A DNA stretch of 64,000 bases. Source: Thermoanaerobaculia bacterium. Its GTDB lineage: Bacteria; Acidobacteriota; Thermoanaerobaculia; Multivoradales; UBA5704. Made by a program: the position numbers and the translations under genes. Positions 1 through 64,000 of the stretch are shown here, piece after piece. Each line of letters starts with the position of its first letter. Within the stretch, counting starts at the first letter, position 1. Where the stretch lies: the NCBI GenBank assembly GCA_036264355.1, contig DATARD010000047.1, forward strand, positions 2,763 through 66,762, written 5' to 3'. Under the pieces are notes generated by a model. The model did no database searches and had not been told where the DNA came from. It was given only the letters and a program-made list of their open reading frames with translations.

Positions 1-2239
1 CCTCGCGCTCGATCTCCGCCGCGCTTTGAAACCGCCCCTCCATGGCCTCGATCTCGCCCAGGCTGGAGAGGGCAATCCCGTAGTAGGCGCGCTGGTTCAG
101 GCGGCTGAAGACCGCCCGCGCCGTCTCGTACCGCCCGCGGGCGGCGGTGAGCTGGCCTGCCAGGTGGAGCTGCATCCCTTCGTTGTAGGCCGCGAAGCCG
201 GCGCTCTCGGAGAAAGGGGATTTGGCGAGGAGCGCGGCGGCTTCCTCGGAGCGTTTCCGGGCCCCGGCCTCGTCGCCCTTGCGCAGCAGGACGGCGCTCC
301 AGCCGAAGAGGACTTCGACCTTCTGCGTGGAGTATCCCAGGGTCTCGTAGCGCTCGGAGGCCTCCTGGTAGAGCGTCTCGGCGGTCGTGAGGTCGAGGTT
401 GGAGTAGAGGTAGGCGCGGTTCTGGATCGTCTGCGCCACCCCCAGGAGGTCGCCGGTGCGCTCGAAGCCCTTCCGCGCGAGGCCGAGCTGCTCCTCCGCG
501 GCCGGGGTCTCGCCCGTATCCAAGAGGACTTCGCTCAGGATGAAGCGAGCCCGCGCCTCCCCCCAGATCGCGCCGATTGACCGAGCCTTGGACACGGCTC
601 GCTCCAGGCTCGCCCGGGCCCGAGGGTAACTCTGCTGGGTGAAGAGAGCCTGCCCCTCTTCGAGGTCGAGCCCGGGGTGGGCTTCGGCGCCCGGGAGCGA
701 GCGCAACTCGGCGCAGAGCCGCAGTCCGTCCGCGGCGGCTCCGGCGTTGACGAGATCTTCGGCGGCGAGGATCCCATAGCCCAGATCGTCGGGAAAGAAC
801 TCGCGGAAGAGCGCCTCCGCGCTCTGGGCCACCCCCGCTCGGTCGGAAGCGATCTTCTTCTCGATCTTTTCGAAGCGGCGCTCGTCCTCAGCCGAGAGAG
901 CGGCGGGCGTGCCCTTTGCCTGCCCGGCGAGGCGGCTGGCGGCGGCCAGGGCGGTTCCGGCCTCGGCCGGGCGGCCGAGGGCGAGGTCGGTCCGCGCGAG
1001 GTCCACGAGCACCCAGGTGTGGGGCGCGCGCTTCACGGCTTGGCCCAGGAGCTCCGCCGCGCCCCCCTGGTCCCAGCGCCGTCCCCGCTCAAGCCCCTGG
1101 AAATAGAGCTTCGCGGTCTCCGCATCGGCCGGGAAGAGGGTGCGGTAGTGCCTCGCGTCCGCGAGGTTGAGCGGCGCCGCTCCCAACCGCCGCCGGAAAG
1201 ACGTCTCGGGCGAGGACTCGCCGGCGCGGTCCGCGAGGTCGAGCCAGGCCGCCGCCTCGCCCGTCTCGCTCGCCTGGCCCGCCTTCCGGCCCTGGGCGTC
1301 GTAGAGTGCGAGGTCCAGTCGCACTGCCGTGGTGCCGCCGACCGGCGCGTAGGCGCCCGAGACGATCCAGTCGACGCCCAGGAGGCGCCGCAGCCGGGCG
1401 AGGTCGGCGGCCGGGACCTCGGACCGGGGTGGGAGGAGCAGGTCGGATTCGCCGGGCACCACTGTCTCGCGGTCGGCAGCACGCACCGCCCCTCCCGCGC
1501 CCAGCCTGGCGCTTACCGCCTCGGCGAGGGCGCCCCCCAGCCAGTCCAGGTCCCTGTTGGCAGAGCGGTTGGCGAAGTCGAGCACGGCGACCGAGGGGCG
1601 CGGCAGGGGGACCTTGGCCTTCCAGGGGGAGGCGGCGGCCGCGGCCGGGTGGCGCCGCGCGCTCGCCGCCCGAAAGGATCGCCAGCCATAGACGCCGCCG
1701 GCGACGACCGCCGCCACGGCGAGCCCCAAGGCGGCGAAGCGGAGGACATGCCGCCAGGGGATGGGCGCGCGCGGCACCACAGGCTTGGGCAGCCCGGCCG
1801 GCTCGACCGCCGCGACGCGGATCCCCTCCACCAGGCGGTCCATCGCCTCGCGGGTGATGCCCTTCTTCCGCAGGTCGATCCAGGAGAGGCGCTCGAGGAA
1901 GGGTGGGGGCTCGAAGTCGGCGGCCACCCCGGGCAGGATGACGGGGATGATCCGCGTCCTCCGGACGTGGAACGCCTGCCTTTCGGTCTCGTGCCACTCG
2001 CCCATCCCCGCCGGCCCGACGAAGAAGGCCGCCGACCGCGCCTGCCGGATCACCGTCTCGATCTCGGTCAGCCAGACGCTGCCGCTCGGCATCTTCCAGT
2101 CGGCCCAGACCTTGAGGCCGCTCTTCTCCAAGGCGCGGGCGATCCGCTGGACCGCTGCGCGGTCCCGGCTGTTGTAGCTGAGGAAGACATCGTAACCGGC
2201 GTCCTCCTCCCCGGACACCCTGGAGCCGCTCTCGGCCAC
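1..2239 (-). CDS. TIR-domain transmembrane receptor-like protein (TIR, one TM helix, TolB-N-like periplasmic domain, TPR repeats). The C-terminus runs off the window start.
   Basis: Reverse-strand translation from GTG at 2239 is open to position 1, with RBS gcaGGAGGctagaGTG upstream. The N-terminus has TIR box 1 (YDVFLSYNSRD) and a WHETE segment with a candidate catalytic Glu. A hydrophobic helix (HVLRFAALGLAVAAVVAGGVYGW) follows. Next comes SVAVLDFANRS...VDWIVSGAY...VRLDLALYDAQG, typical of the TolB-N-like periplasmic module, and the rest is TPR-like repeats. The ORF is absent from the supplied track because it has no stop within the window. The listed + ORF 677..2317 is its antisense shadow. 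Confidence 0.72.
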   Translation of the reverse strand, partial: MAESGSRVSGEEDAGYDVFLSYNSRDRAAVQRIARALEKSGLKVWADWKMPSGSVWLTEIETVIRQARSAAFFVGPAGMGEWHETERQAFHVRRTRIIPVILPGVAADFEPPPFLERLSWIDLRKKGITREAMDRLVEGIRVAAVEPAGLPKPVVPRAPIPWRHVLRFAALGLAVAAVVAGGVYGWRSFRAASARRHPAAAAASPWKAKVPLPRPSVAVLDFANRSANRDLDWLGGALAEAVSARLGAGGAVRAADRETVVPGESDLLLPPRSEVPAADLARLRRLLGVDWIVSGAYAPVGGTTAVRLDLALYDAQGRKAGQASETGEAAAWLDLADRAGESSPETSFRRRLGAAPLNLADARHYRTLFPADAETAKLYFQGLERGRRWDQGGAAELLGQAVKRAPHTWVLVDLARTDLALGRPAEAGTALAAASRLAGQAKGTPAALSAEDERRFEKIEKKIASDRAGVAQSAEALFREFFPDDLGYGILAAEDLVNAGAAADGLRLCAELRSLPGAEAHPGLDLEEGQALFTQQSYPRARASLERAVSKARSIGAIWGEARARFILSEVLLDTGETPAAEEQLGLARKGFERTGDLLGVAQTIQNRAYLYSNLDLTTAETLYQEASERYETLGYSTQKVEVLFGWSAVLLRKGDEAGARKRSEEAAALLAKSPFSESAGFAAYNEGMQLHLAGQLTAARGRYETARAVFSRLNQRAYYGIALSSLGEIEAMEGRFQSAAEIERE

Positions 2240-2338
2240 TCTAGCCTCCTGCGAGAGAGAAGAGGGCCTCAGTATACAGGGACCTGTTTATTTTCGTGCC
2301 GAGATAGCGTATACTAAGTAAATCCGCTAAGAGTCCTG

Positions 2339-2350
2339 CTGACAGGTCAG
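2339..2350. promoter_or_regulatory. Palindrome ctgacaggtcag inside the AT-richer divergent intergenic region (2240-2412) between the TIR gene and the Kelch/peptidase gene. Possible operator.
   Basis: The surrounding region has locally lower GC, a tatact/ttattttcg stretch and 5-bp inverted arms. It sits between divergent starts at 2239 (-) and 2413 (+). The + gene carries RBS AGGAGGG before its ATG. Confidence 0.25.
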
Positions 2351-2412
2351 ATCTCCTCGCTCGTCACTCCTCGCACCAGGGCGCCAGACGGACCTTCGAC
2401 AGGAGGGTTTCC

Positions 2413-5400
2413 ATGAGGCGATCGTGGCTCGCTGTGCTGGTGGCCGGAGGGTTGGCCCTGGGGGCGGTGGGGAGGGCGGAGGCGGGGTGGTCGACGTCCC
2501 CGAATGTGCATCTCCTTACGCCCAGGGAGGTGCATACCTCAACGCTCTTGCTTTCCGGCAAGGTTCTTGTGACGGGCGGCATAACGCGTCTCCAGGGTTT
2601 GAGGCTCGCGTCGACCTCGGCCGCCGAGGTGTTCGACCCGCTTTCCGGAACTTGGACCTACACTGGGTCTTTGATCGAATCACGTGCCGAACATACCGCC
2701 ACGCTACTGCGCTCTGGCAAGGTTCTGGTAGTTGGCGGCGCGAACGTAACTCCTGGACAGCAGAACAGCGCTCTGGCCTCGGCTGAGATCTTTGACCCCG
2801 CCATGGGGGTCTTCCGCTCCACGGGGAGCCTCTCCACGGCAAGAGCCCAGCATACTGCAACCCTCCTATCGGACGGCAAGGTCCTCGTCGTCGGGGGAAA
2901 TGACGTTTCAGCGATTACGAACCCGAAGAATGTGACGAGCGCCGAGCTCTATGATCCCATCAGCGAAACCTGGAGCACTGTTCCTCTGCTTCCGAGCATC
3001 GGCGGCACGCATACCGCCACGCTGCTCCCCGCTACCCTCGCCGGGGAAGGCAGGGTGTTGGTCGCGAGCTCAGTCGCCAACAACGATCCGAAGATGGAAA
3101 TGTATACCTACAATCCGAATACAGGCGACTGGAAGCTCACCCGTTTTTCGCTCCAACTCCAACAGGTCGACACTGCCATTCTCCTCCCATCATCCCCTAC
3201 CTCAGGTCCCAAGGTGCTGCTGGTGGGAGGTACCAAGTCAGAGATATGGGACCCTCAGAGTTACAGGGAAGCAGCCGTAGTCGACCACAGTTATCAGAGC
3301 TCGACGGCAACGTTGCTGCCGTCTGGAAAAGTGATCTTCACCGGCTTCTCAGAAGGCCACACCGGTAACGAGCTCTATGATCCATCGTCTTCTGTATGGA
3401 CAACTCCGCCAGATTACTCAGGAGCTCTGCAAGGCAGAGCTGCCACCCTCCTGCCTGCGGGCGGTGCTTTGGTGACAGGAGGCGATTACGGCGACGGTGT
3501 TGCGATTTACGAACAGCCGAACGGGAGCTGGAGCTACCCTGTGGTCAGCAGCCCGACGGCTGATCTCTCGATAACGTTCCCGAGCCTCCTGGCTTCCGGT
3601 AAAGCGATCGCCCTCACGGTCGACGGCTCCAGTGCCAAAATCGGAGTCTTGATCTTCGATGAAGCAAGCGAAACCTGGAGCTCGGGCGCCAATGCTCCAC
3701 AGGGACTTCGCGGACCCAATGTCCGGCAGAGCCTGCTATTGCCATCCGGCAAGTTACTGGTCATAACCAACTCGCATGCGTGGACCTACAGTGGAACTGA
3801 GGACGCTTGGACCGATGCATACGACTCCGCAGATTTTGAGAGCTTCACGTTACTCCTATCTGGCAAGGTACTTGAGATTCCCGCCGGTTCATTGAAAAGC
3901 AGCCTCCTCGACCCTCTTACAGGCAACACGCAGAGCACCGGCTCAACTCACCTCGCACGAGCCAACCCGGCCGCGACCATCGTGCTCTCTGGCAAGGTGC
4001 TCATTACGGGGGGGGCGCTTTTCGCTACCGATGACAGTGTCGAGACCTATGATCCTGAGACCGCAGAGTGGGTGACGACAGGGAGGCTCCAGAACAAGAG
4101 GCTCGATCCGACTGTCACCTTGCTTCCCTCCGGCAAGGTGCTGGTACTCGGTGGGGGCGATGGCCAAAGCTTGCCTGCCGAGATTTATGATCCCACTACG
4201 GGCACCTCCTCTTCGATCGCTTCACCTTCACCTCCGATACAAGGATCCACGCTGGCCACGGTCCTGCCTTCTGGCAAAGTCTTCGTGACGTATGACGGTG
4301 GAATAGGGATGTACAATCCCACAACCGGGGCGTGGGAATCCGTCCCGGCGATGAGCCGATTCACGATCCGCTCTCAGGTTCTCCTGGGCTCTGGAAAGGT
4401 GCTAGCCCTCGGCAGCACCGCGGGTGAGATCGCAATCTATGACCCCAACCCCCAGGCTATACCGAGCCGTACCTCTATCACGTCGATCACGACATCAACC
4501 ACGACTCCACTCCCATCTCAAGCAGCGCCAGTCCTCACGTATCACGATCCCTTAGTCCTCGAGGGAATCGGCTTCCGTGGAGCGTCTGAGGCGACTCATG
4601 GAGCGACCAACAGTTCTGCGGTCGACTTCCCACTGGTCCAGTTGCGCAGCGTGGACGGCCGGATAGTCCGCTTTCTAGCCGCCACCCAGTCCGATTTCTC
4701 TGACACCAAGGTGACCTTGAACGATCTGCCACCCGGGAGCCTGGACCCGGGTTTTCATCTACTCTCCGTCATTGTCGCCGGCGAAACGAGCGATCCAGTG
4801 ACGGTCCAGGTCGATTGCCGCGTGGGCGCTGAGGCGCCAGTACAACAAGGCTCAAGAATTACCTTCGGAGACTCGGCAACCTTCACCGCCAACTGTGCCG
4901 GAGCGGAACACTATCAGTGGAAGAAGGATGGCTCCGATCTCGTAGGGGCGACGGGACCGTCCTATACCACTCCGCCTATCACCGCCGCGGACTTGGGCTC
5001 CAATTATTCGGTCGTCTGCCGGTCGAGCTGCGATGACGTACAGAATACGGCGCCTTCCGCCTCCATACCTCTGGCCGTCACCGACGATACGGCTCCCGCG
5101 GCGGCCGTCCTCTCCCCCAATGGCGGCGAGATCTGGGTGCTGTCGAGCGCCTCCCAGACCAATACGCAGACCCTCACTTGGTCGATGTCCGACAACGGTC
5201 TGATCTGCAAGCTCGTCGTCAATCTTCTCGCCGTGGACGCGAACGGTAAAGTCCAAACGACCATCCTCCTTCATTCGGAGGATAAGGGGACTGCCTGCTC
5301 GTTCTCGAACCAGGTGACGACGACCTTCTTGACGTACACCGTTCAGACCACGTTACCCGCTGCGCAGGGCCTTTTCTACAAGATCGAGATCGACGTCACC

Positions 5401-8400
5401 GACCAGGCCGACCATACGACGGTGGCACAGAGCACGAATCCTTTCTACATGGTCAACCCGGCGACGAGCGATTCGGTGCGGACCCTGATCTTGAGCAACC
5501 TGAAGCAGATGCGGCTCGCGGACGCCGACGCGTCGCGCCTCACCGCCAGCCTCTCCGACCTCGCCAACTTCGCCAACGCTCCGGGAGTGTGGTTCGACCT
5601 CCGCGGGAGCACCGTGGACAAGCATCTGCTCGACGCCTGGGGGAGCTGCCAGAGCTCCACACCTCCGACGTGTGACGCCGCGACGGCCAACGCTCTCGTC
5701 TCCGCGATCCGCGGCTACATCGGCGAGATCCTGCAGGCTTATCCCAAGCTCCGCTACGTGGTCCTCGTGGGCGACGACCGCGCCATTCCCTTCGCGCGCG
5801 TCAAGGACGGGACGACCGGGCCTGCCGAGCAGGACTATGTTCCCGCGAACCTCACGGACGGGAGCACCGTCGGCTCGGCCCTGGAGAAGAACTTCTACCT
5901 GAGCGACGACGTCGTCGTCTCGCACAGCGGGGAACCCTTCCCAGAGGACGGCGTGGATCCCGTGTCCGGCGCGTTCCTCCCCGACCTCGCGGTCGGCCGC
6001 CTGGTCGAGACGCCCGAGGAGATCATCCAGACGATCACCAACTTCATCCAGCAGAACGGGGTGCTCGACCTCACCCAGACCCCGAGCCCCAAGGTCCTCG
6101 TCACCGGGTACGACTTCCTGCTCGACTCGGCGCGGGCGATCGCCAACGACTGGGACGCCGTGGACAGCGGTCTCCTCGGGGCCGACTGGACCGCGGAGAA
6201 ACTGAAAGCGAAGCTGGCCAACGATCACCGGCTCTTTTTTCTGAACGGTCATGCGGCGCACTTCGCGGAAGGGGTACCGGGGACGAGCGACGCCAATATC
6301 CCGGGCCTGTCGGCGGCGGACATCGCGAGTCTGCCGGCGCCCGGCTTGAACGGTGGGGTCGTCTTCGCCGTCGGGTGCCATGGAGGGCTCACGGTCCCGG
6401 GGTCCACGGACGACAACAGTGCGGACCACTCCTTGGACCTTCCCCAGACCTTCCTCCGCGAGGGGGCCGTCGCCTATGTCGCGAACTCGGGCTTCGGCTG
6501 GGGGTTGCAGGACGGGATCGGGTACTCCGAGCGGTTGATCCAGCTCCTGTCCGACCAGATGCGGTCCGGCGGCACGATTGCGGTCGGCGACGCGGTCCGC
6601 GCCGCCAAGCTGAGCTACTTCCTCCAGCGCTTGGCGGCGGACAGCGCCTACGACCAGAAGGTGCTCTTCGAATGGACGCTCTTCGGCCTGCCGATGTACG
6701 CCGTGAAGACAGGGATCGCCGCGAAGAGCGCCTCCTCCTGGAGCCTCCCGCCCCGCAAGGAGGTTCCGGCGGTCGAGCACCTCGGCCCAGTCACCGTGAC
6801 GCGGCGCCCCGCCACCCCGACGGCCAACGCGGTCCCGCCCCGCTTCCTGACCCAGCTCGACCTCGCGTTCGACTTCAGCGGAGGGAGCGTGTACAAGAAG
6901 CACAATGCCGCGGGGAACGACGTCACGGACTCGGGCTGCCCGCAGGATGCCAACGGCTGCTACTACACCCTGAACGGGCTCAGCACCGGGGCGGCCGGCC
7001 TGCCGATCCTTCCCTATTTCGTCTACGACTCGCGCCTCTCCGGGACGAGCCAGCATGGGGTTCTCTGGCTTGGGGGGAGCTACGTCGAGGAGACGGGGTG
7101 GAAGCCGGTCGTTGCCCAGCTCATCTCGAACAGCGGCGCTCAGACCTCCGGCGGCTCTCTGCCCTATCCTCTCCAGCCCCATCCGGTGTCCCAGGGCCGT
7201 CCGCGGCCCACGGGCGCCAACGCCTGCCCGGCGTCCGACCTCGATCCCCAAAGCCTGGTCGTGGTCACCGGAGAGATCGCGAGCATGGGCACCCGGCACC
7301 GGCGTTTCGACCATTTCAACGCCGAGATTCTCTACTACAACAACAACGACAGCCGGGAAAACTGCCAGCAGGAAGGGCCCGGCATCGCGGCCCCGGTCCA
7401 GCCGTACCACCAGGTGAACGGGTCCACCGTGACCTGGAGCGTCCCCGTCACCGCGGCGGGGGGCGCCGACGTCTGGCGGGTCCTCGTCCTCTACGACCTT
7501 GGCCCCGACTCCCAGGGAAGAGGAGCCTGGGCTCCGCTCGAGCTCGCGCCGGACGGCAGCGGCAACTGGACCGGTAGCCTCACTCTGCCCGCCGGAAGGG
7601 GACTCTCCTATCTGATCGAGGCGGTCAGCACGCATGGCAACGTTGGCTGGCTGGCGAGCGGCATCGAGGGCGTCTCCATCCCCACGCCGACGGCGGTGGG
7701 CGCGCCGCCCACCCCGACGATCGCCTCCCCTCTGCCCACCGACACCTTCGGCGTCGGCGACACGGTCGTCCTTCAGGGGAGCGCCGTCGACGCGCAGGGC
7801 GGGGCGCTTCCGGACAGTGCTCTCTCCTGGACTGTCCTCCTGCACCAGGGGAGCCAGGTGCAGACGGTCTTCGGCCCGGCCTCGGGGGCGAGTGTCTCCT
7901 TCACCGCGCCGCCGCCGGCGAGCTTCGCCGCGGCCGTGGACGGCTATTTGGAGATTCAGCTCAAGGCGACCGACGCCATGGGGCAGTCGAACACCGTCAG
8001 CCAGCGGCTCGATCCCGCCCGGGTCGCCCTGACCTTCGCCACCCAGCCAGCGGGCCTGACCCTGACGATCAACGGCGCCGCCATGGTGGCGCCGCAGAGC
8101 GTCACCTCCTGGCGGGGCTACCCGATCGACCTTGCGGCGTCCACGCAGAGCGGAGCCGGCGGGCAGCGCTACGCCTTCCAATCCTGGTCGGACGGCGGAG
8201 GCTGGAGCCACACCCTGGTGACCCCGGCCGCCCCGGCGACCGACACCGCCGTCTTCCTGCTCTCGCAGACGACCGGCCCCCTGTCCTTCTTCACCGTGCT
8301 GCCCTGCCGGGTGATCGACACGCGCCTTCCTCTGGGTCCGATGGGCAGCCCGTCCCTGAGCGCCGGCCAGGTTCGGTACTTCACTCTCCCCGGGGTCTGC

Positions 8401-8652
8401 AAGGTCCCGCAAACGGCGCGCGCGGTGGCGGTCAACGTCACCATCGTCAACCCGACTGGCACCGGCTATCTCACCATCCATCCGGCGGACCAGCCGGCGG
8501 CGCTGACCAGCGTCCTCAACTTCACGCCGGGGATGGTGCGGGCGAACAACGCCATCCTCTACCTGGGGGAAACCGGCACCTTCGCGGTGACCTTCGTCGG
8601 TTCGCCGGGGACGGTTGATTTCGTCGTGGATCTCGTGGGCTTCTTCGAGTGA
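2413..8652 (+). CDS. Giant secreted protein with an N-terminal Kelch-type beta-propeller, a central clan-CD (gingipain/C25-like, caspase-fold) cysteine peptidase domain, Ig-like spacer regions and an uncharacterised C-terminal domain.
   Basis: The ORF is 2079 aa with RBS AGGAGGG and signal peptide MRRSWLAVLVAGGLALGAVGRAEA. The N-terminal third contains more than ten repeats of HTATLLxSGKVLVxGG (Kelch / galactose-oxidase type). The peptidase-like core has VVLVGDDRAIPF, a His motif FFLNGHAAHF and a Cys motif VFAVGCHGG. The C-terminal ~120 aa carries PCRVIDTR...NPTGTGYLTIHP...VDLVGFFE. The large minus ORF 5353..8931 is an antisense shadow. Confidence 0.8.
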   Translation: MRRSWLAVLVAGGLALGAVGRAEAGWSTSPNVHLLTPREVHTSTLLLSGKVLVTGGITRLQGLRLASTSAAEVFDPLSGTWTYTGSLIESRAEHTATLLRSGKVLVVGGANVTPGQQNSALASAEIFDPAMGVFRSTGSLSTARAQHTATLLSDGKVLVVGGNDVSAITNPKNVTSAELYDPISETWSTVPLLPSIGGTHTATLLPATLAGEGRVLVASSVANNDPKMEMYTYNPNTGDWKLTRFSLQLQQVDTAILLPSSPTSGPKVLLVGGTKSEIWDPQSYREAAVVDHSYQSSTATLLPSGKVIFTGFSEGHTGNELYDPSSSVWTTPPDYSGALQGRAATLLPAGGALVTGGDYGDGVAIYEQPNGSWSYPVVSSPTADLSITFPSLLASGKAIALTVDGSSAKIGVLIFDEASETWSSGANAPQGLRGPNVRQSLLLPSGKLLVITNSHAWTYSGTEDAWTDAYDSADFESFTLLLSGKVLEIPAGSLKSSLLDPLTGNTQSTGSTHLARANPAATIVLSGKVLITGGALFATDDSVETYDPETAEWVTTGRLQNKRLDPTVTLLPSGKVLVLGGGDGQSLPAEIYDPTTGTSSSIASPSPPIQGSTLATVLPSGKVFVTYDGGIGMYNPTTGAWESVPAMSRFTIRSQVLLGSGKVLALGSTAGEIAIYDPNPQAIPSRTSITSITTSTTTPLPSQAAPVLTYHDPLVLEGIGFRGASEATHGATNSSAVDFPLVQLRSVDGRIVRFLAATQSDFSDTKVTLNDLPPGSLDPGFHLLSVIVAGETSDPVTVQVDCRVGAEAPVQQGSRITFGDSATFTANCAGAEHYQWKKDGSDLVGATGPSYTTPPITAADLGSNYSVVCRSSCDDVQNTAPSASIPLAVTDDTAPAAAVLSPNGGEIWVLSSASQTNTQTLTWSMSDNGLICKLVVNLLAVDANGKVQTTILLHSEDKGTACSFSNQVTTTFLTYTVQTTLPAAQGLFYKIEIDVTDQADHTTVAQSTNPFYMVNPATSDSVRTLILSNLKQMRLADADASRLTASLSDLANFANAPGVWFDLRGSTVDKHLLDAWGSCQSSTPPTCDAATANALVSAIRGYIGEILQAYPKLRYVVLVGDDRAIPFARVKDGTTGPAEQDYVPANLTDGSTVGSALEKNFYLSDDVVVSHSGEPFPEDGVDPVSGAFLPDLAVGRLVETPEEIIQTITNFIQQNGVLDLTQTPSPKVLVTGYDFLLDSARAIANDWDAVDSGLLGADWTAEKLKAKLANDHRLFFLNGHAAHFAEGVPGTSDANIPGLSAADIASLPAPGLNGGVVFAVGCHGGLTVPGSTDDNSADHSLDLPQTFLREGAVAYVANSGFGWGLQDGIGYSERLIQLLSDQMRSGGTIAVGDAVRAAKLSYFLQRLAADSAYDQKVLFEWTLFGLPMYAVKTGIAAKSASSWSLPPRKEVPAVEHLGPVTVTRRPATPTANAVPPRFLTQLDLAFDFSGGSVYKKHNAAGNDVTDSGCPQDANGCYYTLNGLSTGAAGLPILPYFVYDSRLSGTSQHGVLWLGGSYVEETGWKPVVAQLISNSGAQTSGGSLPYPLQPHPVSQGRPRPTGANACPASDLDPQSLVVVTGEIASMGTRHRRFDHFNAEILYYNNNDSRENCQQEGPGIAAPVQPYHQVNGSTVTWSVPVTAAGGADVWRVLVLYDLGPDSQGRGAWAPLELAPDGSGNWTGSLTLPAGRGLSYLIEAVSTHGNVGWLASGIEGVSIPTPTAVGAPPTPTIASPLPTDTFGVGDTVVLQGSAVDAQGGALPDSALSWTVLLHQGSQVQTVFGPASGASVSFTAPPPASFAAAVDGYLEIQLKATDAMGQSNTVSQRLDPARVALTFATQPAGLTLTINGAAMVAPQSVTSWRGYPIDLAASTQSGAGGQRYAFQSWSDGGGWSHTLVTPAAPATDTAVFLLSQTTGPLSFFTVLPCRVIDTRLPLGPMGSPSLSAGQVRYFTLPGVCKVPQTARAVAVNVTIVNPTGTGYLTIHPADQPAALTSVLNFTPGMVRANNAILYLGETGTFAVTFVGSPGTVDFVVDLVGFFE

Positions 8653-8710
8653 GCTGGAATCCAGGTGCCACCCGGGGGCGACCCTGGCCCGCGTGATATA
8701 TGCTCTCGGC

Positions 8711-11161
8711 ATGAGCATGAGCGGATGGAAGCAGATGCTGCGAAGACTGGTGCGGGAGCCCGGCTTCTCGACCATCACTGTGCTGACCCTGGCCCTCGCC
8801 CTGGCGGCGGTGGTCACGTTGTTCACCCTGGTCAACGCCGTGCTGCTGCGCCAGTTGCCGTACCCGGGGTCCGCCCGCCTGGTGGAGGTCAGCCACGCCG
8901 TCCCGGGCCTCAAGATCGATAAGCTGGACATGTCGACGCGGCTGTATCTCCATTACCTGGAGCGCAGCAAGACCCTCGCCGGAATCGCCCTCTGGAACAG
9001 CGCCGACTTCACCCTCACCGGCGACCAGGAGCCGGTTCGCATGCCCGGGGCGGTGGTCACTCCCTCCACGTTCCGCATCCTGGGGGTCAAGCCGGAGCTC
9101 GGCCGGGCCTTCAGCGAAGAAGAAGGACGGCCCGGCGGCACCTCGGTGGTGATCCTCAGCCATGACCTGTGGCAGAGCCGCTATGGGAGCGATGCCGACA
9201 TCCTCGGCCGGACGCTCCAGGTCAACGGCACGCCGCGCCAGGTGGTGGGAGTGATGCCGGCCGGCTTCGGCTTCCCCAGCCCCACGACCGAGCTGTGGGT
9301 GCCGCGGATGCTCGATCCCAGCAAGGCACGGCTGGGCTACTTCCAGGATCACGCCATCGCCCGCATCCGCAGCCAGGTCACGCTCGAGGCGGCACAGACC
9401 GAGCTCGTGCAGCTCACCCGCGACCTGGTGGGCGCCTTCCCGGACGAGGAGGCGGCGAAGCCGCTCCAGGACGGGGGCTTTCGTCCGATGCTCAAGACCC
9501 TCCTGGAGAACGCCGTCGGCCAGGTGCGGCCGGTGCTGTGGACGCTGCTTGCCGCGGCCGGGCTGATCCTCGCCATCGCCTGCGCCAACGTCGCCAATCT
9601 GTTCCTGGTGCGCTTCGAAGAGCGCTCCGGCGAGCTGGCGGTCCGCGGCGCCCTGGGGGCGAGCCGCGGCCGGCTGGTGGGTGGGCTCTTCGCCGAGGGG
9701 CTGGCTCTCGCTGTCCTCGCCGGTGGGGTGGCCGTGGTCCTGGCCTGGGGGACCTTGCGCCTGGTGGTCCGGTTCGGCGCGGGCACGGTGCCGCGTCTGC
9801 ACGAGGTGGGCATCGACGCCGTGGCGGTGCTGTTCACCTTCGGCGCGGCGCTCCTGGCGGCGGTCCTGGCGTGTCTCTTGCCGGCCTTGCGAGCGAGCCG
9901 CATCGACCTCGCGGACGTGGGGCGCGACGGCGGCCGCGCCTCCGCCGGCCTCGAACGGCACCGCCTGCGCTATGCCCTGGTGGCGGCCCAGGTCGCCTTG
10001 GGGATCGTGCTGCTGGTGGCTTGCGGGCTGGTGGTGCGGAGCCTCCTGGCCTTGCAGAAGGTCGATCCCGGGTTCAGGACGAGCGGCGCGACGACCTTCC
10101 AACTGTTCCTGCCGGCCGCGACGTATCCTGATGCGCAAGCCCGGGTGCGCTTCGTGGAGAAGACCCTGGACGGGCTGGCGGCGCTGCCGGGGGTCAGGGC
10201 GGTGGGCCTGGCCAGCTACCTGCCGCTGTCCGACGACCCGAGCGGCTCCGCGTTCGTGGTGGAGGAGCTCCCCCTGGGGCCGGGAGAGGTGCCGCCGTTC
10301 TTGATGGAGACGAACGTCAGCGCCGGCTACTTCGCCGCCCTGGGCATCCCGCTCCTGGAAGGACGGACCTTCGAGCCCGACGACTACCGCAATCGCCTGG
10401 GTCACATCGTGATCAGCCAATCGGTGGCTCGCCGCTACTGGCCGAAGGGCAGCGCGCTGGGCAAGCGGATGAAGTCGTGGTCGCCGAAGGCGGAACAGAA
10501 GGGCTGGTACACGGTGGTCGGGGTGGTGGGCGACGTGCGTCTGAAGGGCCTCGACCAGGAGCCGGTGGACCTGGTCTACGAGCCCCTCCTGGGTCTCGCC
10601 GACGGCAGCAAGGACCTCCGTTCCAGTCTCTCCTTCGTGGTCGCGAGCAGCCTGCCGGCGGCGTCTCTGACACCGTCCCTGCGCAATATCGTACACGGCG
10701 CCGACCCCAACCTGCCGATCACCCAGGTGCGGACGGTGGACAGCCTGGTGCACGACTCCTGGGCCCGCATGGCGTTCACCGTCACGGTGCTGCTGCTGGC
10801 GTCGCTGATGGCGCTGGTGATCGCGGCGGTGGGGCTCTATGGGGTGGTGTCGTACCTCGTGACCCGGCGCACCCGGGAGCTCGGCATCCGCATGGCCCTG
10901 GGGGCCGACGGCGGCCGCATTCGCCGGCTGGTCCTCGGTCATGGGCTTCTGGTCGCCGGCCTCGGCATCCTCGCCGGCGTGCTTCTGGCTTTGGCTTCCA
11001 CCCGGCTGCTGGCGTCGCTGCTGTTCCAGGTGGGGAGCCGGGATCCGCTGACGTTTGTTCTCGCGGCCCTGGTGCTTCTCCTGGTCGCTGCCGCGGCCTC
11101 TTACTTGCCTGCCGCACGTGCTGCCCGCACGGCTCCTGCCGAGGCTTTGCGCTCGACGTAG
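8711..11161 (+). CDS. ADOP-family duplicated ABC permease (MacB-like periplasmic domain plus FtsX, repeated twice).
   Basis: The protein has two FtsX-type four-helix modules and N-terminal MacB-like periplasmic core motifs (LRQLPYPGSARLVEV, VLSHDLWQSRYGSDADILGRTLQVNG). No ATPase gene is adjacent (orphan permease). The track ORF starts at 8615 inside the upstream gene, so I prefer the ATG at 8711. Confidence 0.8.
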   Translation: MSMSGWKQMLRRLVREPGFSTITVLTLALALAAVVTLFTLVNAVLLRQLPYPGSARLVEVSHAVPGLKIDKLDMSTRLYLHYLERSKTLAGIALWNSADFTLTGDQEPVRMPGAVVTPSTFRILGVKPELGRAFSEEEGRPGGTSVVILSHDLWQSRYGSDADILGRTLQVNGTPRQVVGVMPAGFGFPSPTTELWVPRMLDPSKARLGYFQDHAIARIRSQVTLEAAQTELVQLTRDLVGAFPDEEAAKPLQDGGFRPMLKTLLENAVGQVRPVLWTLLAAAGLILAIACANVANLFLVRFEERSGELAVRGALGASRGRLVGGLFAEGLALAVLAGGVAVVLAWGTLRLVVRFGAGTVPRLHEVGIDAVAVLFTFGAALLAAVLACLLPALRASRIDLADVGRDGGRASAGLERHRLRYALVAAQVALGIVLLVACGLVVRSLLALQKVDPGFRTSGATTFQLFLPAATYPDAQARVRFVEKTLDGLAALPGVRAVGLASYLPLSDDPSGSAFVVEELPLGPGEVPPFLMETNVSAGYFAALGIPLLEGRTFEPDDYRNRLGHIVISQSVARRYWPKGSALGKRMKSWSPKAEQKGWYTVVGVVGDVRLKGLDQEPVDLVYEPLLGLADGSKDLRSSLSFVVASSLPAASLTPSLRNIVHGADPNLPITQVRTVDSLVHDSWARMAFTVTVLLLASLMALVIAAVGLYGVVSYLVTRRTRELGIRMALGADGGRIRRLVLGHGLLVAGLGILAGVLLALASTRLLASLLFQVGSRDPLTFVLAALVLLLVAAAASYLPAARAARTAPAEALRST

Positions 11162-11178
11162 GGGGCGGCCCAGGGATC

Positions 11179-13233
11179 ATGAAGCTCGACACCGAATTCA
11201 TACAGTTGCCCTGGCGCTTCGACGCCGGACGGTTGGCCGCCGAGGTGGCGGCGCTCCCCGAGGAGGCCTGGCGCCCGCACCCCCAGGGGCATCCCGGCAA
11301 TTCGGCGCTGCCGCTGGTGGCGGCCGGCGGCGACCCGGCCAACGACGCCACCAAGGGGCCGATGCGGCCGACGCCGCACCTCGCGCGCCTCCCCTGCCTG
11401 CGCCAGGCGCTCGCCGCCTTCGGCACCGTCCTCGGCCGCACTCGCCTGATGCGGCTCGACGGCGACGCCGAGGCGACGCTCCATACCGACACCAACTATT
11501 ACTGGTTCGAGCGCGTGCGCATCCACCTGCCGCTGGTCACCGACCCGGCGGTGCGCTTCCTCTGCGGCGCGCGTGAGCTCCACATGGCGGCGGGCGAGGT
11601 GTGGATCTTCGACACCTGGCAGACCCACAACGTGGTGAGCCCGAACCCCACCCGCCGCATCCACCTGGTGGCCGACAGCGTCGGCTCTGCCTCGTTCTGG
11701 GCCGCGGTGGCCCGCGGCCGGCGGCCGTTCGCGGCGGACGGGCCGGCGGCCTTCGAGCCGCGCTTCGTCCCCTTCGACCCCGCCGCCGAGCCGGAGCTCG
11801 CCTTCGAGACGGTCAACCAGCCGGTGGTGATGTCGCCCTGGGAGCAGGGCGAGGTCCTGCGCTTCGTCCGCCGCGAGCTCGCGGCCGGGGACAACCCGCG
11901 GCCGCTGGCCGGCGAGCTCACCGTCCTGCTCGCCGAATTCGCGCGGGCCTGGCGGGCCCTGTGGGCGGCACACGGCGCCGCGCCCGACGGCTGGCCGGCC
12001 TTCCGCGAGCGCCTCGACCGCCTGGCGGCGGGGCTTGTCCGCTTCGAGGGGCAGTTGCGGCTCGCCAGCGGCTCCGAGGCGGTCGAGATCGTCCGCCAGC
12101 TCGCCATCCGCCCGGCCTTGAACCCGGAGCTCGCGCCGCCGGCCGTGGCGCCGGTGGCCGGGCCGGCCGGCCAGGCCGGCGACGATCCTGGCGCCTTCCG
12201 CACCGTCTATTCCCCGGGCTTCGCCGGCATCCTGGAAGGGCTCGGCGTCTCGCTCCTGGTGTCGACCTACCAGAGCGGCCGCCTGATTGCCGTCCGCGCG
12301 GACGGCCAGGGCGGCTTGAACACCCACCTCCGCGCCTTCCCGAGCCCGATGGGGATCGCGGTGACGCCGGCCGGTTTCATCCTGGGCACCGAGCGCCACG
12401 TCTGGGAGCTCGCCAACCAGCCGGAGGTGGGGAAAAAGCTCCAGCCGCACGGCAAGCACGACGCCTGCTACCTGCTGCGCAAGGTGCACGTCACCGGCGA
12501 CATCCGGGTGCACGAGCTGGCGGTGGGGCAGGACGGCCTCTTGATGATCAACACCCGCTTCTCCTGCCTGGCCGGCCTCGATGCCGACAACAGCTTCGTG
12601 CCGCGCTGGCGGCCGCCGTTCGTGACCGCCCTCTCGCCCGACGACCGCTGTCACCTGAACGGCCTCGCGATGATCGACGGCCGGCCCCGCTTCGTCACCG
12701 CCCTGGGCGCCACCGACACGCCACTGGGGTGGCGGGAGGGGAGGGCCGACGGCGGCGTGCTGGTCGACGTGCCGAGCGGCGAGATCCTGCTCTCGGGGCT
12801 CTCGGTGCCGCACTCGCCGCGCTGGTATGGCGGCCGGCTGTGGGTGCTCGAATCCGGCAAGGGGGAGGTCGGGGTGGCCGACCTCGACCACGGCCGGGTC
12901 GAGTGCCTGGCCCGGCTCCCCGGCTTTACCCGCGGCCTGGCCTTCGCCGGCCGCTACGCCTTCGTCGGGCTGTCCCAGGTCCGCGAGTCGAACCTCTTCG
13001 TCGGGCTGCCGCTTGCCGAGCGCGCCGACGAGTTGCGCTGCGGCGTCTGGGTGCTCGATCTCGGCAGCGGCACGCTCGCCGCCTTCCTGCGCTTCGAGGG
13101 GCTGGTGCAGGAGATCTTCGACCTCCAGATCCTCCCTGCCCGCTATCCCGAGATCGTCGAGCCCGACTCCGACCTGCTGGCCGACGCCTTCACCCTGCCG
13201 GCGGCGCCGCTGGCCGAGGTGGCGCCGGGGTAG
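11179..13233 (+). CDS. Fusion protein: Asp/Asn beta-hydroxylase-like cupin domain plus a TIGR03032/DUF4915-like domain.
   Basis: The N-terminal half carries HTDTNYYWFERVRIHLPLVTD...GEVWIFDTWQTHNV (2-His cupin). The C-terminal half carries GFAGILEGLGVSLLVSTYQSGRLI...RWYGGRLWVLESGKG, a motif-rich uncharacterised family. The track ORF 10477.. is an upstream over-extension. The start is set at ATG 11179, 17 bp after the permease stop. Confidence 0.65.
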   Translation: MKLDTEFIQLPWRFDAGRLAAEVAALPEEAWRPHPQGHPGNSALPLVAAGGDPANDATKGPMRPTPHLARLPCLRQALAAFGTVLGRTRLMRLDGDAEATLHTDTNYYWFERVRIHLPLVTDPAVRFLCGARELHMAAGEVWIFDTWQTHNVVSPNPTRRIHLVADSVGSASFWAAVARGRRPFAADGPAAFEPRFVPFDPAAEPELAFETVNQPVVMSPWEQGEVLRFVRRELAAGDNPRPLAGELTVLLAEFARAWRALWAAHGAAPDGWPAFRERLDRLAAGLVRFEGQLRLASGSEAVEIVRQLAIRPALNPELAPPAVAPVAGPAGQAGDDPGAFRTVYSPGFAGILEGLGVSLLVSTYQSGRLIAVRADGQGGLNTHLRAFPSPMGIAVTPAGFILGTERHVWELANQPEVGKKLQPHGKHDACYLLRKVHVTGDIRVHELAVGQDGLLMINTRFSCLAGLDADNSFVPRWRPPFVTALSPDDRCHLNGLAMIDGRPRFVTALGATDTPLGWREGRADGGVLVDVPSGEILLSGLSVPHSPRWYGGRLWVLESGKGEVGVADLDHGRVECLARLPGFTRGLAFAGRYAFVGLSQVRESNLFVGLPLAERADELRCGVWVLDLGSGTLAAFLRFEGLVQEIFDLQILPARYPEIVEPDSDLLADAFTLPAAPLAEVAPG

Positions 13234-13304
13234 GAGAACGTCCGGGCCCGAGGCTCCGGTCGGCACCCTTGCCGCCGGCCGGAGCCGCAGGTCATTGCCG
13301 GTGA

Positions 13305-13826
13305 TCAGATGCTCAGGTTGGGGACGATTTCATGCAAGGGCTTGACCGCGCCGAGCTGCCGCAGCAGGCCGAGGCTGTCCATCTCCAGCCAGCCGGCAGT
13401 GAGGGTGCCCTCCACCGGCCCACTCACGGCGAGGCCGTTGACAGTGCCGGTCGGCACCGGCTCGCCGTGCGGGCCGGTGTAGAGGCCGATGGCGGAGAGG
13501 GTGACGTAGTTGCCGGTCGGCTGGATGCCGAGGAACGGGCCGGTGTGCTGGCCGCGCAGGGTCCAGCGGATGGTGACCTCGGCTGCACCGCTCGCGGTCT
13601 CGGCGCCGAAGAGGTCGTTGACCTCCAGCTCGAAGCCGGGGAAGCCCTGGTGGAATTCGCGTGAGAACTGCTTGATACCCTCGGGGCCCGGCGCGAAGCC
13701 CGGGAAGGGGTACTGGAAGCGGAAGTCCTCGGTCAGGATCTCGTCCGCGAGGTCATAGTTGCCGTCACGGAAAACCTGTGTGAACAACTTCTCGACTGCC
13801 TGGGTGCTCGCCTGAACATTGGCCAT
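13305..13826 (-). CDS. SnoaL-like (NTF2-fold, ester-cyclase family) protein, paralog 1.
   Basis: 173 aa beginning MANVQASTQAVEKLFTQVFRDGNYDLADEILTEDFRFQYPFPGF, about 88% identical to paralog 2. Confidence 0.75.
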   Translation of the reverse strand: MANVQASTQAVEKLFTQVFRDGNYDLADEILTEDFRFQYPFPGFAPGPEGIKQFSREFHQGFPGFELEVNDLFGAETASGAAEVTIRWTLRGQHTGPFLGIQPTGNYVTLSAIGLYTGPHGEPVPTGTVNGLAVSGPVEGTLTAGWLEMDSLGLLRQLGAVKPLHEIVPNLSI

Positions 13827-13868
13827 GTCGCCTGCTCCTTCAGAGAACAGCGTTTCTCGAAAAGGCCC

Positions 13869-13883
13869 CCCTCACGCTGAGGG
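13869..13883. promoter_or_regulatory. Conserved leader hairpin ccctca-cgc-tgaggg upstream of SnoaL paralog 1 (repeated at 15909-15921 and 16483-16497).
   Basis: A perfect 6-bp stem with a 3-nt loop lies about 15-25 nt upstream of each SnoaL start. It is embedded in the conserved motif aacagcgtttcNcgaaaaNgNcc. Loop bases vary (cgc/cac) while the stem is preserved. Confidence 0.4.
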
Positions 13884-13964
13884 ACGCCTCGATCCACGGA
13901 ATTGGCAATGAGAGATTCGTGACCATAAAGGTATCGTTCATGGTAAGCGCGACCCGGGTGCGGG

Positions 13965-15335
13965 TCAAGACAGCTCGCCGGCGGCCAGATTCCGCAGTGT
14001 GCTGAGCGACGGCACGAAGGCGTAGACCGCTCCCGCGGCGTGGACGTGGCGCTGGATGGACAGGGTCTGGCGGCCGTGCAGGGGGCAGCGCAGCGTGACC
14101 GGGGCGGCGTCTTCGCCGATCAGGGGGTCGGGCCCGTCGTCGGCTTCGAAGAAGTCGGGGTCGTGGGCCCAGCCGCGCAGCAGGAACTCGAATTGCTGCT
14201 CGATGCTCGCCATGAACGAGTTCATCAGGAGGCCGCGCTCGACGTCGGGGCCGAAGCCGGGGCCGGCCTCGGGATCGTAGACCGGGCCGAACGGCACGGC
14301 GCGCCGGATCAAACGGTGCCACTCGCGGTCGACCACCAGGTTGGAGCGCGGGTACATCTTGCGGATGTGGGAAAAACGCGGCGTCTTGTGGCCGAGCGGA
14401 TCGTCTTCGTAGTCGAAGGCGGCACCCGGCGCAGCGCCGTTATCCACCTCGGGAGAGTGTGACAGGGGAGCGCCGCTCGGCCAGCGGCCGATCAGCCGGG
14501 CCGCCAACTCGTCGGTCGACATCGGCACCCCGCGGCCGGCCAGCTCGGTGCTCGCCGCGGCCAACTGGGCGCGCCAGCCCGGCACGTCCTGCTGGAGACG
14601 CTTGAAGACCTGGAAGGTGCCGTCGTGCATCCACGCCGGACAGGCGATGGGCGGACCCAGGCCGCCGGCGCCGTGGCGCGGGTGGCCGAGGACGAACTCC
14701 CCGGCCGGGGTCAGCCGGCGCTCCGGCTCCCCTTCCGCCGGATCGTCGTGGCCGAGCACCGCCGGCTGCGAGATGCCGTCGCGGAAGCCGAAGTGCTCGC
14801 GGCCGGCCATGGCTCCGGGGAGCAAGCCGCCACGCTCCATGTGCACGACGTCGACCCCGTCGATCCCGTCGCGGGCGAGCCGCCTCTCTTCTTCGAGGGC
14901 TTCCTCGAGACGCTCCAACGAAGTCGAAGCCAGGGTGATGAGGACATCGACGGGCGCCTGGCCCGGACCGCCGAAAGCCCAGCGCTCCGGCGCCCCGGGG
15001 CCGCGGTCACGCAGCTTGCCGGCGCGGGCGGCGGGGCCCTGGCGGAATGCCTCGAAGGCTTCCAGGCCGGCGAGCGCCGCGGGCGAAAGCCGGCCCAGCC
15101 CGCGATAGGAAAGACCGAGGCTCCGGTAGACGGCAGACTCACCGGCGACCGGAGCCGTGTTCACCTGCGCCGTGGCGGTGATCCCGGAGAGCACCCGCCG
15201 CAGCCAGCGGCGGGCACCTCCGGGGTCAGCCAAGGAGAGCATCAGGAAGGCCTGATGCTCTTCGGGAAATGGCGCCAGGACGTTGCCCTGGATCTCCTCC
15301 GAGGCGCGTAGGGGCGCCGCCGCGACGCAGGTCAT
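13965..15335 (-). CDS. DyP-type (dye-decolorizing) heme peroxidase.
   Basis: 456 aa with the DyP GxxDG motif (EHFGFRDGISQPAV) and the overall DyP-family length and pattern. It is flanked on both sides by SnoaL-like paralogs on the same strand. Confidence 0.75.
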   Translation of the reverse strand: MTCVAAAPLRASEEIQGNVLAPFPEEHQAFLMLSLADPGGARRWLRRVLSGITATAQVNTAPVAGESAVYRSLGLSYRGLGRLSPAALAGLEAFEAFRQGPAARAGKLRDRGPGAPERWAFGGPGQAPVDVLITLASTSLERLEEALEEERRLARDGIDGVDVVHMERGGLLPGAMAGREHFGFRDGISQPAVLGHDDPAEGEPERRLTPAGEFVLGHPRHGAGGLGPPIACPAWMHDGTFQVFKRLQQDVPGWRAQLAAASTELAGRGVPMSTDELAARLIGRWPSGAPLSHSPEVDNGAAPGAAFDYEDDPLGHKTPRFSHIRKMYPRSNLVVDREWHRLIRRAVPFGPVYDPEAGPGFGPDVERGLLMNSFMASIEQQFEFLLRGWAHDPDFFEADDGPDPLIGEDAAPVTLRCPLHGRQTLSIQRHVHAAGAVYAFVPSLSTLRNLAAGELS

Positions 15336-15343
15336 GCCGGCGA

Positions 15344-15853
15344 TCAGTAGCGCAGGTTGGGGACGACTTCCTGCAAGGGCTTGACCGCGCCGAGCTGCTG
15401 CAGCAGGCCGAGGCTGTCCATCTCCAGCCAGCCGGCACTGAGGGTGCCCTCCGCCGCCGTCCCAGTGGCGAGTTGGTCAACCGGCGGCTTTTGGCCGGGG
15501 CCGGTGTAGATGCCGATGGCGGAGACGGTCACGTAGTTGCCGGTCGGCTGGATGCCGAGGAACGGGCCGGTGTGCTGGCCGCGCAGGGTCCAGCGGATGG
15601 TGACCTCGGCTTCACCGCTCGCGGTCTCGGTGCCGAAAAGGTCGTTGACCTCCACCTCGAAGCCGGGGAATCCCTGGTTAAATTCGCGCGAGAACTGCTT
15701 GATGCCCTCGGGGCCCGGCGCGAAGCCCGGGAAGGGGTACTGGAAGCGGAAGTCCTCGGTCAGGATCTTGTCCGCGAGGTCGTAGTTGCCGTCACGGAAA
15801 ACCTGCGTAAACAACGCCTCGACTGCCTGGGTGCTCGCCTGAACATTGGCCAT
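15344..15853 (-). CDS. SnoaL-like (NTF2-fold) protein, paralog 2.
   Basis: 169 aa beginning MANVQASTQAVEALFTQVFRDGNYDLADKILTEDFRFQYPFPGF. Its stop lies 9 bp from the DyP start. Confidence 0.75.
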   Translation of the reverse strand: MANVQASTQAVEALFTQVFRDGNYDLADKILTEDFRFQYPFPGFAPGPEGIKQFSREFNQGFPGFEVEVNDLFGTETASGEAEVTIRWTLRGQHTGPFLGIQPTGNYVTVSAIGIYTGPGQKPPVDQLATGTAAEGTLSAGWLEMDSLGLLQQLGAVKPLQEVVPNLRY

Positions 15854-15936
15854 GTCGCCTGCTCCTTCTTTAGATAACTAGGTAACAGCGTTTCCCGAAA
15901 AAGACCTTCCTCACGCTGAGGGACGCCCCCAGCGAT

Positions 15937-16442
15937 CAGTAGCGCAGGTTGGGGACGACTTCCTGCAAGGGCTTGACCGCGCCCAACTGCTGCAGCAGGC
16001 CGAGGGTGTCCATCTCCAGCCAGCCGGAACTGAGGGAGCCCTCCGCCGCCGTCCCCGTCCCAGGGGTGGTCGGCTAGGTCGGCGGATGGCCCTTGTAGAT
16101 GCCGATGGCGGAGACGGTGACGTAGTTGCCGGTCGGCTGGATGCCGAGGAACGGGCCGGTGTGCTGGCCGCGCAGAGTCCAGCGGATGGAGACCTCGGCT
16201 TCACCGCTCAGGGTCTCGGTGCCGAAGAGGTCGTTGACCTCCACCTCGAAGCCGGGGAAGGCCTGGTGGAATTCGCGGGAAAACTGCTTGATGCCCTCGG
16301 GGCCCGGCGCGAAGCCCGGGAAGGGGTACTGGAAGCGGAAGTCCTCGGTCAGGATTTCGTCCGCGAGGTCGTAGTTGCCGTCACGGAAGACCTGCGTGAA
16401 CAACTTCTCGACTGCCTGGGTGCTCGCCCGAACATTATCCAT
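15937..16442 (-). pseudogene. SnoaL-like paralog 3, interrupted by an in-frame TAG.
   Basis: A homologous start (MDNVRASTQAVEKLFTQ) lies at 16442. The reading frame then hits TAG at 16071-16073 (…SAIGIYKGHPPT*). The same frame continues after the stop with the conserved C-terminus (…GTAAEGSLSSGWLEMDTLGLLQQLGAVKPLQEVVPNLRY*). The track ORF 16074..16511 carries a spurious N-terminal extension. Confidence 0.65.
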
Positions 16443-16575
16443 GTCGCCTGCTCCTTTAGGTAACAGCGTTTCGAAAAGACCCCCCTCACACTGAGGGACG
16501 TCTCGATTCACGGGGGCGGCGTAAGAAATTCATGATCGTCAATGTAACGTATGGTAAGCGCGGCCCGGCCGCGGG

Positions 16576-18432
16576 TCAAGAGAGCGGCGCCACCGGCTCG
16601 CGCAGATCCTGGAACTGGTGTTGACAAAGCCGGGCGTAGAGGCCGTCCTGGGCCATGAGCTCCTCGTGGCGGCCGAGCTCGACGATGCGGCCGCGGTCGA
16701 GGATGGCGATGCGGTGGGCGATGCGGACCGTGCTCAGCCGGTGGGCGACGACGATCGCGGTGCGGCCGGCCAGCAGCCGCTCGAGGGCCTCCTGCACCAG
16801 GTGCTCGCTCTCGCTGTCGAGGGCGGAGGTGGCCTCGTCCAGAAGCAGCATGCGCGGGTCCTTGAGCAGGGCGCGGGCGATCGCCAGGCGCTGGCGCTGG
16901 CCGCCGCTCAGCTTGGTGGCCCGCTCGCCGACCACCGTGTCGTAGCCCTCCGGCAGCTCGGTGATGAAGGCGTGGGCGTTGGCCGCCCGGGCCGCCGCGA
17001 TCATCTCCTCTTCGCTCGCCTCGAGCCGGCCGTAGAGGATGTTCTCGCGCACCGTGCCGCCGAAGAGATGCGTTTCCTGGGGCACGAGGGCGATCTGCCG
17101 CCGCAGGCTCGCGAGGCTCACCGTGCGGAGGTCGACGCCGTCGATCAGCACCCGGCCCGCGGTGGGATCGTAGAAGCGCGGCACCAGGTTGACCAGGGTG
17201 GTCTTGCCGGCCCCGCTGGGGCCCACCACGGCGAGGATCTCGCCCGGCTCGATCTCCAGGGAGACCTCGGCCAGCACCGGCGCCATCGTGACGCCGGGGG
17301 CCGGGGCGGCATAGGCGAAGCTCACCCGCTCGAAGGTCAGGCGGCCGGCCATGAGGGGCAGGTCGGGGGCGCCGGGCAGCTCGACCACGTCGGTCCGGGT
17401 ATCGAGCAGCTCGAGCAGCCGCAGCGACGAGCCCACTGCCTGCTGCAGCCGGCTCCACAGCCCGCCGAACCAGTTGATGGCGCCGCCCATCATCGAAGTG
17501 AGGATGATGAAGGTCACGAGCTGCCCCGGGCTGAGCTTGCCCGCCAGCACCTGCTTGCCGCCGAACCAGATGATCAGCACCGTGCAGGTGAAAAACATCG
17601 CCGAGAGGAGCGGCCCGAAGGTCACCTCCAGGTACAGCCGGCGGAGCGCGAGGGTGAAGAGCTGGTGCAGCCGCGCCTTGAAGCGCCCGGCCTCGTACTC
17701 CTCGCGGACGAAGGAGCGCACGATGCGGATGCCGCTCAACGACTCCTCCAGCACCGTGGTCACGTCGGCGACCACGTCGGTCAGGTCCTGGGACAGTTTG
17801 CGCAGGGACCGGCCGAGGATCACCGAGGTGATCGACACGGTGGGCACCAGCAGCACCATCAGGAGGGTCAGGCGCCATTCGAGATAGAGGATCACCACCA
17901 GCGAGCCGAAAAAGGTGAACACCTGCTGCAGCAGCCCGGCGACGTCGGCGGTGAACACGCTGCGGATGTTCGTGACGTCGTTCATCACCCGCGACACCAG
18001 CTCGCCGGTGCGGCGCTGGCTGAAGAACGACAGCGACTGGGTCTGCAGGTGCTCGTAGAGCTCCTGGCGCAGGTCGATGGTCAGGCGCACGCCGACGAAG
18101 CTCAGGAGGTAGCCCACCAGCAGTGAGGTGCCGCTCTGCAGGAGGTAGATGGCGATGAGGGCGAGGGTCACCCGGGTCAGCAGGCTGGGATCGCCGCCGG
18201 GCACGATGGAGTCGACCAGGAAGCTCCAGGCGAGGGGGCCGGCCAGGCTCAGGGCGCCCCCGACGAGCACCCCCAGGAGGGCCAGGAGCAGCCGCCGGCG
18301 GTAGGGCCGGACAAAGACGAACAGCCGCCTCAGGGGCGCGAGACTGCTCGCCATGCGCCCCCCGCGCAGGTTGGCGAGGAGGGTCATGAGGCCGCCGATG
18401 GTGGGTTGCGCGCTATCCAGGGGTGTGGCCAT
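16576..18432 (-). CDS. ABC exporter with fused transmembrane and ATP-binding domains (MsbA/type-I exporter family).
   Basis: Six-TM N-terminal half, then Walker A GPSGAGKTT, signature LSGGQRQRLAIARALL and Walker B LLLDEATSALD. It lies directly upstream of, and on the same strand as, the SnoaL/DyP cluster. Confidence 0.85.
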   Translation of the reverse strand: MATPLDSAQPTIGGLMTLLANLRGGRMASSLAPLRRLFVFVRPYRRRLLLALLGVLVGGALSLAGPLAWSFLVDSIVPGGDPSLLTRVTLALIAIYLLQSGTSLLVGYLLSFVGVRLTIDLRQELYEHLQTQSLSFFSQRRTGELVSRVMNDVTNIRSVFTADVAGLLQQVFTFFGSLVVILYLEWRLTLLMVLLVPTVSITSVILGRSLRKLSQDLTDVVADVTTVLEESLSGIRIVRSFVREEYEAGRFKARLHQLFTLALRRLYLEVTFGPLLSAMFFTCTVLIIWFGGKQVLAGKLSPGQLVTFIILTSMMGGAINWFGGLWSRLQQAVGSSLRLLELLDTRTDVVELPGAPDLPLMAGRLTFERVSFAYAAPAPGVTMAPVLAEVSLEIEPGEILAVVGPSGAGKTTLVNLVPRFYDPTAGRVLIDGVDLRTVSLASLRRQIALVPQETHLFGGTVRENILYGRLEASEEEMIAAARAANAHAFITELPEGYDTVVGERATKLSGGQRQRLAIARALLKDPRMLLLDEATSALDSESEHLVQEALERLLAGRTAIVVAHRLSTVRIAHRIAILDRGRIVELGRHEELMAQDGLYARLCQHQFQDLREPVAPLS

Positions 18433-18526
18433 CGACGTCTTCTGCCCGAACCTTGAACCGATGTAAAACGGTCGGAGTCTACATCAGAGAGTCCCGAGAG
18501 GGTAGAGCCGACGGCGGCGGGCTCCG

Positions 18527-18751
18527 TCAAAGCGGACGGCGCACTTGTTTCTTCTCCCACTCCTGGCGATGCTGGTTGGCCTCCGCCAACGAGCGGAACT
18601 TGCGGACGCCGGGCTCGAACCTCCAGGGGTGGAGCGCGAAGCTCAGCTCGGTCAGCTCACACGCGATGCGGAGGTTGTCCGGATCGAGCGGCCGAAGCGG
18701 CCGGACTCCGGGCATGTCCGTCACCGAGCGGTACTTGCGGATCGGCATCAT
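18527..18751 (-). CDS. Small hypothetical protein (74 aa), overlapping the upstream nucleotidyltransferase gene by 4 nt.
   Basis: An ATGA overlap with the 18748..19224 gene suggests a two-gene module. There is no recognisable HEPN Rx4-6H motif. It may be a TA/Abi partner. Confidence 0.35.
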   Translation of the reverse strand: MMPIRKYRSVTDMPGVRPLRPLDPDNLRIACELTELSFALHPWRFEPGVRKFRSLAEANQHRQEWEKKQVRRPL

Positions 18752-19224
18752 TCGTCTCCCAGATCGAAGGCTTCACGAATCCGGGCGGCATCGGCGCGGT
18801 CTTGTGGTCGCACCGTGTCTTTCTTCATACGGTAGAGCATCTTTGGATTGGCGACCTGGACGAGCAGATCTCCCAACTCGATCTCGTCGCAATTGGTGGC
18901 GAGATCCTGCCACGTAAAGGCCTCTCCGAGCCGGGTGAGGATGTCCATCGAGTAGTGGCCGTGCGGAGGGGTATATTCCACGGCCGGATAGTCTCCGGCC
19001 AACTCCCCGGGATCGATCTGATCGACGTTCGGGTCGTTGAACAGGCCGCGGAGCGCCCGCTTGAGGGCCTCCAGATTCTCGATCTTCGGGGAGACGAACA
19101 GGTCGAGGTCGTGGGTCGCGCGGGGAAGACCTTGGGCTGCCATTGCCATCGAGCCGATGACCACGAAGTCAACGTGCTCGCGCACGAGCGCGGCGAGAAT
19201 CGCCTTGGCCTCCTCCAAAGTCAC
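18748..19224 (-). CDS. Minimal nucleotidyltransferase-fold protein (Pol-beta superfamily, MNT/AbiEii-like).
   Basis: The GS...hDhDLhV motif (VIGSMAMAAQGLPRATHDLDLFV) marks it as a Pol-beta-type NTase. Its 158 aa length and coupling to a small downstream ORF are typical of toxin-antitoxin or abortive-infection modules. Confidence 0.55.
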   Translation of the reverse strand: MTLEEAKAILAALVREHVDFVVIGSMAMAAQGLPRATHDLDLFVSPKIENLEALKRALRGLFNDPNVDQIDPGELAGDYPAVEYTPPHGHYSMDILTRLGEAFTWQDLATNCDEIELGDLLVQVANPKMLYRMKKDTVRPQDRADAARIREAFDLGDE

Positions 19225-19278
19225 GCTTGCACTCTATCATCCTATCATCCGGGCCGGCTGTAAGCCCCGACGCGCGGA

Positions 19279-22095
19279 GTGCTAGACTCTCCGTATTCCA
19301 TGACGAACGGAATCCTCGCCCTCCTCCAGACGGCGCAAGCGACACCGGCGGCGACCCCCTCCGGCATCTGGGCGAGCAATGGGGACAAGATCATCGTCGC
19401 CGTTGTCACCACCGTTATCACCACCGTCGTAGTCCTTATCCTGTCCGAGTCCATCAAGGCACTGCTGAAAAAGATCGGGAGCTGGATCGAGACCGCTTTC
19501 GCCGGTCTCGGCTGGCGTTTCCGCAAGCGCTACCTGGCGGCGCTGGCCGACGGCCACCGCTGGCTCAAGCTGATCGGCGTCTACAGCTCGACGAATCTCC
19601 ATGCGCCGCGATTGCAGGAGGTATACGTCTCTCTCCGCCTGGCTGCTGCCAAGGGGGATGACGGACCGCGCTTCGCCTGGAACGACGTCTTGGCGCCGGA
19701 GGAGAAGCGGCTGGTGATCCTGGGTAGCCCTGGTGCCGGCAAGTCGACGCTTCTCGATTATCTGGTGCTCGTTTTCACCGGCGCCGTGCGGCATCCGCTG
19801 CGCGAGCGGTTGGGCGGCCCGTTCCCCCTGATCGCCCGTCTCCGCGAGTTGGGGAGCGAAGGGGCGGAGTCGCTGACCGCCTTGCTGGCGAAGACCGCGC
19901 CTCTCAAGCAGATCCCGGCCGGCTATCCGGAACGGTGGCTGAAGCGCGGCGGCTGCATCGTCCTCCTCGACGGCCTCGACGAGGTGTTGGACGAATCGCG
20001 CCACGTCCGGGCCGTCCGGGAGATCGAGAGCCTGGTCGGCGACTATCCGGAGAACGTCTACGTGGTGACCTGCCGGGTGGCCGGCTGGCGCAATCAGCTC
20101 CCGGGGTTCCGCACCTGGGAGATCCAACCGTTCACCGGAGACGACATCCGCAAGTTCCTCGGCGTCTGGTACCGCGAGGTGCTGCGCACGCAGGCGGTCA
20201 ATCTCCTGGGTGTCTCGCCGAAACTGGACCAGATGCAGGAGGCAGAGCGGACCGCGTTTGAAGAAGCCGGCCGGCGTGTGGAGGCTCTGTGGCAGTCGCT
20301 CTCCGGCAACGAGGGCCTGCTGCGGATCGCTTCGACGCCGCTCCTCCTGTCGCTGATGGCCTTCGTCCACTATCACAAGGTCGACCTTCCCAAGGGGCGA
20401 GCCCGGCTGTACGGGGATTGCGTGGAGATTCTTCTCGATCTCTGGGACCGGAAGGACAAGCGGCTGGAGCTTCCCGAGGTCACGCTCAAAGAGAAGAGGA
20501 TGGTGCTCGAAGCCATCGCCTTCCACTATCTGAAGGAGGATCTTCTAGAAGCGGACCTGCCGATGCTCGCCGGGCTGGTCCAGCCTGTCCTCCCAAAGAT
20601 CAAAGTCCAGATCACGGCGGAGAACCTGCTCCAGCAGATCTGGAAGCGCTCCGGCATCCTGCAGGAGCAGCGCCTTGGTTTCTACGGCTTCGCCCACCGC
20701 GCGCTGCACGACTACCTGGCCGCCGCTTGCGTGGTGGAGCACGAGCGCGACGCGCTGCTTCTGGAACGGGCCGGCGAGGAGCGCTGGCGGGAGGTGATCC
20801 TGATCGCCGCCGGCCTCGCCCCCGCGGGCCGTGCGGCGCGGCTGGTGGAGTCCCTCCTCGCCCGCGGTGGCGAGTCCGGAGCGGAACTGGAGATGGCGGG
20901 CCTGACCCTCGCCGAAGACGTTCAGCTCGGCGACGATCTGCGGGCCGAGGTGAAGAAGCGGCTGCTCGACCGGCTCACGAAGGAAGAGGCCGCGGGGCCG
21001 TTCCGGCGGTTGGCCAGCGCGCTGGTGACCGCGGATCTGGAGGCGGCGCGACAGTGGATGGAGGATGTGCTGCGCGGGCGCGATCCGGAGCGGCAGAAGC
21101 GGGTTCTGGCGCTTTTGCCGGAGCTGGGCGAGACGCAGTCCAAGCCGATGGCGTCTCTGCTTGTGCGGCTGATTGGGGAGGAGACAGGCGAAGCAGGGAT
21201 CAGAGCTCAAGCGGCACAGGTTTTGGCGGGCATCCGATTTTCGCCCGATGCCGAGACTTGGCGGGTACTGGAGTCGGCGCAGCAGGGGGCACCGGCTCTG
21301 AGGAGGGCTGCCGCGTGGGCCTGGTGCGAGCTCGGGCGGGCGGTGGATTTCGGTTTGGTCAAGGTGCCAGCCGGAGAGTTCTTGATGGGCAGTAGGGAAG
21401 GAGATGTCCATTCGGAGGAGAAGCCGCAGCACCCCCTCTATCTGCCGGACTTCTATATTGGGAAAGCTCCGGTGACGGTTGAGGCGTTCCGCAATTTTCT
21501 CAGGCAGAGCGGGCACCCGCTGGAAGATCAGGCGGACTTCGACCGGTGGAACAAGCACACCGATCACCCTGTCGTCGGAGTGAGCTGGCACGATGCTTTG
21601 GCGTTCGCCGGCTGGCAGGGCTACGTCTTGCCGAGCGAGGCGGAGTGGGAAAAGGCGGCGCGGGGAACCGACGGCCGGCAGTACCCTTGGGGCAACGAGT
21701 GGAAGGCTGAATGCGCGAATACTTCTGAATACTGGGGTACAGAAGGCGGGAGGCGGCTTCCTTGGGCGGCCCTGTTACCGCGGAAAGGCCATTCGACGAC
21801 GACGCCTGTTGGAAGATTCTCGCCGCAAGGGGATTCTCCTTACAACTGCGTGGACATGGCGGGGAACGTGTGGGAGTTGACGCGGAGCTGTTTTTCCACC
21901 TACCCATACGATTCCTTGGACGGCCGTGAAGATCTGGAAGCATCGGCGCAAGCCGCCCGTGTGATACGCGGCGGCGCGTTCGCCTACACATCGAGGTACG
22001 TCCGTTGTGCCTTCCGGTACGTGTCCAGCCAGGACGGCGGGAACGTCTTCGTAGGATTCCGGGTTGTGTTGTACCCATTCCGCTCTGATATCTGA
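19279..22095 (+). CDS. Membrane-anchored STAND NTPase with an N-terminal TM helix, a NACHT domain, HEAT-like repeats and a C-terminal FGE-sulfatase (SUMF1/EgtB-like) domain.
   Basis: TM segment IIVAVVTTVITTVVVLIL, Walker A GSPGAGKST, Walker B CIVLLDGLDEV and the NACHT-typical TCRVAGW motif. HEAT/ARM-like helical repeats follow (residues ~550-680). The C-terminal ~250 aa (VKVPAGEFLMGS...HPVVGVSWHDALAFAGW...RVIRGGAF) match the formylglycine-generating-enzyme fold. The start could alternatively be the ATG for MTNGIL about 21 nt downstream. Confidence 0.8.
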   Translation: MLDSPYSMTNGILALLQTAQATPAATPSGIWASNGDKIIVAVVTTVITTVVVLILSESIKALLKKIGSWIETAFAGLGWRFRKRYLAALADGHRWLKLIGVYSSTNLHAPRLQEVYVSLRLAAAKGDDGPRFAWNDVLAPEEKRLVILGSPGAGKSTLLDYLVLVFTGAVRHPLRERLGGPFPLIARLRELGSEGAESLTALLAKTAPLKQIPAGYPERWLKRGGCIVLLDGLDEVLDESRHVRAVREIESLVGDYPENVYVVTCRVAGWRNQLPGFRTWEIQPFTGDDIRKFLGVWYREVLRTQAVNLLGVSPKLDQMQEAERTAFEEAGRRVEALWQSLSGNEGLLRIASTPLLLSLMAFVHYHKVDLPKGRARLYGDCVEILLDLWDRKDKRLELPEVTLKEKRMVLEAIAFHYLKEDLLEADLPMLAGLVQPVLPKIKVQITAENLLQQIWKRSGILQEQRLGFYGFAHRALHDYLAAACVVEHERDALLLERAGEERWREVILIAAGLAPAGRAARLVESLLARGGESGAELEMAGLTLAEDVQLGDDLRAEVKKRLLDRLTKEEAAGPFRRLASALVTADLEAARQWMEDVLRGRDPERQKRVLALLPELGETQSKPMASLLVRLIGEETGEAGIRAQAAQVLAGIRFSPDAETWRVLESAQQGAPALRRAAAWAWCELGRAVDFGLVKVPAGEFLMGSREGDVHSEEKPQHPLYLPDFYIGKAPVTVEAFRNFLRQSGHPLEDQADFDRWNKHTDHPVVGVSWHDALAFAGWQGYVLPSEAEWEKAARGTDGRQYPWGNEWKAECANTSEYWGTEGGRRLPWAALLPRKGHSTTTPVGRFSPQGDSPYNCVDMAGNVWELTRSCFSTYPYDSLDGREDLEASAQAARVIRGGAFAYTSRYVRCAFRYVSSQDGGNVFVGFRVVLYPFRSDI

Positions 22096-22213
22096 AACCT
22101 CGGTCTCTGAATCTGTGGGCCTCTGTTTCTTTTCTTGAAGAAGGGGGAGTCCAGGGGGGGCCCCCTCTGGAGGGTGCTGCGGCCACTCCGGCGCCTTGGG
22201 CCTCAAACCCGAC

Positions 22214-22418
22214 GGGCCAGAGAGTCTCTGGGCGGCCGAAAAGACTTGCCGAGCCGTCGAGAGAGTCGCTGGGCGGAGGAAATGCCTTCACGGACCATCG
22301 AGAGAGGCTCTGGACTGAGGAAATGCCTTCACGGACCGTCGAGAGACTCTCTCGGCCGAGGAAATGGTTTGACGAGCCGTCGAGAGAGTCTCTGGCCGCG
22401 GCAGTGACTCTCCCGACG
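22214..22418. repeat. Five imperfect tandem copies of a 41-bp unit, each with an inverted-repeat core (gagagWSTCTCTgg), followed by strong hairpins (e.g. cttcggcc-gttt-ggccgaag, about 22472-22491).
   Basis: The units are cgtcgagagagtcgctgggcggaggaaatgccttcacggac and variants. They lie in the 570-bp intergenic gap between the NACHT gene and the Uma2 gene. A GC hairpin right after the NACHT stop (about 22150-22175) looks like a terminator. Confidence 0.6.
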
Positions 22419-22666
22419 CGCTCGCCGGGCAACGATCGGGACGAGAAGAGGCTCTGGAGCGGCAAAGTGCGGCTTCGGCCGTTTGGCCGAAGAAGGGCGG
22501 CCACGCAGGGTGCCTTCGGCATCCTGCGGACCGCCCCTACGAGGGCAGGGCAAGGCGGGGACCTGCCGAGCCCTGAACCCCATGGTAGACTCATTCCGCG
22601 GGAAAGCGGACCCCGGTGGCTGGTTGGCGCCACTTCGTGGTGTCCGGAGGAGAAGGCAGGTATCCT

Positions 22667-23362
22667 ATGGCCGCATTACCGCTCCAGCACGAGATCGACT
22701 ATCCGGAATCCGACGGGAGGCCCTTGGGAGAGACCGACTGGCACCGCGAGGAGATCCTCGACTTGATCTATGCCCTGCAGGAGCGCTACCGGGATGCTCC
22801 TGACGTCTATGTCTCGGGTAACCTCTTTGTCTATTACGTCCAGGGGGACCCTTCGAAGTGCGTCTGCCCGGACGTCTTCCTTGTCCAGGGTGTTGCCAAG
22901 GAGAAGAGGCCGGTCTACAAGCTCTGGGAGGAGGGCAAGGGGCCGTCCCTGGTGATCGAGATGGCGTCGAAGACGACTTGGGAAGAGGATCTGGAGGCGA
23001 AGAAGACGAAGTATGCCCGCATCGGTGTGCTGGAGTACTTCCTGTTCGATCCTCTGGATCAGTACCTGCATCCGCGCCTGCAGGGATTTCGCATGGTGGG
23101 TGGACGCTACCTCTCGATTCCGGCAGCGGCCGACGGTTCGCTGGTCAGCCAGGTGACCGGTCTGAAGCTGTCGCTCGAAGGCATGAGACTGCGCTTGGTG
23201 GATCTGGCGAGCGGCGAGCCTCTGTTGTGGACCACCGAGGAAGCGGATGCCCGCAAAGCGGCCGAAGCAGCCCGGGAGGCCGCCGAAGCCAAAGCCCGAG
23301 CGGCGGAGGAAGAGATTCTCCGGCTGCGCCGTGCGCTCGGCGAGCGCCGTTCCACGAGTTGA
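22667..23362 (+). CDS. Uma2-family (DUF820/PD-(D/E)xK) putative endonuclease.
   Basis: Uma2 motifs: YPESDGRPLGETDWH, PDVFLVQGV, PSLVIEMASKTT, KYARIGVLEYFLFDP and GGRYLSIP. RBS GGAGGAG upstream of ATG 22667. The track start at 22616 is a likely over-extension. Confidence 0.75.
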   Translation: MAALPLQHEIDYPESDGRPLGETDWHREEILDLIYALQERYRDAPDVYVSGNLFVYYVQGDPSKCVCPDVFLVQGVAKEKRPVYKLWEEGKGPSLVIEMASKTTWEEDLEAKKTKYARIGVLEYFLFDPLDQYLHPRLQGFRMVGGRYLSIPAAADGSLVSQVTGLKLSLEGMRLRLVDLASGEPLLWTTEEADARKAAEAAREAAEAKARAAEEEILRLRRALGERRSTS

Positions 23363-23493
23363 CAGCCCCTCTCCCTCCTCCTATACTCGAAGGCCCGAGT
23401 TCTCAAAGACTTAAAGCCAGAACTCGAACCCCCCACGCTCGTGGGGCGACCGGGCGCGTGCGCCTGGAATCCATGCCAAGGAGGTAGTTTGTA

Positions 23494-25245
23494 ATGCCGG
23501 CGAGTAAAGAACAGGACCTGCCGACGTTGACGGCCGAGTCCGACGACGACGAGCAGCTCAGTGCGGAGGCTTACAAAAAGCTGCTCGATCTGTATGACGA
23601 CAGCATGCGCAATCTCACCGAGGGTGAGATCGTGCCCGGACGGGTGATCGGCATCACGGCGAACTCCGTCATCGTGGACGTGGGCTACAAGTCGGAGGGG
23701 CTGGTCCCCATCGACGAGTTCATGGACCGTGACGGATCACTGCAGGTCAAGGAAGGCGACGAAGTCGATGTCCTCCTCGAGAAGACCGAGGACCTCGAGG
23801 GACACGTCCTCCTCTCGTTCACCAAGGCTCAGCGCATGCGCCGCTGGACCGAGGTGGAGAAGGCATACAAGGACGGCCGCATCATCAAGGGGCGCGTCAC
23901 CGACCGGATCAAGGGCGGCCTGACGGTGGACGTCGGGTTGCGCGCCTTCCTGCCCGGTTCGCTGGTCGACATCAAGCCGGTGAAGAACCTCGAGTCGCTG
24001 CGTGGCCAGGAGTTGGAGTTCAAGGTCATCAGCCTCGACCGCCGGCGCAACAACATCGTCCTCTCCCGCAAGGCCGTGCTCGAAACCGAGCTGGTCAAGA
24101 AGAAGGCCGAGACGCTGAAGCGGCTGGAGGAGGGGGCCCGGCTCAAGGGCGTGGTCAAGAACATCACCGACTACGGCGTGTTCATCGACCTCGGCGGCAT
24201 CGACGGCCTGCTGCACATCACCGACATCTCCTGGGGCCGCGTCAATCATCCCTCCGAGCACTTCACGGTGGGCGACGAGGTCGAGGTGGTCGTGCTCAAG
24301 TTCGATCCCGAGACCGAGCGTGTCTCCCTGGGCTACAAGCAGAAGAGCGACGATCCCTGGACGCTGGTCGACAAGAAGTACCCCATCGGCTCGCGGGTCA
24401 AGGGCCGGGTGGTGTCGCTGGTCGACTACGGCGCGTTCGTCGAGATCGAGGAGGGCGTCGAGGGTCTCATCCACGTCAGCGAGATGTCGTGGACCAAGAA
24501 GGTCGTCAACCCCGCCAAGATCCTCGAAGTGGGCGACGAAGTGGAGGCGATCGTCTCCGAGCTGGACATGGACCAGCGCCGCATCTCCCTGTCGCTCCGC
24601 CAGACCGAGCGCAACCCGTGGGAAGAGCTGGAGGACACCCATCCCGAGGGGAGCATCATCGAAGGCAAGGTGCGCAACCTCACCGAGTTCGGCGCCTTTG
24701 TGGAGATCACGGACGGCATCGACGGCCTCATCCACGTCTCCGACATGAGCTGGACGAAGCGGGTCAAGCATCCCAGCGAGATCCTCAAGAAGGGCGATGT
24801 GGTGCGCGCCCGGATCACCAACATCGACGTCGAGAACCAGCGCGTCTCCCTGTCGATCAAGGAGTTCATGCCCAACGAGTGGCAGGACTTCGCCGACCAC
24901 CACCACGTCGGCGACGCCCTGGAAGGCCGCGTCGTCAACGTGACCGACTTCGGGCTGTTCATCGACATCTACAACGGTCTCGAGGGCCTCGCCCACATCA
25001 GCGAGATCGAGCTGGCGGCCGGCAGCAAGCTGGAAGACCACTACAAGGTCGGAGACTGGGTGCGCACCCGCATCCTGCGCATCGAGGAGGAGGAGAAGAA
25101 GGTCGGCCTCTCCATGCGTGGCGTCGGCCAGCCTTCCGAGGCGGAGCTCGCCGAGCTCCAGGCAGCCTACGAAGCGCGGATGGGCAGCATCGAGCCGCGG
25201 CCCAAGAAGCGCGACGCGCAGGACGAGACCGAAGAGCAGCAGTAG
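23494..25245 (+). CDS. rpsA: 30S ribosomal protein S1 (six S1 domains).
   Basis: RBS AGGAGG before the ATG. Repeated S1 (OB) domains carry G.V..i.d.G.FV.l motifs, and the C-terminus is acidic. Total length 583 aa. Confidence 0.9.
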   Translation: MPASKEQDLPTLTAESDDDEQLSAEAYKKLLDLYDDSMRNLTEGEIVPGRVIGITANSVIVDVGYKSEGLVPIDEFMDRDGSLQVKEGDEVDVLLEKTEDLEGHVLLSFTKAQRMRRWTEVEKAYKDGRIIKGRVTDRIKGGLTVDVGLRAFLPGSLVDIKPVKNLESLRGQELEFKVISLDRRRNNIVLSRKAVLETELVKKKAETLKRLEEGARLKGVVKNITDYGVFIDLGGIDGLLHITDISWGRVNHPSEHFTVGDEVEVVVLKFDPETERVSLGYKQKSDDPWTLVDKKYPIGSRVKGRVVSLVDYGAFVEIEEGVEGLIHVSEMSWTKKVVNPAKILEVGDEVEAIVSELDMDQRRISLSLRQTERNPWEELEDTHPEGSIIEGKVRNLTEFGAFVEITDGIDGLIHVSDMSWTKRVKHPSEILKKGDVVRARITNIDVENQRVSLSIKEFMPNEWQDFADHHHVGDALEGRVVNVTDFGLFIDIYNGLEGLAHISEIELAAGSKLEDHYKVGDWVRTRILRIEEEEKKVGLSMRGVGQPSEAELAELQAAYEARMGSIEPRPKKRDAQDETEEQQ

Positions 25246-25283
25246 ACGAAGACGGACCACAGGCCGTTGTCGACCTAGGGTCG

Positions 25284-25307
25284 GGCGGGCTCCGGGCGGA
25301 GCCCGCC
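25284..25307 (+). terminator. GC-rich hairpin (ggcgggctcc-gggc-ggagcccgcc) 40 nt after the rpsA stop. Candidate terminator or attenuator.
   Basis: Perfect 10-bp stem with a 4-nt loop. No U-tract follows, which is common in high-GC genomes. Confidence 0.4.
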
Positions 25308-25332
25308 TCTCCCGTTGAGAAAGGGGTGGGAG

Positions 25333-25641
25333 ATGGCGTCGTCCCTGATCAAAGACGGCATGACCAAGGCGGAGCTGGTGGAGGAGGTCGCCCGCACCAC
25401 GCAGCTCACCAAGAAGCACGCGGAGATCATCGTCAACACGGTGTTCGACAGCATCGTCAGCTCGCTCAAGGACGGTGAGAAGATCGAGCTGCGCGGTTTC
25501 GGCAGCTTCCGTATCCGCCACCGCGGTGCGCGCACCGGCCGCAATCCGAAGACCGGCGACAAGGTCAAGGTGCCGCCGAAGCGGATTCCGTACTTCAAGC
25601 CGGGCAAGGAGCTGCGGGAGCTCCTCAACGATCAGTGCTGA
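25333..25641 (+). CDS. ihfB: HU/IHF-family DNA-binding protein, probably the integration host factor beta subunit.
   Basis: TKAELVEEVA..., then LRGFGSFRIRHRGARTGRNPKTGDKVKVPPKRIPYFKPGK, the HU/IHF arm. The rpsA-ihfB synteny is classical. Three candidate starts exist (25315 TTG, 25333 ATG, 25360 ATG), so the start is uncertain. Confidence 0.6.
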   Translation: MASSLIKDGMTKAELVEEVARTTQLTKKHAEIIVNTVFDSIVSSLKDGEKIELRGFGSFRIRHRGARTGRNPKTGDKVKVPPKRIPYFKPGKELRELLNDQC

Positions 25642-25668
25642 GCGGCTGGCGCTCTCCGACAGGCCCGG

Positions 25669-26157
25669 ATGGATACACTGTTTACTCCCTGGAGGTACTC
25701 GGACATCACCCAGAGCGTGCCGGATTCCGAGTGTTTCTTCTGCGCCGCCGGGAAGGATCCGGATCATCCGGACGGGCTGGTGGTGCATACCGCCCGGCAT
25801 CACCTGGTGATGCTGAACCTCCATCCCTACTCCAGCGGGCATCTCATGGTGGTCCCCTTCGACCATGTGAGCGATCCGCAGGACAGCCCCGCGGAGGCAC
25901 AGGCGGAGCTCTGGCCGCTGGTCCTCAAAAGCCAGCGGATTCTCACCCGGGCCTACGCGCCGCAGGGCTTCAACCTGGGGATGAACCTGGGCAAGCCGGC
26001 GGGCGCGGGGGTGCCCGGACATTTCCATTTCCACCTGGTGCCGCGATGGGCCGGTGATACCAATTTCATGACCGTGCTGGCGGAGGTCCGTCTGGTTCCC
26101 GAGGACCTGCGCCAGTCCCGCGAGCGCCTGCGGGCGCTCTTTTTGCAGGAGGACTGA
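25669..26157 (+). CDS. HIT-family (histidine triad) nucleotide hydrolase/transferase.
   Basis: The H-x-H-x-H-xx triad is present (GHFHFHLVPRW). It also has the HIT-like N-terminal Cys/His cluster (CFFCAAG). Confidence 0.7.
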   Translation: MDTLFTPWRYSDITQSVPDSECFFCAAGKDPDHPDGLVVHTARHHLVMLNLHPYSSGHLMVVPFDHVSDPQDSPAEAQAELWPLVLKSQRILTRAYAPQGFNLGMNLGKPAGAGVPGHFHFHLVPRWAGDTNFMTVLAEVRLVPEDLRQSRERLRALFLQED

Positions 26158-26571
26158 TTGGCGGATACCGCGAGCAACGAGACCAAGCCGGCGCCGGCTC
26201 TCCCCCGGGTGGGGAATCCGGTGGTGGCGGTGGTCGCCGCTCTTCTCATCCCGGGCCTCGGGCACGTCTATCTGCGGCGCTGGCGCCGCGGCCTGGCGTT
26301 CCTCGTGCTGGTGGCCGTGTCGCTGTGGGTGGGCTGCGCGCTCAAGGGCAATCTCTACCAGCGCGAGCCGAACGATCCGCTGTCCATCCTGGCGACGCTC
26401 GGCGCCATGGGGATGGGCATTTCCTACGTCCTGCTCCGTATGATGGGCTATGCGGGAGACATCCTGTCCGCCGGGTACGAATACGGCACCGCGTTCCTGC
26501 TCACCGCGGGGCTGATGAACTGGCTGCTGGTGCTGGACGCCTGGGACATCTCCCGCGGCAAGAAAGAGTGA
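26158..26571 (+). CDS. TM2-domain-like small membrane protein.
   Basis: The IPGLGHVYLRRWRRGLAFLV motif matches the TM2 GxxGxHxFY(L)G signature. Three or four predicted TM helices. Confidence 0.4.
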   Translation: MADTASNETKPAPALPRVGNPVVAVVAALLIPGLGHVYLRRWRRGLAFLVLVAVSLWVGCALKGNLYQREPNDPLSILATLGAMGMGISYVLLRMMGYAGDILSAGYEYGTAFLLTAGLMNWLLVLDAWDISRGKKE

Positions 26572-26591
26572 CCCTCCAAGGGAAAAAACCA

Positions 26592-26786
26592 ATGCTCAGT
26601 CATTTCTTCCTGATGGTGCTCTACGCCTTCCTGGTGAGTGTCTTTTTCACCCTGCTGTGGCGGCGCCGGCGCCGGGAGCAGGTCAAGCTGTTCCTGCAAC
26701 TGTTCCTCGGCATGGTGGGCGGGGGACTGCTGGTGGCCTGGTTGATGTACCCGTTCCCGCCGGGCCCGCCCGCGCCGATCCCATGA
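26592..26786 (+). CDS. Small hypothetical membrane protein (64 aa, two TM helices).
   Basis: Hydrophobic, with an RRRRR stop-transfer segment. It overlaps the lpxB start by 4 nt. The track's upstream extension (26325) is unlikely. Confidence 0.35.
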   Translation: MLSHFFLMVLYAFLVSVFFTLLWRRRRREQVKLFLQLFLGMVGGGLLVAWLMYPFPPGPPAPIP

Positions 26787-27937
26787 GCCCGCGCTCCCAG
26801 GAGCTCCTGGTCGTGGCCGGCGAGGCGTCGGGCGACCTTCACGGCGCCCGCCTGGTTTCGGAGCTGCACCGCCTGATCCCGGGGCTGTCGGTCTTCGGGC
26901 TCGGCGGCGACGAGCTGCGCGCGGCCGGTCTCGATCCGGTGGCGCACAGCGCCGAGATCTCGGTGGTGGGGATCACCGAGGTGCTGCGCATCCTCAAGCG
27001 GGCGCGCGAGGTGTTCGCTCTGCTCCTCGCCGAGGTGGACCGCCGCCGTCCGGCCGCCGCGGTGCTGATCGATTTTCCGGACTTCAACCTGCGCCTCGCC
27101 AAGGAGCTCAAGAAGCGCGGGGTGCCGGTGGTCTACTACATCAGCCCGCAGGTGTGGGCCTGGCGCCGCGGCCGGGTGAAGACGATCGCGCAGGTGGTCG
27201 ACCGCATGCTGGTGCTCTTCCCGTTCGAGGTCGATTTCTACCGCCGCTTCGGCGTCGACGTCGTGCACGTCGGCCATCCGCTGGTCGACGAGGTGCCGCA
27301 GCTCCCGAGCGCCTGGGAGCGCGGCGAGCCGAGCCGTGAGCCCTACCGCATCTCCCTGCTCCCCGGCTCGCGGGTGAGCGAGGTGGAGGCGTTGCTGCCG
27401 GTGATGCTGCGGGCGGCGGGGAGGCTGGCCGCCGATCTGCCGGTCGAGATCCTCCTGATCCGCGCGCCCACCGTCCCTCTGGAGATGCTGGAAGAAGAGA
27501 TCGAGCTCTCCAATCTGCCGGTGCGCATTGTCGGCGATGCTGCCGAGAACCGATTCGCCGCCATCGCCGACTCCCACCTCGCCCTCTGCGCCTCGGGCAC
27601 CGCGACCCTGGAGGTCGGGCTGCTCGGCACGCCGATGGTGATGCTCTACCGCCTGGGCCGCTGGACCTATCTGGTCGCCAAGCTCCTGGTGCATCTCCCC
27701 TATGTCAGCCTGGTGAACCTGGTGCTCGGGCGCAAGGTGGTGCCGGAACTGGTCCAGGGCGCCGCGAGCCCCGAGCGGATCGCGCTCGAAGCCGAGCAGA
27801 TCCTGCTCGACGAGCGGGAGCGCGACGCCATGCGGGAGGCGCTGGCCGAGGTGCGCGGCCGGCTGGGCAGCGGCGGCGCCAGCCGGCGGGCCGCCTGCGC
27901 AGTGGCGGAGCTGCTGCGCGGCGAGGCGGCGGCGTGA
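26783..27937 (+). CDS. lpxB: Lipid-A-disaccharide synthase.
   Basis: LLVVAGEASGDLHGARLVSEL, IDFPDFNLRLAKELKK and YYISPQVWAWRRGRVKTI match the LpxB (GT19) hallmark segments. Confidence 0.88.
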   Translation: MSPRSQELLVVAGEASGDLHGARLVSELHRLIPGLSVFGLGGDELRAAGLDPVAHSAEISVVGITEVLRILKRAREVFALLLAEVDRRRPAAAVLIDFPDFNLRLAKELKKRGVPVVYYISPQVWAWRRGRVKTIAQVVDRMLVLFPFEVDFYRRFGVDVVHVGHPLVDEVPQLPSAWERGEPSREPYRISLLPGSRVSEVEALLPVMLRAAGRLAADLPVEILLIRAPTVPLEMLEEEIELSNLPVRIVGDAAENRFAAIADSHLALCASGTATLEVGLLGTPMVMLYRLGRWTYLVAKLLVHLPYVSLVNLVLGRKVVPELVQGAASPERIALEAEQILLDERERDAMREALAEVRGRLGSGGASRRAACAVAELLRGEAAA

Positions 27938-29829
27938 GCACGGGCCTGACCACGTTCTTCTGGCGCTATATGCGGAGGTACGCCGGCTGGGCGATCCTGG
28001 CGACGGCGGGCATCCTCGTCTATGCCGCCGCCACCGCCGCGACGCTCTACCTGATCAAGCCGATCTTCGGCGAGGTCCTCCTCTCCGATCAGACGCCGAG
28101 CATGCTCGGCGGCTTCGGGGTCACCCCCGCAGCGGCGCAGAAAGCGAAGCCGGCGGCTCTCCCGGAGACCGGCGCCCTGGCGGCGGTCAAGCGGCGCCTC
28201 GACCTGGCGGGCTCGATCGACCGCGGCTACGAATCGTTGAAACGGCACCTCGGCGTCGATCGCGACAACGTGGTCTACTTCGTGCCGTTCCTCTTCGTGG
28301 TGGTGTTCATCCTCCGCTGCCTGGCCGATTTCGTCTCCGGCTATGCCTTCCAGCACATCGGCCTCGGCGTCACCACCGACATCCGCAACGACCTCTACCG
28401 CCACATCCTCGACCAGTCCAGCCGTTTCCATGCGCAACACCCATCGGGAGAGCTGGTGGCGCGGGTGATCAACGACGTGGCGTTGATGCAGAACGCCGTG
28501 GCGAACCGGCTGCTCGACCTGTTCCAGCAGTCGATCACCCTGCTCGTGCTGCTGCTCCTGCTGCTGTCGACCAACTTCAAGCTGGCGGTCATCTCGCTGG
28601 TGCTGGCGCCGGTGCTGGTCTATCCGATCGTCCGCTTTGGCAAGGGGATGCGGCGTACCAGCCACCGCAGCCAGGAGCGGATGGCGGACCTGGCGAGCCT
28701 GATGACCGAGGGCATCCGCGGCCACCGGGTGGTCAAGGCGTTCGGCATGGAGGAGTTCGAGCTGACCCGCTTCGGCGACGCCACGCGGCGCCACCTGCGG
28801 GTCAACCTGTGGGCGCAGATGCTGGCCAACGCGGCCGGTCCGGTGGTCGAGTCGCTGGCGGTGATCGGCGCCGCGGCGCTGCTCATCTTCGCCGGCAAGT
28901 CGATCCGCGCGGGCGACTTGAACGTGCCGGCGCTGATGCAGTTCCTGACCACGCTGCTGACCATGTACGACCCGATCCGCAAGCTGAACAAAGTCAATCT
29001 GATCCTGCAGGAGGCCATGGCCGCGGGCCAGCGGGTGTCGCGCCTGATCAACGCGCCGAACGACATCGACGAGCGGCCCGGGGCGGGGACGCTCGACGGG
29101 GTGCGGGAGCGCATCTCCTACGAGCGGGTGGGCTTCGGCTACGACGACCGCCAGGTGCTGCGCGAGGTGGAGCTGACCATCCGCGCCGGGGAGATCGTGG
29201 CGGTGGTGGGGCCGTCGGGGGCCGGCAAATCGACCCTGGTCAACCTGTTGCCGCGCTTCTTCGATCCCGACTCCGGGCGCATCACGATCGACGGCGTGGA
29301 CATCCGCGACCTGACGCTCAAGAGCCTGCGCGCGCTGATCGGTATCGTCACCCAGGACACGGTGCTGTTCAACGACACGGTGCGCAACAACATCGCCTAC
29401 GGCCGCTCGGACCTCCCCTTCGAGCGGGTGCGCGAGGCCGCGGCGGCGGCCTACGCGGACGAGTTCATCATGGAGCTGCCGCACGGCTACGACACGGTGA
29501 TTGGCGAGTCGGGGCTGCGCCTCTCCGGCGGCCAGCGGCAGCGCCTGGCGATCGCCCGCGCCCTGCTCAAGAACGCGCCCATCCTGATCCTCGACGAGGC
29601 GACCTCGCACCTCGACACGCATTCGGAGGCGCTGGTCCAGAAGGCGCTCTACAATCTGATGCAGGGCCGCTCGACACTGGTCATTGCGCACCGTCTGTCG
29701 ACCATCGTCAAGGCCGACCGCATCCTGGTGATGGACAGCGGCCGCATCGTAGAGGAGGGGTCGCACAAGCAGCTCCTCGCTCTCGGCGGCTCCTACAAGA
29801 GGCTCTACGATCTCCAGTTCCGTGCCTGA
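27934..29829 (+). CDS. msbA: MsbA-like lipid A/lipid export ABC transporter (fused TMD-NBD).
   Basis: Six TM helices, then Walker A GPSGAGKST, signature LSGGQRQRLAIARALLKNAP and Walker B ILILDEATSHLD. It overlaps lpxB by 4 nt (ATGA). Function is inferred from the lpxB context. Confidence 0.75.
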   Translation: MSTGLTTFFWRYMRRYAGWAILATAGILVYAAATAATLYLIKPIFGEVLLSDQTPSMLGGFGVTPAAAQKAKPAALPETGALAAVKRRLDLAGSIDRGYESLKRHLGVDRDNVVYFVPFLFVVVFILRCLADFVSGYAFQHIGLGVTTDIRNDLYRHILDQSSRFHAQHPSGELVARVINDVALMQNAVANRLLDLFQQSITLLVLLLLLLSTNFKLAVISLVLAPVLVYPIVRFGKGMRRTSHRSQERMADLASLMTEGIRGHRVVKAFGMEEFELTRFGDATRRHLRVNLWAQMLANAAGPVVESLAVIGAAALLIFAGKSIRAGDLNVPALMQFLTTLLTMYDPIRKLNKVNLILQEAMAAGQRVSRLINAPNDIDERPGAGTLDGVRERISYERVGFGYDDRQVLREVELTIRAGEIVAVVGPSGAGKSTLVNLLPRFFDPDSGRITIDGVDIRDLTLKSLRALIGIVTQDTVLFNDTVRNNIAYGRSDLPFERVREAAAAAYADEFIMELPHGYDTVIGESGLRLSGGQRQRLAIARALLKNAPILILDEATSHLDTHSEALVQKALYNLMQGRSTLVIAHRLSTIVKADRILVMDSGRIVEEGSHKQLLALGGSYKRLYDLQFRA

Positions 29830-30469
29830 GCCCGCCGGCCGCACCGCGGTCCTCTCGTTCCTTGCCGCGGGCTTCATCCGCGCCTTGCGCGCCACGGTCC
29901 GCCTGCGGCATCACGGCGATGCCGCGGTCCGCGCCATGGAGACGCGCGGCGAGCATTTCATCCTCGCCTTCTGGCACCGGCATCTGTTGCTGATGCCGTA
30001 CGCCTACCGCGGCCGGCGTATCTCCGTCCTGGTGAGCCAGAGCCGGGACGGCGAGCTGATCGCGCGCACCGTGGCCCGTTTCGGCATCGACGCCAGCCGC
30101 GGCTCGAGCAGCCGCGGCGGCGCCCAGGGGATGCGGTCGCTGTTGCGCAAGGCCGCGGAGGGGTACGACCTGGCGTTTACGCCGGACGGCCCGCGCGGCC
30201 CGGCGGAGGTCGTGCAGCCGGGGGTGATCCTGGCCGCCGCGGCGACCGGCTGGCCGGTGCAGCCGGTGGCCCTGGCCGCCACGCGCTGCAAGCGCCTGCG
30301 GTCGTGGGACCGGTTCGTCGTCCCGTTCCCCCTCTCTACGGTGCACTTCGTGTATGGAGAGCCGCTCACGGTGGCGCGCCGGACCGACCCCGCGGAGGGG
30401 GCGGCGGCGCTGGCCGGGCGGCTCGCGGCGGCGGAGACCGAGGCGGAGCGTCTTGCCGGGAATCGTTGA
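29822..30469 (+). CDS. DUF374-family lysophospholipid acyltransferase-like protein.
   Basis: GEHFILAFWHRHLLLMPYAYRG and the family length (~215 aa). It is a typical neighbour of lpxB/msbA/kdtA. It overlaps the msbA stop. Confidence 0.7.
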   Translation: MPEPAGRTAVLSFLAAGFIRALRATVRLRHHGDAAVRAMETRGEHFILAFWHRHLLLMPYAYRGRRISVLVSQSRDGELIARTVARFGIDASRGSSSRGGAQGMRSLLRKAAEGYDLAFTPDGPRGPAEVVQPGVILAAAATGWPVQPVALAATRCKRLRSWDRFVVPFPLSTVHFVYGEPLTVARRTDPAEGAAALAGRLAAAETEAERLAGNR

Positions 30470-30481
30470 AAGGACAAGCGT

Positions 30482-31360
30482 ATGCGCAGCATGACGGGAT
30501 ATGGAGAGGCCGCGGGCGAAAACGCTCGCTATGCGGTATCGGTGAGCCTCAAGGCGGTGAACCACCGTTTCCTCGACTTGCAGATCCGGCTCAGCGACGA
30601 GCTGCGGGCGAGCGAGGGGCCGCTGCGCGACCTCCTCGGCCGCGAGATCGGGCGCGGCCGGGTCGAGGCGCGGGTGGACGTCCGGCCGCTGGTCGACCGG
30701 GAGGCGTCGGTGCGCGTGCATCTGGGCATCGTGCGCGCCGCGCATACGGCGGTGCGCCAGCTCGTGGAGGCGGGCCTGGTGGAGAGCGGCCTGGCGGCGG
30801 GGGACCTCCTCCGCCTGCCCGAGGCGTTCCGGGTCGAGCTGCCGGCGGATAGCTGGGACGAGGAGGACGCCGACCTGCTCCTGCGCGTCGCCCAGAAAGC
30901 GGCGGCACAACTGGTGGCGGGGCGCGAGACCGAAGGAGCGAGCCTGGCGGCGATCCTCGACGAGCGGGTGCGCGGCCTGGAGGAAGTCGTCACGCGTCTC
31001 GACGCCCTGCGCGGCGGCGTCCGCGAAGAGCTGGCCGCCTCGCTGCGCCGCCGCCTCGAGGAGCTGCTGGGCAGTCAGGCCATCGACCCCGGCCGCCTCG
31101 CCCAGGAGGTGGCCCTCCTGGTGGACCGCAGCGACGTGAGCGAAGAGATCGACCGCCTGCGCTCGCACCTGGAGCACTTCCGCGGCGTCACGCGCGAAAC
31201 TGTCCCCACCGGCAAGCGCCTCGACTTCCTGGCCAAGGAGATCTTCCGCGAGCTCAACACCCTGGGCTCGAAGTGCCGCAACGCGGAGATGACCCGCGGC
31301 GTCCTCGACGGCAAGGTGCTCTGCGAGCAGCTCCGCGAGCAGGTGCAGAACGTGGAGTAG
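30482..31360 (+). CDS. yicC: YicC/YloC-family protein.
   Basis: N-terminal MRSMTGYGEA, a C-terminal coiled coil and DUF1732-like region (EEIDRLRSHLEHF), about 292 aa. Confidence 0.8.
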   Translation: MRSMTGYGEAAGENARYAVSVSLKAVNHRFLDLQIRLSDELRASEGPLRDLLGREIGRGRVEARVDVRPLVDREASVRVHLGIVRAAHTAVRQLVEAGLVESGLAAGDLLRLPEAFRVELPADSWDEEDADLLLRVAQKAAAQLVAGRETEGASLAAILDERVRGLEEVVTRLDALRGGVREELAASLRRRLEELLGSQAIDPGRLAQEVALLVDRSDVSEEIDRLRSHLEHFRGVTRETVPTGKRLDFLAKEIFRELNTLGSKCRNAEMTRGVLDGKVLCEQLREQVQNVE

Positions 31361-31386
31361 GGGGGCCGTCCGTGGCCTCCGCGCCC

Positions 31387-31498
31387 CGGGTTGAAACCCT
31401 GGGCTACGTGCCTGCGCCCACGGGCGCCTCCCCCGACCCGCCGGGTGGGTGGTGGTGTCGCCAGGAGGGCGAAGGCACATAGCCCAGGGTTTTAACCC
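31387..31498. repeat. Structured inverted-repeat element: 25-bp arms (gggttgaaaccctgggctacgtgcc / ggcacatagcccagggttttaaccc) 62 nt apart, with internal hairpins.
   Basis: Near-perfect inverted arms. Each arm is itself palindromic (ccaggg..ccctgg), and a central hairpin gcgccc-ac-gggcgc lies between them. The element sits in the 237-bp gap between yicC and gmk. Confidence 0.5.
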
Positions 31499-31597
31499 TG
31501 GGTGGGGTGGAGCGCCTTTGACTTTGACAGCCCGGTGACGCCTTTGTGATACTCTCCGCCGCGGCAGTCCCCCCTGACACTTCCCGGGAGTCCGTGC

Positions 31598-32266
31598 ATG
31601 CAACGTGGTGAGCTGTTCATCCTGTCCGCGCCGTCGGGAGCGGGCAAGACCACCCTCATCCAGAGCCTCATCAAGCGGGGCAAAGCCGATCTCGGCGGCT
31701 TCGGAGGCCTGGCCTTCTCGGTCAGCCACACCACCCGTTCCCCGCGCCAGGGAGAGACCGACGGCAAGGACTACCACTTCGTCGCCCCCGCGGCGTTCCA
31801 GACGATGATCGCCGAAGACCGGTTCCTCGAATGGGCCGAGGTGCATGGCAACTTCTATGGCACGTCCTACGACGAGGTCATGCCCCGCGTGGAGGCCGGC
31901 ACCGACGTCCTGCTCGACATCGACGTCCAAGGCGCCGAACGGGTGATGGCGCGCTACCCGCAGGCGCACAGCATCTTCATCATGCCGCCCAGCTACGAAG
32001 CGCTGGAGGAGCGCCTGCGTGGGCGCGGCCTCGACCGACCCGAGCAGATCGCCCGCCGCCTCGCGGTATCCATCGGCGAGATCAGCCGTTACGAACGGTA
32101 TCATTATGTTATCATCAATGACGACGCGGACCGGGCGTGCGAGGCGTTGGCGGCGATCATCCTGGAGAAGCGTTACCGGCAGGAGCGCATGCTCGGCCGG
32201 GTGCAGGAAATCCTCAGGAATTTTCCGGACCGGGGCGCATTGCCACCCAGTTCTAGAGTCACGTAG
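31598..32266 (+). CDS. gmk: Guanylate kinase.
   Basis: P-loop SAPSGAGKTT, SVSHTTRSPRQGETDGKDYHFV and a conserved C-terminal half. Confidence 0.9.
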   Translation: MQRGELFILSAPSGAGKTTLIQSLIKRGKADLGGFGGLAFSVSHTTRSPRQGETDGKDYHFVAPAAFQTMIAEDRFLEWAEVHGNFYGTSYDEVMPRVEAGTDVLLDIDVQGAERVMARYPQAHSIFIMPPSYEALEERLRGRGLDRPEQIARRLAVSIGEISRYERYHYVIINDDADRACEALAAIILEKRYRQERMLGRVQEILRNFPDRGALPPSSRVT

Positions 32267-32319
32267 AGTCACCCCATTGGGCGTCGCAGGGCTCGCGCCG
32301 CCAAGGAGAACGTTCGACC

Positions 32320-32562
32320 ATGGATGAGAAGCGTATCGTCGACAGCAAGTTCCGCTTCGTGCTGGTGGCATCCCACCGGGCGGAGCAGTTGATGCGTGGC
32401 GCCCGCCCGAAGGTGGAGGCCGGCAAGCGCAAGCCGACCCGGATCGCCATGGAAGAGGTCAACCACAGCCTGGTGGACTGGGGCTATGGTCCGCCGCCCG
32501 AGGAGACGCCGGCGCAAGAAGGCGAAGAGCAGGCGGCCGGCGCCGCCTCCGAAGTCCACTGA
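32320..32562 (+). CDS. rpoZ: DNA-directed RNA polymerase omega subunit.
   Basis: DSKFRFVLVASHRAEQLMRGARP. The gmk-rpoZ synteny fits. 80 aa. Confidence 0.85.
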   Translation: MDEKRIVDSKFRFVLVASHRAEQLMRGARPKVEAGKRKPTRIAMEEVNHSLVDWGYGPPPEETPAQEGEEQAAGAASEVH

Positions 32563-32603
32563 ATCACAACGCGCGCAACGTTTCACGCTCCTCAAGACAA
32601 CGC

Positions 32604-33848
32604 ATGAGTCGCAGCCTGCGCGTCCTGCTCGGCGTCACCGGCGGCATCGCCGCGTACAAGTCGGCGGAGATGGTGCGCCGGCTGCGCAGCCGTGGCCATC
32701 GGGTCCGTTGCGCGCTGACCCGCGGTGCCACTGCGTTCGTGACGCCGCTGACCCTGGAGGTGCTCTCCGGCCATCCCGTCTGGCAGGAGGAGTACCTCAC
32801 CGCCTCCGTTGACTCCGCTGGCTCCGACGGTGGCGAGGAGGAGCACATCACCGCCGCCGCGTGGGCGGAGGTGCTCTGCGTGGCGCCGGCGACGGCCCAT
32901 ACCCTGGCGCGTCTCGCCCTCGGGCTCGCCGACGACTTCCTCACCACGACCGCCCTCGCGTTCACCGGTCCCGTGGTCGTCGCTCCGGCCATGCACACCG
33001 CCATGTGGGAGAAGGCCGCGATCCAGCAGCACGTCGAGACGCTGCGGGCGCGCGGCGTCTGGCTGGCCGGTCCGGTGGAAGGGCCTCTCGCCTCTGGCGA
33101 AACGGGAATGGGACGGATGGCCGATCCGGAAGCGATCGTGGCGGCGGTCGAGGGAGCGGCGGGAGCCGGTCCGCTCGCCGGGCTCTCCGTCCTGGTCACC
33201 GCCGGCCCCACGTTCGAGCCGATCGACCCTGTCCGTTTCCTCGGCAACCGCTCCAGCGGCCGGATGGGATTCTCGCTGGCCGCCGCGGCGGCGCGCCGCG
33301 GCGGCCGGGTGGTGCTCATCTCCGGGCCGGTCCATCTGCCGACCCCGCCCGGCGTCGAACGGATCGATGTCACCACGGCGCGAGAGATGGAGCAGGCCGT
33401 CCAGGCCCGCGCGGGAGAGGCCGATCTGGTGATCATGACCGCCGCCGTCGCCGATTTCCGGCCGCTCCATCCGGCTCCCGCCAAGATCAAGAAAGAGCGC
33501 GGCTTGCCGGTCATCGAGCTGGGGCTCAACCCGGACATCCTGGGCGGCCTCCGGGCCGCGGCGCCGCGCGCGGTGACGGTGGGCTTCGCGGCGGAGACCG
33601 AAGACCTGGAGCAGAACGCCCGCGCCAAGCTGGAGCGCAAGGGGGTCGACTTCCTGGTCGCCAACGACGTGTCGCGCAAGGACATCGCCTTCGACAGCCT
33701 GGCCAACGAGGTGACCGTCTTCCGCCGCGACGGCGAGCCTGTCTTCTTCCCGCGGCGCCCGAAGTCGGAGCTGGCGGGGGCGCTCCTGGACCTGTTCGCG
33801 GTTACACTGACTGAGCGTGCGACGTCCCCTGACACCAGCCCTCGCTGA
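32604..33848 (+). CDS. coaBC: Bifunctional phosphopantothenoylcysteine decarboxylase / phosphopantothenate-cysteine ligase.
   Basis: The flavoprotein N-terminal domain (LLGVTGGIAAYKSAEMVRRL) is followed by the CoaB domain (LVTAGPTFEPIDPVRFLGNRSSGRMG). 414 aa. Confidence 0.9.
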   Translation: MSRSLRVLLGVTGGIAAYKSAEMVRRLRSRGHRVRCALTRGATAFVTPLTLEVLSGHPVWQEEYLTASVDSAGSDGGEEEHITAAAWAEVLCVAPATAHTLARLALGLADDFLTTTALAFTGPVVVAPAMHTAMWEKAAIQQHVETLRARGVWLAGPVEGPLASGETGMGRMADPEAIVAAVEGAAGAGPLAGLSVLVTAGPTFEPIDPVRFLGNRSSGRMGFSLAAAAARRGGRVVLISGPVHLPTPPGVERIDVTTAREMEQAVQARAGEADLVIMTAAVADFRPLHPAPAKIKKERGLPVIELGLNPDILGGLRAAAPRAVTVGFAAETEDLEQNARAKLERKGVDFLVANDVSRKDIAFDSLANEVTVFRRDGEPVFFPRRPKSELAGALLDLFAVTLTERATSPDTSPR

Positions 33849-34560
33849 GCTGCTCGCCTATCTCGGCGAGATCGGCTATGGCGATATCTACGTGCGTGCC
33901 GCCGCGCACGCGGCGCCGGATCTGGTCGTTCCCGCCGCGCCGTCCCCCGTCCAGCCAGTCCAGCCTGTCCAGCGGGCGTCCGCCAAGACGCCGGACGCCG
34001 AGGAACGGGCGGCGCAACTCGCCGCGCTCGCCGCGACGGTGGCGGGCTGCACCCGCTGCCGGCTCTCCGAAGGGCGCAACAAGGTCGTCTTCGGCAGCGG
34101 CAATCCGAACGCCGAGCTGATGCTGATCGGCGAAGGGCCCGGGGCCGAAGAGGACCGCCAGGGTCTCCCCTTCGTCGGGCCGGCCGGCGAGCTGCTGACC
34201 AAGATCATCCAGGCCATCGACCTGCAGCGCGACGACATCTATATCGCCAACGTGGTCAAGTGCCGCCCCCCGGGCAACCGCGATCCGCAGCCCGACGAGG
34301 TCGCGGCCTGCCGTGGTTTCCTCGAAAAGCAGATCGCCCTCGTCCAGCCGCGGGTGATTGTGGCCCTGGGAAAAGTCGCCGCCCAGACCCTGCTCGGCAA
34401 CGAGAGCCCGATCGGCCAGATGCGTGGCCGCTGGTACCGTATCCACGGGGTGCCGGCCATGGTGACCTATCATCCGGCCGCCCTGTTGCGCAACCAGGCG
34501 CTGAAACGCCCCACCTGGGAAGACATGCAGCAGGTGCGCGATCGCTTGCGCAGCGGTTGA
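33817..34560 (+). CDS. Uracil-DNA glycosylase, family 4.
   Basis: GCTRCRL, LMLIGEGPGAEEDRQGLPFVGPAGELL and VVKCRPPGNRDP match UDG family 4 (4Fe-4S type). It overlaps the coaBC end by 32 nt. Confidence 0.8.
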   Translation: MRRPLTPALAELLAYLGEIGYGDIYVRAAAHAAPDLVVPAAPSPVQPVQPVQRASAKTPDAEERAAQLAALAATVAGCTRCRLSEGRNKVVFGSGNPNAELMLIGEGPGAEEDRQGLPFVGPAGELLTKIIQAIDLQRDDIYIANVVKCRPPGNRDPQPDEVAACRGFLEKQIALVQPRVIVALGKVAAQTLLGNESPIGQMRGRWYRIHGVPAMVTYHPAALLRNQALKRPTWEDMQQVRDRLRSG

Positions 34561-34650
34561 TGACGCATTGCGGTCCAGCGCGAAGAAGCTGGACAGTCCC
34601 GACATTCGGTGCTAACTTTGACTTAGAATCCAATGTTTTTTGGTCGTTGA

Positions 34651-35229
34651 ATGTCTACCCCGGAACAGCCAGAGCCCGCGGTCTCCTTCGACGACTTTCT
34701 GAAAAAAGTCGAGCCGAAGCTCAAGCGCATCCTCGTTCTGTACCGGATCCCGGCGGAAGACTCCGAGGACTTGCTGCAACAGACCCTGCTGAATCTCCTC
34801 TATCAATGGGAGCGGGTCCGCGATCCCGAGTGGTGGCTTCTTGGCACTCTCAAGCGCCATTGCCTCATGTACTGGCGGACCCATCGGCGACGGATCTACT
34901 CCGCGGTGGATTCGACCATCCTGGAATGGCTCTCGGAGCCGGTCGCCCCGTCGCAGGAGCAGACCGATTTCCTCTCCGATCTGGAGAGCATGATCGGCCG
35001 CCTGCCCACGCGCTGCCGCTCGCTGTTGCAACTCCGCTTCCGTTACGGCTATGAAACGCCCGAGGTGGCGAAGCGCCTGGGCTACCGCGCTTCCAGCATC
35101 GGCAAGATCACCAACAGGTGCCTCGATGCGCTGAGCCGCGAGATGCTGCTCGAGGGCCTGGCCGAGGAAACGCCTGACACCGTCGAGGCCGACGAGGCTG
35201 AAGCCGCCCAGTGCGGCAAGGGGAAATGA
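34651..35229 (+). CDS. ECF-type RNA polymerase sigma factor.
   Basis: Sigma-70 region 2 (DSEDLLQQTLLNLLYQW) and region 4 HTH (EVAKRLGYRASSIGKITNRCLDALS). 192 aa. Confidence 0.8.
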   Translation: MSTPEQPEPAVSFDDFLKKVEPKLKRILVLYRIPAEDSEDLLQQTLLNLLYQWERVRDPEWWLLGTLKRHCLMYWRTHRRRIYSAVDSTILEWLSEPVAPSQEQTDFLSDLESMIGRLPTRCRSLLQLRFRYGYETPEVAKRLGYRASSIGKITNRCLDALSREMLLEGLAEETPDTVEADEAEAAQCGKGK

Positions 35230-36806
35230 TCGAAACCACCCATCTGTCGAGGCTCCTGCAGCGGATTGAGCATCTGGACACACCCCTGGTGCAGATCTGG
35301 GGCTGGCCGGGGAGCGGCAAGGCGGCGCTCCTCGCCGCCTTCCTCGCGGTGCACGAGGGTGAGGCCGTGGGGCTTTCAGCGGACGAGCTGAATGATTCGC
35401 TGCACAAGTCAGAGACCTTCTGGCCGAAGGCGGCGCGCTGGCTGGTGGTCCTGGGAGTCCCGGAGGACGACCGGCTGCGCCAGGTGGCCCGGCGCTTGCG
35501 GCCCGGACAGCACCTGCTCTTTGCCGGCGAGCGCCGGGCCGCCTGCCTCGACGAGCTTCCGGGGTCCATCATCGCGCCGCAGGAGCTGCTGCCGGAGCCG
35601 GGCGAGATCTCCTCCCTCTGGCACCTCCTGACCGGCGAAACGCCGAGCCCGGACGCGGTCGAGAGCCTCCACGCGGCGAGCGACGGCTGGTACCGGCCGC
35701 TGCGGCTGGCTCTCGAAGCGACCGGGGGAGGCGGCCTCGACGCGGCGACGCCGGAGCAGCTCCTCGCGATCAAACCGGTCCGTGCCTTTCTCCGTCACGA
35801 GGTGCTGGCGACTTTCCCGCCCGCCGCGCTCGACGCGCTCCTCGCCGCGCCCGCCGAGCGCGTGGACGTGGGGCTCGGCCAGGAGGGCTGGCGCCTGCTC
35901 GACGAGCGCGGCCTGTGGGTCGAAGGTGAGGAGCGCGATCGCATGCCGCGTCTGCTCACCGCCTCTCTCAGCCACGAGCGGCGGCGGCGCGGCGCGGCGG
36001 CCACCCCAGCCGCTTCATCGATCGTGGTCCAGGAGCCAGCCGCCGCACCCGTCTATGCCCTCGGCTTCCTCGGCGCCCCTTTCGCCCGGCGGCGCGACGG
36101 CGACGGCGAGCGCGATCTCGACTGCCGGCTCCGGCGCTCCTTCCAGGTGCTGGCCTACCTCGGCTCGACACCCCGTCTGGAAGCGGGCCGCGAAGAGCTC
36201 ATCGAGGCGGTGTGGCCCACCGAGGGGGACCGCACCATCGAACGCAACTTCCATCCCACCCTGAGCCATCTCCGGCGCGCCCTGGAAGCCGGACGGAAGG
36301 ACGACGCACAGCCGCTCCTCTTCCGTACCGGCGTCTACCGGCTCAATCCTGAGATGATCTGGGAGATCGACACCGTGGAGCTCGCGGCGCTGGTGGAGAA
36401 GGGGAAGAAGCTCGCCGGCCAGGGCGACCTCGAAGCGGCCGCGGCCACCTGGCGCCGCGCCTGGACCCTGTACCGCGGCCCCTTCCTGCCCGGACATTAC
36501 GAACCGTGGGTCACGGCGCGGCGCGAGTCGTATCAGCGGCAGCAGCTCGAGATGCTGCGCGAGCTGGGCGATCTCTATCTCCGCCTGCAACGCACCGAGG
36601 AAGCCATGGACGCCTACCGCTCCATCCTCGTCGAAGACCCGCTCCAGGAGCGCGTCCATGTGGCGCTCATGCAGGTCTATGGCGAGCAGGGCAGGCGTGA
36701 CATGGTACGCCGGCAGTACGACCGCCTGTGCACCCTTCTCCTCGAAGAGCTGGGCGTCGAGCCGGCTGGCGAGACCACAGACGAATATCATCGCCTCATG
36801 AGTTAG
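35226..36806 (+). CDS. Regulator with a P-loop NTPase-like N-terminus, an OmpR-type winged helix and a BTAD (SARP/AfsR-like) domain.
   Basis: Walker-A-like GWPGSGKAALLAAF. The wHTH region runs from VLAYLGSTPRLEAGREELIEAVWP to RLN, and the C-terminal BTAD/TPR-like helices follow. It overlaps the sigma-factor stop (ATGA). RBS aagggga. Confidence 0.65.
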   Translation: MIETTHLSRLLQRIEHLDTPLVQIWGWPGSGKAALLAAFLAVHEGEAVGLSADELNDSLHKSETFWPKAARWLVVLGVPEDDRLRQVARRLRPGQHLLFAGERRAACLDELPGSIIAPQELLPEPGEISSLWHLLTGETPSPDAVESLHAASDGWYRPLRLALEATGGGGLDAATPEQLLAIKPVRAFLRHEVLATFPPAALDALLAAPAERVDVGLGQEGWRLLDERGLWVEGEERDRMPRLLTASLSHERRRRGAAATPAASSIVVQEPAAAPVYALGFLGAPFARRRDGDGERDLDCRLRRSFQVLAYLGSTPRLEAGREELIEAVWPTEGDRTIERNFHPTLSHLRRALEAGRKDDAQPLLFRTGVYRLNPEMIWEIDTVELAALVEKGKKLAGQGDLEAAAATWRRAWTLYRGPFLPGHYEPWVTARRESYQRQQLEMLRELGDLYLRLQRTEEAMDAYRSILVEDPLQERVHVALMQVYGEQGRRDMVRRQYDRLCTLLLEELGVEPAGETTDEYHRLMS

Positions 36807-36836
36807 ATCGAGCTGGACCGAGCCGGAAAGGACGGG

Positions 36837-38174
36837 ATGCGCGAACGACAGGACGTGATTCTCGGCGGTGGCCTCTCGGGGATGACCGCCGCCTACACCT
36901 TGCAGCAGGCCGGGGAGCACCACTGGCAGCTCTACGAGAAGGAAGACCGGGTCGGCGGCCTCGCCCGCTCGACCGCCGTCGACGGCTACCTCTTCGACTT
37001 CGGTCCGCACATCCTCTTCACCATCGACGCCGAGATGGAGGCGCTGATCCGCGAGCTGCTGGGAGAGAACTTCCATGCCCAGGAGCGGCAGGCGTTCATC
37101 TACCATCACGCCTACGACCTCTACACCCGCTTCCCCTTCCAGGCCCACCTCCACGGTCTGCCCGTGCCGCTGGTCCGCGAGTGCCTGGTTGAGCTGGTGC
37201 GGGCGGTGCAGCGCTTCGCGCGCGGCGACTTCGCGCCGAAGAACTACGAGGAGTGGATGCGCGGCGTCTTCGGCAACGGCATCGCCGACCGGCTGATGAT
37301 CCCCTACGCGCGCAAGATCTGGACGGTCGAGCCGCACGAGATGGAATTCAGTTGGGTCGGCCGCAGGGTGCCCGAGCCGGACTTCGAGCGCATCATCGCC
37401 GGAGCCCTCTCGGGAGACGTGGACCAGGTCGGCGCGACCTCCTATTTCTGGTATCCGAAAAAGGGCGCCATCGAGCCCCTCCCGCGAGCCCTGGGAGCAA
37501 GGCTGGGCAACGTGCATCTCGGGAGGAGGGCGGAGCGCATCGAGCTGCCGCAGAAGCAGATCGTCTTCGCCGGCGGCGAGGTCGTCCCCTTCGACCACCT
37601 CCTCTTCTCGCTGCCGCTACCCTCGATCCCGAAGTTCTTCACCGGTGTCCCCCCCGAGGTCGAGCGCGCCTGCCGCCGCCTGCGCTACCAGGGGATCTAC
37701 TGCATCAACCTCGGCATCGACCGTCCCGACGTCTCGGACAAGCACTGGGTCTACTTCTACGAAGACCCGTTCCCCTTCCACCGCCTCTCCTTCCCGGCGA
37801 CCTTCAGCCCCGACACCGTGCCGCCTGGGAAAAGCTCCATCGCCACCGAGGTCGCCTTCTCGGACCGCCGGCCGCTCGACCGCGACACCGCGGTGGAGAA
37901 GACCATCGAAGGGCTCAAGCTGGCGAAGATCCTGCGGCCGGACGACCGCATCGAGCTGGTGCACACCGAAGAGATCTCGCCCGCCTACATCATCTACGAC
38001 CTCGACCACGCGCGGAACGTGTCCATCATCCGCGCCTGGCTGCACGAGCACAACATCTGGAACATCGGCCGCTTCGGGGAGTGGCAATACTTCAACATGG
38101 ACCATTCCATGCGCAGCGGCCGGACCGCGGCCCTGGAGATTCTGCGGAAGAGGCGGGAGGTGGAGCAAGAGTAG
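36837..38174 (+). CDS. FAD/NAD(P)-binding oxidoreductase (amine-oxidase / protoporphyrinogen-oxidase / UDP-galactopyranose-mutase-like fold).
   Basis: The dinucleotide-binding motif ILGGGLSGMTAAYTL is followed by LYEKEDRVGGLARS and DGYLFDFGPHILF. 445 aa. Confidence 0.65.
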   Translation: MRERQDVILGGGLSGMTAAYTLQQAGEHHWQLYEKEDRVGGLARSTAVDGYLFDFGPHILFTIDAEMEALIRELLGENFHAQERQAFIYHHAYDLYTRFPFQAHLHGLPVPLVRECLVELVRAVQRFARGDFAPKNYEEWMRGVFGNGIADRLMIPYARKIWTVEPHEMEFSWVGRRVPEPDFERIIAGALSGDVDQVGATSYFWYPKKGAIEPLPRALGARLGNVHLGRRAERIELPQKQIVFAGGEVVPFDHLLFSLPLPSIPKFFTGVPPEVERACRRLRYQGIYCINLGIDRPDVSDKHWVYFYEDPFPFHRLSFPATFSPDTVPPGKSSIATEVAFSDRRPLDRDTAVEKTIEGLKLAKILRPDDRIELVHTEEISPAYIIYDLDHARNVSIIRAWLHEHNIWNIGRFGEWQYFNMDHSMRSGRTAALEILRKRREVEQE

Positions 38175-38403
38175 CGGGTGATCCGTCAGCCTCGACGGGT
38201 CATTCGTCAGCGTTGACGGATCATTCGTCAGCGCCAACCGGTCATCCGCCAGCTCTGACGGATGACCCGTCAGCGTCAACCGCTTATCCGTCAGCCCTGA
38301 CGGATGACCCGTCAGGGTCAACCAGTGATCCGTCAGCTCTGACGAGCAGCTCGTCAGAGTCGACCTGTGATCCGTCAACCCTGACGGATGATCCGTAACG
38401 GGT
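38175..38403. repeat. REP-like array of about 11 copies of a 21-bp unit (42-bp super-period). It forms six consecutive stem-loops, e.g. ctgacgg-atgac-ccgtcag and ctgacgag-cag-ctcgtcag.
   Basis: The units match gtcatYcgtcagcNctgacggatga. The array lies exactly between convergent gene ends (38174 + stop, 38425 - stop). Track ORFs across it (37253..38398 +, 37617..38378 -) are heptad-repeat translation artefacts. Confidence 0.7.
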
Positions 38404-38424
38404 TCTTCGGGCGGTTCTCAGGTC

Positions 38425-39051
38425 TCAGGCATCACCGAGAATGGCGGCCACCGCCAGCTCGAGGTCCGGAAAGGCCAGGGAAGACACCCTGTCTCCAGAG
38501 CGGAAGGTCCGCATCTCCTGATACCCGGTCGCCGCCGGACCGCGGTGAATCTCGATGCATGCGTCCCGGAGGCGGACGAGCCAGGCTTCGGGAATCCCGG
38601 CCTGCGCATAGAGAGGGAGCTTGATGTTACGGTCGTAATCGGCACTCGAGTCAGCGACCTCAATGATGAGAAGGACGTCGGCCGGTGCGGGGAGAAGGCC
38701 TCGATAGCGGTCTTCCCGGAAACGCAGGATTGCGAGGTCGGGCTGAGGCTCCTGGCCGTCCGCGACTTGCACAGAGTTCTGCACGGACAGGTTTGCCCGG
38801 CGCCGCAGCCCCACTGAAAGCTCCTCCTGCAAGAAAATGACGCATCCGATGTGCCGGCTTCCAATAGGCCCCATCCGCACGATCTCCCCTGTGATCAGCT
38901 CTACCCTCTCATCCTCGGCGAGGACGCCGGCCTCGGCCATCGCATGGTACTCGGCGGTCGTGAACCGCCGCCTGGCCGGAACCGCCTGCGGTGTTGCGGC
39001 CGGGTCGGACAGAACGAGAGCCTCAGCGACGGAAGGATGCTCGGCAATCAT
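38425..39051 (-). CDS. Uma2-family (DUF820) putative endonuclease, second copy.
   Basis: FTTAEYHAMAEAGVL, RVELITGEIV, PDLAILRF, ADVLLIIEVADSSADYDRNIKLPLYAQAGIPEAWLVRL. The likely start is ATG 39051 (MIAEHPS). The track start at 39222 is over-extended. Confidence 0.75.
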   Translation of the reverse strand: MIAEHPSVAEALVLSDPAATPQAVPARRRFTTAEYHAMAEAGVLAEDERVELITGEIVRMGPIGSRHIGCVIFLQEELSVGLRRRANLSVQNSVQVADGQEPQPDLAILRFREDRYRGLLPAPADVLLIIEVADSSADYDRNIKLPLYAQAGIPEAWLVRLRDACIEIHRGPAATGYQEMRTFRSGDRVSSLAFPDLELAVAAILGDA

Positions 39052-39095
39052 GCTTGGATAATACCAAAGACTTCCTTGCCTGCGAGCCGACAGGT

Positions 39096-39350
39096 TCAGG
39101 CCGCCCGTTCCTCGTTCTGGATGAGAACCGTCGGCCGCTCGGCCTTCGGCGGCACCGGCAGCCCCTGCTCTTGCAGGAGCTCGACATGCTCCTTCATCCC
39201 CCATCTGGCCTGATAGAGGCAATCCTCAACGGAATGGCCGATGCCCGTGAATCCGACCAGGTCGGGAGAGTAGAACCCGAAGAAATTTGGGTCCTCGGTG
39301 GCTTCGATGACCAGAGAGTAGCCGAGATCGAGCATCGCGACTCCTTTCAC
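39096..39350 (-). CDS. hicB: HicB-family antitoxin.
   Basis: 84 aa with an RNase-H-like HicB N-domain (YSLVIEATEDPNFFGFYSPDLVGFTGIGHSVEDCLYQARWGMKEHVELL). It overlaps hicA by 4 nt. Confidence 0.75.
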   Translation of the reverse strand: MKGVAMLDLGYSLVIEATEDPNFFGFYSPDLVGFTGIGHSVEDCLYQARWGMKEHVELLQEQGLPVPPKAERPTVLIQNEERAA

Positions 39351-39538
39351 TTCCTGCGAATGCCGGCCGCCTTGAGGATGGCCTGGCAGGTGCCAACTGG
39401 AACTTCACGCGATCCGTGGAAGTCCACTCGGACCAGGGCGCCGAGACCGGGCTTGCCGTAATAGCGGACCGAGCCTTTGTGTTTGACGAGTCTCAATCCG
39501 TCGGCTTCCAGCAGCCGGACCAGCTCGCTGAACTTCAT
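39347..39538 (-). CDS. hicA: HicA-family mRNA interferase toxin.
   Basis: 63 aa: MKFSELVRLLEADGLRLVKHKGSVRYYGKP...DFHGSREVPVGTCQAILKAAGI, the canonical HicA (YcfA) dsRBD-like fold sequence. Confidence 0.8.
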   Translation of the reverse strand: MKFSELVRLLEADGLRLVKHKGSVRYYGKPGLGALVRVDFHGSREVPVGTCQAILKAAGIRRK

Positions 39539-39754
39539 CGCGTCGACCGGCCGGTTGGAGTCGTCACAGCGCGGATCGTAGCACGGCAGAACGACGGAGC
39601 CGGATCAGGTGCGCTCGCGAAGCACCTCATCGTCCAGGTTGAGAGCGGTCTGCATCGATCTGCCTCCGATGCGAACCATAGGCGTGCAATCGGCCTGCAT
39701 TGGCACGTCTTCGGTTCAGAGCCTCCATGACCTACGCCTGAAGTACAATTCGAT

Positions 39755-40921
39755 ATGCTCCAACTCCGCATCAAGCAGCAACCCTTGGGGGACGGTCGCC
39801 ACCGGGTGGACCTCGATCTCACTGGTGACGGTGCTCCGCGCGCGGCGACCTGTACGTTCCCGTTCCATCTCTCGCCGCAGGATGAAGAGGGGATGCGCTG
39901 GTATCTGGAGGATTTCCTTCAATATCCCCAGGCACCGGCGCCGATGATCGCGCGGCGGATCGAGGGGCGGATTGCGGAGATGGGGACGGAGCTGTTCAAG
40001 GCGGTGTTCCAGGCCAACAACGACGCCCGGAAGATCTGGAGTCGCGTGGAGGAGCGGCTACCGGAAACACGTATCGAGATCATCTCGGGTGTGACCGAGG
40101 CGGCCACGATTCCCTGGGAGCTGCTCCGGGAGCCAGAGGCTGACATTGTCTTGGCCCTCACCGCCCATTCGTTCGTGCGCGCACAGCCCAACACAGCCCG
40201 CGCGCCTCAGCTACCGGCCAATGAAGAAGGGAAAAAGATCCGTATCCTTCTGGTCATCTGCCGGCCGCGGGGAGCCCAGGATGTACCGTTCCGTTCGGTA
40301 GCGAGCCGGCTGATCAGGGGGCTTGGCGCGGCGAATAGAGAAGCCTATGACTTGGACGTCCTGAGGCCGCCTACCTTCGAGCAGCTTGGGCGGGTGCTCC
40401 GACAGGCGCAGATCGCGGGCCAGCCGTATCACGTGGTCCACTTCGATGGCCACGGCGCTTACATGGAGGTCAAGGAGCCTGGTGCGCTCGGAGCTCTCTT
40501 GGGACATCTCACTTCGATCGTCCTTGCCGCACCGCGCGCCGGCAAGCGCGGTTTTCTCTGGTTCGAGAACCCGCAGCTCCAAGGCAACGGCGAACTGGTG
40601 GACGGCACCTCGCTGGGCCAGTTCCTCGCGGCGACGGGGGTGCCCGTTATCATGTGCTCGCAGCAGAGCGATTGCGTCGAGCTCGTCGCCGGGCTGGACG
40701 CGCTCGACGGCGAGGCCCTGCGACTGGCCCTCCGCCACAGCATCAAGGAACGAAATCGTCGGAATCGAGCACAGCCGCGGCGACGTGTGCGTATTTGTTC
40801 GTCGAGATGTCTGTGGAGTCCGAATGAGCCCTGCCGGAAAGAGCCCGGAGCGCTGCGAGCGGCTTCCGGGTCTTCGGGACGCCTGGATGCTCCGCGACGT
40901 CAAGAGCATCCAGCTCAATGA
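39755..40921 (+). CDS. CHAT-domain (caspase-like clan CD peptidase) protein. The conserved part ends near 40745, and the ORF tail beyond that is doubtful.
   Basis: CHAT hallmarks: IPWELL motif, KIRILLVICRP, a His motif YHVVHFDGHGAY and a Cys region GVPVIMCSQQSD. After about aa 330 the translation turns Arg-rich and overlaps a better minus-strand ORF, so the true C-terminus is probably near 40745. Alternatively the gene is truncated. Confidence 0.55.
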   Translation: MLQLRIKQQPLGDGRHRVDLDLTGDGAPRAATCTFPFHLSPQDEEGMRWYLEDFLQYPQAPAPMIARRIEGRIAEMGTELFKAVFQANNDARKIWSRVEERLPETRIEIISGVTEAATIPWELLREPEADIVLALTAHSFVRAQPNTARAPQLPANEEGKKIRILLVICRPRGAQDVPFRSVASRLIRGLGAANREAYDLDVLRPPTFEQLGRVLRQAQIAGQPYHVVHFDGHGAYMEVKEPGALGALLGHLTSIVLAAPRAGKRGFLWFENPQLQGNGELVDGTSLGQFLAATGVPVIMCSQQSDCVELVAGLDALDGEALRLALRHSIKERNRRNRAQPRRRVRICSSRCLWSPNEPCRKEPGALRAASGSSGRLDAPRRQEHPAQ

Positions 40922-40988
40922 TGAGCCGACGGCGCTCATCGGAAGAGAGCGTCCGAGCTGTGTCCAGGATGGCGGTCAGCTTGTCCAT
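40743..40988 (-). CDS. Small protein resembling a putative addiction-module antidote component (TIGR02574-like).
   Basis: MDKLTAILDTARTLSSDERRRLIIELDALD fits the L..L..ER..L...L..SL pattern of that family. No toxin partner was identified. It overlaps the doubtful tail of the CHAT ORF. Confidence 0.35.
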   Translation of the reverse strand: MDKLTAILDTARTLSSDERRRLIIELDALDVAEHPGVPKTRKPLAALRALSGRAHSDSTDISTNKYAHVAAAVLDSDDFVP

Positions 40989-41065
40989 GGCTGTCTGATA
41001 TTCTAGCGCATCGCCGCAATTCGTCCAGACTGCCCCCACCCGATCCCCTGCTACAATCCCCGCCG

Positions 41066-42061
41066 ATGAGCCCACAGCCGACTCCACTCCCGCGCCCCGT
41101 CCCGCCGCCCGCCCATGATCCCGCGGCGGAGGTGGACGTGACGGTGCTCGTGCCGGTGCTGGATGAGGCGGGGACGGTGCGCGAGCTGGCGTCGCGGGTG
41201 GCGGCGGTGCTCGATGGGATTGGACGGAGCTTCGAGATCGTCTTTGTCGATGACGGCTCGCGGGATGGCACGCCGGACCGGGTGCGTGAGGCTCGCGAGG
41301 CCGATCCGCGGGTCAAGCTGGTGCGGTTGCGCCGCAACTTCGGGAAGGCGGCGGCGCTTTCGGCCGGCTTCGACCAGGCGCGCGGGCGCATCGTCATCAC
41401 CATGGACGGCGACCTTCAGGACGATCCCGAGGAGATCCCGCGGTTTCTTGAGGCGTTGGACGGCCGCGATCTGGATCTCGTGTCCGGCTGGAAGCAGCAC
41501 CGCCAGGATCCGGCTTCGAAGCGGCTGCCGTCTCTTCTGTTCAACTGGGTGACGCGGCGGGTGGCAGGCGTCGATCTCCACGACTTCAACTGCGGCTTCA
41601 AGGCGTACCGCCGCGAGGTGCTGGAGCAGATCTCGATCTATGGCGAGCTGCATCGCTACATTCCGGTGCTGGCCAGCCGCCGCGGCTTCAGCGTCGGCGA
41701 GATTCCGGTCAATCATCATCCGCGCCAGTACGGCACCAGCAAGTACGGATGGGACCGCCTCTACAAGGGGCTCCTCGATCTCATCACCGTCCTCTTCATC
41801 ACCCGCTACACCCGCCGGCCGCTCCACCTGTTCGGCGCCGTCGGGCTCAGCTTTTTGGGGCTCGGCTTCGGCATCAACCTCTATCTGGCGATCCTCTGGA
41901 TGAGCGGCGAGCATCTGTCGAACCGGCCGCTGCTCCTCTTGGGCGTCCTTCTGATGCTGCTCGGCATCCAGGTGCTGACCACCGGCCTGCTCGGCGAGAT
42001 GATCACCTTCAAGAACTTCCGGCGGCCCGACAGCTATTCGGTCAAAGAACGGCTGGAGTGA
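41066..42061 (+). CDS. GT2-family glycosyltransferase (polyprenyl-phosphate sugar transferase type, DPM1/ArnC-like) with a C-terminal membrane anchor.
   Basis: LVPVLDEAG, FEIVFVDDGSRDGT, VITMDGDLQDDPEEIP and two C-terminal TM helices. Confidence 0.8.
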   Translation: MSPQPTPLPRPVPPPAHDPAAEVDVTVLVPVLDEAGTVRELASRVAAVLDGIGRSFEIVFVDDGSRDGTPDRVREAREADPRVKLVRLRRNFGKAAALSAGFDQARGRIVITMDGDLQDDPEEIPRFLEALDGRDLDLVSGWKQHRQDPASKRLPSLLFNWVTRRVAGVDLHDFNCGFKAYRREVLEQISIYGELHRYIPVLASRRGFSVGEIPVNHHPRQYGTSKYGWDRLYKGLLDLITVLFITRYTRRPLHLFGAVGLSFLGLGFGINLYLAILWMSGEHLSNRPLLLLGVLLMLLGIQVLTTGLLGEMITFKNFRRPDSYSVKERLE

Positions 42062-42176
42062 GCTTCTGGCGCTGGAGCTGCTTTTCCTCACCCAGACGTT
42101 CCCTCGCTTCGCCGGCGACACCGCCGGGCCGTTCATCCGCGATCTGGCCCTGGGACTGGTCCGCGGCGGCGACCGG

Positions 42177-43289
42177 GTGACCGTGCTCGCTCCTCACGCT
42201 GAAGGGCTGGCCGGAGCCTGGATGGAGGGGGGCGTCGAGGTGGCGACTTTCCGCTATGCGCCGGAACGCTGGGAGGTGCTCGGCTATGGCCGCACTCTCG
42301 AAGCGGACGAGCGGGTGAAGGGGCGGGCTGCTCTGGCGACGCCGCTCTACGCTCTCGCGTTGCGCCGCGCGATCCGCCACGCTCTCGCCCGGCGCCGCTA
42401 CGACCTGGTGCATGCGCATTGGATCGTTCCCAACGGGGTGATCGCGGCTGGGGTGGGAAAAGTTCCTCTCGCCATTGGTCTGCATGGCAGCGATGTTTTT
42501 CTGGCCGAGAAGTCGGGAGTGCGACACCTGGCGCGGCGCGCTCTACGGCGGGCGCGCCTTCTCACCGGCTGCTCGCCCGAGCTGGTGGACCGCATGCTGG
42601 CGCTCGGGTTTCCGGCCGAGCGGTCGCGGGTCATCCCCTACGGCGTCGACGTAACGGCGTTCTCTCCGACTGCAGGGAGGCGGGCGATCTGGCGGACGAA
42701 GCTGGGGATTCCCGAGGAGGCGCCGCTGATCCTCGGCGTCGGCCGGATGGCCACCAAGAAGGGGTTCCACGTGCTGCTGGAGGTGCTGCCGGCGCTTCTG
42801 GCCGCGCATCCGGAGGCACACGTGGTGCTGGCCGGCGGCGGCGATCTGCTGGATCGTTTCACCGCCCTGGCCGGATCGGCCGAGCTGGCGGGCCGCCTGC
42901 ATCTGCCCGGCTCCTTGTTGCGCGACACCTTGCCCGATCTGTATCGGGCCGCCGATCTTTTTGTGCTGCCGGCGGTACACGATGCCAAGGGGAACGTGGA
43001 CGGCCTGCCCAATGTCATCCTGGAGGCGATGGCAAGCGGCCTGCCGGTGGTCGCTTCGGGGATTTCGGGCATACCGCTTGCTGTGGAAGATGGGCGGACA
43101 GGGCTCCTGGTTGCGGAAAAAGAGCCGCAGGCGCTGCTGGCTGCGCTCCGGCGGTTGTTGCAGGCTCCGGGCGAGGCGCGGGAGATGGGGGAGCGGGGGC
43201 GGCGGAGGGCGGTTGCGGAGCTGACCTGGGACGCTGTGGCGGCGCGCTATCGCGAAGGCTATGTGATGGCCTTGTCCATGCGGGGTTGA
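42177..43289 (+). CDS. GT4-family (GT-B) glycosyltransferase. Its homology extends upstream to about 42066, where there is no canonical start codon.
   Basis: Core motifs (GLHGSDVF, ILGVGRMATKKGFHVLLE, LPNVILEAMASGLPVVAS). The first in-frame GTG is at 42177, but the GT4-type N-terminus LALELLFLTQTFPRFAGDTAGPFIRDLALGLVRGGDRVTVLA is encoded in the same frame from 42066. That stretch has only CTG/ATT candidate starts after the frame stop at 42000-42002. Confidence 0.7.
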   Translation: MTVLAPHAEGLAGAWMEGGVEVATFRYAPERWEVLGYGRTLEADERVKGRAALATPLYALALRRAIRHALARRRYDLVHAHWIVPNGVIAAGVGKVPLAIGLHGSDVFLAEKSGVRHLARRALRRARLLTGCSPELVDRMLALGFPAERSRVIPYGVDVTAFSPTAGRRAIWRTKLGIPEEAPLILGVGRMATKKGFHVLLEVLPALLAAHPEAHVVLAGGGDLLDRFTALAGSAELAGRLHLPGSLLRDTLPDLYRAADLFVLPAVHDAKGNVDGLPNVILEAMASGLPVVASGISGIPLAVEDGRTGLLVAEKEPQALLAALRRLLQAPGEAREMGERGRRRAVAELTWDAVAARYREGYVMALSMRG

Positions 43290-43358
43290 TTCCATATACT
43301 TCAGGTAACCCTTCAGCCTTTCGTGGCTGCAGACGAGGATCTTCTTCTGAGCACGGCC

Positions 43359-43706
43359 ATGGCGCCCAAGACGAGAGCTTCTCACCCCGGCAAGACCAAG
43401 GCGGACCTGGTCGACGTGGTCTACGACCGTCATGGCGGGTTGACCAAGGATGAGGCGGCGGAGATCGTCGACGCCATCCTCCATACCGTCAAGAGCTCCC
43501 TCGGCCGCGGGCAGACGGTGCGGATCAAGAACTTCGGAACCTTCGAGATCACCGCCCGGCCGGGCCGGGTCGGGGTCAATCCGGTGAGCGGCGAGAAGAT
43601 CTTCATCCAGCCGCACAAGGGGTTGAGCTTCCGGCCGTCGCGCAAGCTCAAGGACGAAATCACGGTCGTCAAGAACGTAGGCCGTCCACGCAAGGAGCGC
43701 GAGTAA
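43359..43706 (+). CDS. ihfA: Integration host factor alpha-like (HU/IHF family) with an N-terminal basic extension.
   Basis: MAPKTRASHPGKTKADLVD..., then the IHF/HU fold (RIKNFGTFEITARPGRVGVNPVSGEKIFIQPHKGLSFRPSRKL). Confidence 0.65.
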   Translation: MAPKTRASHPGKTKADLVDVVYDRHGGLTKDEAAEIVDAILHTVKSSLGRGQTVRIKNFGTFEITARPGRVGVNPVSGEKIFIQPHKGLSFRPSRKLKDEITVVKNVGRPRKERE

Positions 43707-43712
43707 AGCCAC

Positions 43713-44273
43713 ATGGTGGGCAAGGTCAAGGTCCAGAAGCGTCTGTATTACAAGATCGGGGAGGCCTGCAAGGCCCTCGGCATCCAGCCCTACGTGCTGC
43801 GCTACTGGGAGACCGAGTTCCCGGCCCTGGCGCCGAGCAAGAGCCGGTCCGGCCAGCGCGTCTACAGCCAGAAAGAGCTGGAGATCATCCGGCGGATCAA
43901 GGAGCTGCTGTACGACGAGGGCTACACGATCGCCGGCGCGAAGAAGAAGCTTGAGACGGAGCTTGCCAACGGCTCGCTGGGCGAGGGGGACGACGAGTCG
44001 GCGGTCGTCCAGGCAGGTCCCGAGGAGGAACCGGAAGCTCCGGAAGCTCCGGCGGCGGTTCCCGCACCGTCGCCTGCCGCACCGCGGCGAACCCGGCCGC
44101 AGGCGGTGAAGCCCCCTGCGGCGCCCGCGGTGGTGGCTGCGGCGAGCGTGGAAGCCCCCGAGAGCCCCGCCAGCGACGCCGAGGAGCGCCTCCTGAATCT
44201 CCGGTCGGCTGTCGCGAAGGCCCTGAGCGAAGCGCGGGACCTGCTCGCGCTGCTCGACGCCAAGGCTCCCTGA
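43713..44273 (+). CDS. MerR-family transcriptional regulator.
   Basis: N-terminal MerR HTH (YYKIGEACKALGIQPYVLRYWETEFPAL...QRVYSQKELEIIRRIKELL) and an Ala/Pro-rich C-terminus. Confidence 0.75.
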   Translation: MVGKVKVQKRLYYKIGEACKALGIQPYVLRYWETEFPALAPSKSRSGQRVYSQKELEIIRRIKELLYDEGYTIAGAKKKLETELANGSLGEGDDESAVVQAGPEEEPEAPEAPAAVPAPSPAAPRRTRPQAVKPPAAPAVVAAASVEAPESPASDAEERLLNLRSAVAKALSEARDLLALLDAKAP

Positions 44274-44291
44274 AGAGTTAAACTCGCGCTC

Positions 44292-45455
44292 ATGAGAGCG
44301 CTCCTCAGCACACCCCTCACCCTTTGCCTCCTGCTCTCCTGCGCGCCGTCCGGGAACGGCGCCGCGCGGCCGGCGATCTCCCACAGCCGGCTGCCGCTCA
44401 ATCTGATCCACCTCCCTCCCGGCTTCAAGATCGACGTCTACGCCGACGATCTTCCCAACGCGCGCCAGATGGCCTTGTCGCCGCAAGGCATTCTCTACGT
44501 CGGCTCCCTCGGTGCGGGCAAGGTCTATGCCGTGGTGGACAGCGACAAGGACGGCCGGGCGGACAAGATCTACACCGTCGCGAGCGGCCTCAAGCTGCCG
44601 AGCGGGCTCGCCTGGCGCGACGGCGCGCTGTACATCGGAGCGGTGTCGAAGATCGTGCGCCTGCCGGGGATCGACGCCAGGCTCGCCAATCCGCCGGCTC
44701 CCGAAACGGTGTCCGAGGCGTTCCCGAAGGATGAGCATCACGGCTGGAAGTTCCTCGGCTTCGGACCGGACGGCAAGCTCTACGTGCCGGTGGGCGCACC
44801 GTGCAACCTGTGCGACGAGGACAACCCGATCTACGCCTCAATCACCCGCATCGCGATCGACCGCGAGGGCAAGGCGTCGGCGCCCGAGATCTACGCCCGC
44901 GGCGTGCGCAACACGGTGGGCTTCGACTGGCATCCGCAGACGCATGAGCTGTGGTTCACCGACAACGGCCGCGACATGCTCGGCGACGACATGCCGCCGG
45001 ACGAGCTGAACCGTGCGCCGAAGGCGGGCCTCCACTTCGGGTTCCCGTACTGCCACGGCGGCGACATCGCCGATCCCAAGTTTGGCGCCGGCCATCCGTG
45101 CAGCAAGTACCAGCCGCCGGTCCAGAAGCTCGGCCCGCACGTGGCGTCGATCGGCATGCGCTTCTACACCGGAACGATGTTCCCGGCCGAGTACCGCAAT
45201 CAGGTCTTCATTGCCGAGCACGGCTCATGGAACCGCAGCACACCGATCGGCTACCGGGTCACCGTCGTCAAGCTGGACGCGCAGGGCAAGGCGGTCTCCT
45301 ACCAGCCGTTCGCCGAGGGCTGGCTGCAGCATGGAGATGCCTGGGGACGGCCGGCCGATGTGCTGGTGATGCCCGACGGCGCGCTCCTCGTCTCGGACGA
45401 TCACGCCGGGGTGGTCTACCGCATCACCTATGCGGCGCCGCACAAGGCCGGGTGA
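44292..45455 (+). CDS. PQQ-dependent soluble sugar/aldose dehydrogenase (sorbosone-dehydrogenase-like beta-propeller), secreted.
   Basis: Signal peptide, then PQGILYVGSLGAGKVY, GFDWHPQTHELWFTDNGRDMLGDDMPPDELN and ADVLVMPDGALLVSDDHAGVVYRI. Confidence 0.75.
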   Translation: MRALLSTPLTLCLLLSCAPSGNGAARPAISHSRLPLNLIHLPPGFKIDVYADDLPNARQMALSPQGILYVGSLGAGKVYAVVDSDKDGRADKIYTVASGLKLPSGLAWRDGALYIGAVSKIVRLPGIDARLANPPAPETVSEAFPKDEHHGWKFLGFGPDGKLYVPVGAPCNLCDEDNPIYASITRIAIDREGKASAPEIYARGVRNTVGFDWHPQTHELWFTDNGRDMLGDDMPPDELNRAPKAGLHFGFPYCHGGDIADPKFGAGHPCSKYQPPVQKLGPHVASIGMRFYTGTMFPAEYRNQVFIAEHGSWNRSTPIGYRVTVVKLDAQGKAVSYQPFAEGWLQHGDAWGRPADVLVMPDGALLVSDDHAGVVYRITYAAPHKAG

Positions 45456-45545
45456 ATCTTCGCCCTCCAGCGGGCGAAGAAAAGATCGGGATGGCGGTAC
45501 ACAGTGTGATAGGCTGTCGCGCATCGACAAGACGGGGGTGAAAGA

Positions 45546-45959
45546 GTGGATCAGGAGCTGAGGGCCTATCTGGAGGAGCGGGAAGCCAGGATGGAAACTC
45601 GGATGGACGAGCGGTTCGCCCGAGTGGACGAGCGGTTCACCCGGATGGACGAGCGGTTCGAGAGAGTGGAGACCGAAACCCGCCAGACCAGGGTTCTTGT
45701 GGAAGGTCTGCACGACACCGTCCGCCTGCTCGCCGAGGGGGTGATCGGCACCGGTGAGCGGATCGATGCTCTTCGCGAGGAGACCACGGGGAGGCTCGAA
45801 GAGATTAAGGGCTCTGTCGACATGATCCACAAGATCCTGGTCCCCCGCGTGAATAGCCTGGAAAACCGCGTGAAGATCCTGGAGGACAGAGCGGAGCGGG
45901 AGAACCGGGATGTCCTCGAGGTCATCCGCGAGAAATTCGGCCTCCGCCGTCAGGCCTGA
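45546..45959 (+). CDS. Coiled-coil protein with tandem 8-aa repeats (MDERFARV/DERFTRM/DERFERV).
   Basis: 137 aa, heptad- and octad-rich, of unknown function. It resembles the DUF1640-type ARFxxVD repeat proteins. Confidence 0.4.
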   Translation: MDQELRAYLEEREARMETRMDERFARVDERFTRMDERFERVETETRQTRVLVEGLHDTVRLLAEGVIGTGERIDALREETTGRLEEIKGSVDMIHKILVPRVNSLENRVKILEDRAERENRDVLEVIREKFGLRRQA

Positions 45960-46966
45960 TACCCAAGCTTCCGCTTCACTCCCACCGTCGCCTCGTCGTT
46001 CCCCTCGATGCTCAACTTCTCCCGGTCGGCGCCGCGCCCGGCCGGGTAGAAGCTCTCTCGATACATCGGGTAGCACTCGCTGCGCAGATGCCCCAGCGTC
46101 TGATGGCCACGGCGGGTGGCCCTCTCGTGGCGCAGGGCGCCGACGTCGAGCGGGCCGACGACGATCTTCTCCCCCGGACCGGGATCGGCCTGCGCCAGGA
46201 TCCGTCCTTCGAAATCGACGATCATGCTGCCGCCCGGCCAGGAGAAGGGGGGATAGTGGGAGAGGCTCGCCGCCTGGTTCGACGCCACCACGTAGGCGAT
46301 GTTTTCGAGCGCCCGGCAGCGGTTCACCACCGTCCACCAGTCCATCGGCGCGGTCGCCCCCCAGGGGTCCATGTAGGCCGAGACGCGGATCAGCACCTCG
46401 GCGCCGTTGGCGGTCAGTTGGCGAAGCGTCTCCGGGAACAGCCAGTCGTAGCAGATCGCCACCCCCAGCTTGCCGATCGGCGTGTCGACGACCGGGAACA
46501 TCTCCTCGTCGTAGCCGGGGAGGTCGTGCGGGCTGGCGTGGACCTCCCAGGGAATCCAGGGATTGACCTTGCGGTATTTCGAAAGGATGCCGTCCGGCCC
46601 GATCAGGCAGGTGGTGTTGAAGACGGCGCCGGGATATTTCTCGTCGCTTTCGAGGAACGTTCCGGTCTGGATCCAGATTCCGAGCTCCTTCGCTTTCGCG
46701 ATATAGCGTTCGGTGTGCTCGTTGGGGATCGGCACCGCCAGCTTGTCGAGCAGCTCGCGGGCGGTGGGATAGACCGGAGCGGCATGCGCGAACTCGGGAA
46801 AGACGACGAGCTTGACGGGCAGGAAAGGTGCATAGCCTCCCACGGCATGATCGATCATGTTGATCATCCGGTCCACGTGCGCTTTGATTCCGGAACGATG
46901 GCCCGGGTTTCCGAAATCGACCTGGCAGGCCGCCGCCGCATAACGAAGTTTTTCTTCACCGCTCAT
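45950..46966 (-). CDS. Carbon-nitrogen hydrolase of the aliphatic amidase/formamidase (AmiE/AmiF) branch.
   Basis: E-K-C triad context: LVVFPEFA (Glu), KYRKVNPWIP (Lys), GVAICYDWLFPE (Cys). About 338 aa, matching AmiE/AmiF size. Confidence 0.75.
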   Translation of the reverse strand: MSGEEKLRYAAAACQVDFGNPGHRSGIKAHVDRMINMIDHAVGGYAPFLPVKLVVFPEFAHAAPVYPTARELLDKLAVPIPNEHTERYIAKAKELGIWIQTGTFLESDEKYPGAVFNTTCLIGPDGILSKYRKVNPWIPWEVHASPHDLPGYDEEMFPVVDTPIGKLGVAICYDWLFPETLRQLTANGAEVLIRVSAYMDPWGATAPMDWWTVVNRCRALENIAYVVASNQAASLSHYPPFSWPGGSMIVDFEGRILAQADPGPGEKIVVGPLDVGALRHERATRRGHQTLGHLRSECYPMYRESFYPAGRGADREKLSIEGNDEATVGVKRKLGYQA

Positions 46967-47079
46967 GAACAGGGATTCTAACCCCAGGTGATGGTGTAAC
47001 GGAGCCCTCGGCTCCGGCGCCTGTCAAAAGGGGGCCGAGCTATCCGCCGCCGGTCGGCGGGAGTAGAATCGACGAGGCG

Positions 47080-48705
47080 ATGGAAGGTTCAGCATCAAAG
47101 CCGGCACGTTGGATCGTTGTAGGACGGGGCGATCGTGTGGGCCGGCTCCTGCTGGAGCGCCTGGGGGAGCGGGCTCGTTTCATTCCGGACAGCGGCGGGT
47201 TTGACGACTTTGCTGCCGAGCTGGAGGCTCCCGGGACGGAGGCGATCGTCTATCGACCCCCGCTTCGCAGCGATCAAGCGGATCGTCCTGACCTGGCGGC
47301 TGCGGAGGTGTTCTTGCAGGCGTTCGCTCGGGCTGCGAAAGCTCCGGCCCGTCTCGTTCTCCTGTCGAGCGCCGCCGCGATCGATCCCAGCCATCACAAT
47401 ATTGGCTATCTCACCGAGGAGCACCGGTCGCCGGGGCGCAATCCGATCGCGCGCGCCTGGCTCGATTTCGAGGCTCTCGCCGCGGCTCGCCTGCCGGGAA
47501 TGGAACAAATTGTGCTGCGCCCGGCGCCGGTGATCTCGCACGACGGAAACAACTTCTTCGCGCGCTTGCTGCGCAGCCGGATTGCCATGGTGCCGGCAGG
47601 CTACGATCCTTCCCTCCAACTGCTCAGTGGCGAAGACCTCGCCGGAGCGGTGCTCTGCGCGCTGGAGCGTGGAGCCGGCCGGCCGGGGCTCTATCACGTG
47701 GCGCCGGCCGGCGCCATGCCGGTCCGCGGAGCGCTCCGTCTGGCGGGAGTCCGGCGTGTGGCCTTTCCCCGCTGGGGTGCCCAGCTCGACTATCTTCGCC
47801 ACAACTGGACCGTCTCGGGCGGCAAGATCGCCGACGAGCTCGGTTTCAAGCCGATGAAGACGAGCGCCGAGGCTCTGCTCGACACATTGGACGTCACCGC
47901 TGCTCCCTGTCCGAGCTTCGATCCCTACGGACTCGACACCGGCTATATCGCCGCGTATTCGCGCACGCTGTTCCATTTTCTCCACGACATCTACTGGCGG
48001 ATCGAGCACGAAGGGCTGGAGAACGTGCCACGGCAGGGACCGGCCGTTCTCACCGGCGTGCACCGCGGCTTCATGCCGTGGGACGGCGTCATGGCGCTCC
48101 ATCTGCTGCGCCGGGAGATCGGCCGCATCCCGCGTTTTCTGATCCATCCCTGTCTGATCAAGTTTCCGTTCCTGGCCAACTACATGACCAAGCTGGGCGG
48201 CCTTCTCGCCTGCCAGGAGAACGCCGACTGGGTGCTCGGCCAGGGCGAGATCCTCGGCATGTTTCCGGAGGGGATCCATGGCGCCTTCACGATGTACCGC
48301 GACGCCTACCGGTTGGGCCGTTTCGGCCGCGACGAATACGTCAAGATGGCGTTGCGCAACCGGGCGCCGATCGTTCCCTTCGTGACCGTGGGAAGCGCCG
48401 AGACCTATCCGATCCTGGCCCGGATCAATTCGCGCCTGGTGCGGCGGGTGGCCGAATGGCCGTACCTGCCGATCACTCCGACGTTTCCACTGCCCGGATT
48501 TCCACTCCCGTCGAAGTGGCACACCTGGTTCCTCGAGCCGATCCCTGTGCAGACGATGCATCCGCCGGAGGCCGCGGACGATCCGGCGGTGGTGCGGGCG
48601 CTGAGCGCCATGGTCCGCGCACGGATGGAGGCGGCGATCCAGGACATGCTGGCGCGCCGCAAGTCGGTATTCTTCGGCTCGATTTTCAAGGAAGCGACGC
48701 TGTGA
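47080..48705 (+). CDS. Fusion protein with an N-terminal NAD(P)-binding epimerase/dehydratase-like (atypical SDR) domain and a C-terminal PlsC-type acyltransferase.
   Basis: C-terminal HxxxxD (GVHRGFMPWDG) and FPEG (GMFPEGIHG) acyltransferase motifs. The N-terminal 270 aa has a Rossmann-like WIVVGRGDRVG and an SDR-like architecture. Confidence 0.65.
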   Translation: MEGSASKPARWIVVGRGDRVGRLLLERLGERARFIPDSGGFDDFAAELEAPGTEAIVYRPPLRSDQADRPDLAAAEVFLQAFARAAKAPARLVLLSSAAAIDPSHHNIGYLTEEHRSPGRNPIARAWLDFEALAAARLPGMEQIVLRPAPVISHDGNNFFARLLRSRIAMVPAGYDPSLQLLSGEDLAGAVLCALERGAGRPGLYHVAPAGAMPVRGALRLAGVRRVAFPRWGAQLDYLRHNWTVSGGKIADELGFKPMKTSAEALLDTLDVTAAPCPSFDPYGLDTGYIAAYSRTLFHFLHDIYWRIEHEGLENVPRQGPAVLTGVHRGFMPWDGVMALHLLRREIGRIPRFLIHPCLIKFPFLANYMTKLGGLLACQENADWVLGQGEILGMFPEGIHGAFTMYRDAYRLGRFGRDEYVKMALRNRAPIVPFVTVGSAETYPILARINSRLVRRVAEWPYLPITPTFPLPGFPLPSKWHTWFLEPIPVQTMHPPEAADDPAVVRALSAMVRARMEAAIQDMLARRKSVFFGSIFKEATL

Positions 48706-51059
48706 GGCCGGCCCGTCTGGTGTGTGGCGCCCTGCTCGCCATGATTCTGATCGCTGCCGCTCCGGCGGACCGCTGGTTCGAAGACGTCACCGCGCGCGCC
48801 GGTCTGGCGCACAAGCACTCCAATCGCGTCTTCCACAATCCCTACGCCGCGATCATGGCGGGCTACACGGCGCTCGGCGCCGCGGCGGCGGTGGCCGACT
48901 ACGACGGCGACGGCTATGAGGACCTCTTCGTCACCGACTCCGCGGAGAACGGCAAGAACCACCTCTACCACAATGATTTCGGAAAGACCGGCAAGCTGAC
49001 CTTTACCGACGTCGCGGCCGAAGCCGGCGTGGCCGACGGCAACGACGCCGAGAACGCCTCGGCCGATGCGCTCTGGTTTGACTACGACAACGACGGCCGG
49101 CCCGATCTGCTGCTCGTCCGCTTCGGCCACAACAAGCTCTACCACAACCTGGGCAACGGCAAGTTCCGCGACGTCACCCGCGAGGCCGGCCTCGACCGCT
49201 ATCTGAACGCGATCACCGCCATCGCCTTCGACTACGACCGCGACGGGCATGTCGATCTCTTCGTCGGCTCCTATTTCCAGCCGATCAACATTTTCCATCC
49301 CGACACGCCGCGCTTCTTTCCGGAAAGCTTCGAGACCGCCAACAACGGCGGCGGCGTCACCGTCTTCCACAACAACGGCAACGGCACCTTCACGGATGTC
49401 ACGGAGAAGGTGGGCATCCACGTCTCGGGCTGGACCCTCGACCTCGGGCACGGCGACGCGGACAACGACGGCGACGACGACCTTTACATCGCCTGCGATT
49501 TCGGCACCGACCGGTTCTTCCTCAACAATGGGAACGGTACCTTCACCGACCGTACGAAAGAGGTGATCGGCATCGACACCAAGAAGGGGATGAACGCCGA
49601 GTGGGGGGATTACGACAACGACGGCTGGCTCGACGTCTTCGTCACCAATATCACCGATGACTACCTGCGCGAGGGGAATTTTCTCTGGCGCAACAATGGA
49701 AATGGGAACGGGGGAAACCTGACGTTCTCCGACGTGGCGGCGGAGACGGGGGTGCGCGATACAGGATGGGGATGGGCCGGTAAATTCTTCGACTATGACA
49801 ACGACGGCTGGCTCGATCTCTACGTCGTCAACGGCTGGGTGTCGGCCGGACCGCAGAGCTACGTTCCCGACATCTTCGAGATGATCGTCCGCCCCGGAGT
49901 GGACTTTACCGACGCGCGCAACTGGCCGCCGATGGGCGGCAAGAGCCTCTCCGGGTACCAGAAGAAAAAACTCTTCCACAACCTTGGCGGCGTGTTCAAG
50001 GACGAGGCCGCGCGGCACGGGCTCGACTCGACGCGCGACGGCCGCGGTATTGCCGTGGCCGATTTCGACAACGACGGCCGGCTCGATCTGTTCGTGACCA
50101 ATGCGAACGCCGAGCCGTTCCTGTACCACAACATCGCTCCTGCCGCGCATTGGGCCGGTTTCGTCCTCGAGGGCCGCGCCTCCAACCGCGACGCGATCGG
50201 CGCCCAGTTGCGGCTCACCGCCGGCGGGCGGACCCTGCTGCGGTTCGTCGACGGCGGCAACGGCTTCGCCAGCCAGAGCACCCGGCGGGCCTATTTCGGA
50301 TTGGGAGCGACTGACCGCGCCGACCGCCTGGAGATCCGCTGGCCGTCGGGACGGCGGCAGGTGATCGAAAAACCACCCGTCGATCGCATCGTGCGGATCG
50401 TCGAGGGCGAGGCATCCCTCGACGATCTCGAGCGCGCGCTCGCCGCCGACCCGGACAGCCTGCGCGCCGCCAGCGAATACCGCATGGCGGTGATCAAGAC
50501 GAACGCTTACGATCGCTCGATCCCGTTCTTTGAGAAGCTGGTGGCGGATCATCCGCAGTCGGCGCATGCCTGGCTCAATTACGGCTACGCCATCGTCGAC
50601 AAGATTCCGGCCGCGGGCTCGATCACCCAGGTGATTCTGGCCAACAACGCGCTCAAGCAGTTCTCGAAATCGATCGAGCTGGAGCGGAGCTGGCTCGCCC
50701 TCTACACGCGCGGTAACAGCTATCTCTATTGGCCCAAGGTGTTCGGCCGCGCGCCGCTGGGCGTCGCGGATCTCGAAGAGGCGGTGGGGCTCGTGCGCAA
50801 GGAGGCGCAGGAGGCGAAAAAGCTCAAGCGGGTCTACGCCCGCTCGTTCGTGGCGTTAGGCGACGCCTACTGGAAGACCGAGCAGCCGGAGAGAGCACGG
50901 GCGGCCTGGGAGGAAGGATTGAAGCTCTTCCCCGGCGACGCGCAGCTCCAGGCTCGCCTGGCTCACGAAGGGGACGAGCTGACCGCCTATATCGACGATC
51001 AGCTCGATCCCAACAAGCGGGTGGACACCGATCTCAAACCGCTGCTGGACGGGGATTGA
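48702..51059 (+). CDS. Secreted FG-GAP/VCBS-repeat protein with an ASPIC/UnbV domain and C-terminal TPR (CRTAC1-like paralog 1).
   Basis: A GTG start overlaps the upstream stop (GTGA). Signal peptide MRPARLVCGALLAMILIAAAPA. Repeated Ca-binding DxDxDG loops (DYDGDGYEDLFV, DYDNDGRPDLLL). ASPIC/UnbV core GGNGFASQSTRRAYFGLG...LEIRWPSGRRQ, then TPR helices. The track start at 48078 is over-extended. Confidence 0.75.
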   Translation: MRPARLVCGALLAMILIAAAPADRWFEDVTARAGLAHKHSNRVFHNPYAAIMAGYTALGAAAAVADYDGDGYEDLFVTDSAENGKNHLYHNDFGKTGKLTFTDVAAEAGVADGNDAENASADALWFDYDNDGRPDLLLVRFGHNKLYHNLGNGKFRDVTREAGLDRYLNAITAIAFDYDRDGHVDLFVGSYFQPINIFHPDTPRFFPESFETANNGGGVTVFHNNGNGTFTDVTEKVGIHVSGWTLDLGHGDADNDGDDDLYIACDFGTDRFFLNNGNGTFTDRTKEVIGIDTKKGMNAEWGDYDNDGWLDVFVTNITDDYLREGNFLWRNNGNGNGGNLTFSDVAAETGVRDTGWGWAGKFFDYDNDGWLDLYVVNGWVSAGPQSYVPDIFEMIVRPGVDFTDARNWPPMGGKSLSGYQKKKLFHNLGGVFKDEAARHGLDSTRDGRGIAVADFDNDGRLDLFVTNANAEPFLYHNIAPAAHWAGFVLEGRASNRDAIGAQLRLTAGGRTLLRFVDGGNGFASQSTRRAYFGLGATDRADRLEIRWPSGRRQVIEKPPVDRIVRIVEGEASLDDLERALAADPDSLRAASEYRMAVIKTNAYDRSIPFFEKLVADHPQSAHAWLNYGYAIVDKIPAAGSITQVILANNALKQFSKSIELERSWLALYTRGNSYLYWPKVFGRAPLGVADLEEAVGLVRKEAQEAKKLKRVYARSFVALGDAYWKTEQPERARAAWEEGLKLFPGDAQLQARLAHEGDELTAYIDDQLDPNKRVDTDLKPLLDGD

Positions 51060-52783
51060 TGGTGCGCCGTTTCGTACTGGCGGCCCTGGCTCTTTTCGCG
51101 GCGTCTCTCGCTGTCGCGGCGCCGATCCGTTTCGAGGAGATCGGCGAGAAAGCTGGCGCGCGTTTCGTGCACCACACCCACAAGTTCACCGGCAAGAACG
51201 CCGACGTGCTCGGCATGTTCACCTCCGGCGGTGCCGCGGTCGCGGTGGGCGATTTCGACGGCGACGGCGATGACGATCTGTTCATCACCGACTCCGGCAC
51301 CGGCCGCACCAGCCATCTGCTGCGGAACAACTTCGCCGAGACCGGCAAGCTCACGTTCACCGACGTCACCGCCGAGGCTGGGGTGGGAGGCGGCAACGAT
51401 CCGCATTCGATCGTCTCCGACGCCATCTGGTTCGACGCCGACAACGACGGCCGGCCGGATCTCCTGGTCGCCCGTTTCGGCACGCCGATCCTCTATCACA
51501 ACGAGGGGAACGGAAAGTTCCGTGACGTCACGGCGGCCTCCGGGCTCAACAAATTCGCCAACACGATCGCCGTCATCGCCTTCGATTACGACAACGACGG
51601 CCGTCTCGATCTGCTGTTCGGCAACTATTTTCCGCCCGTCAACCTGATCGATCTCCCGACGCCGCACGTGCTGCCCAACAATCTCGACGCCGCGGACAAC
51701 GGCGGTGGCGTCACCCTGTGGCGGAACGTGACGCCGCCCGGCTCCTCGGATCTCCGTTTCGTCGACGTGACCGAGCAGGCCGGTCTGGCGAAAGACACCC
51801 AGTGGACCCTCGACGTCGGCCACGCCGACTTGAACAACGACGGCTGGCAGGACCTCTATCTGGCCGACGACTACGGCACCGATCATCTATTCATCAATCA
51901 GGGGGGCACCTTCCGCGACGTCACGAAGACGGCGGTGGGCTTCGACACCAAGAAGGGGATGAACGTCGATTTCGCCGACTACGATCACGACGGCTGGCTG
52001 GACATCTATGTCACCAACATCACCGATGAATACATGAAAGAGTGCAACATGCTCTGGCACAACAACCGGGACGGCACGTTCACCGATCTGGCCCGGGAGA
52101 GCGGCACCTGCAATACTCTCTGGGGCTGGGCCGCCAAGTTCGGCGATTTTGATGACGACGGCTGGGAGGATCTGTTCGTGGTGAACGGCCTGCGCTCGGC
52201 GGGGCCGAAGAATTATATCCCGGTGCTGCTCGACATGATCGTCACGCCGGGGATCGATTTCACTGATGTGAACAACTGGCCGCCGATCCATGACATGAGC
52301 TGGAGCGGCCATCAAAAGAAGAAGCTCTTCCGGAATCTGGGAGATCAGACCTTCAAGGAGGTGGCCGCCGAGGCCGGCGTCGCCAACGATCTCGACGGCC
52401 GGGGGATCGGCGTGGCGGACTTCGACAACGACGGCCTGCTCGATCTCTACGAGACCAATGTCGATCAGCCCTCCCTGCTCTATCATGGCGTCTCGGCGCC
52501 GCATGGACACTGGATCGAGCTGACTCTGGTGGGCACGAAGTCGAACCGCGATGCGATCGGCGCCCGTGTGACGGTGCGAGCGGGCGCCAACACCTGGATT
52601 CGAGAGGTGAACGGCGGCAACGGCTACGCGAGCCAGAGCTCGAAGCGGGTGCATGTCGGACTGGGTACCGCCACCAGGATCGATTCGCTGGTGGTGCGCT
52701 GGCCGAGCGGCCGGGTGGAAAGCTTCACGGTGCCGGTCGATAAGATTTCGACGCTCAAGGAAGGGGAGGGAACCGCAAAGTGA
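51059..52783 (+). CDS. Secreted FG-GAP/VCBS plus ASPIC/UnbV protein (CRTAC1-like paralog 2).
   Basis: The ATG overlaps the upstream TGA (tgATG). Signal peptide MVRRFVLAALALFAASLAVAA. FG-GAP loops are present, plus ASPIC/UnbV GGNGYASQSSKRVHVGLG...LVVRWPSGRVE. Confidence 0.75.
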   Translation: MVRRFVLAALALFAASLAVAAPIRFEEIGEKAGARFVHHTHKFTGKNADVLGMFTSGGAAVAVGDFDGDGDDDLFITDSGTGRTSHLLRNNFAETGKLTFTDVTAEAGVGGGNDPHSIVSDAIWFDADNDGRPDLLVARFGTPILYHNEGNGKFRDVTAASGLNKFANTIAVIAFDYDNDGRLDLLFGNYFPPVNLIDLPTPHVLPNNLDAADNGGGVTLWRNVTPPGSSDLRFVDVTEQAGLAKDTQWTLDVGHADLNNDGWQDLYLADDYGTDHLFINQGGTFRDVTKTAVGFDTKKGMNVDFADYDHDGWLDIYVTNITDEYMKECNMLWHNNRDGTFTDLARESGTCNTLWGWAAKFGDFDDDGWEDLFVVNGLRSAGPKNYIPVLLDMIVTPGIDFTDVNNWPPIHDMSWSGHQKKKLFRNLGDQTFKEVAAEAGVANDLDGRGIGVADFDNDGLLDLYETNVDQPSLLYHGVSAPHGHWIELTLVGTKSNRDAIGARVTVRAGANTWIREVNGGNGYASQSSKRVHVGLGTATRIDSLVVRWPSGRVESFTVPVDKISTLKEGEGTAK

Positions 52784-55700
52784 TCTGGCGCCTCGGGCTC
52801 ATCCTTCTTCTCCTGCCGGCCGTGCTCCTCGGAGGCGCGGAGGAGGAGCTCCTCTGGCACCATCGCAATCTCGGCAAAGCGTTCTACGAAAACCCGACAA
52901 CGCAATATGAAGCGGTTGCGGAATTCAAGCAGGCTTTGGAGCTTGCGCCGGACTCTCCCCGCGAGCGCCTCAATTACGGCCTCGCCCTGCTCAAGGCGGG
53001 CAAGGTGGAGGAGGGGATCGCCGAGCTTCAGAAGGTGCAGAAGCAGGCGCCGGAGCTGCCGCACACCTGGTTCAACCTGGGGATCGCGTTCAAAAAGGAT
53101 TCGAAGTACGACAAGGCGATCGTCCAGCTCGAAGGGATGGCTGCCCGCGTGCCCGACGAGCCGGTCACCCACTACAACCTCGGCACGCTCTACAAGCTGA
53201 CCGGCAAACCCGAGGCGTCGCTGCGGGAGTTCGAGACGGCGGCCCGCCTCGGTCCCGATCTTGCCGGTCCTCGGTTTCAGCTTTACAACGCGTATCGCCA
53301 GGCCGGCCGCGCCGAGGAGGCGGCGCAAGAGCTGGAGCGTTTCAAGGCCAACAAAGCGCGCCAGGAAGGCGCCGCCGTCCCCGAGGACCTGGAGTGGAGC
53401 TGGTACGCGGAAGTGCTGGATGACATCACGCCATGGACGGAAAAGTCCGCCGCCGGCAGGAAACCCGCGCCGAAGCTGAAGCTCACGCCCACAGAGCTGG
53501 CCCGCGGCCTCGACTCCGTCACCGCCGGCCTGGCGGTCCTCGACGCGGACGGCGACGGCGTGCCGGACCTGCTCGCCTGGTCGAAGCAGGGAATTCTCCT
53601 TTTCCGGAGCGGAACGGTGAGAATCGAGGCGACCGGTCTCGAAGAGCTGCGCAATGTCATCGCTGTCGTTCCCGGCGATTTCGACAACGACGGCCTGCCC
53701 GATCTCTGCGTGCTCAATCCGTCACCGTCGCTCTGGAAGAATACCGGCGGCGGACATTTCGCACGAGTCGCAGCCACTCTTCCGACAGGACCGTTCGCGG
53801 CGGCGATCTGGCTGGACGTGGATCATGATTACGATCTCGATCTCATTCTGCTCGGCGAGCGCTCGGCCCTGCTGCGCAACCAGGGGGCGGCCGGTTGGAG
53901 CGACGAAACCGCCCGTTTCCCGTTCGCGCGCCGCAAGGCGATCGCCGGCGTCGTGCTCGACGCTGTCTCCGACACCCAGGGGCGGGACCTCGTGGTCTCC
54001 TACGCCGACCGTCCCGGCGTCCTCTACCACGATCGCCTCGGCGGCTTCTATGTGGCGGAGGAGCTGCCCGGTCTGCCCGCGGGAGCGCGTTGGCTGACCG
54101 CCTGGGACACCGACCAGGACGGCTGGACCGATCTCGCGGCCGCCGTGCCCGCGAGGGTCCTCATGCTGCACAACCGGCGGAGCCAATGGGGCAAGCTCGA
54201 GGCGGAGGCCAGTCCCACCGCGTCCGGTCCCTTCGTCTTCGCCGACCTGACCAACCAGGGCGTAAGCGATCTGATGACTCTTCCTGGCATCGTTGCAATC
54301 ACTGCCGCGGATTTCGACGCCGACGGCCGCACCGACCTCGCCACCGTCGGAACCGACGGCATCCTGCGCCGGCTGCATAACGAAACCGTGACCGACAACC
54401 GCTGGATCTCCGTGACGCTCGAAGGAGTGAAAAATCTGAAGCTCGCTCCCGGCGCCTCCGTGGAGGTCAAGGCAGGCGCGAGCTTCCAGAAGCAGGCCTG
54501 GGCCGGGGTCCCGCTCGTTTTCGGCCTGGGGGAGAGACAGAGCGTCGACACGGTCCGCATCACCTGGCCCAATGGCCTCATTCAGAACGAAACGAAGCAG
54601 GCCGCCGGTGCGCACAAATTCAAAGAAGCGCCGCGCCTCTCCGGCTCGTGCCCGATGATCTTCACCTGGGATGGTGCCGGGTTCCGTTTCATCACCGACG
54701 TGCTCGGCGTCGCGCCGCTCGGCGCCAGCTCGGGTGACGGCAATTACTTTCCGGTGGATCATGACGAATACGTGCAGATCCCCGGCGAAGCGCTCGCCGT
54801 CAAGGACGGCAGGTACGAGGTGCGGATCACCGAAGAGCTGCGCGAGGTGTCCTATCTCGACGCGGTCCATCTGCTGGCGCTCGATCATCCGACGGACACA
54901 GAAATCTTTACCAATGACAAGTTCAAGAGCCCGCCGTTTCCCGAGTACAGGCTGTTCGGCGTGCAGCGGCGCATCTATCCCTCGGCCGCCCGCGACGGGA
55001 ACGGGAAAGATGTGCTGCCGCGACTTCTGGCGCGCGACAACACCTATCCGGACGGCTTCCGGCACAACGCCGCCGGAGTCGCCGAGCTGCATACGCTGGA
55101 TCTCGATTTCAAAGGTGCGGCGCCGGACGGCCGCGCTGTGTTGATCCTTTCGGGCTGGGTCGATTGGGCCGACGGCAGCACCTTCCTCGGCGCCGCGCAG
55201 GAATCCAAAGACGGCCTCGTCTTCCCCTATCTTCAGGTCAAGGACGCGGCCGGGCAGTGGCGCACGGTGATCGAGGACATGGGGATGCCTTCGGGCAAGC
55301 CGAAGACGATCGCTGTCGATCTGACCGGCAAGTTCCTCTCTGCCTCGCGGGAGGTGCGCATCGTCACCGGTCTCTGCGTCTATTGGGACGAGATTTTCCT
55401 CGCCGAGCAGAGCGGGCCGCCGGAGGTGATGCAGACCGAGCTCGTTCCACGGACGGCTGATTTACGCTTCCGCGGCTTCTCGCGGCCGGTGATCGATCCA
55501 GAGCGCCGCCAGCCCGAACAATTCGACTATCAGAGCTGGATGCCGGCCGGCGTGGCGGGAATGACGACCTGGAACCCCACGCCCGGCCTCTACACCCGCT
55601 ACGGCGACGTCCGCCCGCTCCTTGCCGGCGTGGACGATCTGCTGGTGATCCTGGGCTCCGGTGACGAGGTCCGCCTGACCTTCGACGCAGCGGCCCTGCC

Positions 55701-55947
55701 GCCGCTCCAAGCGGGTTGGCGCCGCGACTTCCTGCTCCTGGTCGACGGCTGGGCCAAGGACGCCGACGCCAACACCGCCTTCTCGCAGACCGTGGAGCCG
55801 CTCCCGTTCCACGGCATGTCCAGGTATCCCTATCCGCCGGAGGAGCATTTTCCAAACGACTCGATCCATACCCTCTACCGGGAGATGTACAACACCCGTC
55901 CCGCGCTGCGCCTGGTCCACCCGTTGCGCGGTCAGGAGGAGCCATGA
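52780..55947 (+). CDS. Secreted N-terminal TPR + FG-GAP + ASPIC/UnbV-like protein with a ~400-aa uncharacterised C-terminal extension (paralog 3).
   Basis: A GTG start overlaps the upstream stop. Signal peptide, then TPR helices, FG-GAP loops (DADGDGVPDLL, DFDNDGLPDL, DFDADGRTDL) and ASPIC-like GASFQKQAWAGVPLVFGLG...VRITWPNGLIQ. The novel C-terminal region starts at CPMIFTWDGAGFRF. Confidence 0.7.
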   Translation: MIWRLGLILLLLPAVLLGGAEEELLWHHRNLGKAFYENPTTQYEAVAEFKQALELAPDSPRERLNYGLALLKAGKVEEGIAELQKVQKQAPELPHTWFNLGIAFKKDSKYDKAIVQLEGMAARVPDEPVTHYNLGTLYKLTGKPEASLREFETAARLGPDLAGPRFQLYNAYRQAGRAEEAAQELERFKANKARQEGAAVPEDLEWSWYAEVLDDITPWTEKSAAGRKPAPKLKLTPTELARGLDSVTAGLAVLDADGDGVPDLLAWSKQGILLFRSGTVRIEATGLEELRNVIAVVPGDFDNDGLPDLCVLNPSPSLWKNTGGGHFARVAATLPTGPFAAAIWLDVDHDYDLDLILLGERSALLRNQGAAGWSDETARFPFARRKAIAGVVLDAVSDTQGRDLVVSYADRPGVLYHDRLGGFYVAEELPGLPAGARWLTAWDTDQDGWTDLAAAVPARVLMLHNRRSQWGKLEAEASPTASGPFVFADLTNQGVSDLMTLPGIVAITAADFDADGRTDLATVGTDGILRRLHNETVTDNRWISVTLEGVKNLKLAPGASVEVKAGASFQKQAWAGVPLVFGLGERQSVDTVRITWPNGLIQNETKQAAGAHKFKEAPRLSGSCPMIFTWDGAGFRFITDVLGVAPLGASSGDGNYFPVDHDEYVQIPGEALAVKDGRYEVRITEELREVSYLDAVHLLALDHPTDTEIFTNDKFKSPPFPEYRLFGVQRRIYPSAARDGNGKDVLPRLLARDNTYPDGFRHNAAGVAELHTLDLDFKGAAPDGRAVLILSGWVDWADGSTFLGAAQESKDGLVFPYLQVKDAAGQWRTVIEDMGMPSGKPKTIAVDLTGKFLSASREVRIVTGLCVYWDEIFLAEQSGPPEVMQTELVPRTADLRFRGFSRPVIDPERRQPEQFDYQSWMPAGVAGMTTWNPTPGLYTRYGDVRPLLAGVDDLLVILGSGDEVRLTFDAAALPPLQAGWRRDFLLLVDGWAKDADANTAFSQTVEPLPFHGMSRYPYPPEEHFPNDSIHTLYREMYNTRPALRLVHPLRGQEEP

Positions 55948-58730
55948 AGCTGACTCGATGGATCACGATTCTGTTTCTCGTGCTGCTGGTGAACACCGCC
56001 TACCTGGCGGCTTTCGCCGCGCCGACGGTGTTCTACATGGCCAACGTGCTGCTGCACCTCGTTCTCGGGGTGGCGCTGGCGATCGCCGGAGCGATCCTGC
56101 TCTGGCGGCGCCCTGAGCTGCGCACCGGTCTCACCGCAGCTATCGTCCTTTTCGGCGTCGCCCTCGCCGCCGGTCTCTGGCTGACGATCGAGGGCAATCT
56201 CCTGCAATACCGCTGGGTGCTGTGGACCCATATCGCGTCCGCCGGGCTGGGAGTCGCCGCTCTCGCCGTCTGGTCGGTGCGGCGAGCCTCTCCATCTTTC
56301 CGGCGAGCGCTCACCGCGGCCATCGCCCTGCTCGTGCTGCTGCCGGCCGGGGCAGCTCTCTGGCGGCGCAGCCATCCGAATCCGGACGACCGCATCCACA
56401 ATCCGCTGATCGTTCCCGCCTCGATGCAGGAAGAGGGCGGCGGACCGAAGTCGCCGTTCTTCCCCTCGTCGGCGAAGACCAACGTCGGCGGCATCATTCC
56501 GTCGAATTTCTTCATGGACTCGGCCACCTGCGGCGAGTGTCACAAGGACATCTATGCGCAGTGGAACAGCTCGGCGCACCACTTCGCGTCGTTCAACAAT
56601 CAGTTCTACCGCAAGTCGATCGAATACATGCAGGACACGGTCGGCCCGCAGCCGAGCAAATGGTGCGCCGGCTGCCACGATCACGCGGTGTTCTTCAACG
56701 GCCGTTTCGAGCGCCCGATCAAGCAGCAGCTCGACACTCCCGAAGCGCACGCCGGTCTCGCCTGCACCTCCTGCCATGCCATCACCCACGTGGACAGCTC
56801 GATGGGCAATGGCGGCTTCACGATCGAATATCCGCCGCTCCATGAGCTGGCCAACAGCAAGAACCCGGTGATCAAGGCGGCGGATCACTTCCTCACCTAT
56901 CTCGATCCGGAGCCGCACCGGCGGACGTTCATGAAGCCGTTCATGAGGATGGACTCGGCCGAGTTCTGCGCCTCCTGCCACAAGGTCCATCTCGACGTGC
57001 CGGTCAACTCGTACCGCTGGTTCCGCGGCTTCAACGACTATGACAACTGGCAGGCGAGCGGCGTGTCGGGGCAGGGCGCGCGTTCCTTCTATTATCCGAA
57101 GGCGACCAAGACCTGCGCCGACTGCCACATGCCGCTGGTCGATTCGCAGGACCCCGGCAACCGCGGTGGCCAGGTGCACTCGCACCGCTTCCCGGCGGCC
57201 AACACGGCGCTCGCCTTCGTCAACCACGACACCAAACAGATGGAGACGGAGGAGAAGTTTCTGCAATCGGGTTTTATCACAGTGGATCTGTTCGCCGCGT
57301 CGCCGGTGGAGGAGGGGAAGGGGGAGACGCCGATGCTGCGGCGGGCGGCCGCGGACGCCTCCGGTCCCAAGCTGATGACCACGTTTGCCGTCGGCGAGGA
57401 GGCGGAGCAGAGCGGGCCGGTGGTGATCCGGGACGTGGGGAAAGTCGCCGCGCCGCTTGACGTGGCCGGTCCCACCCTCAAGCCGGGCTCGACGGTGCGG
57501 GTCGACGCGGTGGTGCGCACGCGGACGATCGGTCACTTTTTCCCCGGCGGCACGGTGGACGCGTTCGACGTCTGGCTGGAGCTGCAGGCGAAGGACGCGA
57601 CCGGGAAAGTGATCTTCTGGAGCGGCCAGGCCGAGGACGACGGAAAGGGGCCGGTCGAGCCGGGCGCGCACTTCTACCGTTCCTACGCACTCGACGGCGA
57701 AGGAAACCCGATCAACAAGCGCAACGCCTGGCAGGCGCGCAGCGTGCTCTACACGCGGCTGATCCCGCCCGGCGCCGCCGACGTCGTGCACTACCGCATG
57801 CAGATCCCGGCCGACGCCCAGGGTCCGGTTACCCTGACCGCCAAGCTCAACTATCGCAAATTCGCCTGGTATTACACCCGGTTCGCCTATGCCGGCCAGC
57901 CGAAGCCCGGGCAGTCGCCGGAGCTGATCTCGGCCCACTTCAACAATCTCGAATACTCCTTCGACAAAGCGAACATTCCGGCCAACGTCTCGGGACAGAT
58001 CAAAGGGGAGATCCCGGATCTGCCGATCCTCGTGCTGGCCAAGGCGGAGACGACGCTGGAGCTGGGAGACGGCAAAGCCGATTGGAAGCCGGCAGTGCGC
58101 AAGGAGGATCGCGAACGGTGGAACGACTGGGGGATCGGATTGCTCCTCCAGGGCGATTTGAAGGGCGCCGAATACGCGTTCCAACGGGTGACCGAAGCCG
58201 AGCCGGGTTACGCCGACGGCTGGCTCAACGTCGCCCGCGCGCTGATCCGCGAAGGCGAGGTGGAGGCGGCCAAGCCCTACGTGCAAAAGGCCCTCGCCAT
58301 CGATCCGAGCCTGGGGCGCATCTACTTCTTCAAGGCGATGATCGAAAAAGCGGACGGGGACTACGACGCCGCGCTCGCCTCCCTGCGCACGGTGGAGTCG
58401 AAATATCCGCGCGACCGGGTGGTGCTCGATCAGATTGCGCGTATCCTATTCCTCAAGCGGCAGTACCGCGAGGCGGTGGCGGTGTTGGAGCGGGTCTGTA
58501 TGATCGATCCTGAAGATTTGCAGATGCACTATACGGCGATGCTCTGCTGGCGCGCCCTGGGTGACAGCGCGAAGGCGGCGCGCGAGGAGGCGCTGTTCCG
58601 CCGTTTCAAGGCCGAGGAGTCGTCGCAGGCGATCACCGCGAAACAGCGGATGATCAGCCCGGAGGATAACAACGAGCGGCAGCAGATCCACGACCACGAG
58701 AGCGTGCCGCTGCGGGAGAATCGATCATGA
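55944..58730 (+). CDS. Membrane-anchored pentaheme c-type cytochrome with an N-terminal five-TM domain and C-terminal TPR repeats.
   Basis: Five CxxCH motifs (CGECH, CAGCH, CTSCH, CASCH, CADCH). Five hydrophobic helices in the first ~230 aa. The C-terminal ~250 aa are TPR-like. The ATG overlaps the upstream stop (ATGA). The track start at 55716 is over-extended. Confidence 0.8.
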   Translation: MKLTRWITILFLVLLVNTAYLAAFAAPTVFYMANVLLHLVLGVALAIAGAILLWRRPELRTGLTAAIVLFGVALAAGLWLTIEGNLLQYRWVLWTHIASAGLGVAALAVWSVRRASPSFRRALTAAIALLVLLPAGAALWRRSHPNPDDRIHNPLIVPASMQEEGGGPKSPFFPSSAKTNVGGIIPSNFFMDSATCGECHKDIYAQWNSSAHHFASFNNQFYRKSIEYMQDTVGPQPSKWCAGCHDHAVFFNGRFERPIKQQLDTPEAHAGLACTSCHAITHVDSSMGNGGFTIEYPPLHELANSKNPVIKAADHFLTYLDPEPHRRTFMKPFMRMDSAEFCASCHKVHLDVPVNSYRWFRGFNDYDNWQASGVSGQGARSFYYPKATKTCADCHMPLVDSQDPGNRGGQVHSHRFPAANTALAFVNHDTKQMETEEKFLQSGFITVDLFAASPVEEGKGETPMLRRAAADASGPKLMTTFAVGEEAEQSGPVVIRDVGKVAAPLDVAGPTLKPGSTVRVDAVVRTRTIGHFFPGGTVDAFDVWLELQAKDATGKVIFWSGQAEDDGKGPVEPGAHFYRSYALDGEGNPINKRNAWQARSVLYTRLIPPGAADVVHYRMQIPADAQGPVTLTAKLNYRKFAWYYTRFAYAGQPKPGQSPELISAHFNNLEYSFDKANIPANVSGQIKGEIPDLPILVLAKAETTLELGDGKADWKPAVRKEDRERWNDWGIGLLLQGDLKGAEYAFQRVTEAEPGYADGWLNVARALIREGEVEAAKPYVQKALAIDPSLGRIYFFKAMIEKADGDYDAALASLRTVESKYPRDRVVLDQIARILFLKRQYREAVAVLERVCMIDPEDLQMHYTAMLCWRALGDSAKAAREEALFRRFKAEESSQAITAKQRMISPEDNNERQQIHDHESVPLRENRS

Positions 58731-60406
58731 AGCCTGCTCTGCCCGCTTTTTTCCTCGCCGCCTGTGGCCTGGCCGCGCTCGTGGCCCGCGGCGCGGCGCC
58801 CGCCGCCGAGAGCACTGTCCACTTTACGGACATCACAGCGTCAGCGGGTATCCGGTTCATCCACAACAGCGGCCGGGCGGGCAAGAAATATCTGCCCGAG
58901 ACGCTGGGCTCCGGCGCCGCTTTTTTCGACGCCGACGGCGACGGCTGGCTCGACATCCTGCTGATCAACGGCCGCGACTGGCAGCCCAAAGGCCGCAAAT
59001 CTCTGCCGGCGCTCTATCACAACAACCACGACGGCACGTTCACCGACGTCACCCGGGGGAGCGGCCTCGACGTCGAGCTCTACGGTCTCGGCGTCGCCAT
59101 CGCGGACTACGACAACGACGGCCGGGAGGACGTCTACATCACCGCGCTCGAAGGCGACCGTCTCTATCACAACGAGGGACATGGCAAGTTCAAGGACGTG
59201 ACCGCGTCCGCGGGGATCCGGAACGCGTCGTTCGGTACCAGCGCCGCATGGCTCGACTACGACCGCGACGGCAAGGCCGACCTGTTCGTGGCGAACTACG
59301 TGCAATGGAGCGCGGAGAAGGACCTCTGGTGCTCGCTCGACGGCGCGAGCAAGTCCTACTGCACGCCGGAGTCGTACAAGGGGAGCTCGTCGAAGCTCTA
59401 CCACAATCTCGGCAACGGCAAGTTCGAGGACGTCAGCCAGAAGGCCGGGGTGGGCGATCCGACCAGCAAGTCGCTCGGCGTCGCGGTGCTCGACGTCAAC
59501 GGCGACGGCTGGCCGGACCTCTTCGTGGCCAACGACACGCAGCCCAACAAGCTCTATATCAACCAGAAGAACGGCACGTTCTCTGAGCAGGGCTTGCAGG
59601 CCGGTGTCGCTTATGGCGAGGACGGCGTCGCGCGCGGCGCGATGGGGGTGGACGCGGCGGACTACGACCGCTCGGGCCGCCAGCACCTGCTGGTGGGCAA
59701 CTTCTCGAACGAGATGCTGGCGCTCTACCACAACGAGGGGAACGGCGTCTTCGTCGACGAGGCGCCGGCCTCGGCGGTGGGGCGGGAGAGCCTGCTGACC
59801 CTCACCTTCGGCGTGTTCTTCTTCGACTACGACCTCGACGGCCGGCCGGACATCTTCGCCGCGAACGGCCACATCGAGGAGGAGATCGGCCGCGTGCAGC
59901 CGCGGGTGCACTACCGGCAGGCGCCGCTGGTGTTCCGCAATCTGGGGGGCGGCAAGTTCGCGCCGGTGACCGCGCAGCTCGGGCCGGATCTCGCCAAGCC
60001 CATGGTGGCCCGCGGCGCGGTCTACGGCGACATCGATCACGACGGCGATCTCGACGTGCTGGTGACCACCAACGGCGGCCCGCCGCACCTCTACCGCAAC
60101 GACGGCGGCAACCGCAACCACTGGCTCTCCGTGCGCACCGTGGGGACGAAGTCGACGCGTGACGGCCTGGGAGCGGTGGTGCGGGTGACGAGCGCCCTGG
60201 GCAAGCAGTGGGGGATGGTGCGCAGCGGCTCCTCCTACTGCTCGCAGAGTGATCTCGCCCTCACTTTCGGGCTTGGCCGCGACAGCCGGGTGGCGGCGGT
60301 GGAGGTGGAGTGGCCGAGCGGCGTCCGGCAGCGCTTCGCCGATCTGCCGGTGGACCGCCTGCTCCTCATCGACGAAACGAAGGGGATCGTCGCCGGGGGG
60401 AGGTGA
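58727..60406 (+). CDS. Secreted FG-GAP/VCBS plus ASPIC/UnbV protein (CRTAC1-like paralog 4).
   Basis: ATGA overlap with the cytochrome gene. Signal peptide MKPALPAFFLAACGLAALVARGAAPA. FG-GAP loops (DADGDGWLDILL, DYDNDGREDVYI, DYDRDGKADLFV). ASPIC/UnbV core GSSYCSQSDLALTFGLG...VEVEWPSGVRQ. Confidence 0.78.
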   Translation: MKPALPAFFLAACGLAALVARGAAPAAESTVHFTDITASAGIRFIHNSGRAGKKYLPETLGSGAAFFDADGDGWLDILLINGRDWQPKGRKSLPALYHNNHDGTFTDVTRGSGLDVELYGLGVAIADYDNDGREDVYITALEGDRLYHNEGHGKFKDVTASAGIRNASFGTSAAWLDYDRDGKADLFVANYVQWSAEKDLWCSLDGASKSYCTPESYKGSSSKLYHNLGNGKFEDVSQKAGVGDPTSKSLGVAVLDVNGDGWPDLFVANDTQPNKLYINQKNGTFSEQGLQAGVAYGEDGVARGAMGVDAADYDRSGRQHLLVGNFSNEMLALYHNEGNGVFVDEAPASAVGRESLLTLTFGVFFFDYDLDGRPDIFAANGHIEEEIGRVQPRVHYRQAPLVFRNLGGGKFAPVTAQLGPDLAKPMVARGAVYGDIDHDGDLDVLVTTNGGPPHLYRNDGGNRNHWLSVRTVGTKSTRDGLGAVVRVTSALGKQWGMVRSGSSYCSQSDLALTFGLGRDSRVAAVEVEWPSGVRQRFADLPVDRLLLIDETKGIVAGGR

Positions 60407-60490
60407 TGTGTGTAACGGATGGAGACTGGCATACGCCAGAGTCAGTGAACCGGGTTGACATGAAGTCTTTGAGACCAGGAGGACGGTGAA

Positions 60491-60769
60491 ATGAACGATC
60501 AAGAAGTTTCCGCCAAGATCAAGCAGATCATCTCGAACATCGCGGGTCTCGACCCGCAGAAGATTCCCGACGGATCTTCGCTGCGCGACGATCTGAAGCT
60601 CGATTCCCTGTCGCTGCTGGAGATCGGCGTCGACGTGGACCTGGCCTTCCAGCTCAACCTTCCCGACGAGCGCTACAAGGAGATCGCGACGCTGCCGCAG
60701 ATGGTGCATCTGGTGCAGGAGCGCCGGAGTGAGATCGCGGCCGGTCAGGTCGAGGTCGTCCACCGATGA
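60491..60769 (+). CDS. Acyl carrier protein.
   Basis: 92 aa with the phosphopantetheine attachment motif DLKLDSLSLLEIGVDVD. It lies immediately upstream of a KS pair. Confidence 0.8.
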   Translation: MNDQEVSAKIKQIISNIAGLDPQKIPDGSSLRDDLKLDSLSLLEIGVDVDLAFQLNLPDERYKEIATLPQMVHLVQERRSEIAAGQVEVVHR

Positions 60770-62001
60770 GCCCATCCGGTGTGCGTGTCGCGGTGACGGG
60801 CCTCGGGCTCGTCACCCCGGTGGGCATTGGTCGCGACGAGGTGTGGCAGGGGTTGCTCGATGGGCGTAGCGGATTTGCGCCCATCGAGTCGTTCGATTCG
60901 AGCCGCTTTCCGGTCCACCTCGGCGCCGAGGTGCGGGGCTTCCACCCCGAGCTCTGGCTGCGCATCCTCGATCCCAGCCAGCTCGGCCGCGCCTCGCAGC
61001 TCGCCGCCGCCGCGGCCCGCATGGCGCTCGACGATTCCGGTATCGCCGGCATCGCCGGGATTGCCGGGATCGACGCCGCGCGGGCCGGCGTTGTCATGGG
61101 CACCACCTCCGGCGAGCCGCGCGAGGTGGAGCGCTTCGACGACCGCTACCTGGCCGGCGGGCTCGACGGGCTGGGGCCGGAATTCATCGGCCTCTATCCC
61201 TGCCACATGATCGCCGTCCACGTGGCCCGCGAGGTCGGCTTCGCGGGCCCGGTCACCATGATCCCCACCGCCTGCGCGGCCGGCAACTACGCCATCGCCC
61301 ACGCCTTCGACCTGCTCCGCGCCGGGCGCGCCGACGTCATGCTGGCCGGCGGCGCCGACGCCTTTTCGCGCATCACCTACGCCGGCTTCTCCCGCCTCGG
61401 TGCCATCGCTCCGGAAAGGTGCCAGCCGTTCGACCGCAATCGGAGGGGGATGATCCCCGGCGAGGGCGCCGGCGTGCTGGTCCTGGAGCCGCTCCCGCGT
61501 GCGCTCGCCCGCGGCGCTCGCGTCTACGCCGAGGTGGCCGGCTACGGCCTTTCCTGCGACGCGCATCACATGACCGCCGCGCATCCGGAAGGGGACGGCG
61601 CGGCGCGCGCCATGCAGCGCGCGCTCGCCGACGCCGGCATCGGCCCGGAGGACGTTTCCTACATCAGCGCGCACGGCACCGGCACGCCCACCAACGACCG
61701 CCTGGAGATCCTGGCGGTGCAGCGCGTCTTCGGCGCCGCGGCGGCGAAGACGCCGATGAGCTCCATCAAGTCGATGATCGGCCACACCATGGGCGCCGCC
61801 TCGGCCATCGAGGCGGCGGTCTGCTCGCTGGCGGTTTCGACCGGCCGCATTCCGCCCACCATGAACCTGGAGGAGCCGGACGGCGACCTCGACTACGTGC
61901 CCAACCACGCCCGCGAGCACGACGTGCGGGTGGCGATGAACAACGCCTACGCCTTCGGAGGCAACAACGCCTCGGTGATCTTTCAGCGAGCCGGAGCCTG
62001 A
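60766..62001 (+). CDS. Beta-ketoacyl-ACP synthase (KS-alpha, FabF/type-II-PKS-like, active).
   Basis: Catalytic Cys in PTACAAGNYA, His in SAHGTGTPTND, His in KSMIGHTMGAAS. ATGA overlap with the ACP gene. Contains a GIAGIAGIAGI tripeptide repeat. Confidence 0.85.
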   Translation: MSPSGVRVAVTGLGLVTPVGIGRDEVWQGLLDGRSGFAPIESFDSSRFPVHLGAEVRGFHPELWLRILDPSQLGRASQLAAAAARMALDDSGIAGIAGIAGIDAARAGVVMGTTSGEPREVERFDDRYLAGGLDGLGPEFIGLYPCHMIAVHVAREVGFAGPVTMIPTACAAGNYAIAHAFDLLRAGRADVMLAGGADAFSRITYAGFSRLGAIAPERCQPFDRNRRGMIPGEGAGVLVLEPLPRALARGARVYAEVAGYGLSCDAHHMTAAHPEGDGAARAMQRALADAGIGPEDVSYISAHGTGTPTNDRLEILAVQRVFGAAAAKTPMSSIKSMIGHTMGAASAIEAAVCSLAVSTGRIPPTMNLEEPDGDLDYVPNHAREHDVRVAMNNAYAFGGNNASVIFQRAGA

Positions 62002-62002
62002 G

Positions 62003-63232
62003 ATGCGGCGGGTCGTCATCACCGGTGCCGGTGCCCTCTCTCCCATCGCCGACTCCCCGGCGGCTCTCCACACCGCGCTGTGCGCCCAGACGAGCGCGCT
62101 CAAGGAGGTCGAGCTGTTCCCACTCGACACGGCCGGCAACGTCGCCGACCTCGGTCCCCGCCACGCCGGCGAGATCCGGCCGTTCGAGCCCAAGGACTAT
62201 CTGGGCGAACGCAACCTTCGGCCGGTGGACCGCACCGCCCGCTTGCTTCTGGTGGCCGCGCAGCAGGCGCTCGAGTCCTCCGGCTGGACCGCCGAAAAGC
62301 GTGCCGAGCGCGAGGTCGGCCTGGTTCTCGGCACCACCTTCTGCAGCGTGCGCACGATCGCCGAGTTCGACCGCCGCGCGCTGCAGCTCGGCCCCTCCTA
62401 CGCGAGCCCCATGGACTTCGCCAACAGCGTGATCAACGCCGCGGCAGGGCAGGCGGCTATCTGGCACGACCTGCGCGGCGTCAACTCGACGGTGGCGGCC
62501 GGCGAGGCCTCGGGTCTCCTCGCCTTGGCCTACGCGGCCGACCTGATCCGCGGCGGCCGTGCCGACGCGGTCCTCGCCGGCGGCGCCGAGGAGCTCTGCT
62601 TCGAATCGTTCGTCGGCCACCAGCGCGCCGGCCGCCTCGGCAGCGTCTGCACCGTGCCGTTCGACGCCCGGCGCGACGGTTTCGCGCTCGCCGAGGGAGC
62701 GGCGATGCTCTTCCTCGAAGAGGCCGAATCCGCCGCGGCCCGCGGTGCCCACGTGCTGGCCGAGATCTGCGGCTACGCCGAGTCCTTTGCCGGAGACGGG
62801 GAGGAGGCAAGCACCGCCGACTTCGCCGACGCCGTCGCCCGCGCCGTCCGCTTGGCGGTCGCCGACGCCGGCATCGTGCCGGCGGATCTGGGTGTCCTCA
62901 GTCTGTCGGCCAACGGCGGCGTGCGGTCCGACCGCGCCGAGGCGCTCGGAATCGCCGCCGCGGGCCTCGCGGACGTGCCGGCCACCGCCATCAAAGCCAT
63001 GCTCGGCGAAGCCCTCGGCGCTTCCGGAGCGTTCCAGGCCGTCGATCTCCTGGGCCTCTTCGCCGACGGTGTGCTGCCGGGCGTCCTGGGATTCCAGGCG
63101 GGCGACGACGGTTTCCCCCTCTCCGGCATCGCCGCCCAGACCCGCACCCTGGATCATCAACCGCGCTTCGGTCTGCTGCACTCGGTCGCCTGGGACGGCC
63201 AGTGCTGCGCGGTGATCCTGGAGGCAAAGTGA
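62003..63232 (+). CDS. KS-beta / chain-length-factor-like ketosynthase homolog lacking the active-site Cys and His residues.
   Basis: Thiolase-fold KS homolog. The active-site position reads STVAAGEAS (no Cys), and the HGTGT/GH motifs are absent. It begins 1 nt after the KS-alpha stop, which suggests a heterodimer partner. Confidence 0.75.
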   Translation: MRRVVITGAGALSPIADSPAALHTALCAQTSALKEVELFPLDTAGNVADLGPRHAGEIRPFEPKDYLGERNLRPVDRTARLLLVAAQQALESSGWTAEKRAEREVGLVLGTTFCSVRTIAEFDRRALQLGPSYASPMDFANSVINAAAGQAAIWHDLRGVNSTVAAGEASGLLALAYAADLIRGGRADAVLAGGAEELCFESFVGHQRAGRLGSVCTVPFDARRDGFALAEGAAMLFLEEAESAAARGAHVLAEICGYAESFAGDGEEASTADFADAVARAVRLAVADAGIVPADLGVLSLSANGGVRSDRAEALGIAAAGLADVPATAIKAMLGEALGASGAFQAVDLLGLFADGVLPGVLGFQAGDDGFPLSGIAAQTRTLDHQPRFGLLHSVAWDGQCCAVILEAK

Positions 63233-64000
63233 AGCCTCACCCCCCTGACCCCCCTCTCCCATCGCCCCCCCATCCGCCGGGAGAGGGGGGAAAAGACTCG
63301 CATGCTCACGCTTGTCTCCCCTCTCCCGGGGAAAGGGCGGGGGGAGCCGGGAGAGGGGCCGGGGGTGAGGGCGCCTTTCTCGTCCCCCGCCTGGAGCAGC
63401 AGGGGTACGGCGAAGACGACGTCGCCGCCCGCCGCCGCTGGATCGAGGAGCAGACCGGCGCCGCGTTGACCCACGTCGGCGCCTGCACGCTCCCCGGCGA
63501 GCAGATGCAGGGAAACATCGAGAATCCGGTCGGCGCCGCGCAGGTCCCGCTCGGCGTCGCCGGGCCGCTCCTCGTTCACGGCGAGCACGCCGAGGGAACC
63601 TATTACGTGCCGCTCGCCACCACCGAAGGCGCCCTGGTGCGCTCCTACGAGCGGGGGATGGTGGCGATCACCCGCTCCGGCGGCGCCACCGTCCGCATCC
63701 ACGTCGACGAGAACCGGGTGAGCCCCGTCTTCGTCTGCGCCGACGTCGCCGCCGCGGCCGACCTCGCCCGCGCGCTTCCGGGATGGATCGACGAGATCCG
63801 TGCCGCCGCCGAGTCGACCACCCGCCACGGCAAGCTGCTGCGGCTGGAGGCCCGCCCGCTCGGCCGCGAGGTCATGGTCAGCTTCTGTTTTTCGACCGGC
63901 GACGCGCACGGCATGAACATGATCGTCAAGGCCACGGACGAAGCCTGCCGCCGGCTCCTGGAGCACCAGGCTCGCGGCATGGCAACCCGCTACTACATCT
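63229..64000 (+). CDS. Class-I HMG-CoA-reductase-family catalytic domain protein. The N-terminus is P/G-rich, and the gene is partial, running off the window end.
   Basis: NIENPVGAAQVPLGVAGPLLVHGEHAEGTYYVPLATTEGALVRSYERGMVAITRSGGATVRIHVDENRVSPVFV and DAHGMNMIVKATDEAC match HMGR class I motifs (ENVIGYMPIPVGVAGPL...VPMATTEGCLVAS...DAMGMNM). The frame is open from GTG 63229, overlapping the CLF stop (GTGA), with no stop before position 64000. Confidence 0.7.
   Translation, partial: MKPHPPDPPLPSPPHPPGEGGKDSHAHACLPSPGERAGGAGRGAGGEGAFLVPRLEQQGYGEDDVAARRRWIEEQTGAALTHVGACTLPGEQMQGNIENPVGAAQVPLGVAGPLLVHGEHAEGTYYVPLATTEGALVRSYERGMVAITRSGGATVRIHVDENRVSPVFVCADVAAAADLARALPGWIDEIRAAAESTTRHGKLLRLEARPLGREVMVSFCFSTGDAHGMNMIVKATDEACRRLLEHQARGMATRYYI

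What the first reader, a model, noticed from the sequence alone, without database searches (positions are those of the whole stretch)
60491..64000. ACP + KS-alpha + KS-beta (CLF-like) immediately followed by an HMG-CoA-reductase-family gene: possible HMGR-type reductive release in a type-II PKS/FAS-like pathway
The ACP has an intact phosphopantetheine site. The KS has the full Cys-His-His triad. The KS homolog lacks the Cys and His residues (CLF-like). Then a class-I HMGR catalytic-domain protein (VPLATTEGALV, DAHGMNM motifs) starts with a GTGA overlap and follows a P/G-rich linker. HMGR chemistry is a four-electron reduction of a thioester to an alcohol. An HMGR paralog embedded in a KS/CLF/ACP operon suggests reductive off-loading of an ACP- or CoA-bound polyketide or fatty acyl chain to an aldehyde or alcohol. 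That is an unusual pairing. Together with the upstream acyltransferase and glycosyltransferases it may specify a glycolipid or aryl-polyene-like product.
Basis: partly seen in the sequence, partly recalled or inferred. Interest (0 to 1): 0.7.

Follow-up and report, generated by a model that had tools for sequence, protein, structure and literature searches.

The report
HMGR-like reductase in ACP/ketosynthase lipid operon
A gene annotated everywhere as the cholesterol-pathway enzyme HMG-CoA reductase sits in a conserved acidobacterial operon with a carrier protein and a ketosynthase pair closely related to the unsolved anammox "ladderane" genes, and most likely reduces a carrier-bound acyl chain to an alcohol for an unknown lipid.

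Summary
The four genes are real: ACP (60491-60769), an active FabF-like KS (60766-62001), a triad-less KS partner (62003-63232) and the 5' two thirds of a class-I HMGR-fold gene that runs off the window. Two details are wrong. The "P/G-rich linker" is a REP-like double hairpin inserted at the HMGR start. The glycosyltransferases lie 17 kb upstream behind unrelated genes.

The operon is strongly conserved in Acidobacteriota and a few other phyla: ACP-KS-KSmut-HMGR-CrtI-like flavoenzyme, usually followed by a PlsC-type acyltransferase and ABC1 kinases. No mevalonate genes are nearby.

The HMGR clade keeps the catalytic Glu/Lys/Asp/His/Asn. It has lost Arg590 and Lys735, which hold the HMG moiety, and has a rebuilt cis-loop. 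Its nearest relatives are non-canonical HMGR domains fused to adenylation-carrier didomains, acyl-CoA-binding proteins or kinases.

The KS pair and the flavoenzyme are the closest known relatives of the anammox "ladderane Cluster I" amxFabF2/amxFabFmut/PDH.

Best reading (about 0.55): a non-mevalonate, four-electron acyl-thioester reductase that off-loads an ACP-bound chain into a lipid pathway. The product is unknown. All evidence is computational.

The parts
60491..60769 (+). Acyl carrier protein (92 aa), phosphopantetheine site DSL
   Evidence: Pfam PP-binding E=5.8e-8. Best PDB match is AcpM at 42 bits; anammox amxACP (7auf) scores only 29 bits. An ACP is present upstream of the HMGR in 48/67 orthologous loci.
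60766..62001 (+). Active FabF-like ketosynthase (KS1), amxFabF2-like
   Evidence: Both KS domains are present. Cys/His/His are invariant in 54/54 orthologues. Best PDB hit is 9s5h_B at 453 bits, 50% identity by BLASTP. The next best hit is Iga11 (6kxd) at 340 bits.
62003..63232 (+). Catalytically dead KS partner (KS2, CLF-like or amxFabFmut-like)
   Evidence: KS fold. Cys->Glu, His->lost, His->Glu. Best PDB hit is 9s5h_C at 198 bits. It is 31% identical to the second KS of the anammox contig L082.
63235..63370 (.). REP-like palindromic element: two tandem hairpin units inserted at the KS2/HMGR junction
   Evidence: The element is absent from orthologous junctions.
63229..64000 (+). 5' part of the class-I HMGR-fold reductase. 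The conserved sequence starts near 63379 (LVPRLEQQGY). The only canonical in-frame start upstream is GTG 63229. The gene is cut by the window end after about 60% of its length.
   Evidence: PF00368 E=1.7e-47 and TIGR00533 E=7.7e-48. Relatives share 60-84% identity; full-length gene models are about 404-406 aa.

Best explanation
The window ends inside a conserved lipid or secondary-lipid operon. The dedicated ACP is loaded with malonate. The KS1/KS2 heterodimer has one active subunit and one dead, chain-length-factor-like subunit. It primes itself by decarboxylating malonyl-ACP and elongates a short or medium acyl chain, as shown for its anammox homologue amxFabF-het. Housekeeping FAS enzymes presumably process the beta-carbon. 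The CrtI-like flavoenzyme encoded just past the window end modifies the chain, by desaturation or oxidation. The HMGR-fold enzyme uses the conserved Glu/Lys/Asp/His machinery and NAD(P)H to reduce the acyl thioester, via the hemithioacetal and aldehyde, to a primary alcohol. This replaces the SDR-type reductase domains that usually do this job. A PlsC/DAGAT-type acyltransferase and ABC1-type kinases then esterify or phosphorylate the product into a membrane or envelope lipid.

Shown: gene content, conservation of the operon, residue patterns, homologies, fusion architectures.
Inferred: heterodimer formation, ACP rather than CoA as the thiol carrier, alcohol rather than aldehyde as product, order of steps, lipid nature of the end product.
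For: 1. Operon conservation. Among 67 clade HMGR genes with enough upstream DNA, 47 have KS1, 46 have KS2, 48 have an ACP and 40 have all three. In 4 loci an ACP sits directly next to the HMGR without any KS. The CrtI-like gene is adjacent in 63/77. A PlsC-type acyltransferase follows in 41/62 and an ABC1 kinase in 19/62.
2. Not a mevalonate enzyme.
- Glu559, Lys691, Asn755, Asp767 and His866 are invariant in 83 members.
- Arg590 is replaced by Val/Ile/Met, Lys735 is variable, and the cis-loop is changed (S684F, G685S, N686G, D690E). These are the residues that bind the HMG moiety; Lys735 makes the carboxylate salt bridge (PMC9500038).
- P0002 scores 312 bits against the TIGR00533 cut-off of 441.8.
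- No MVA genes occur in the window or among conserved neighbours.
- Cultivated Acidobacteria use the MEP pathway (PMC5462960).
3. Family context. In a crude NJ tree only 9 of 149 sequences carry the canonical Thr-Arg590 / Lys735 / SGNxCxDKK signature, and they group together. Among 67 long non-canonical representatives, 9 are fused to AMP-binding domains (6 also with PP-binding), 2 to ACBP and 17 to APH/EcKL kinases. One A-T-HMGR sits among GpsA, PlsC, DAG-kinase and GPAT-like genes.
4. The KS pair and the flavoenzyme are specific homologues of anammox Cluster I. KS1 is 50% identical (429-453 bits). KS2 scores 198 bits with the same His->Glu change. The flavoenzyme is 37% identical (295 bits) to the anammox PDH, against 61 bits to CrtI. 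Gene order is the same. The anammox heterodimer decarboxylates malonyl-ACP and forms acetoacetyl-ACP (bioRxiv 10.64898/2026.05.19.726425).
Against: - There is no biochemical or genetic datum for any member of this clade, and no product is known.
- The cluster has no KR/DH/ER, thioesterase or phosphopantetheinyl transferase, so the chain chemistry is guesswork.
- An Arg or Lys occurs at position 734 or 735 in 52/83 members, and Arg is fixed at 589. An anionic substrate is therefore not excluded.
- Ser565, Arg568 and Arg871 (which I recall as contacting CoA in HMGR; not checked here) are conserved, which would suit a CoA thioester as well as an ACP thioester.
- 14/67 clade genes have no KS or ACP within 4.5 kb.
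- The window ACP is not specifically amxACP-like.
- The loci examined are the 80 best matches, which biases them towards close relatives. The tree is only neighbour-joining on the 150 representatives nearest to the query.
Confidence: 0.55

Rival explanations
1. It is an ordinary HMG-CoA reductase (EC 1.1.1.34) that makes mevalonate for isoprenoids. The operon neighbours are coincidental or supply acetoacetyl units.
For: Full class-I fold and all catalytic residues are present. The match to archaeal HMGR 6HR7 is 277 bits. Every public annotation says HMG-CoA reductase (NADPH).
Against: - Lys735 and Arg590 are lost and the cis-loop is rebuilt.
- The score is below the TIGR00533 equivalog cut-off.
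- No HMGS or GHMP kinases occur in 64 kb of window or among conserved neighbours in about 80 loci.
- The phylum uses the MEP pathway.
- Synteny with ACP, KS and the flavoenzyme is tight.
Confidence: 0.07
2. The enzyme is a non-mevalonate HMGR-fold oxidoreductase that acts on a free CoA thioester, stops at the aldehyde, or works in the oxidative direction (alcohol or aldehyde to acyl-CoA, as catabolic HMGRs do). It therefore feeds the KS system instead of off-loading it.
For: Ser565, Arg568 and Arg871 (which I recall as contacting CoA; not checked here) are conserved. HMGR chemistry is reversible (established knowledge: Pseudomonas mevalonii class II enzyme). 14/67 clade genes lack a nearby ACP or KS, and some follow a DUF1295/steroid-reductase-like membrane protein. 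ACBP-HMGR fusions exist.
Against: An ACP is the most constant upstream partner, and in 4 loci it is directly adjacent without any KS. A-T-HMGR fusions place the domain where terminal reductases sit. No acyl-CoA ligase, transferase or thioesterase is conserved in the operon.
Confidence: 0.2
3. The substrate is a short 3-hydroxy or 3-oxo thioester made directly by the KS pair, for example acetoacetyl- or 3-hydroxyacyl-ACP. The product is a 1,3-diol or hydroxy-aldehyde building block (a 'carboxylate-less mevalonate analogue') rather than a fatty alcohol.
For: The residues around the HMG C3-OH/C1 end are kept or conservatively changed (D690E invariant, Lys691, Asn755, Glu559), while the carboxylate end is lost. 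The anammox homologue makes acetoacetyl-ACP and prefers C6-C8 probes. The cluster has no KR or DH.
Against: This is purely inferential. No such diol lipid is known from these phyla, to my knowledge. It is a variant of the best explanation, not an alternative to reductive off-loading.
Confidence: 0.13
4. It is a resistance or decoy copy of HMGR that protects the producer of a statin-like polyketide made by the KS pair.
For: Self-resistance HMGR copies occur in fungal statin clusters (established knowledge).
Against: The hosts have no evident mevalonate pathway to protect. The HMG pocket that statins occupy is altered. The family is very large, with more than 7000 clusters at 90% identity, and is syntenic across phyla.
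Confidence: 0.02

Closest known systems
Class I HMG-CoA reductase (EC 1.1.1.34), e.g. Methanothermococcus thermolithotrophicus 6HR7 and human 1DQ8/2Q1L
   Same: Same fold and length (about 390-405 aa catalytic domain). Glu559, Lys691, Asn755, Asp767, His866, the DAxGxN and TVGGGT motifs are conserved. Scores are 277 bits to 6HR7 and 189 bits to the human enzyme.
   Different: Arg590 and Lys735 are lost. Fixed changes are A564R, N567E, M588N, T589R, S684F, G685S, N686G and D690E. The score is below the NCBIfam equivalog cut-off. The gene is embedded in an ACP/KS operon and has no MVA partners.
Anammox 'ladderane Cluster I' (K. stuttgartiensis kuste3603-3608: amxACP, amxFabZ, FabF, non-canonical FabF, phytoene-desaturase homologue, B12-radical SAM); amxFabF2/amxFabFmut heterodimer (very probably PDB 9S5H/9S5I)
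   Same: Gene order is ACP-KS-KSmut-flavoenzyme. KS1 is 50% identical and is the top PDB hit. KS2 is the top hit of the dead subunit, with the same His->Glu change. The flavoenzyme is 37% identical (295 bits) to the anammox PDH, against 61 bits to true CrtI (PMC4790861).
   Different: FabZ and the radical-SAM enzyme are absent. An HMGR-like reductase is inserted between KSmut and the flavoenzyme. A PlsC-type acyltransferase and ABC1 kinases are added. The ACP is not amxACP-like (29 bits). The hosts are Acidobacteriota, not anammox Planctomycetes.
Type II PKS KS-alpha/CLF pairs (actinorhodin 1TQY; ishigamide Iga11/Iga12 6KXD) and aryl-polyene ApeO/ApeC
   Same: An adjacent active and inactive KS pair plus a discrete ACP. 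Iga11 is the second-best structural relative of KS1 at 340 bits.
   Different: The dead subunit has Glu or a variable residue where the CLF has its conserved Gln. The cluster has no cyclase/aromatase, KR, DH or adenylating starter enzyme. The match to the act KS/CLF is weaker (231 and 91 bits).
SDR-type terminal reductase (R) domains of NRPS/PKS, carboxylic acid reductases and fatty acyl-ACP/CoA reductases
   Same: The proposed job is the same: NAD(P)H-dependent 2- or 4-electron reduction of a carrier-bound thioester to an aldehyde or alcohol. A-T-HMGR fusions mimic the A-T-R architecture.
   Different: The fold is unrelated (HMGR fold rather than Rossmann SDR). This is analogy only.

Membership tests
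Class I HMG-CoA reductase (mevalonate-forming, EC 1.1.1.34) | HMG-CoA_red fold / Pfam PF00368 | tested here: met
   E=1.7e-47 for the window fragment. Full-length relatives cover profile positions 2-368.
Class I HMG-CoA reductase (mevalonate-forming, EC 1.1.1.34) | Catalytic Glu559, Lys691, Asp767, His866 (plus Asn755) | tested here: met
   Invariant in 83 clade members. Only Glu559 lies inside the window; the others are inferred from relatives with up to 84% identity.
Class I HMG-CoA reductase (mevalonate-forming, EC 1.1.1.34) | HMG-binding residues: Lys735 salt bridge to the carboxylate; Arg590, Ser684, Asp690, Lys692 polar contacts (PMC9500038) | tested here: not met
   Arg590 is replaced by V63/I13/M6/L1. 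Position 735 is H35/R24/A6/S4/T4 and others. Position 684 is Phe, with the SG motif shifted by one residue. D690E is found in 83/83. K692 is replaced by R67/H11/Q4.
Class I HMG-CoA reductase (mevalonate-forming, EC 1.1.1.34) | Passes the curated equivalog threshold (NCBIfam TIGR00533, 441.8 bits) | tested here: not met
   P0002 scores 312.4 bits. P0002 is an N-terminally short gene call, which accounts for only part of the shortfall.
Class I HMG-CoA reductase (mevalonate-forming, EC 1.1.1.34) | Genomic company of HMG-CoA synthase and mevalonate-pathway kinases/decarboxylase | tested here: not met
   None occur in the 64-kb window or among ORFs conserved around the clade. Whole-genome absence could not be tested with these tools. 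The literature says cultivated Acidobacteria use the MEP pathway.
Anammox Cluster I-type FAS (amxFabF2/amxFabFmut system) | Active KS closest to amxFabF2 | tested here: met
   9s5h_B is the top PDB hit at 453 bits, 50% identity. A metagenomic contig 91% identical to 9s5h_B (L082) has the kuste3603-3607 gene order.
Anammox Cluster I-type FAS (amxFabF2/amxFabFmut system) | Adjacent dead KS with mutated Cys/His/His | tested here: met
   9s5h_C is the top hit at 198 bits. Cys->Glu or variable; second His->Glu in 55/55.
Anammox Cluster I-type FAS (amxFabF2/amxFabFmut system) | kuste3607-type phytoene-desaturase homologue next to the KS pair | tested here: met
   It lies beyond the window end but is adjacent in 63/77 orthologous loci. 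It is 37% identical (295 bits) to the L082 PDH, against 61 bits to CrtI 4DGK.
Anammox Cluster I-type FAS (amxFabF2/amxFabFmut system) | amxFabZ and the B12-dependent radical SAM enzyme in the cluster | tested here: not met
   Neither is among the conserved ORFs around the acidobacterial operon.
Anammox Cluster I-type FAS (amxFabF2/amxFabFmut system) | amxACP-type carrier protein | tested here: inconclusive
   The best PDB hit is AcpM at 42 bits. 7auf (very probably the anammox amxACP) scores 29 bits.
Type II PKS minimal system (KS-alpha/CLF/ACP) | CLF with conserved Gln in place of the active-site Cys | tested here: not met
   The position holds E20/A13/S6/T6/I4/N3/V2/Q1 across 55 orthologues.
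Type II PKS minimal system (KS-alpha/CLF/ACP) | Accompanying cyclase/aromatase/KR tailoring genes | tested here: not met
   None occur in the conserved neighbourhood. The three SnoaL-like genes in the window lie 44 kb away on the other strand.
Aryl-polyene (APE) cluster | Adenylating starter enzyme, KR, DH pair, LolA/MMPL export genes, glycosyl- and acyltransferases in one cluster | tested here: not met
   Only ACP, the KS pair and a downstream PlsC-type acyltransferase are shared.

The most novel reading that the evidence does not exclude
HMGR-fold proteins form a large, unrecognised family of four-electron acyl-thioester reductases. They occur free-standing in ACP/KS operons, and fused to A-T didomains, ACBP or kinases, including in an archaeal-looking fatty-acid/glycerolipid locus. 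The acidobacterial operon is a sister of the anammox ladderane Cluster I core. It would then offer a non-anammox, possibly culturable route to finding out what the amxFabF-type KS/KSmut pair and the kuste3607-type flavoenzyme actually do.
Probability: 0.45. Interest if true: 0.85.

Novelty: new variant of a known kind. Interest (0 to 1): 0.72.

Why it matters
1. More than 7000 protein clusters (at 90% identity) are annotated as HMG-CoA reductase (NADPH). They would be mis-annotated, which distorts inferences about mevalonate-pathway distribution in soil bacteria.
2. This would add a second, structurally unrelated solution to reductive chain release in FAS/PKS-like systems. It would also be a new enzymatic activity for a heavily studied drug-target fold.
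3. Ladderane biosynthesis is a long-standing open problem. The organisms cannot be manipulated genetically, and Cluster I is described as unique to them. A widespread homologous ACP-KS-KSmut-flavoenzyme core in Acidobacteriota gives comparative and possibly experimental leverage.
4. Acidobacteriota dominate soils, and their lipids are used as proxies. An unassigned, conserved lipid operon is therefore relevant.

Tried and rejected
- Literature. Nine full-text searches found no paper that describes an HMGR-like gene in a KS/ACP operon or an 'HMGR-like' reductive release domain. The library holds open-access papers only, so absence is weak evidence.
- antiSMASH 'ladderane' calls in non-anammox bacteria are reported without analysis (PMC7298704). 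The loose resemblance to ladderane genes is therefore not entirely new. I could not run antiSMASH.
- PDB code 9S5H is not cited in the preprint text. Its identification with the B. fulgida heterodimer is an inference from the 91%-identical contig L082.
- I looked for a cultured host with a second protein search and a cluster look-up. Only metagenome and MAG sources came back.
- Upstream glycosyltransferases as part of the cluster: rejected, because unrelated genes intervene and they are not conserved in relatives.
- P/G-rich linker: rejected.
- 'Solitary' clade members as possible true MVA genes: their neighbours are peptidases, MacB, a DUF1295/steroid-reductase-like membrane protein and GlnRS, with no MVA genes.
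- Structure prediction and fold search were not run. The active site lies at a dimer interface and the tools return no coordinates, so they would only have re-confirmed the HMGR fold.
- My first identity estimate for KS1 against 9s5h_B (58%) was wrong. BLASTP gives 50%.

Full report
OBSERVATION

ORF listing and translation show four co-directional, tightly packed genes at the window's right end:
- ACP, 60491-60769. It has an AGGAGG ribosome-binding site and an ATGA overlap with the next gene.
- KS1, 60766-62001.
- KS2, 62003-63232.
- An open frame from GTG 63229 that runs off the window at 64000.

Pfam and NCBIfam confirm PP-binding, two FabF-like ketosynthases and the first half of a class-I (NADPH-type) HMG-CoA-reductase fold (PF00368 positions 2-182 of 368, E=1.7e-47; TIGR00533 E=7.7e-48). 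KS1 has Cys/His/His. KS2 has Glu, no His, and Glu at the three positions.

Two details of the finding do not hold.

First, the 'P/G-rich linker' (63235-63370) is two tandem GC-rich hairpin units.
- The pattern has 2 matches here against 0 expected.
- The RNA fold is -101.6 kcal/mol, z = -4.9.
- Orthologues have no such stretch and start 10-25 residues before the conserved DLVPRxxxQGY.
- The same element occurs intergenically beside the HMGR gene in L003 and L027.
It is a REP-like insertion. Whether it is translated from GTG 63229 is unknown.

Second, the GT2 and GT4 genes lie at 40.9-43.3 kb. HU, MerR, a GSDH-like gene, a nitrilase and about 13 kb of FG-GAP/ASPIC/TPR genes separate them from the operon. 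No upstream acyltransferase was found.

CONSERVED OPERON

A relative with 84% identity (P0002) was used to scan one genome per GTDB species. At least 533 relatives were found, mostly in Acidobacteriota (Thermoanaerobaculia, Holophagales, Pyrinomonadaceae, Blastocatellia, Vicinamibacteria, Solibacter, 'Angelobacter'). There are outliers labelled Latescibacterota, Poribacteria, Nitrospinota and Gemmataceae.

A tblastn census of 81 loci gives the canonical order ACP-KS1-KS2-HMGR-CrtI-like FAD enzyme. A PlsC/DAGAT-type acyltransferase and one or two ABC1/UbiB-type kinases usually follow. A LuxR-type response regulator or an ECF sigma factor is sometimes present, and a pair of FG-GAP/ASPIC genes is sometimes inserted.

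Counts:

| Neighbour of the clade HMGR gene | Loci with it / loci with enough DNA |
|---|---|
| KS1 upstream | 47/67 |
| KS2 upstream | 46/67 |
| ACP upstream | 48/67 |
| All three | 40/67 |
| ACP directly adjacent, no KS | 4/67 |
| No KS or ACP within 4.5 kb | 14/67 |
| CrtI-like flavoenzyme adjacent | 63/77 |
| PlsC-type acyltransferase | 41/62 |
| ABC1 kinase | 19/62 |

The window is cut inside the fourth gene. The flavoenzyme, acyltransferase and kinases are predicted to lie just beyond base 64000.

IS IT A MEVALONATE ENZYME?

No HMG-CoA synthase or GHMP-kinase gene occurs in the 64-kb window, among ORFs conserved around the clade, or beside 'solitary' clade members. Cultivated Acidobacteria encode the MEP pathway (PMC5462960).

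I aligned 83 clade sequences with the human and Methanothermococcus enzymes and 134 representatives.
- Glu559, Lys691, Asn755, Asp767, His866, Ser565, Arg568 and Arg871 are invariant in the 83 clade members.
- Arg590 becomes Val/Ile/Met, with an Arg fixed one position earlier.
- Lys735 is replaced by variable residues.
- The cis-loop is rebuilt: S684F, G685S, N686G, D690E; K692 is mostly Arg.
- A564R and N567E are fixed.

According to PMC9500038, Arg590, Ser684, Asp690, Lys691, Lys692 and Asn755 make the polar contacts to the HMG moiety, and Lys735 makes the salt bridge to its carboxylate. P0002 also fails the TIGR00533 equivalog cut-off (312 vs 441.8 bits).

The catalytic machinery for thioester reduction is therefore kept, while the pocket for the HMG carboxylate end is not. 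One caveat applies. A basic residue is present at position 734 or 735 in 52/83 members, so an anionic substrate is not excluded.

WIDER FAMILY

An exhaustive HMMER search of 1.84 billion representatives found 794 clusters at E<=1e-30. The clade's own representative is 66% identical. The next representatives are at most 58% identical.

In a crude neighbour-joining tree, only 9 of 149 sequences carry the canonical signature (Thr-Arg590, Lys735, SGNxCxDKK). These include the human and archaeal enzymes, and they group together. All the rest lack Lys735.

Pfam domains fused to the 67 long non-canonical representatives:

| Fused domain | Representatives |
|---|---|
| APH/EcKL kinase | 17 |
| PilZ | 14 |
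| AMP-binding (6 of these also with PP-binding) | 9 |
| Acyl-CoA-binding protein (ACBP) | 2 |
| DUF3419 | 2 |
| AfsA hotdog | 1 |
| Thioesterase-like | 1 |

An A-T-HMGR architecture puts the HMGR domain exactly where terminal thioester reductases sit. One such protein lies in an archaeal-looking contig between GpsA-type G3P dehydrogenase, PlsC, DAG kinase, Zn-ADH and a GPAT-like acyltransferase. Another lies next to UbiA, an MMPL transporter and DUF3419. The recurrent kinase fusions parallel the ABC1 kinases of the acidobacterial operon.

THE ANAMMOX CONNECTION

The best solved-structure match of KS1 is 9s5h_B (453 bits; 50% identity by BLASTP). The best match of KS2 is 9s5h_C (198 bits). Both are well ahead of ordinary FabF, Iga11/12 and the act KS/CLF.

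A metagenomic contig (L082) whose KS is 91% identical to 9s5h_B has the order ACP-FabZ-KS-dead KS-flavoenzyme. This is the order of Kuenenia kuste3603-3607 (PMC4790861). 9S5H is therefore very probably the Brocadia fulgida amxFabF2/amxFabFmut heterodimer described in bioRxiv 10.64898/2026.05.19.726425.

That preprint reports three things. The two proteins work only as a heterodimer. The heterodimer decarboxylates malonyl-ACP and forms acetoacetyl-ACP. It prefers C6-C8 probes over C16.

The L082 flavoenzyme is 37% identical (295 bits) to the acidobacterial one, which scores only 61 bits against true CrtI. The kuste3607 protein showed no CrtI activity in E. coli.

The acidobacterial operon therefore shares an ACP-KS-KSmut-flavoenzyme core with ladderane Cluster I. 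It lacks FabZ and the radical-SAM enzyme, and it has gained the HMGR-like reductase, an acyltransferase and kinases. The ACP itself is not specifically amxACP-like. antiSMASH 'ladderane' calls in non-anammox soil bacteria have been noted without explanation (PMC7298704).

MECHANISM PROPOSED

1. The KS1/KS2 heterodimer self-primes and builds a short or medium chain on the dedicated ACP.
2. The flavoenzyme modifies the chain.
3. The HMGR-fold enzyme reduces the thioester with 2 NAD(P)H to a primary alcohol, possibly a 1,3-diol if the 3-hydroxyl is retained.
4. The acyltransferase and kinases turn this alcohol into a lipid.

Steps 1 and 2 rest on homology to a partly characterised system. Step 3 rests on residue conservation, synteny and fusion architectures. 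Step 4 rests on synteny only. ACP or CoA as the carrier, and alcohol or aldehyde as the product, are both open.

VERDICT

It is not a housekeeping HMGR (about 0.85). It is a thioester reductase of this pathway (about 0.65). The overall mechanism as stated stands at about 0.55. The system is a new variant of known kinds, built from known folds in a new role and a new operon. No member has been characterised, to my knowledge.

Noticed in passing
window 63235-63370; also L003 11071-11241 and L027 564-1155, 11048-11088: A REP-like GC-rich palindromic element (CCCTCTCCC...GGGAGAGGG units of about 70 nt, often tandem). In three genomes it sits at the borders of the HMGR gene. In the window it lies in frame with the HMGR start.
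   Followed up: partly
window 47292-60406 (+); L014, L022, L023, L032, L034, L036, L048, L049, L052, L060, L076: An array of FG-GAP/UnbV_ASPIC (CRTAC1-like) proteins with TPR, plus a cytochrome-c554-like/TPR protein, lies directly upstream of the operon. In Pyrinomonadaceae/Blastocatellia-type loci and in one MAG labelled Poribacteria, a pair of such genes is inserted between the flavoenzyme and the acyltransferase. This may be a functional link, or it may only reflect how abundant this family is in Acidobacteriota.
   Followed up: partly
L163/L164 8001-11132 and flanks; L162 8001-11015: An adenylation-carrier-HMGR fusion (1043 aa) lies in a contig with archaeal translation genes (aEF-1beta, aIF5B-like, Trm1). 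It is flanked by GpsA-type G3P dehydrogenase, PlsC, DAG kinase, Zn-ADH and a GPAT-like acyltransferase. This is a bacterial-type glycerolipid locus in an apparent archaeon. A second fusion lies next to UbiA, MMPL and DUF3419.
   Followed up: partly
L047 9232-9852, L053 4091-4750 (and the 219-aa ORF at L041 8935-9594): In L047 and L053, clade HMGR genes that lack the KS operon are preceded by a co-directional DUF1295/steroid-5-alpha-reductase/PEMT-like membrane protein. The equivalent L041 ORF had no Pfam hit. This is another lipid-type context.
   Followed up: no
L026, L030, L057, L062, L072: Some genomes carry two clade HMGR paralogues 5-9 kb apart. One follows ACP-KS-KS. The other follows an ACP or KS and precedes the flavoenzyme, acyltransferase and ABC1 kinase.
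   Followed up: no
window 13305-16529 (-) and 16576-18483 (-): Three SnoaL-like polyketide-cyclase-fold genes and a 503-aa ORF without a Pfam hit lie next to an ABC exporter.
   Followed up: no
window 2-2287 (-), 19264-22095 (+), 22589-23362 (+): A TIR-TPR protein, a NACHT-FGE-sulfatase fusion and a Uma2-family endonuclease, which look like defence or STAND-signalling genes.
   Followed up: no
window 2308-8652 (+) and 10132-13233 (+): A 2114-aa Kelch-repeat plus peptidase-C25 protein, and a stop-to-stop frame in which an Asp/Arg-hydroxylase domain is followed by DUF4915. It overlaps the MacB frame, so the start is uncertain.
   Followed up: no
window 34651-38174 (+): An ECF sigma factor, a BTAD-domain protein and a second, unrelated flavin amine oxidase lie in a row. 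This oxidase is not the CrtI-like partner of the operon.
   Followed up: no
L083, L086, L088, L089 (metagenome contigs): Further KS pairs are 47-51% identical to KS1 by tblastn, with a second KS-like gene about 1.7-2.8 kb upstream rather than downstream. They are neither anammox-type nor acidobacterial-type, which suggests more variants of this KS/KSmut system.
   Followed up: no
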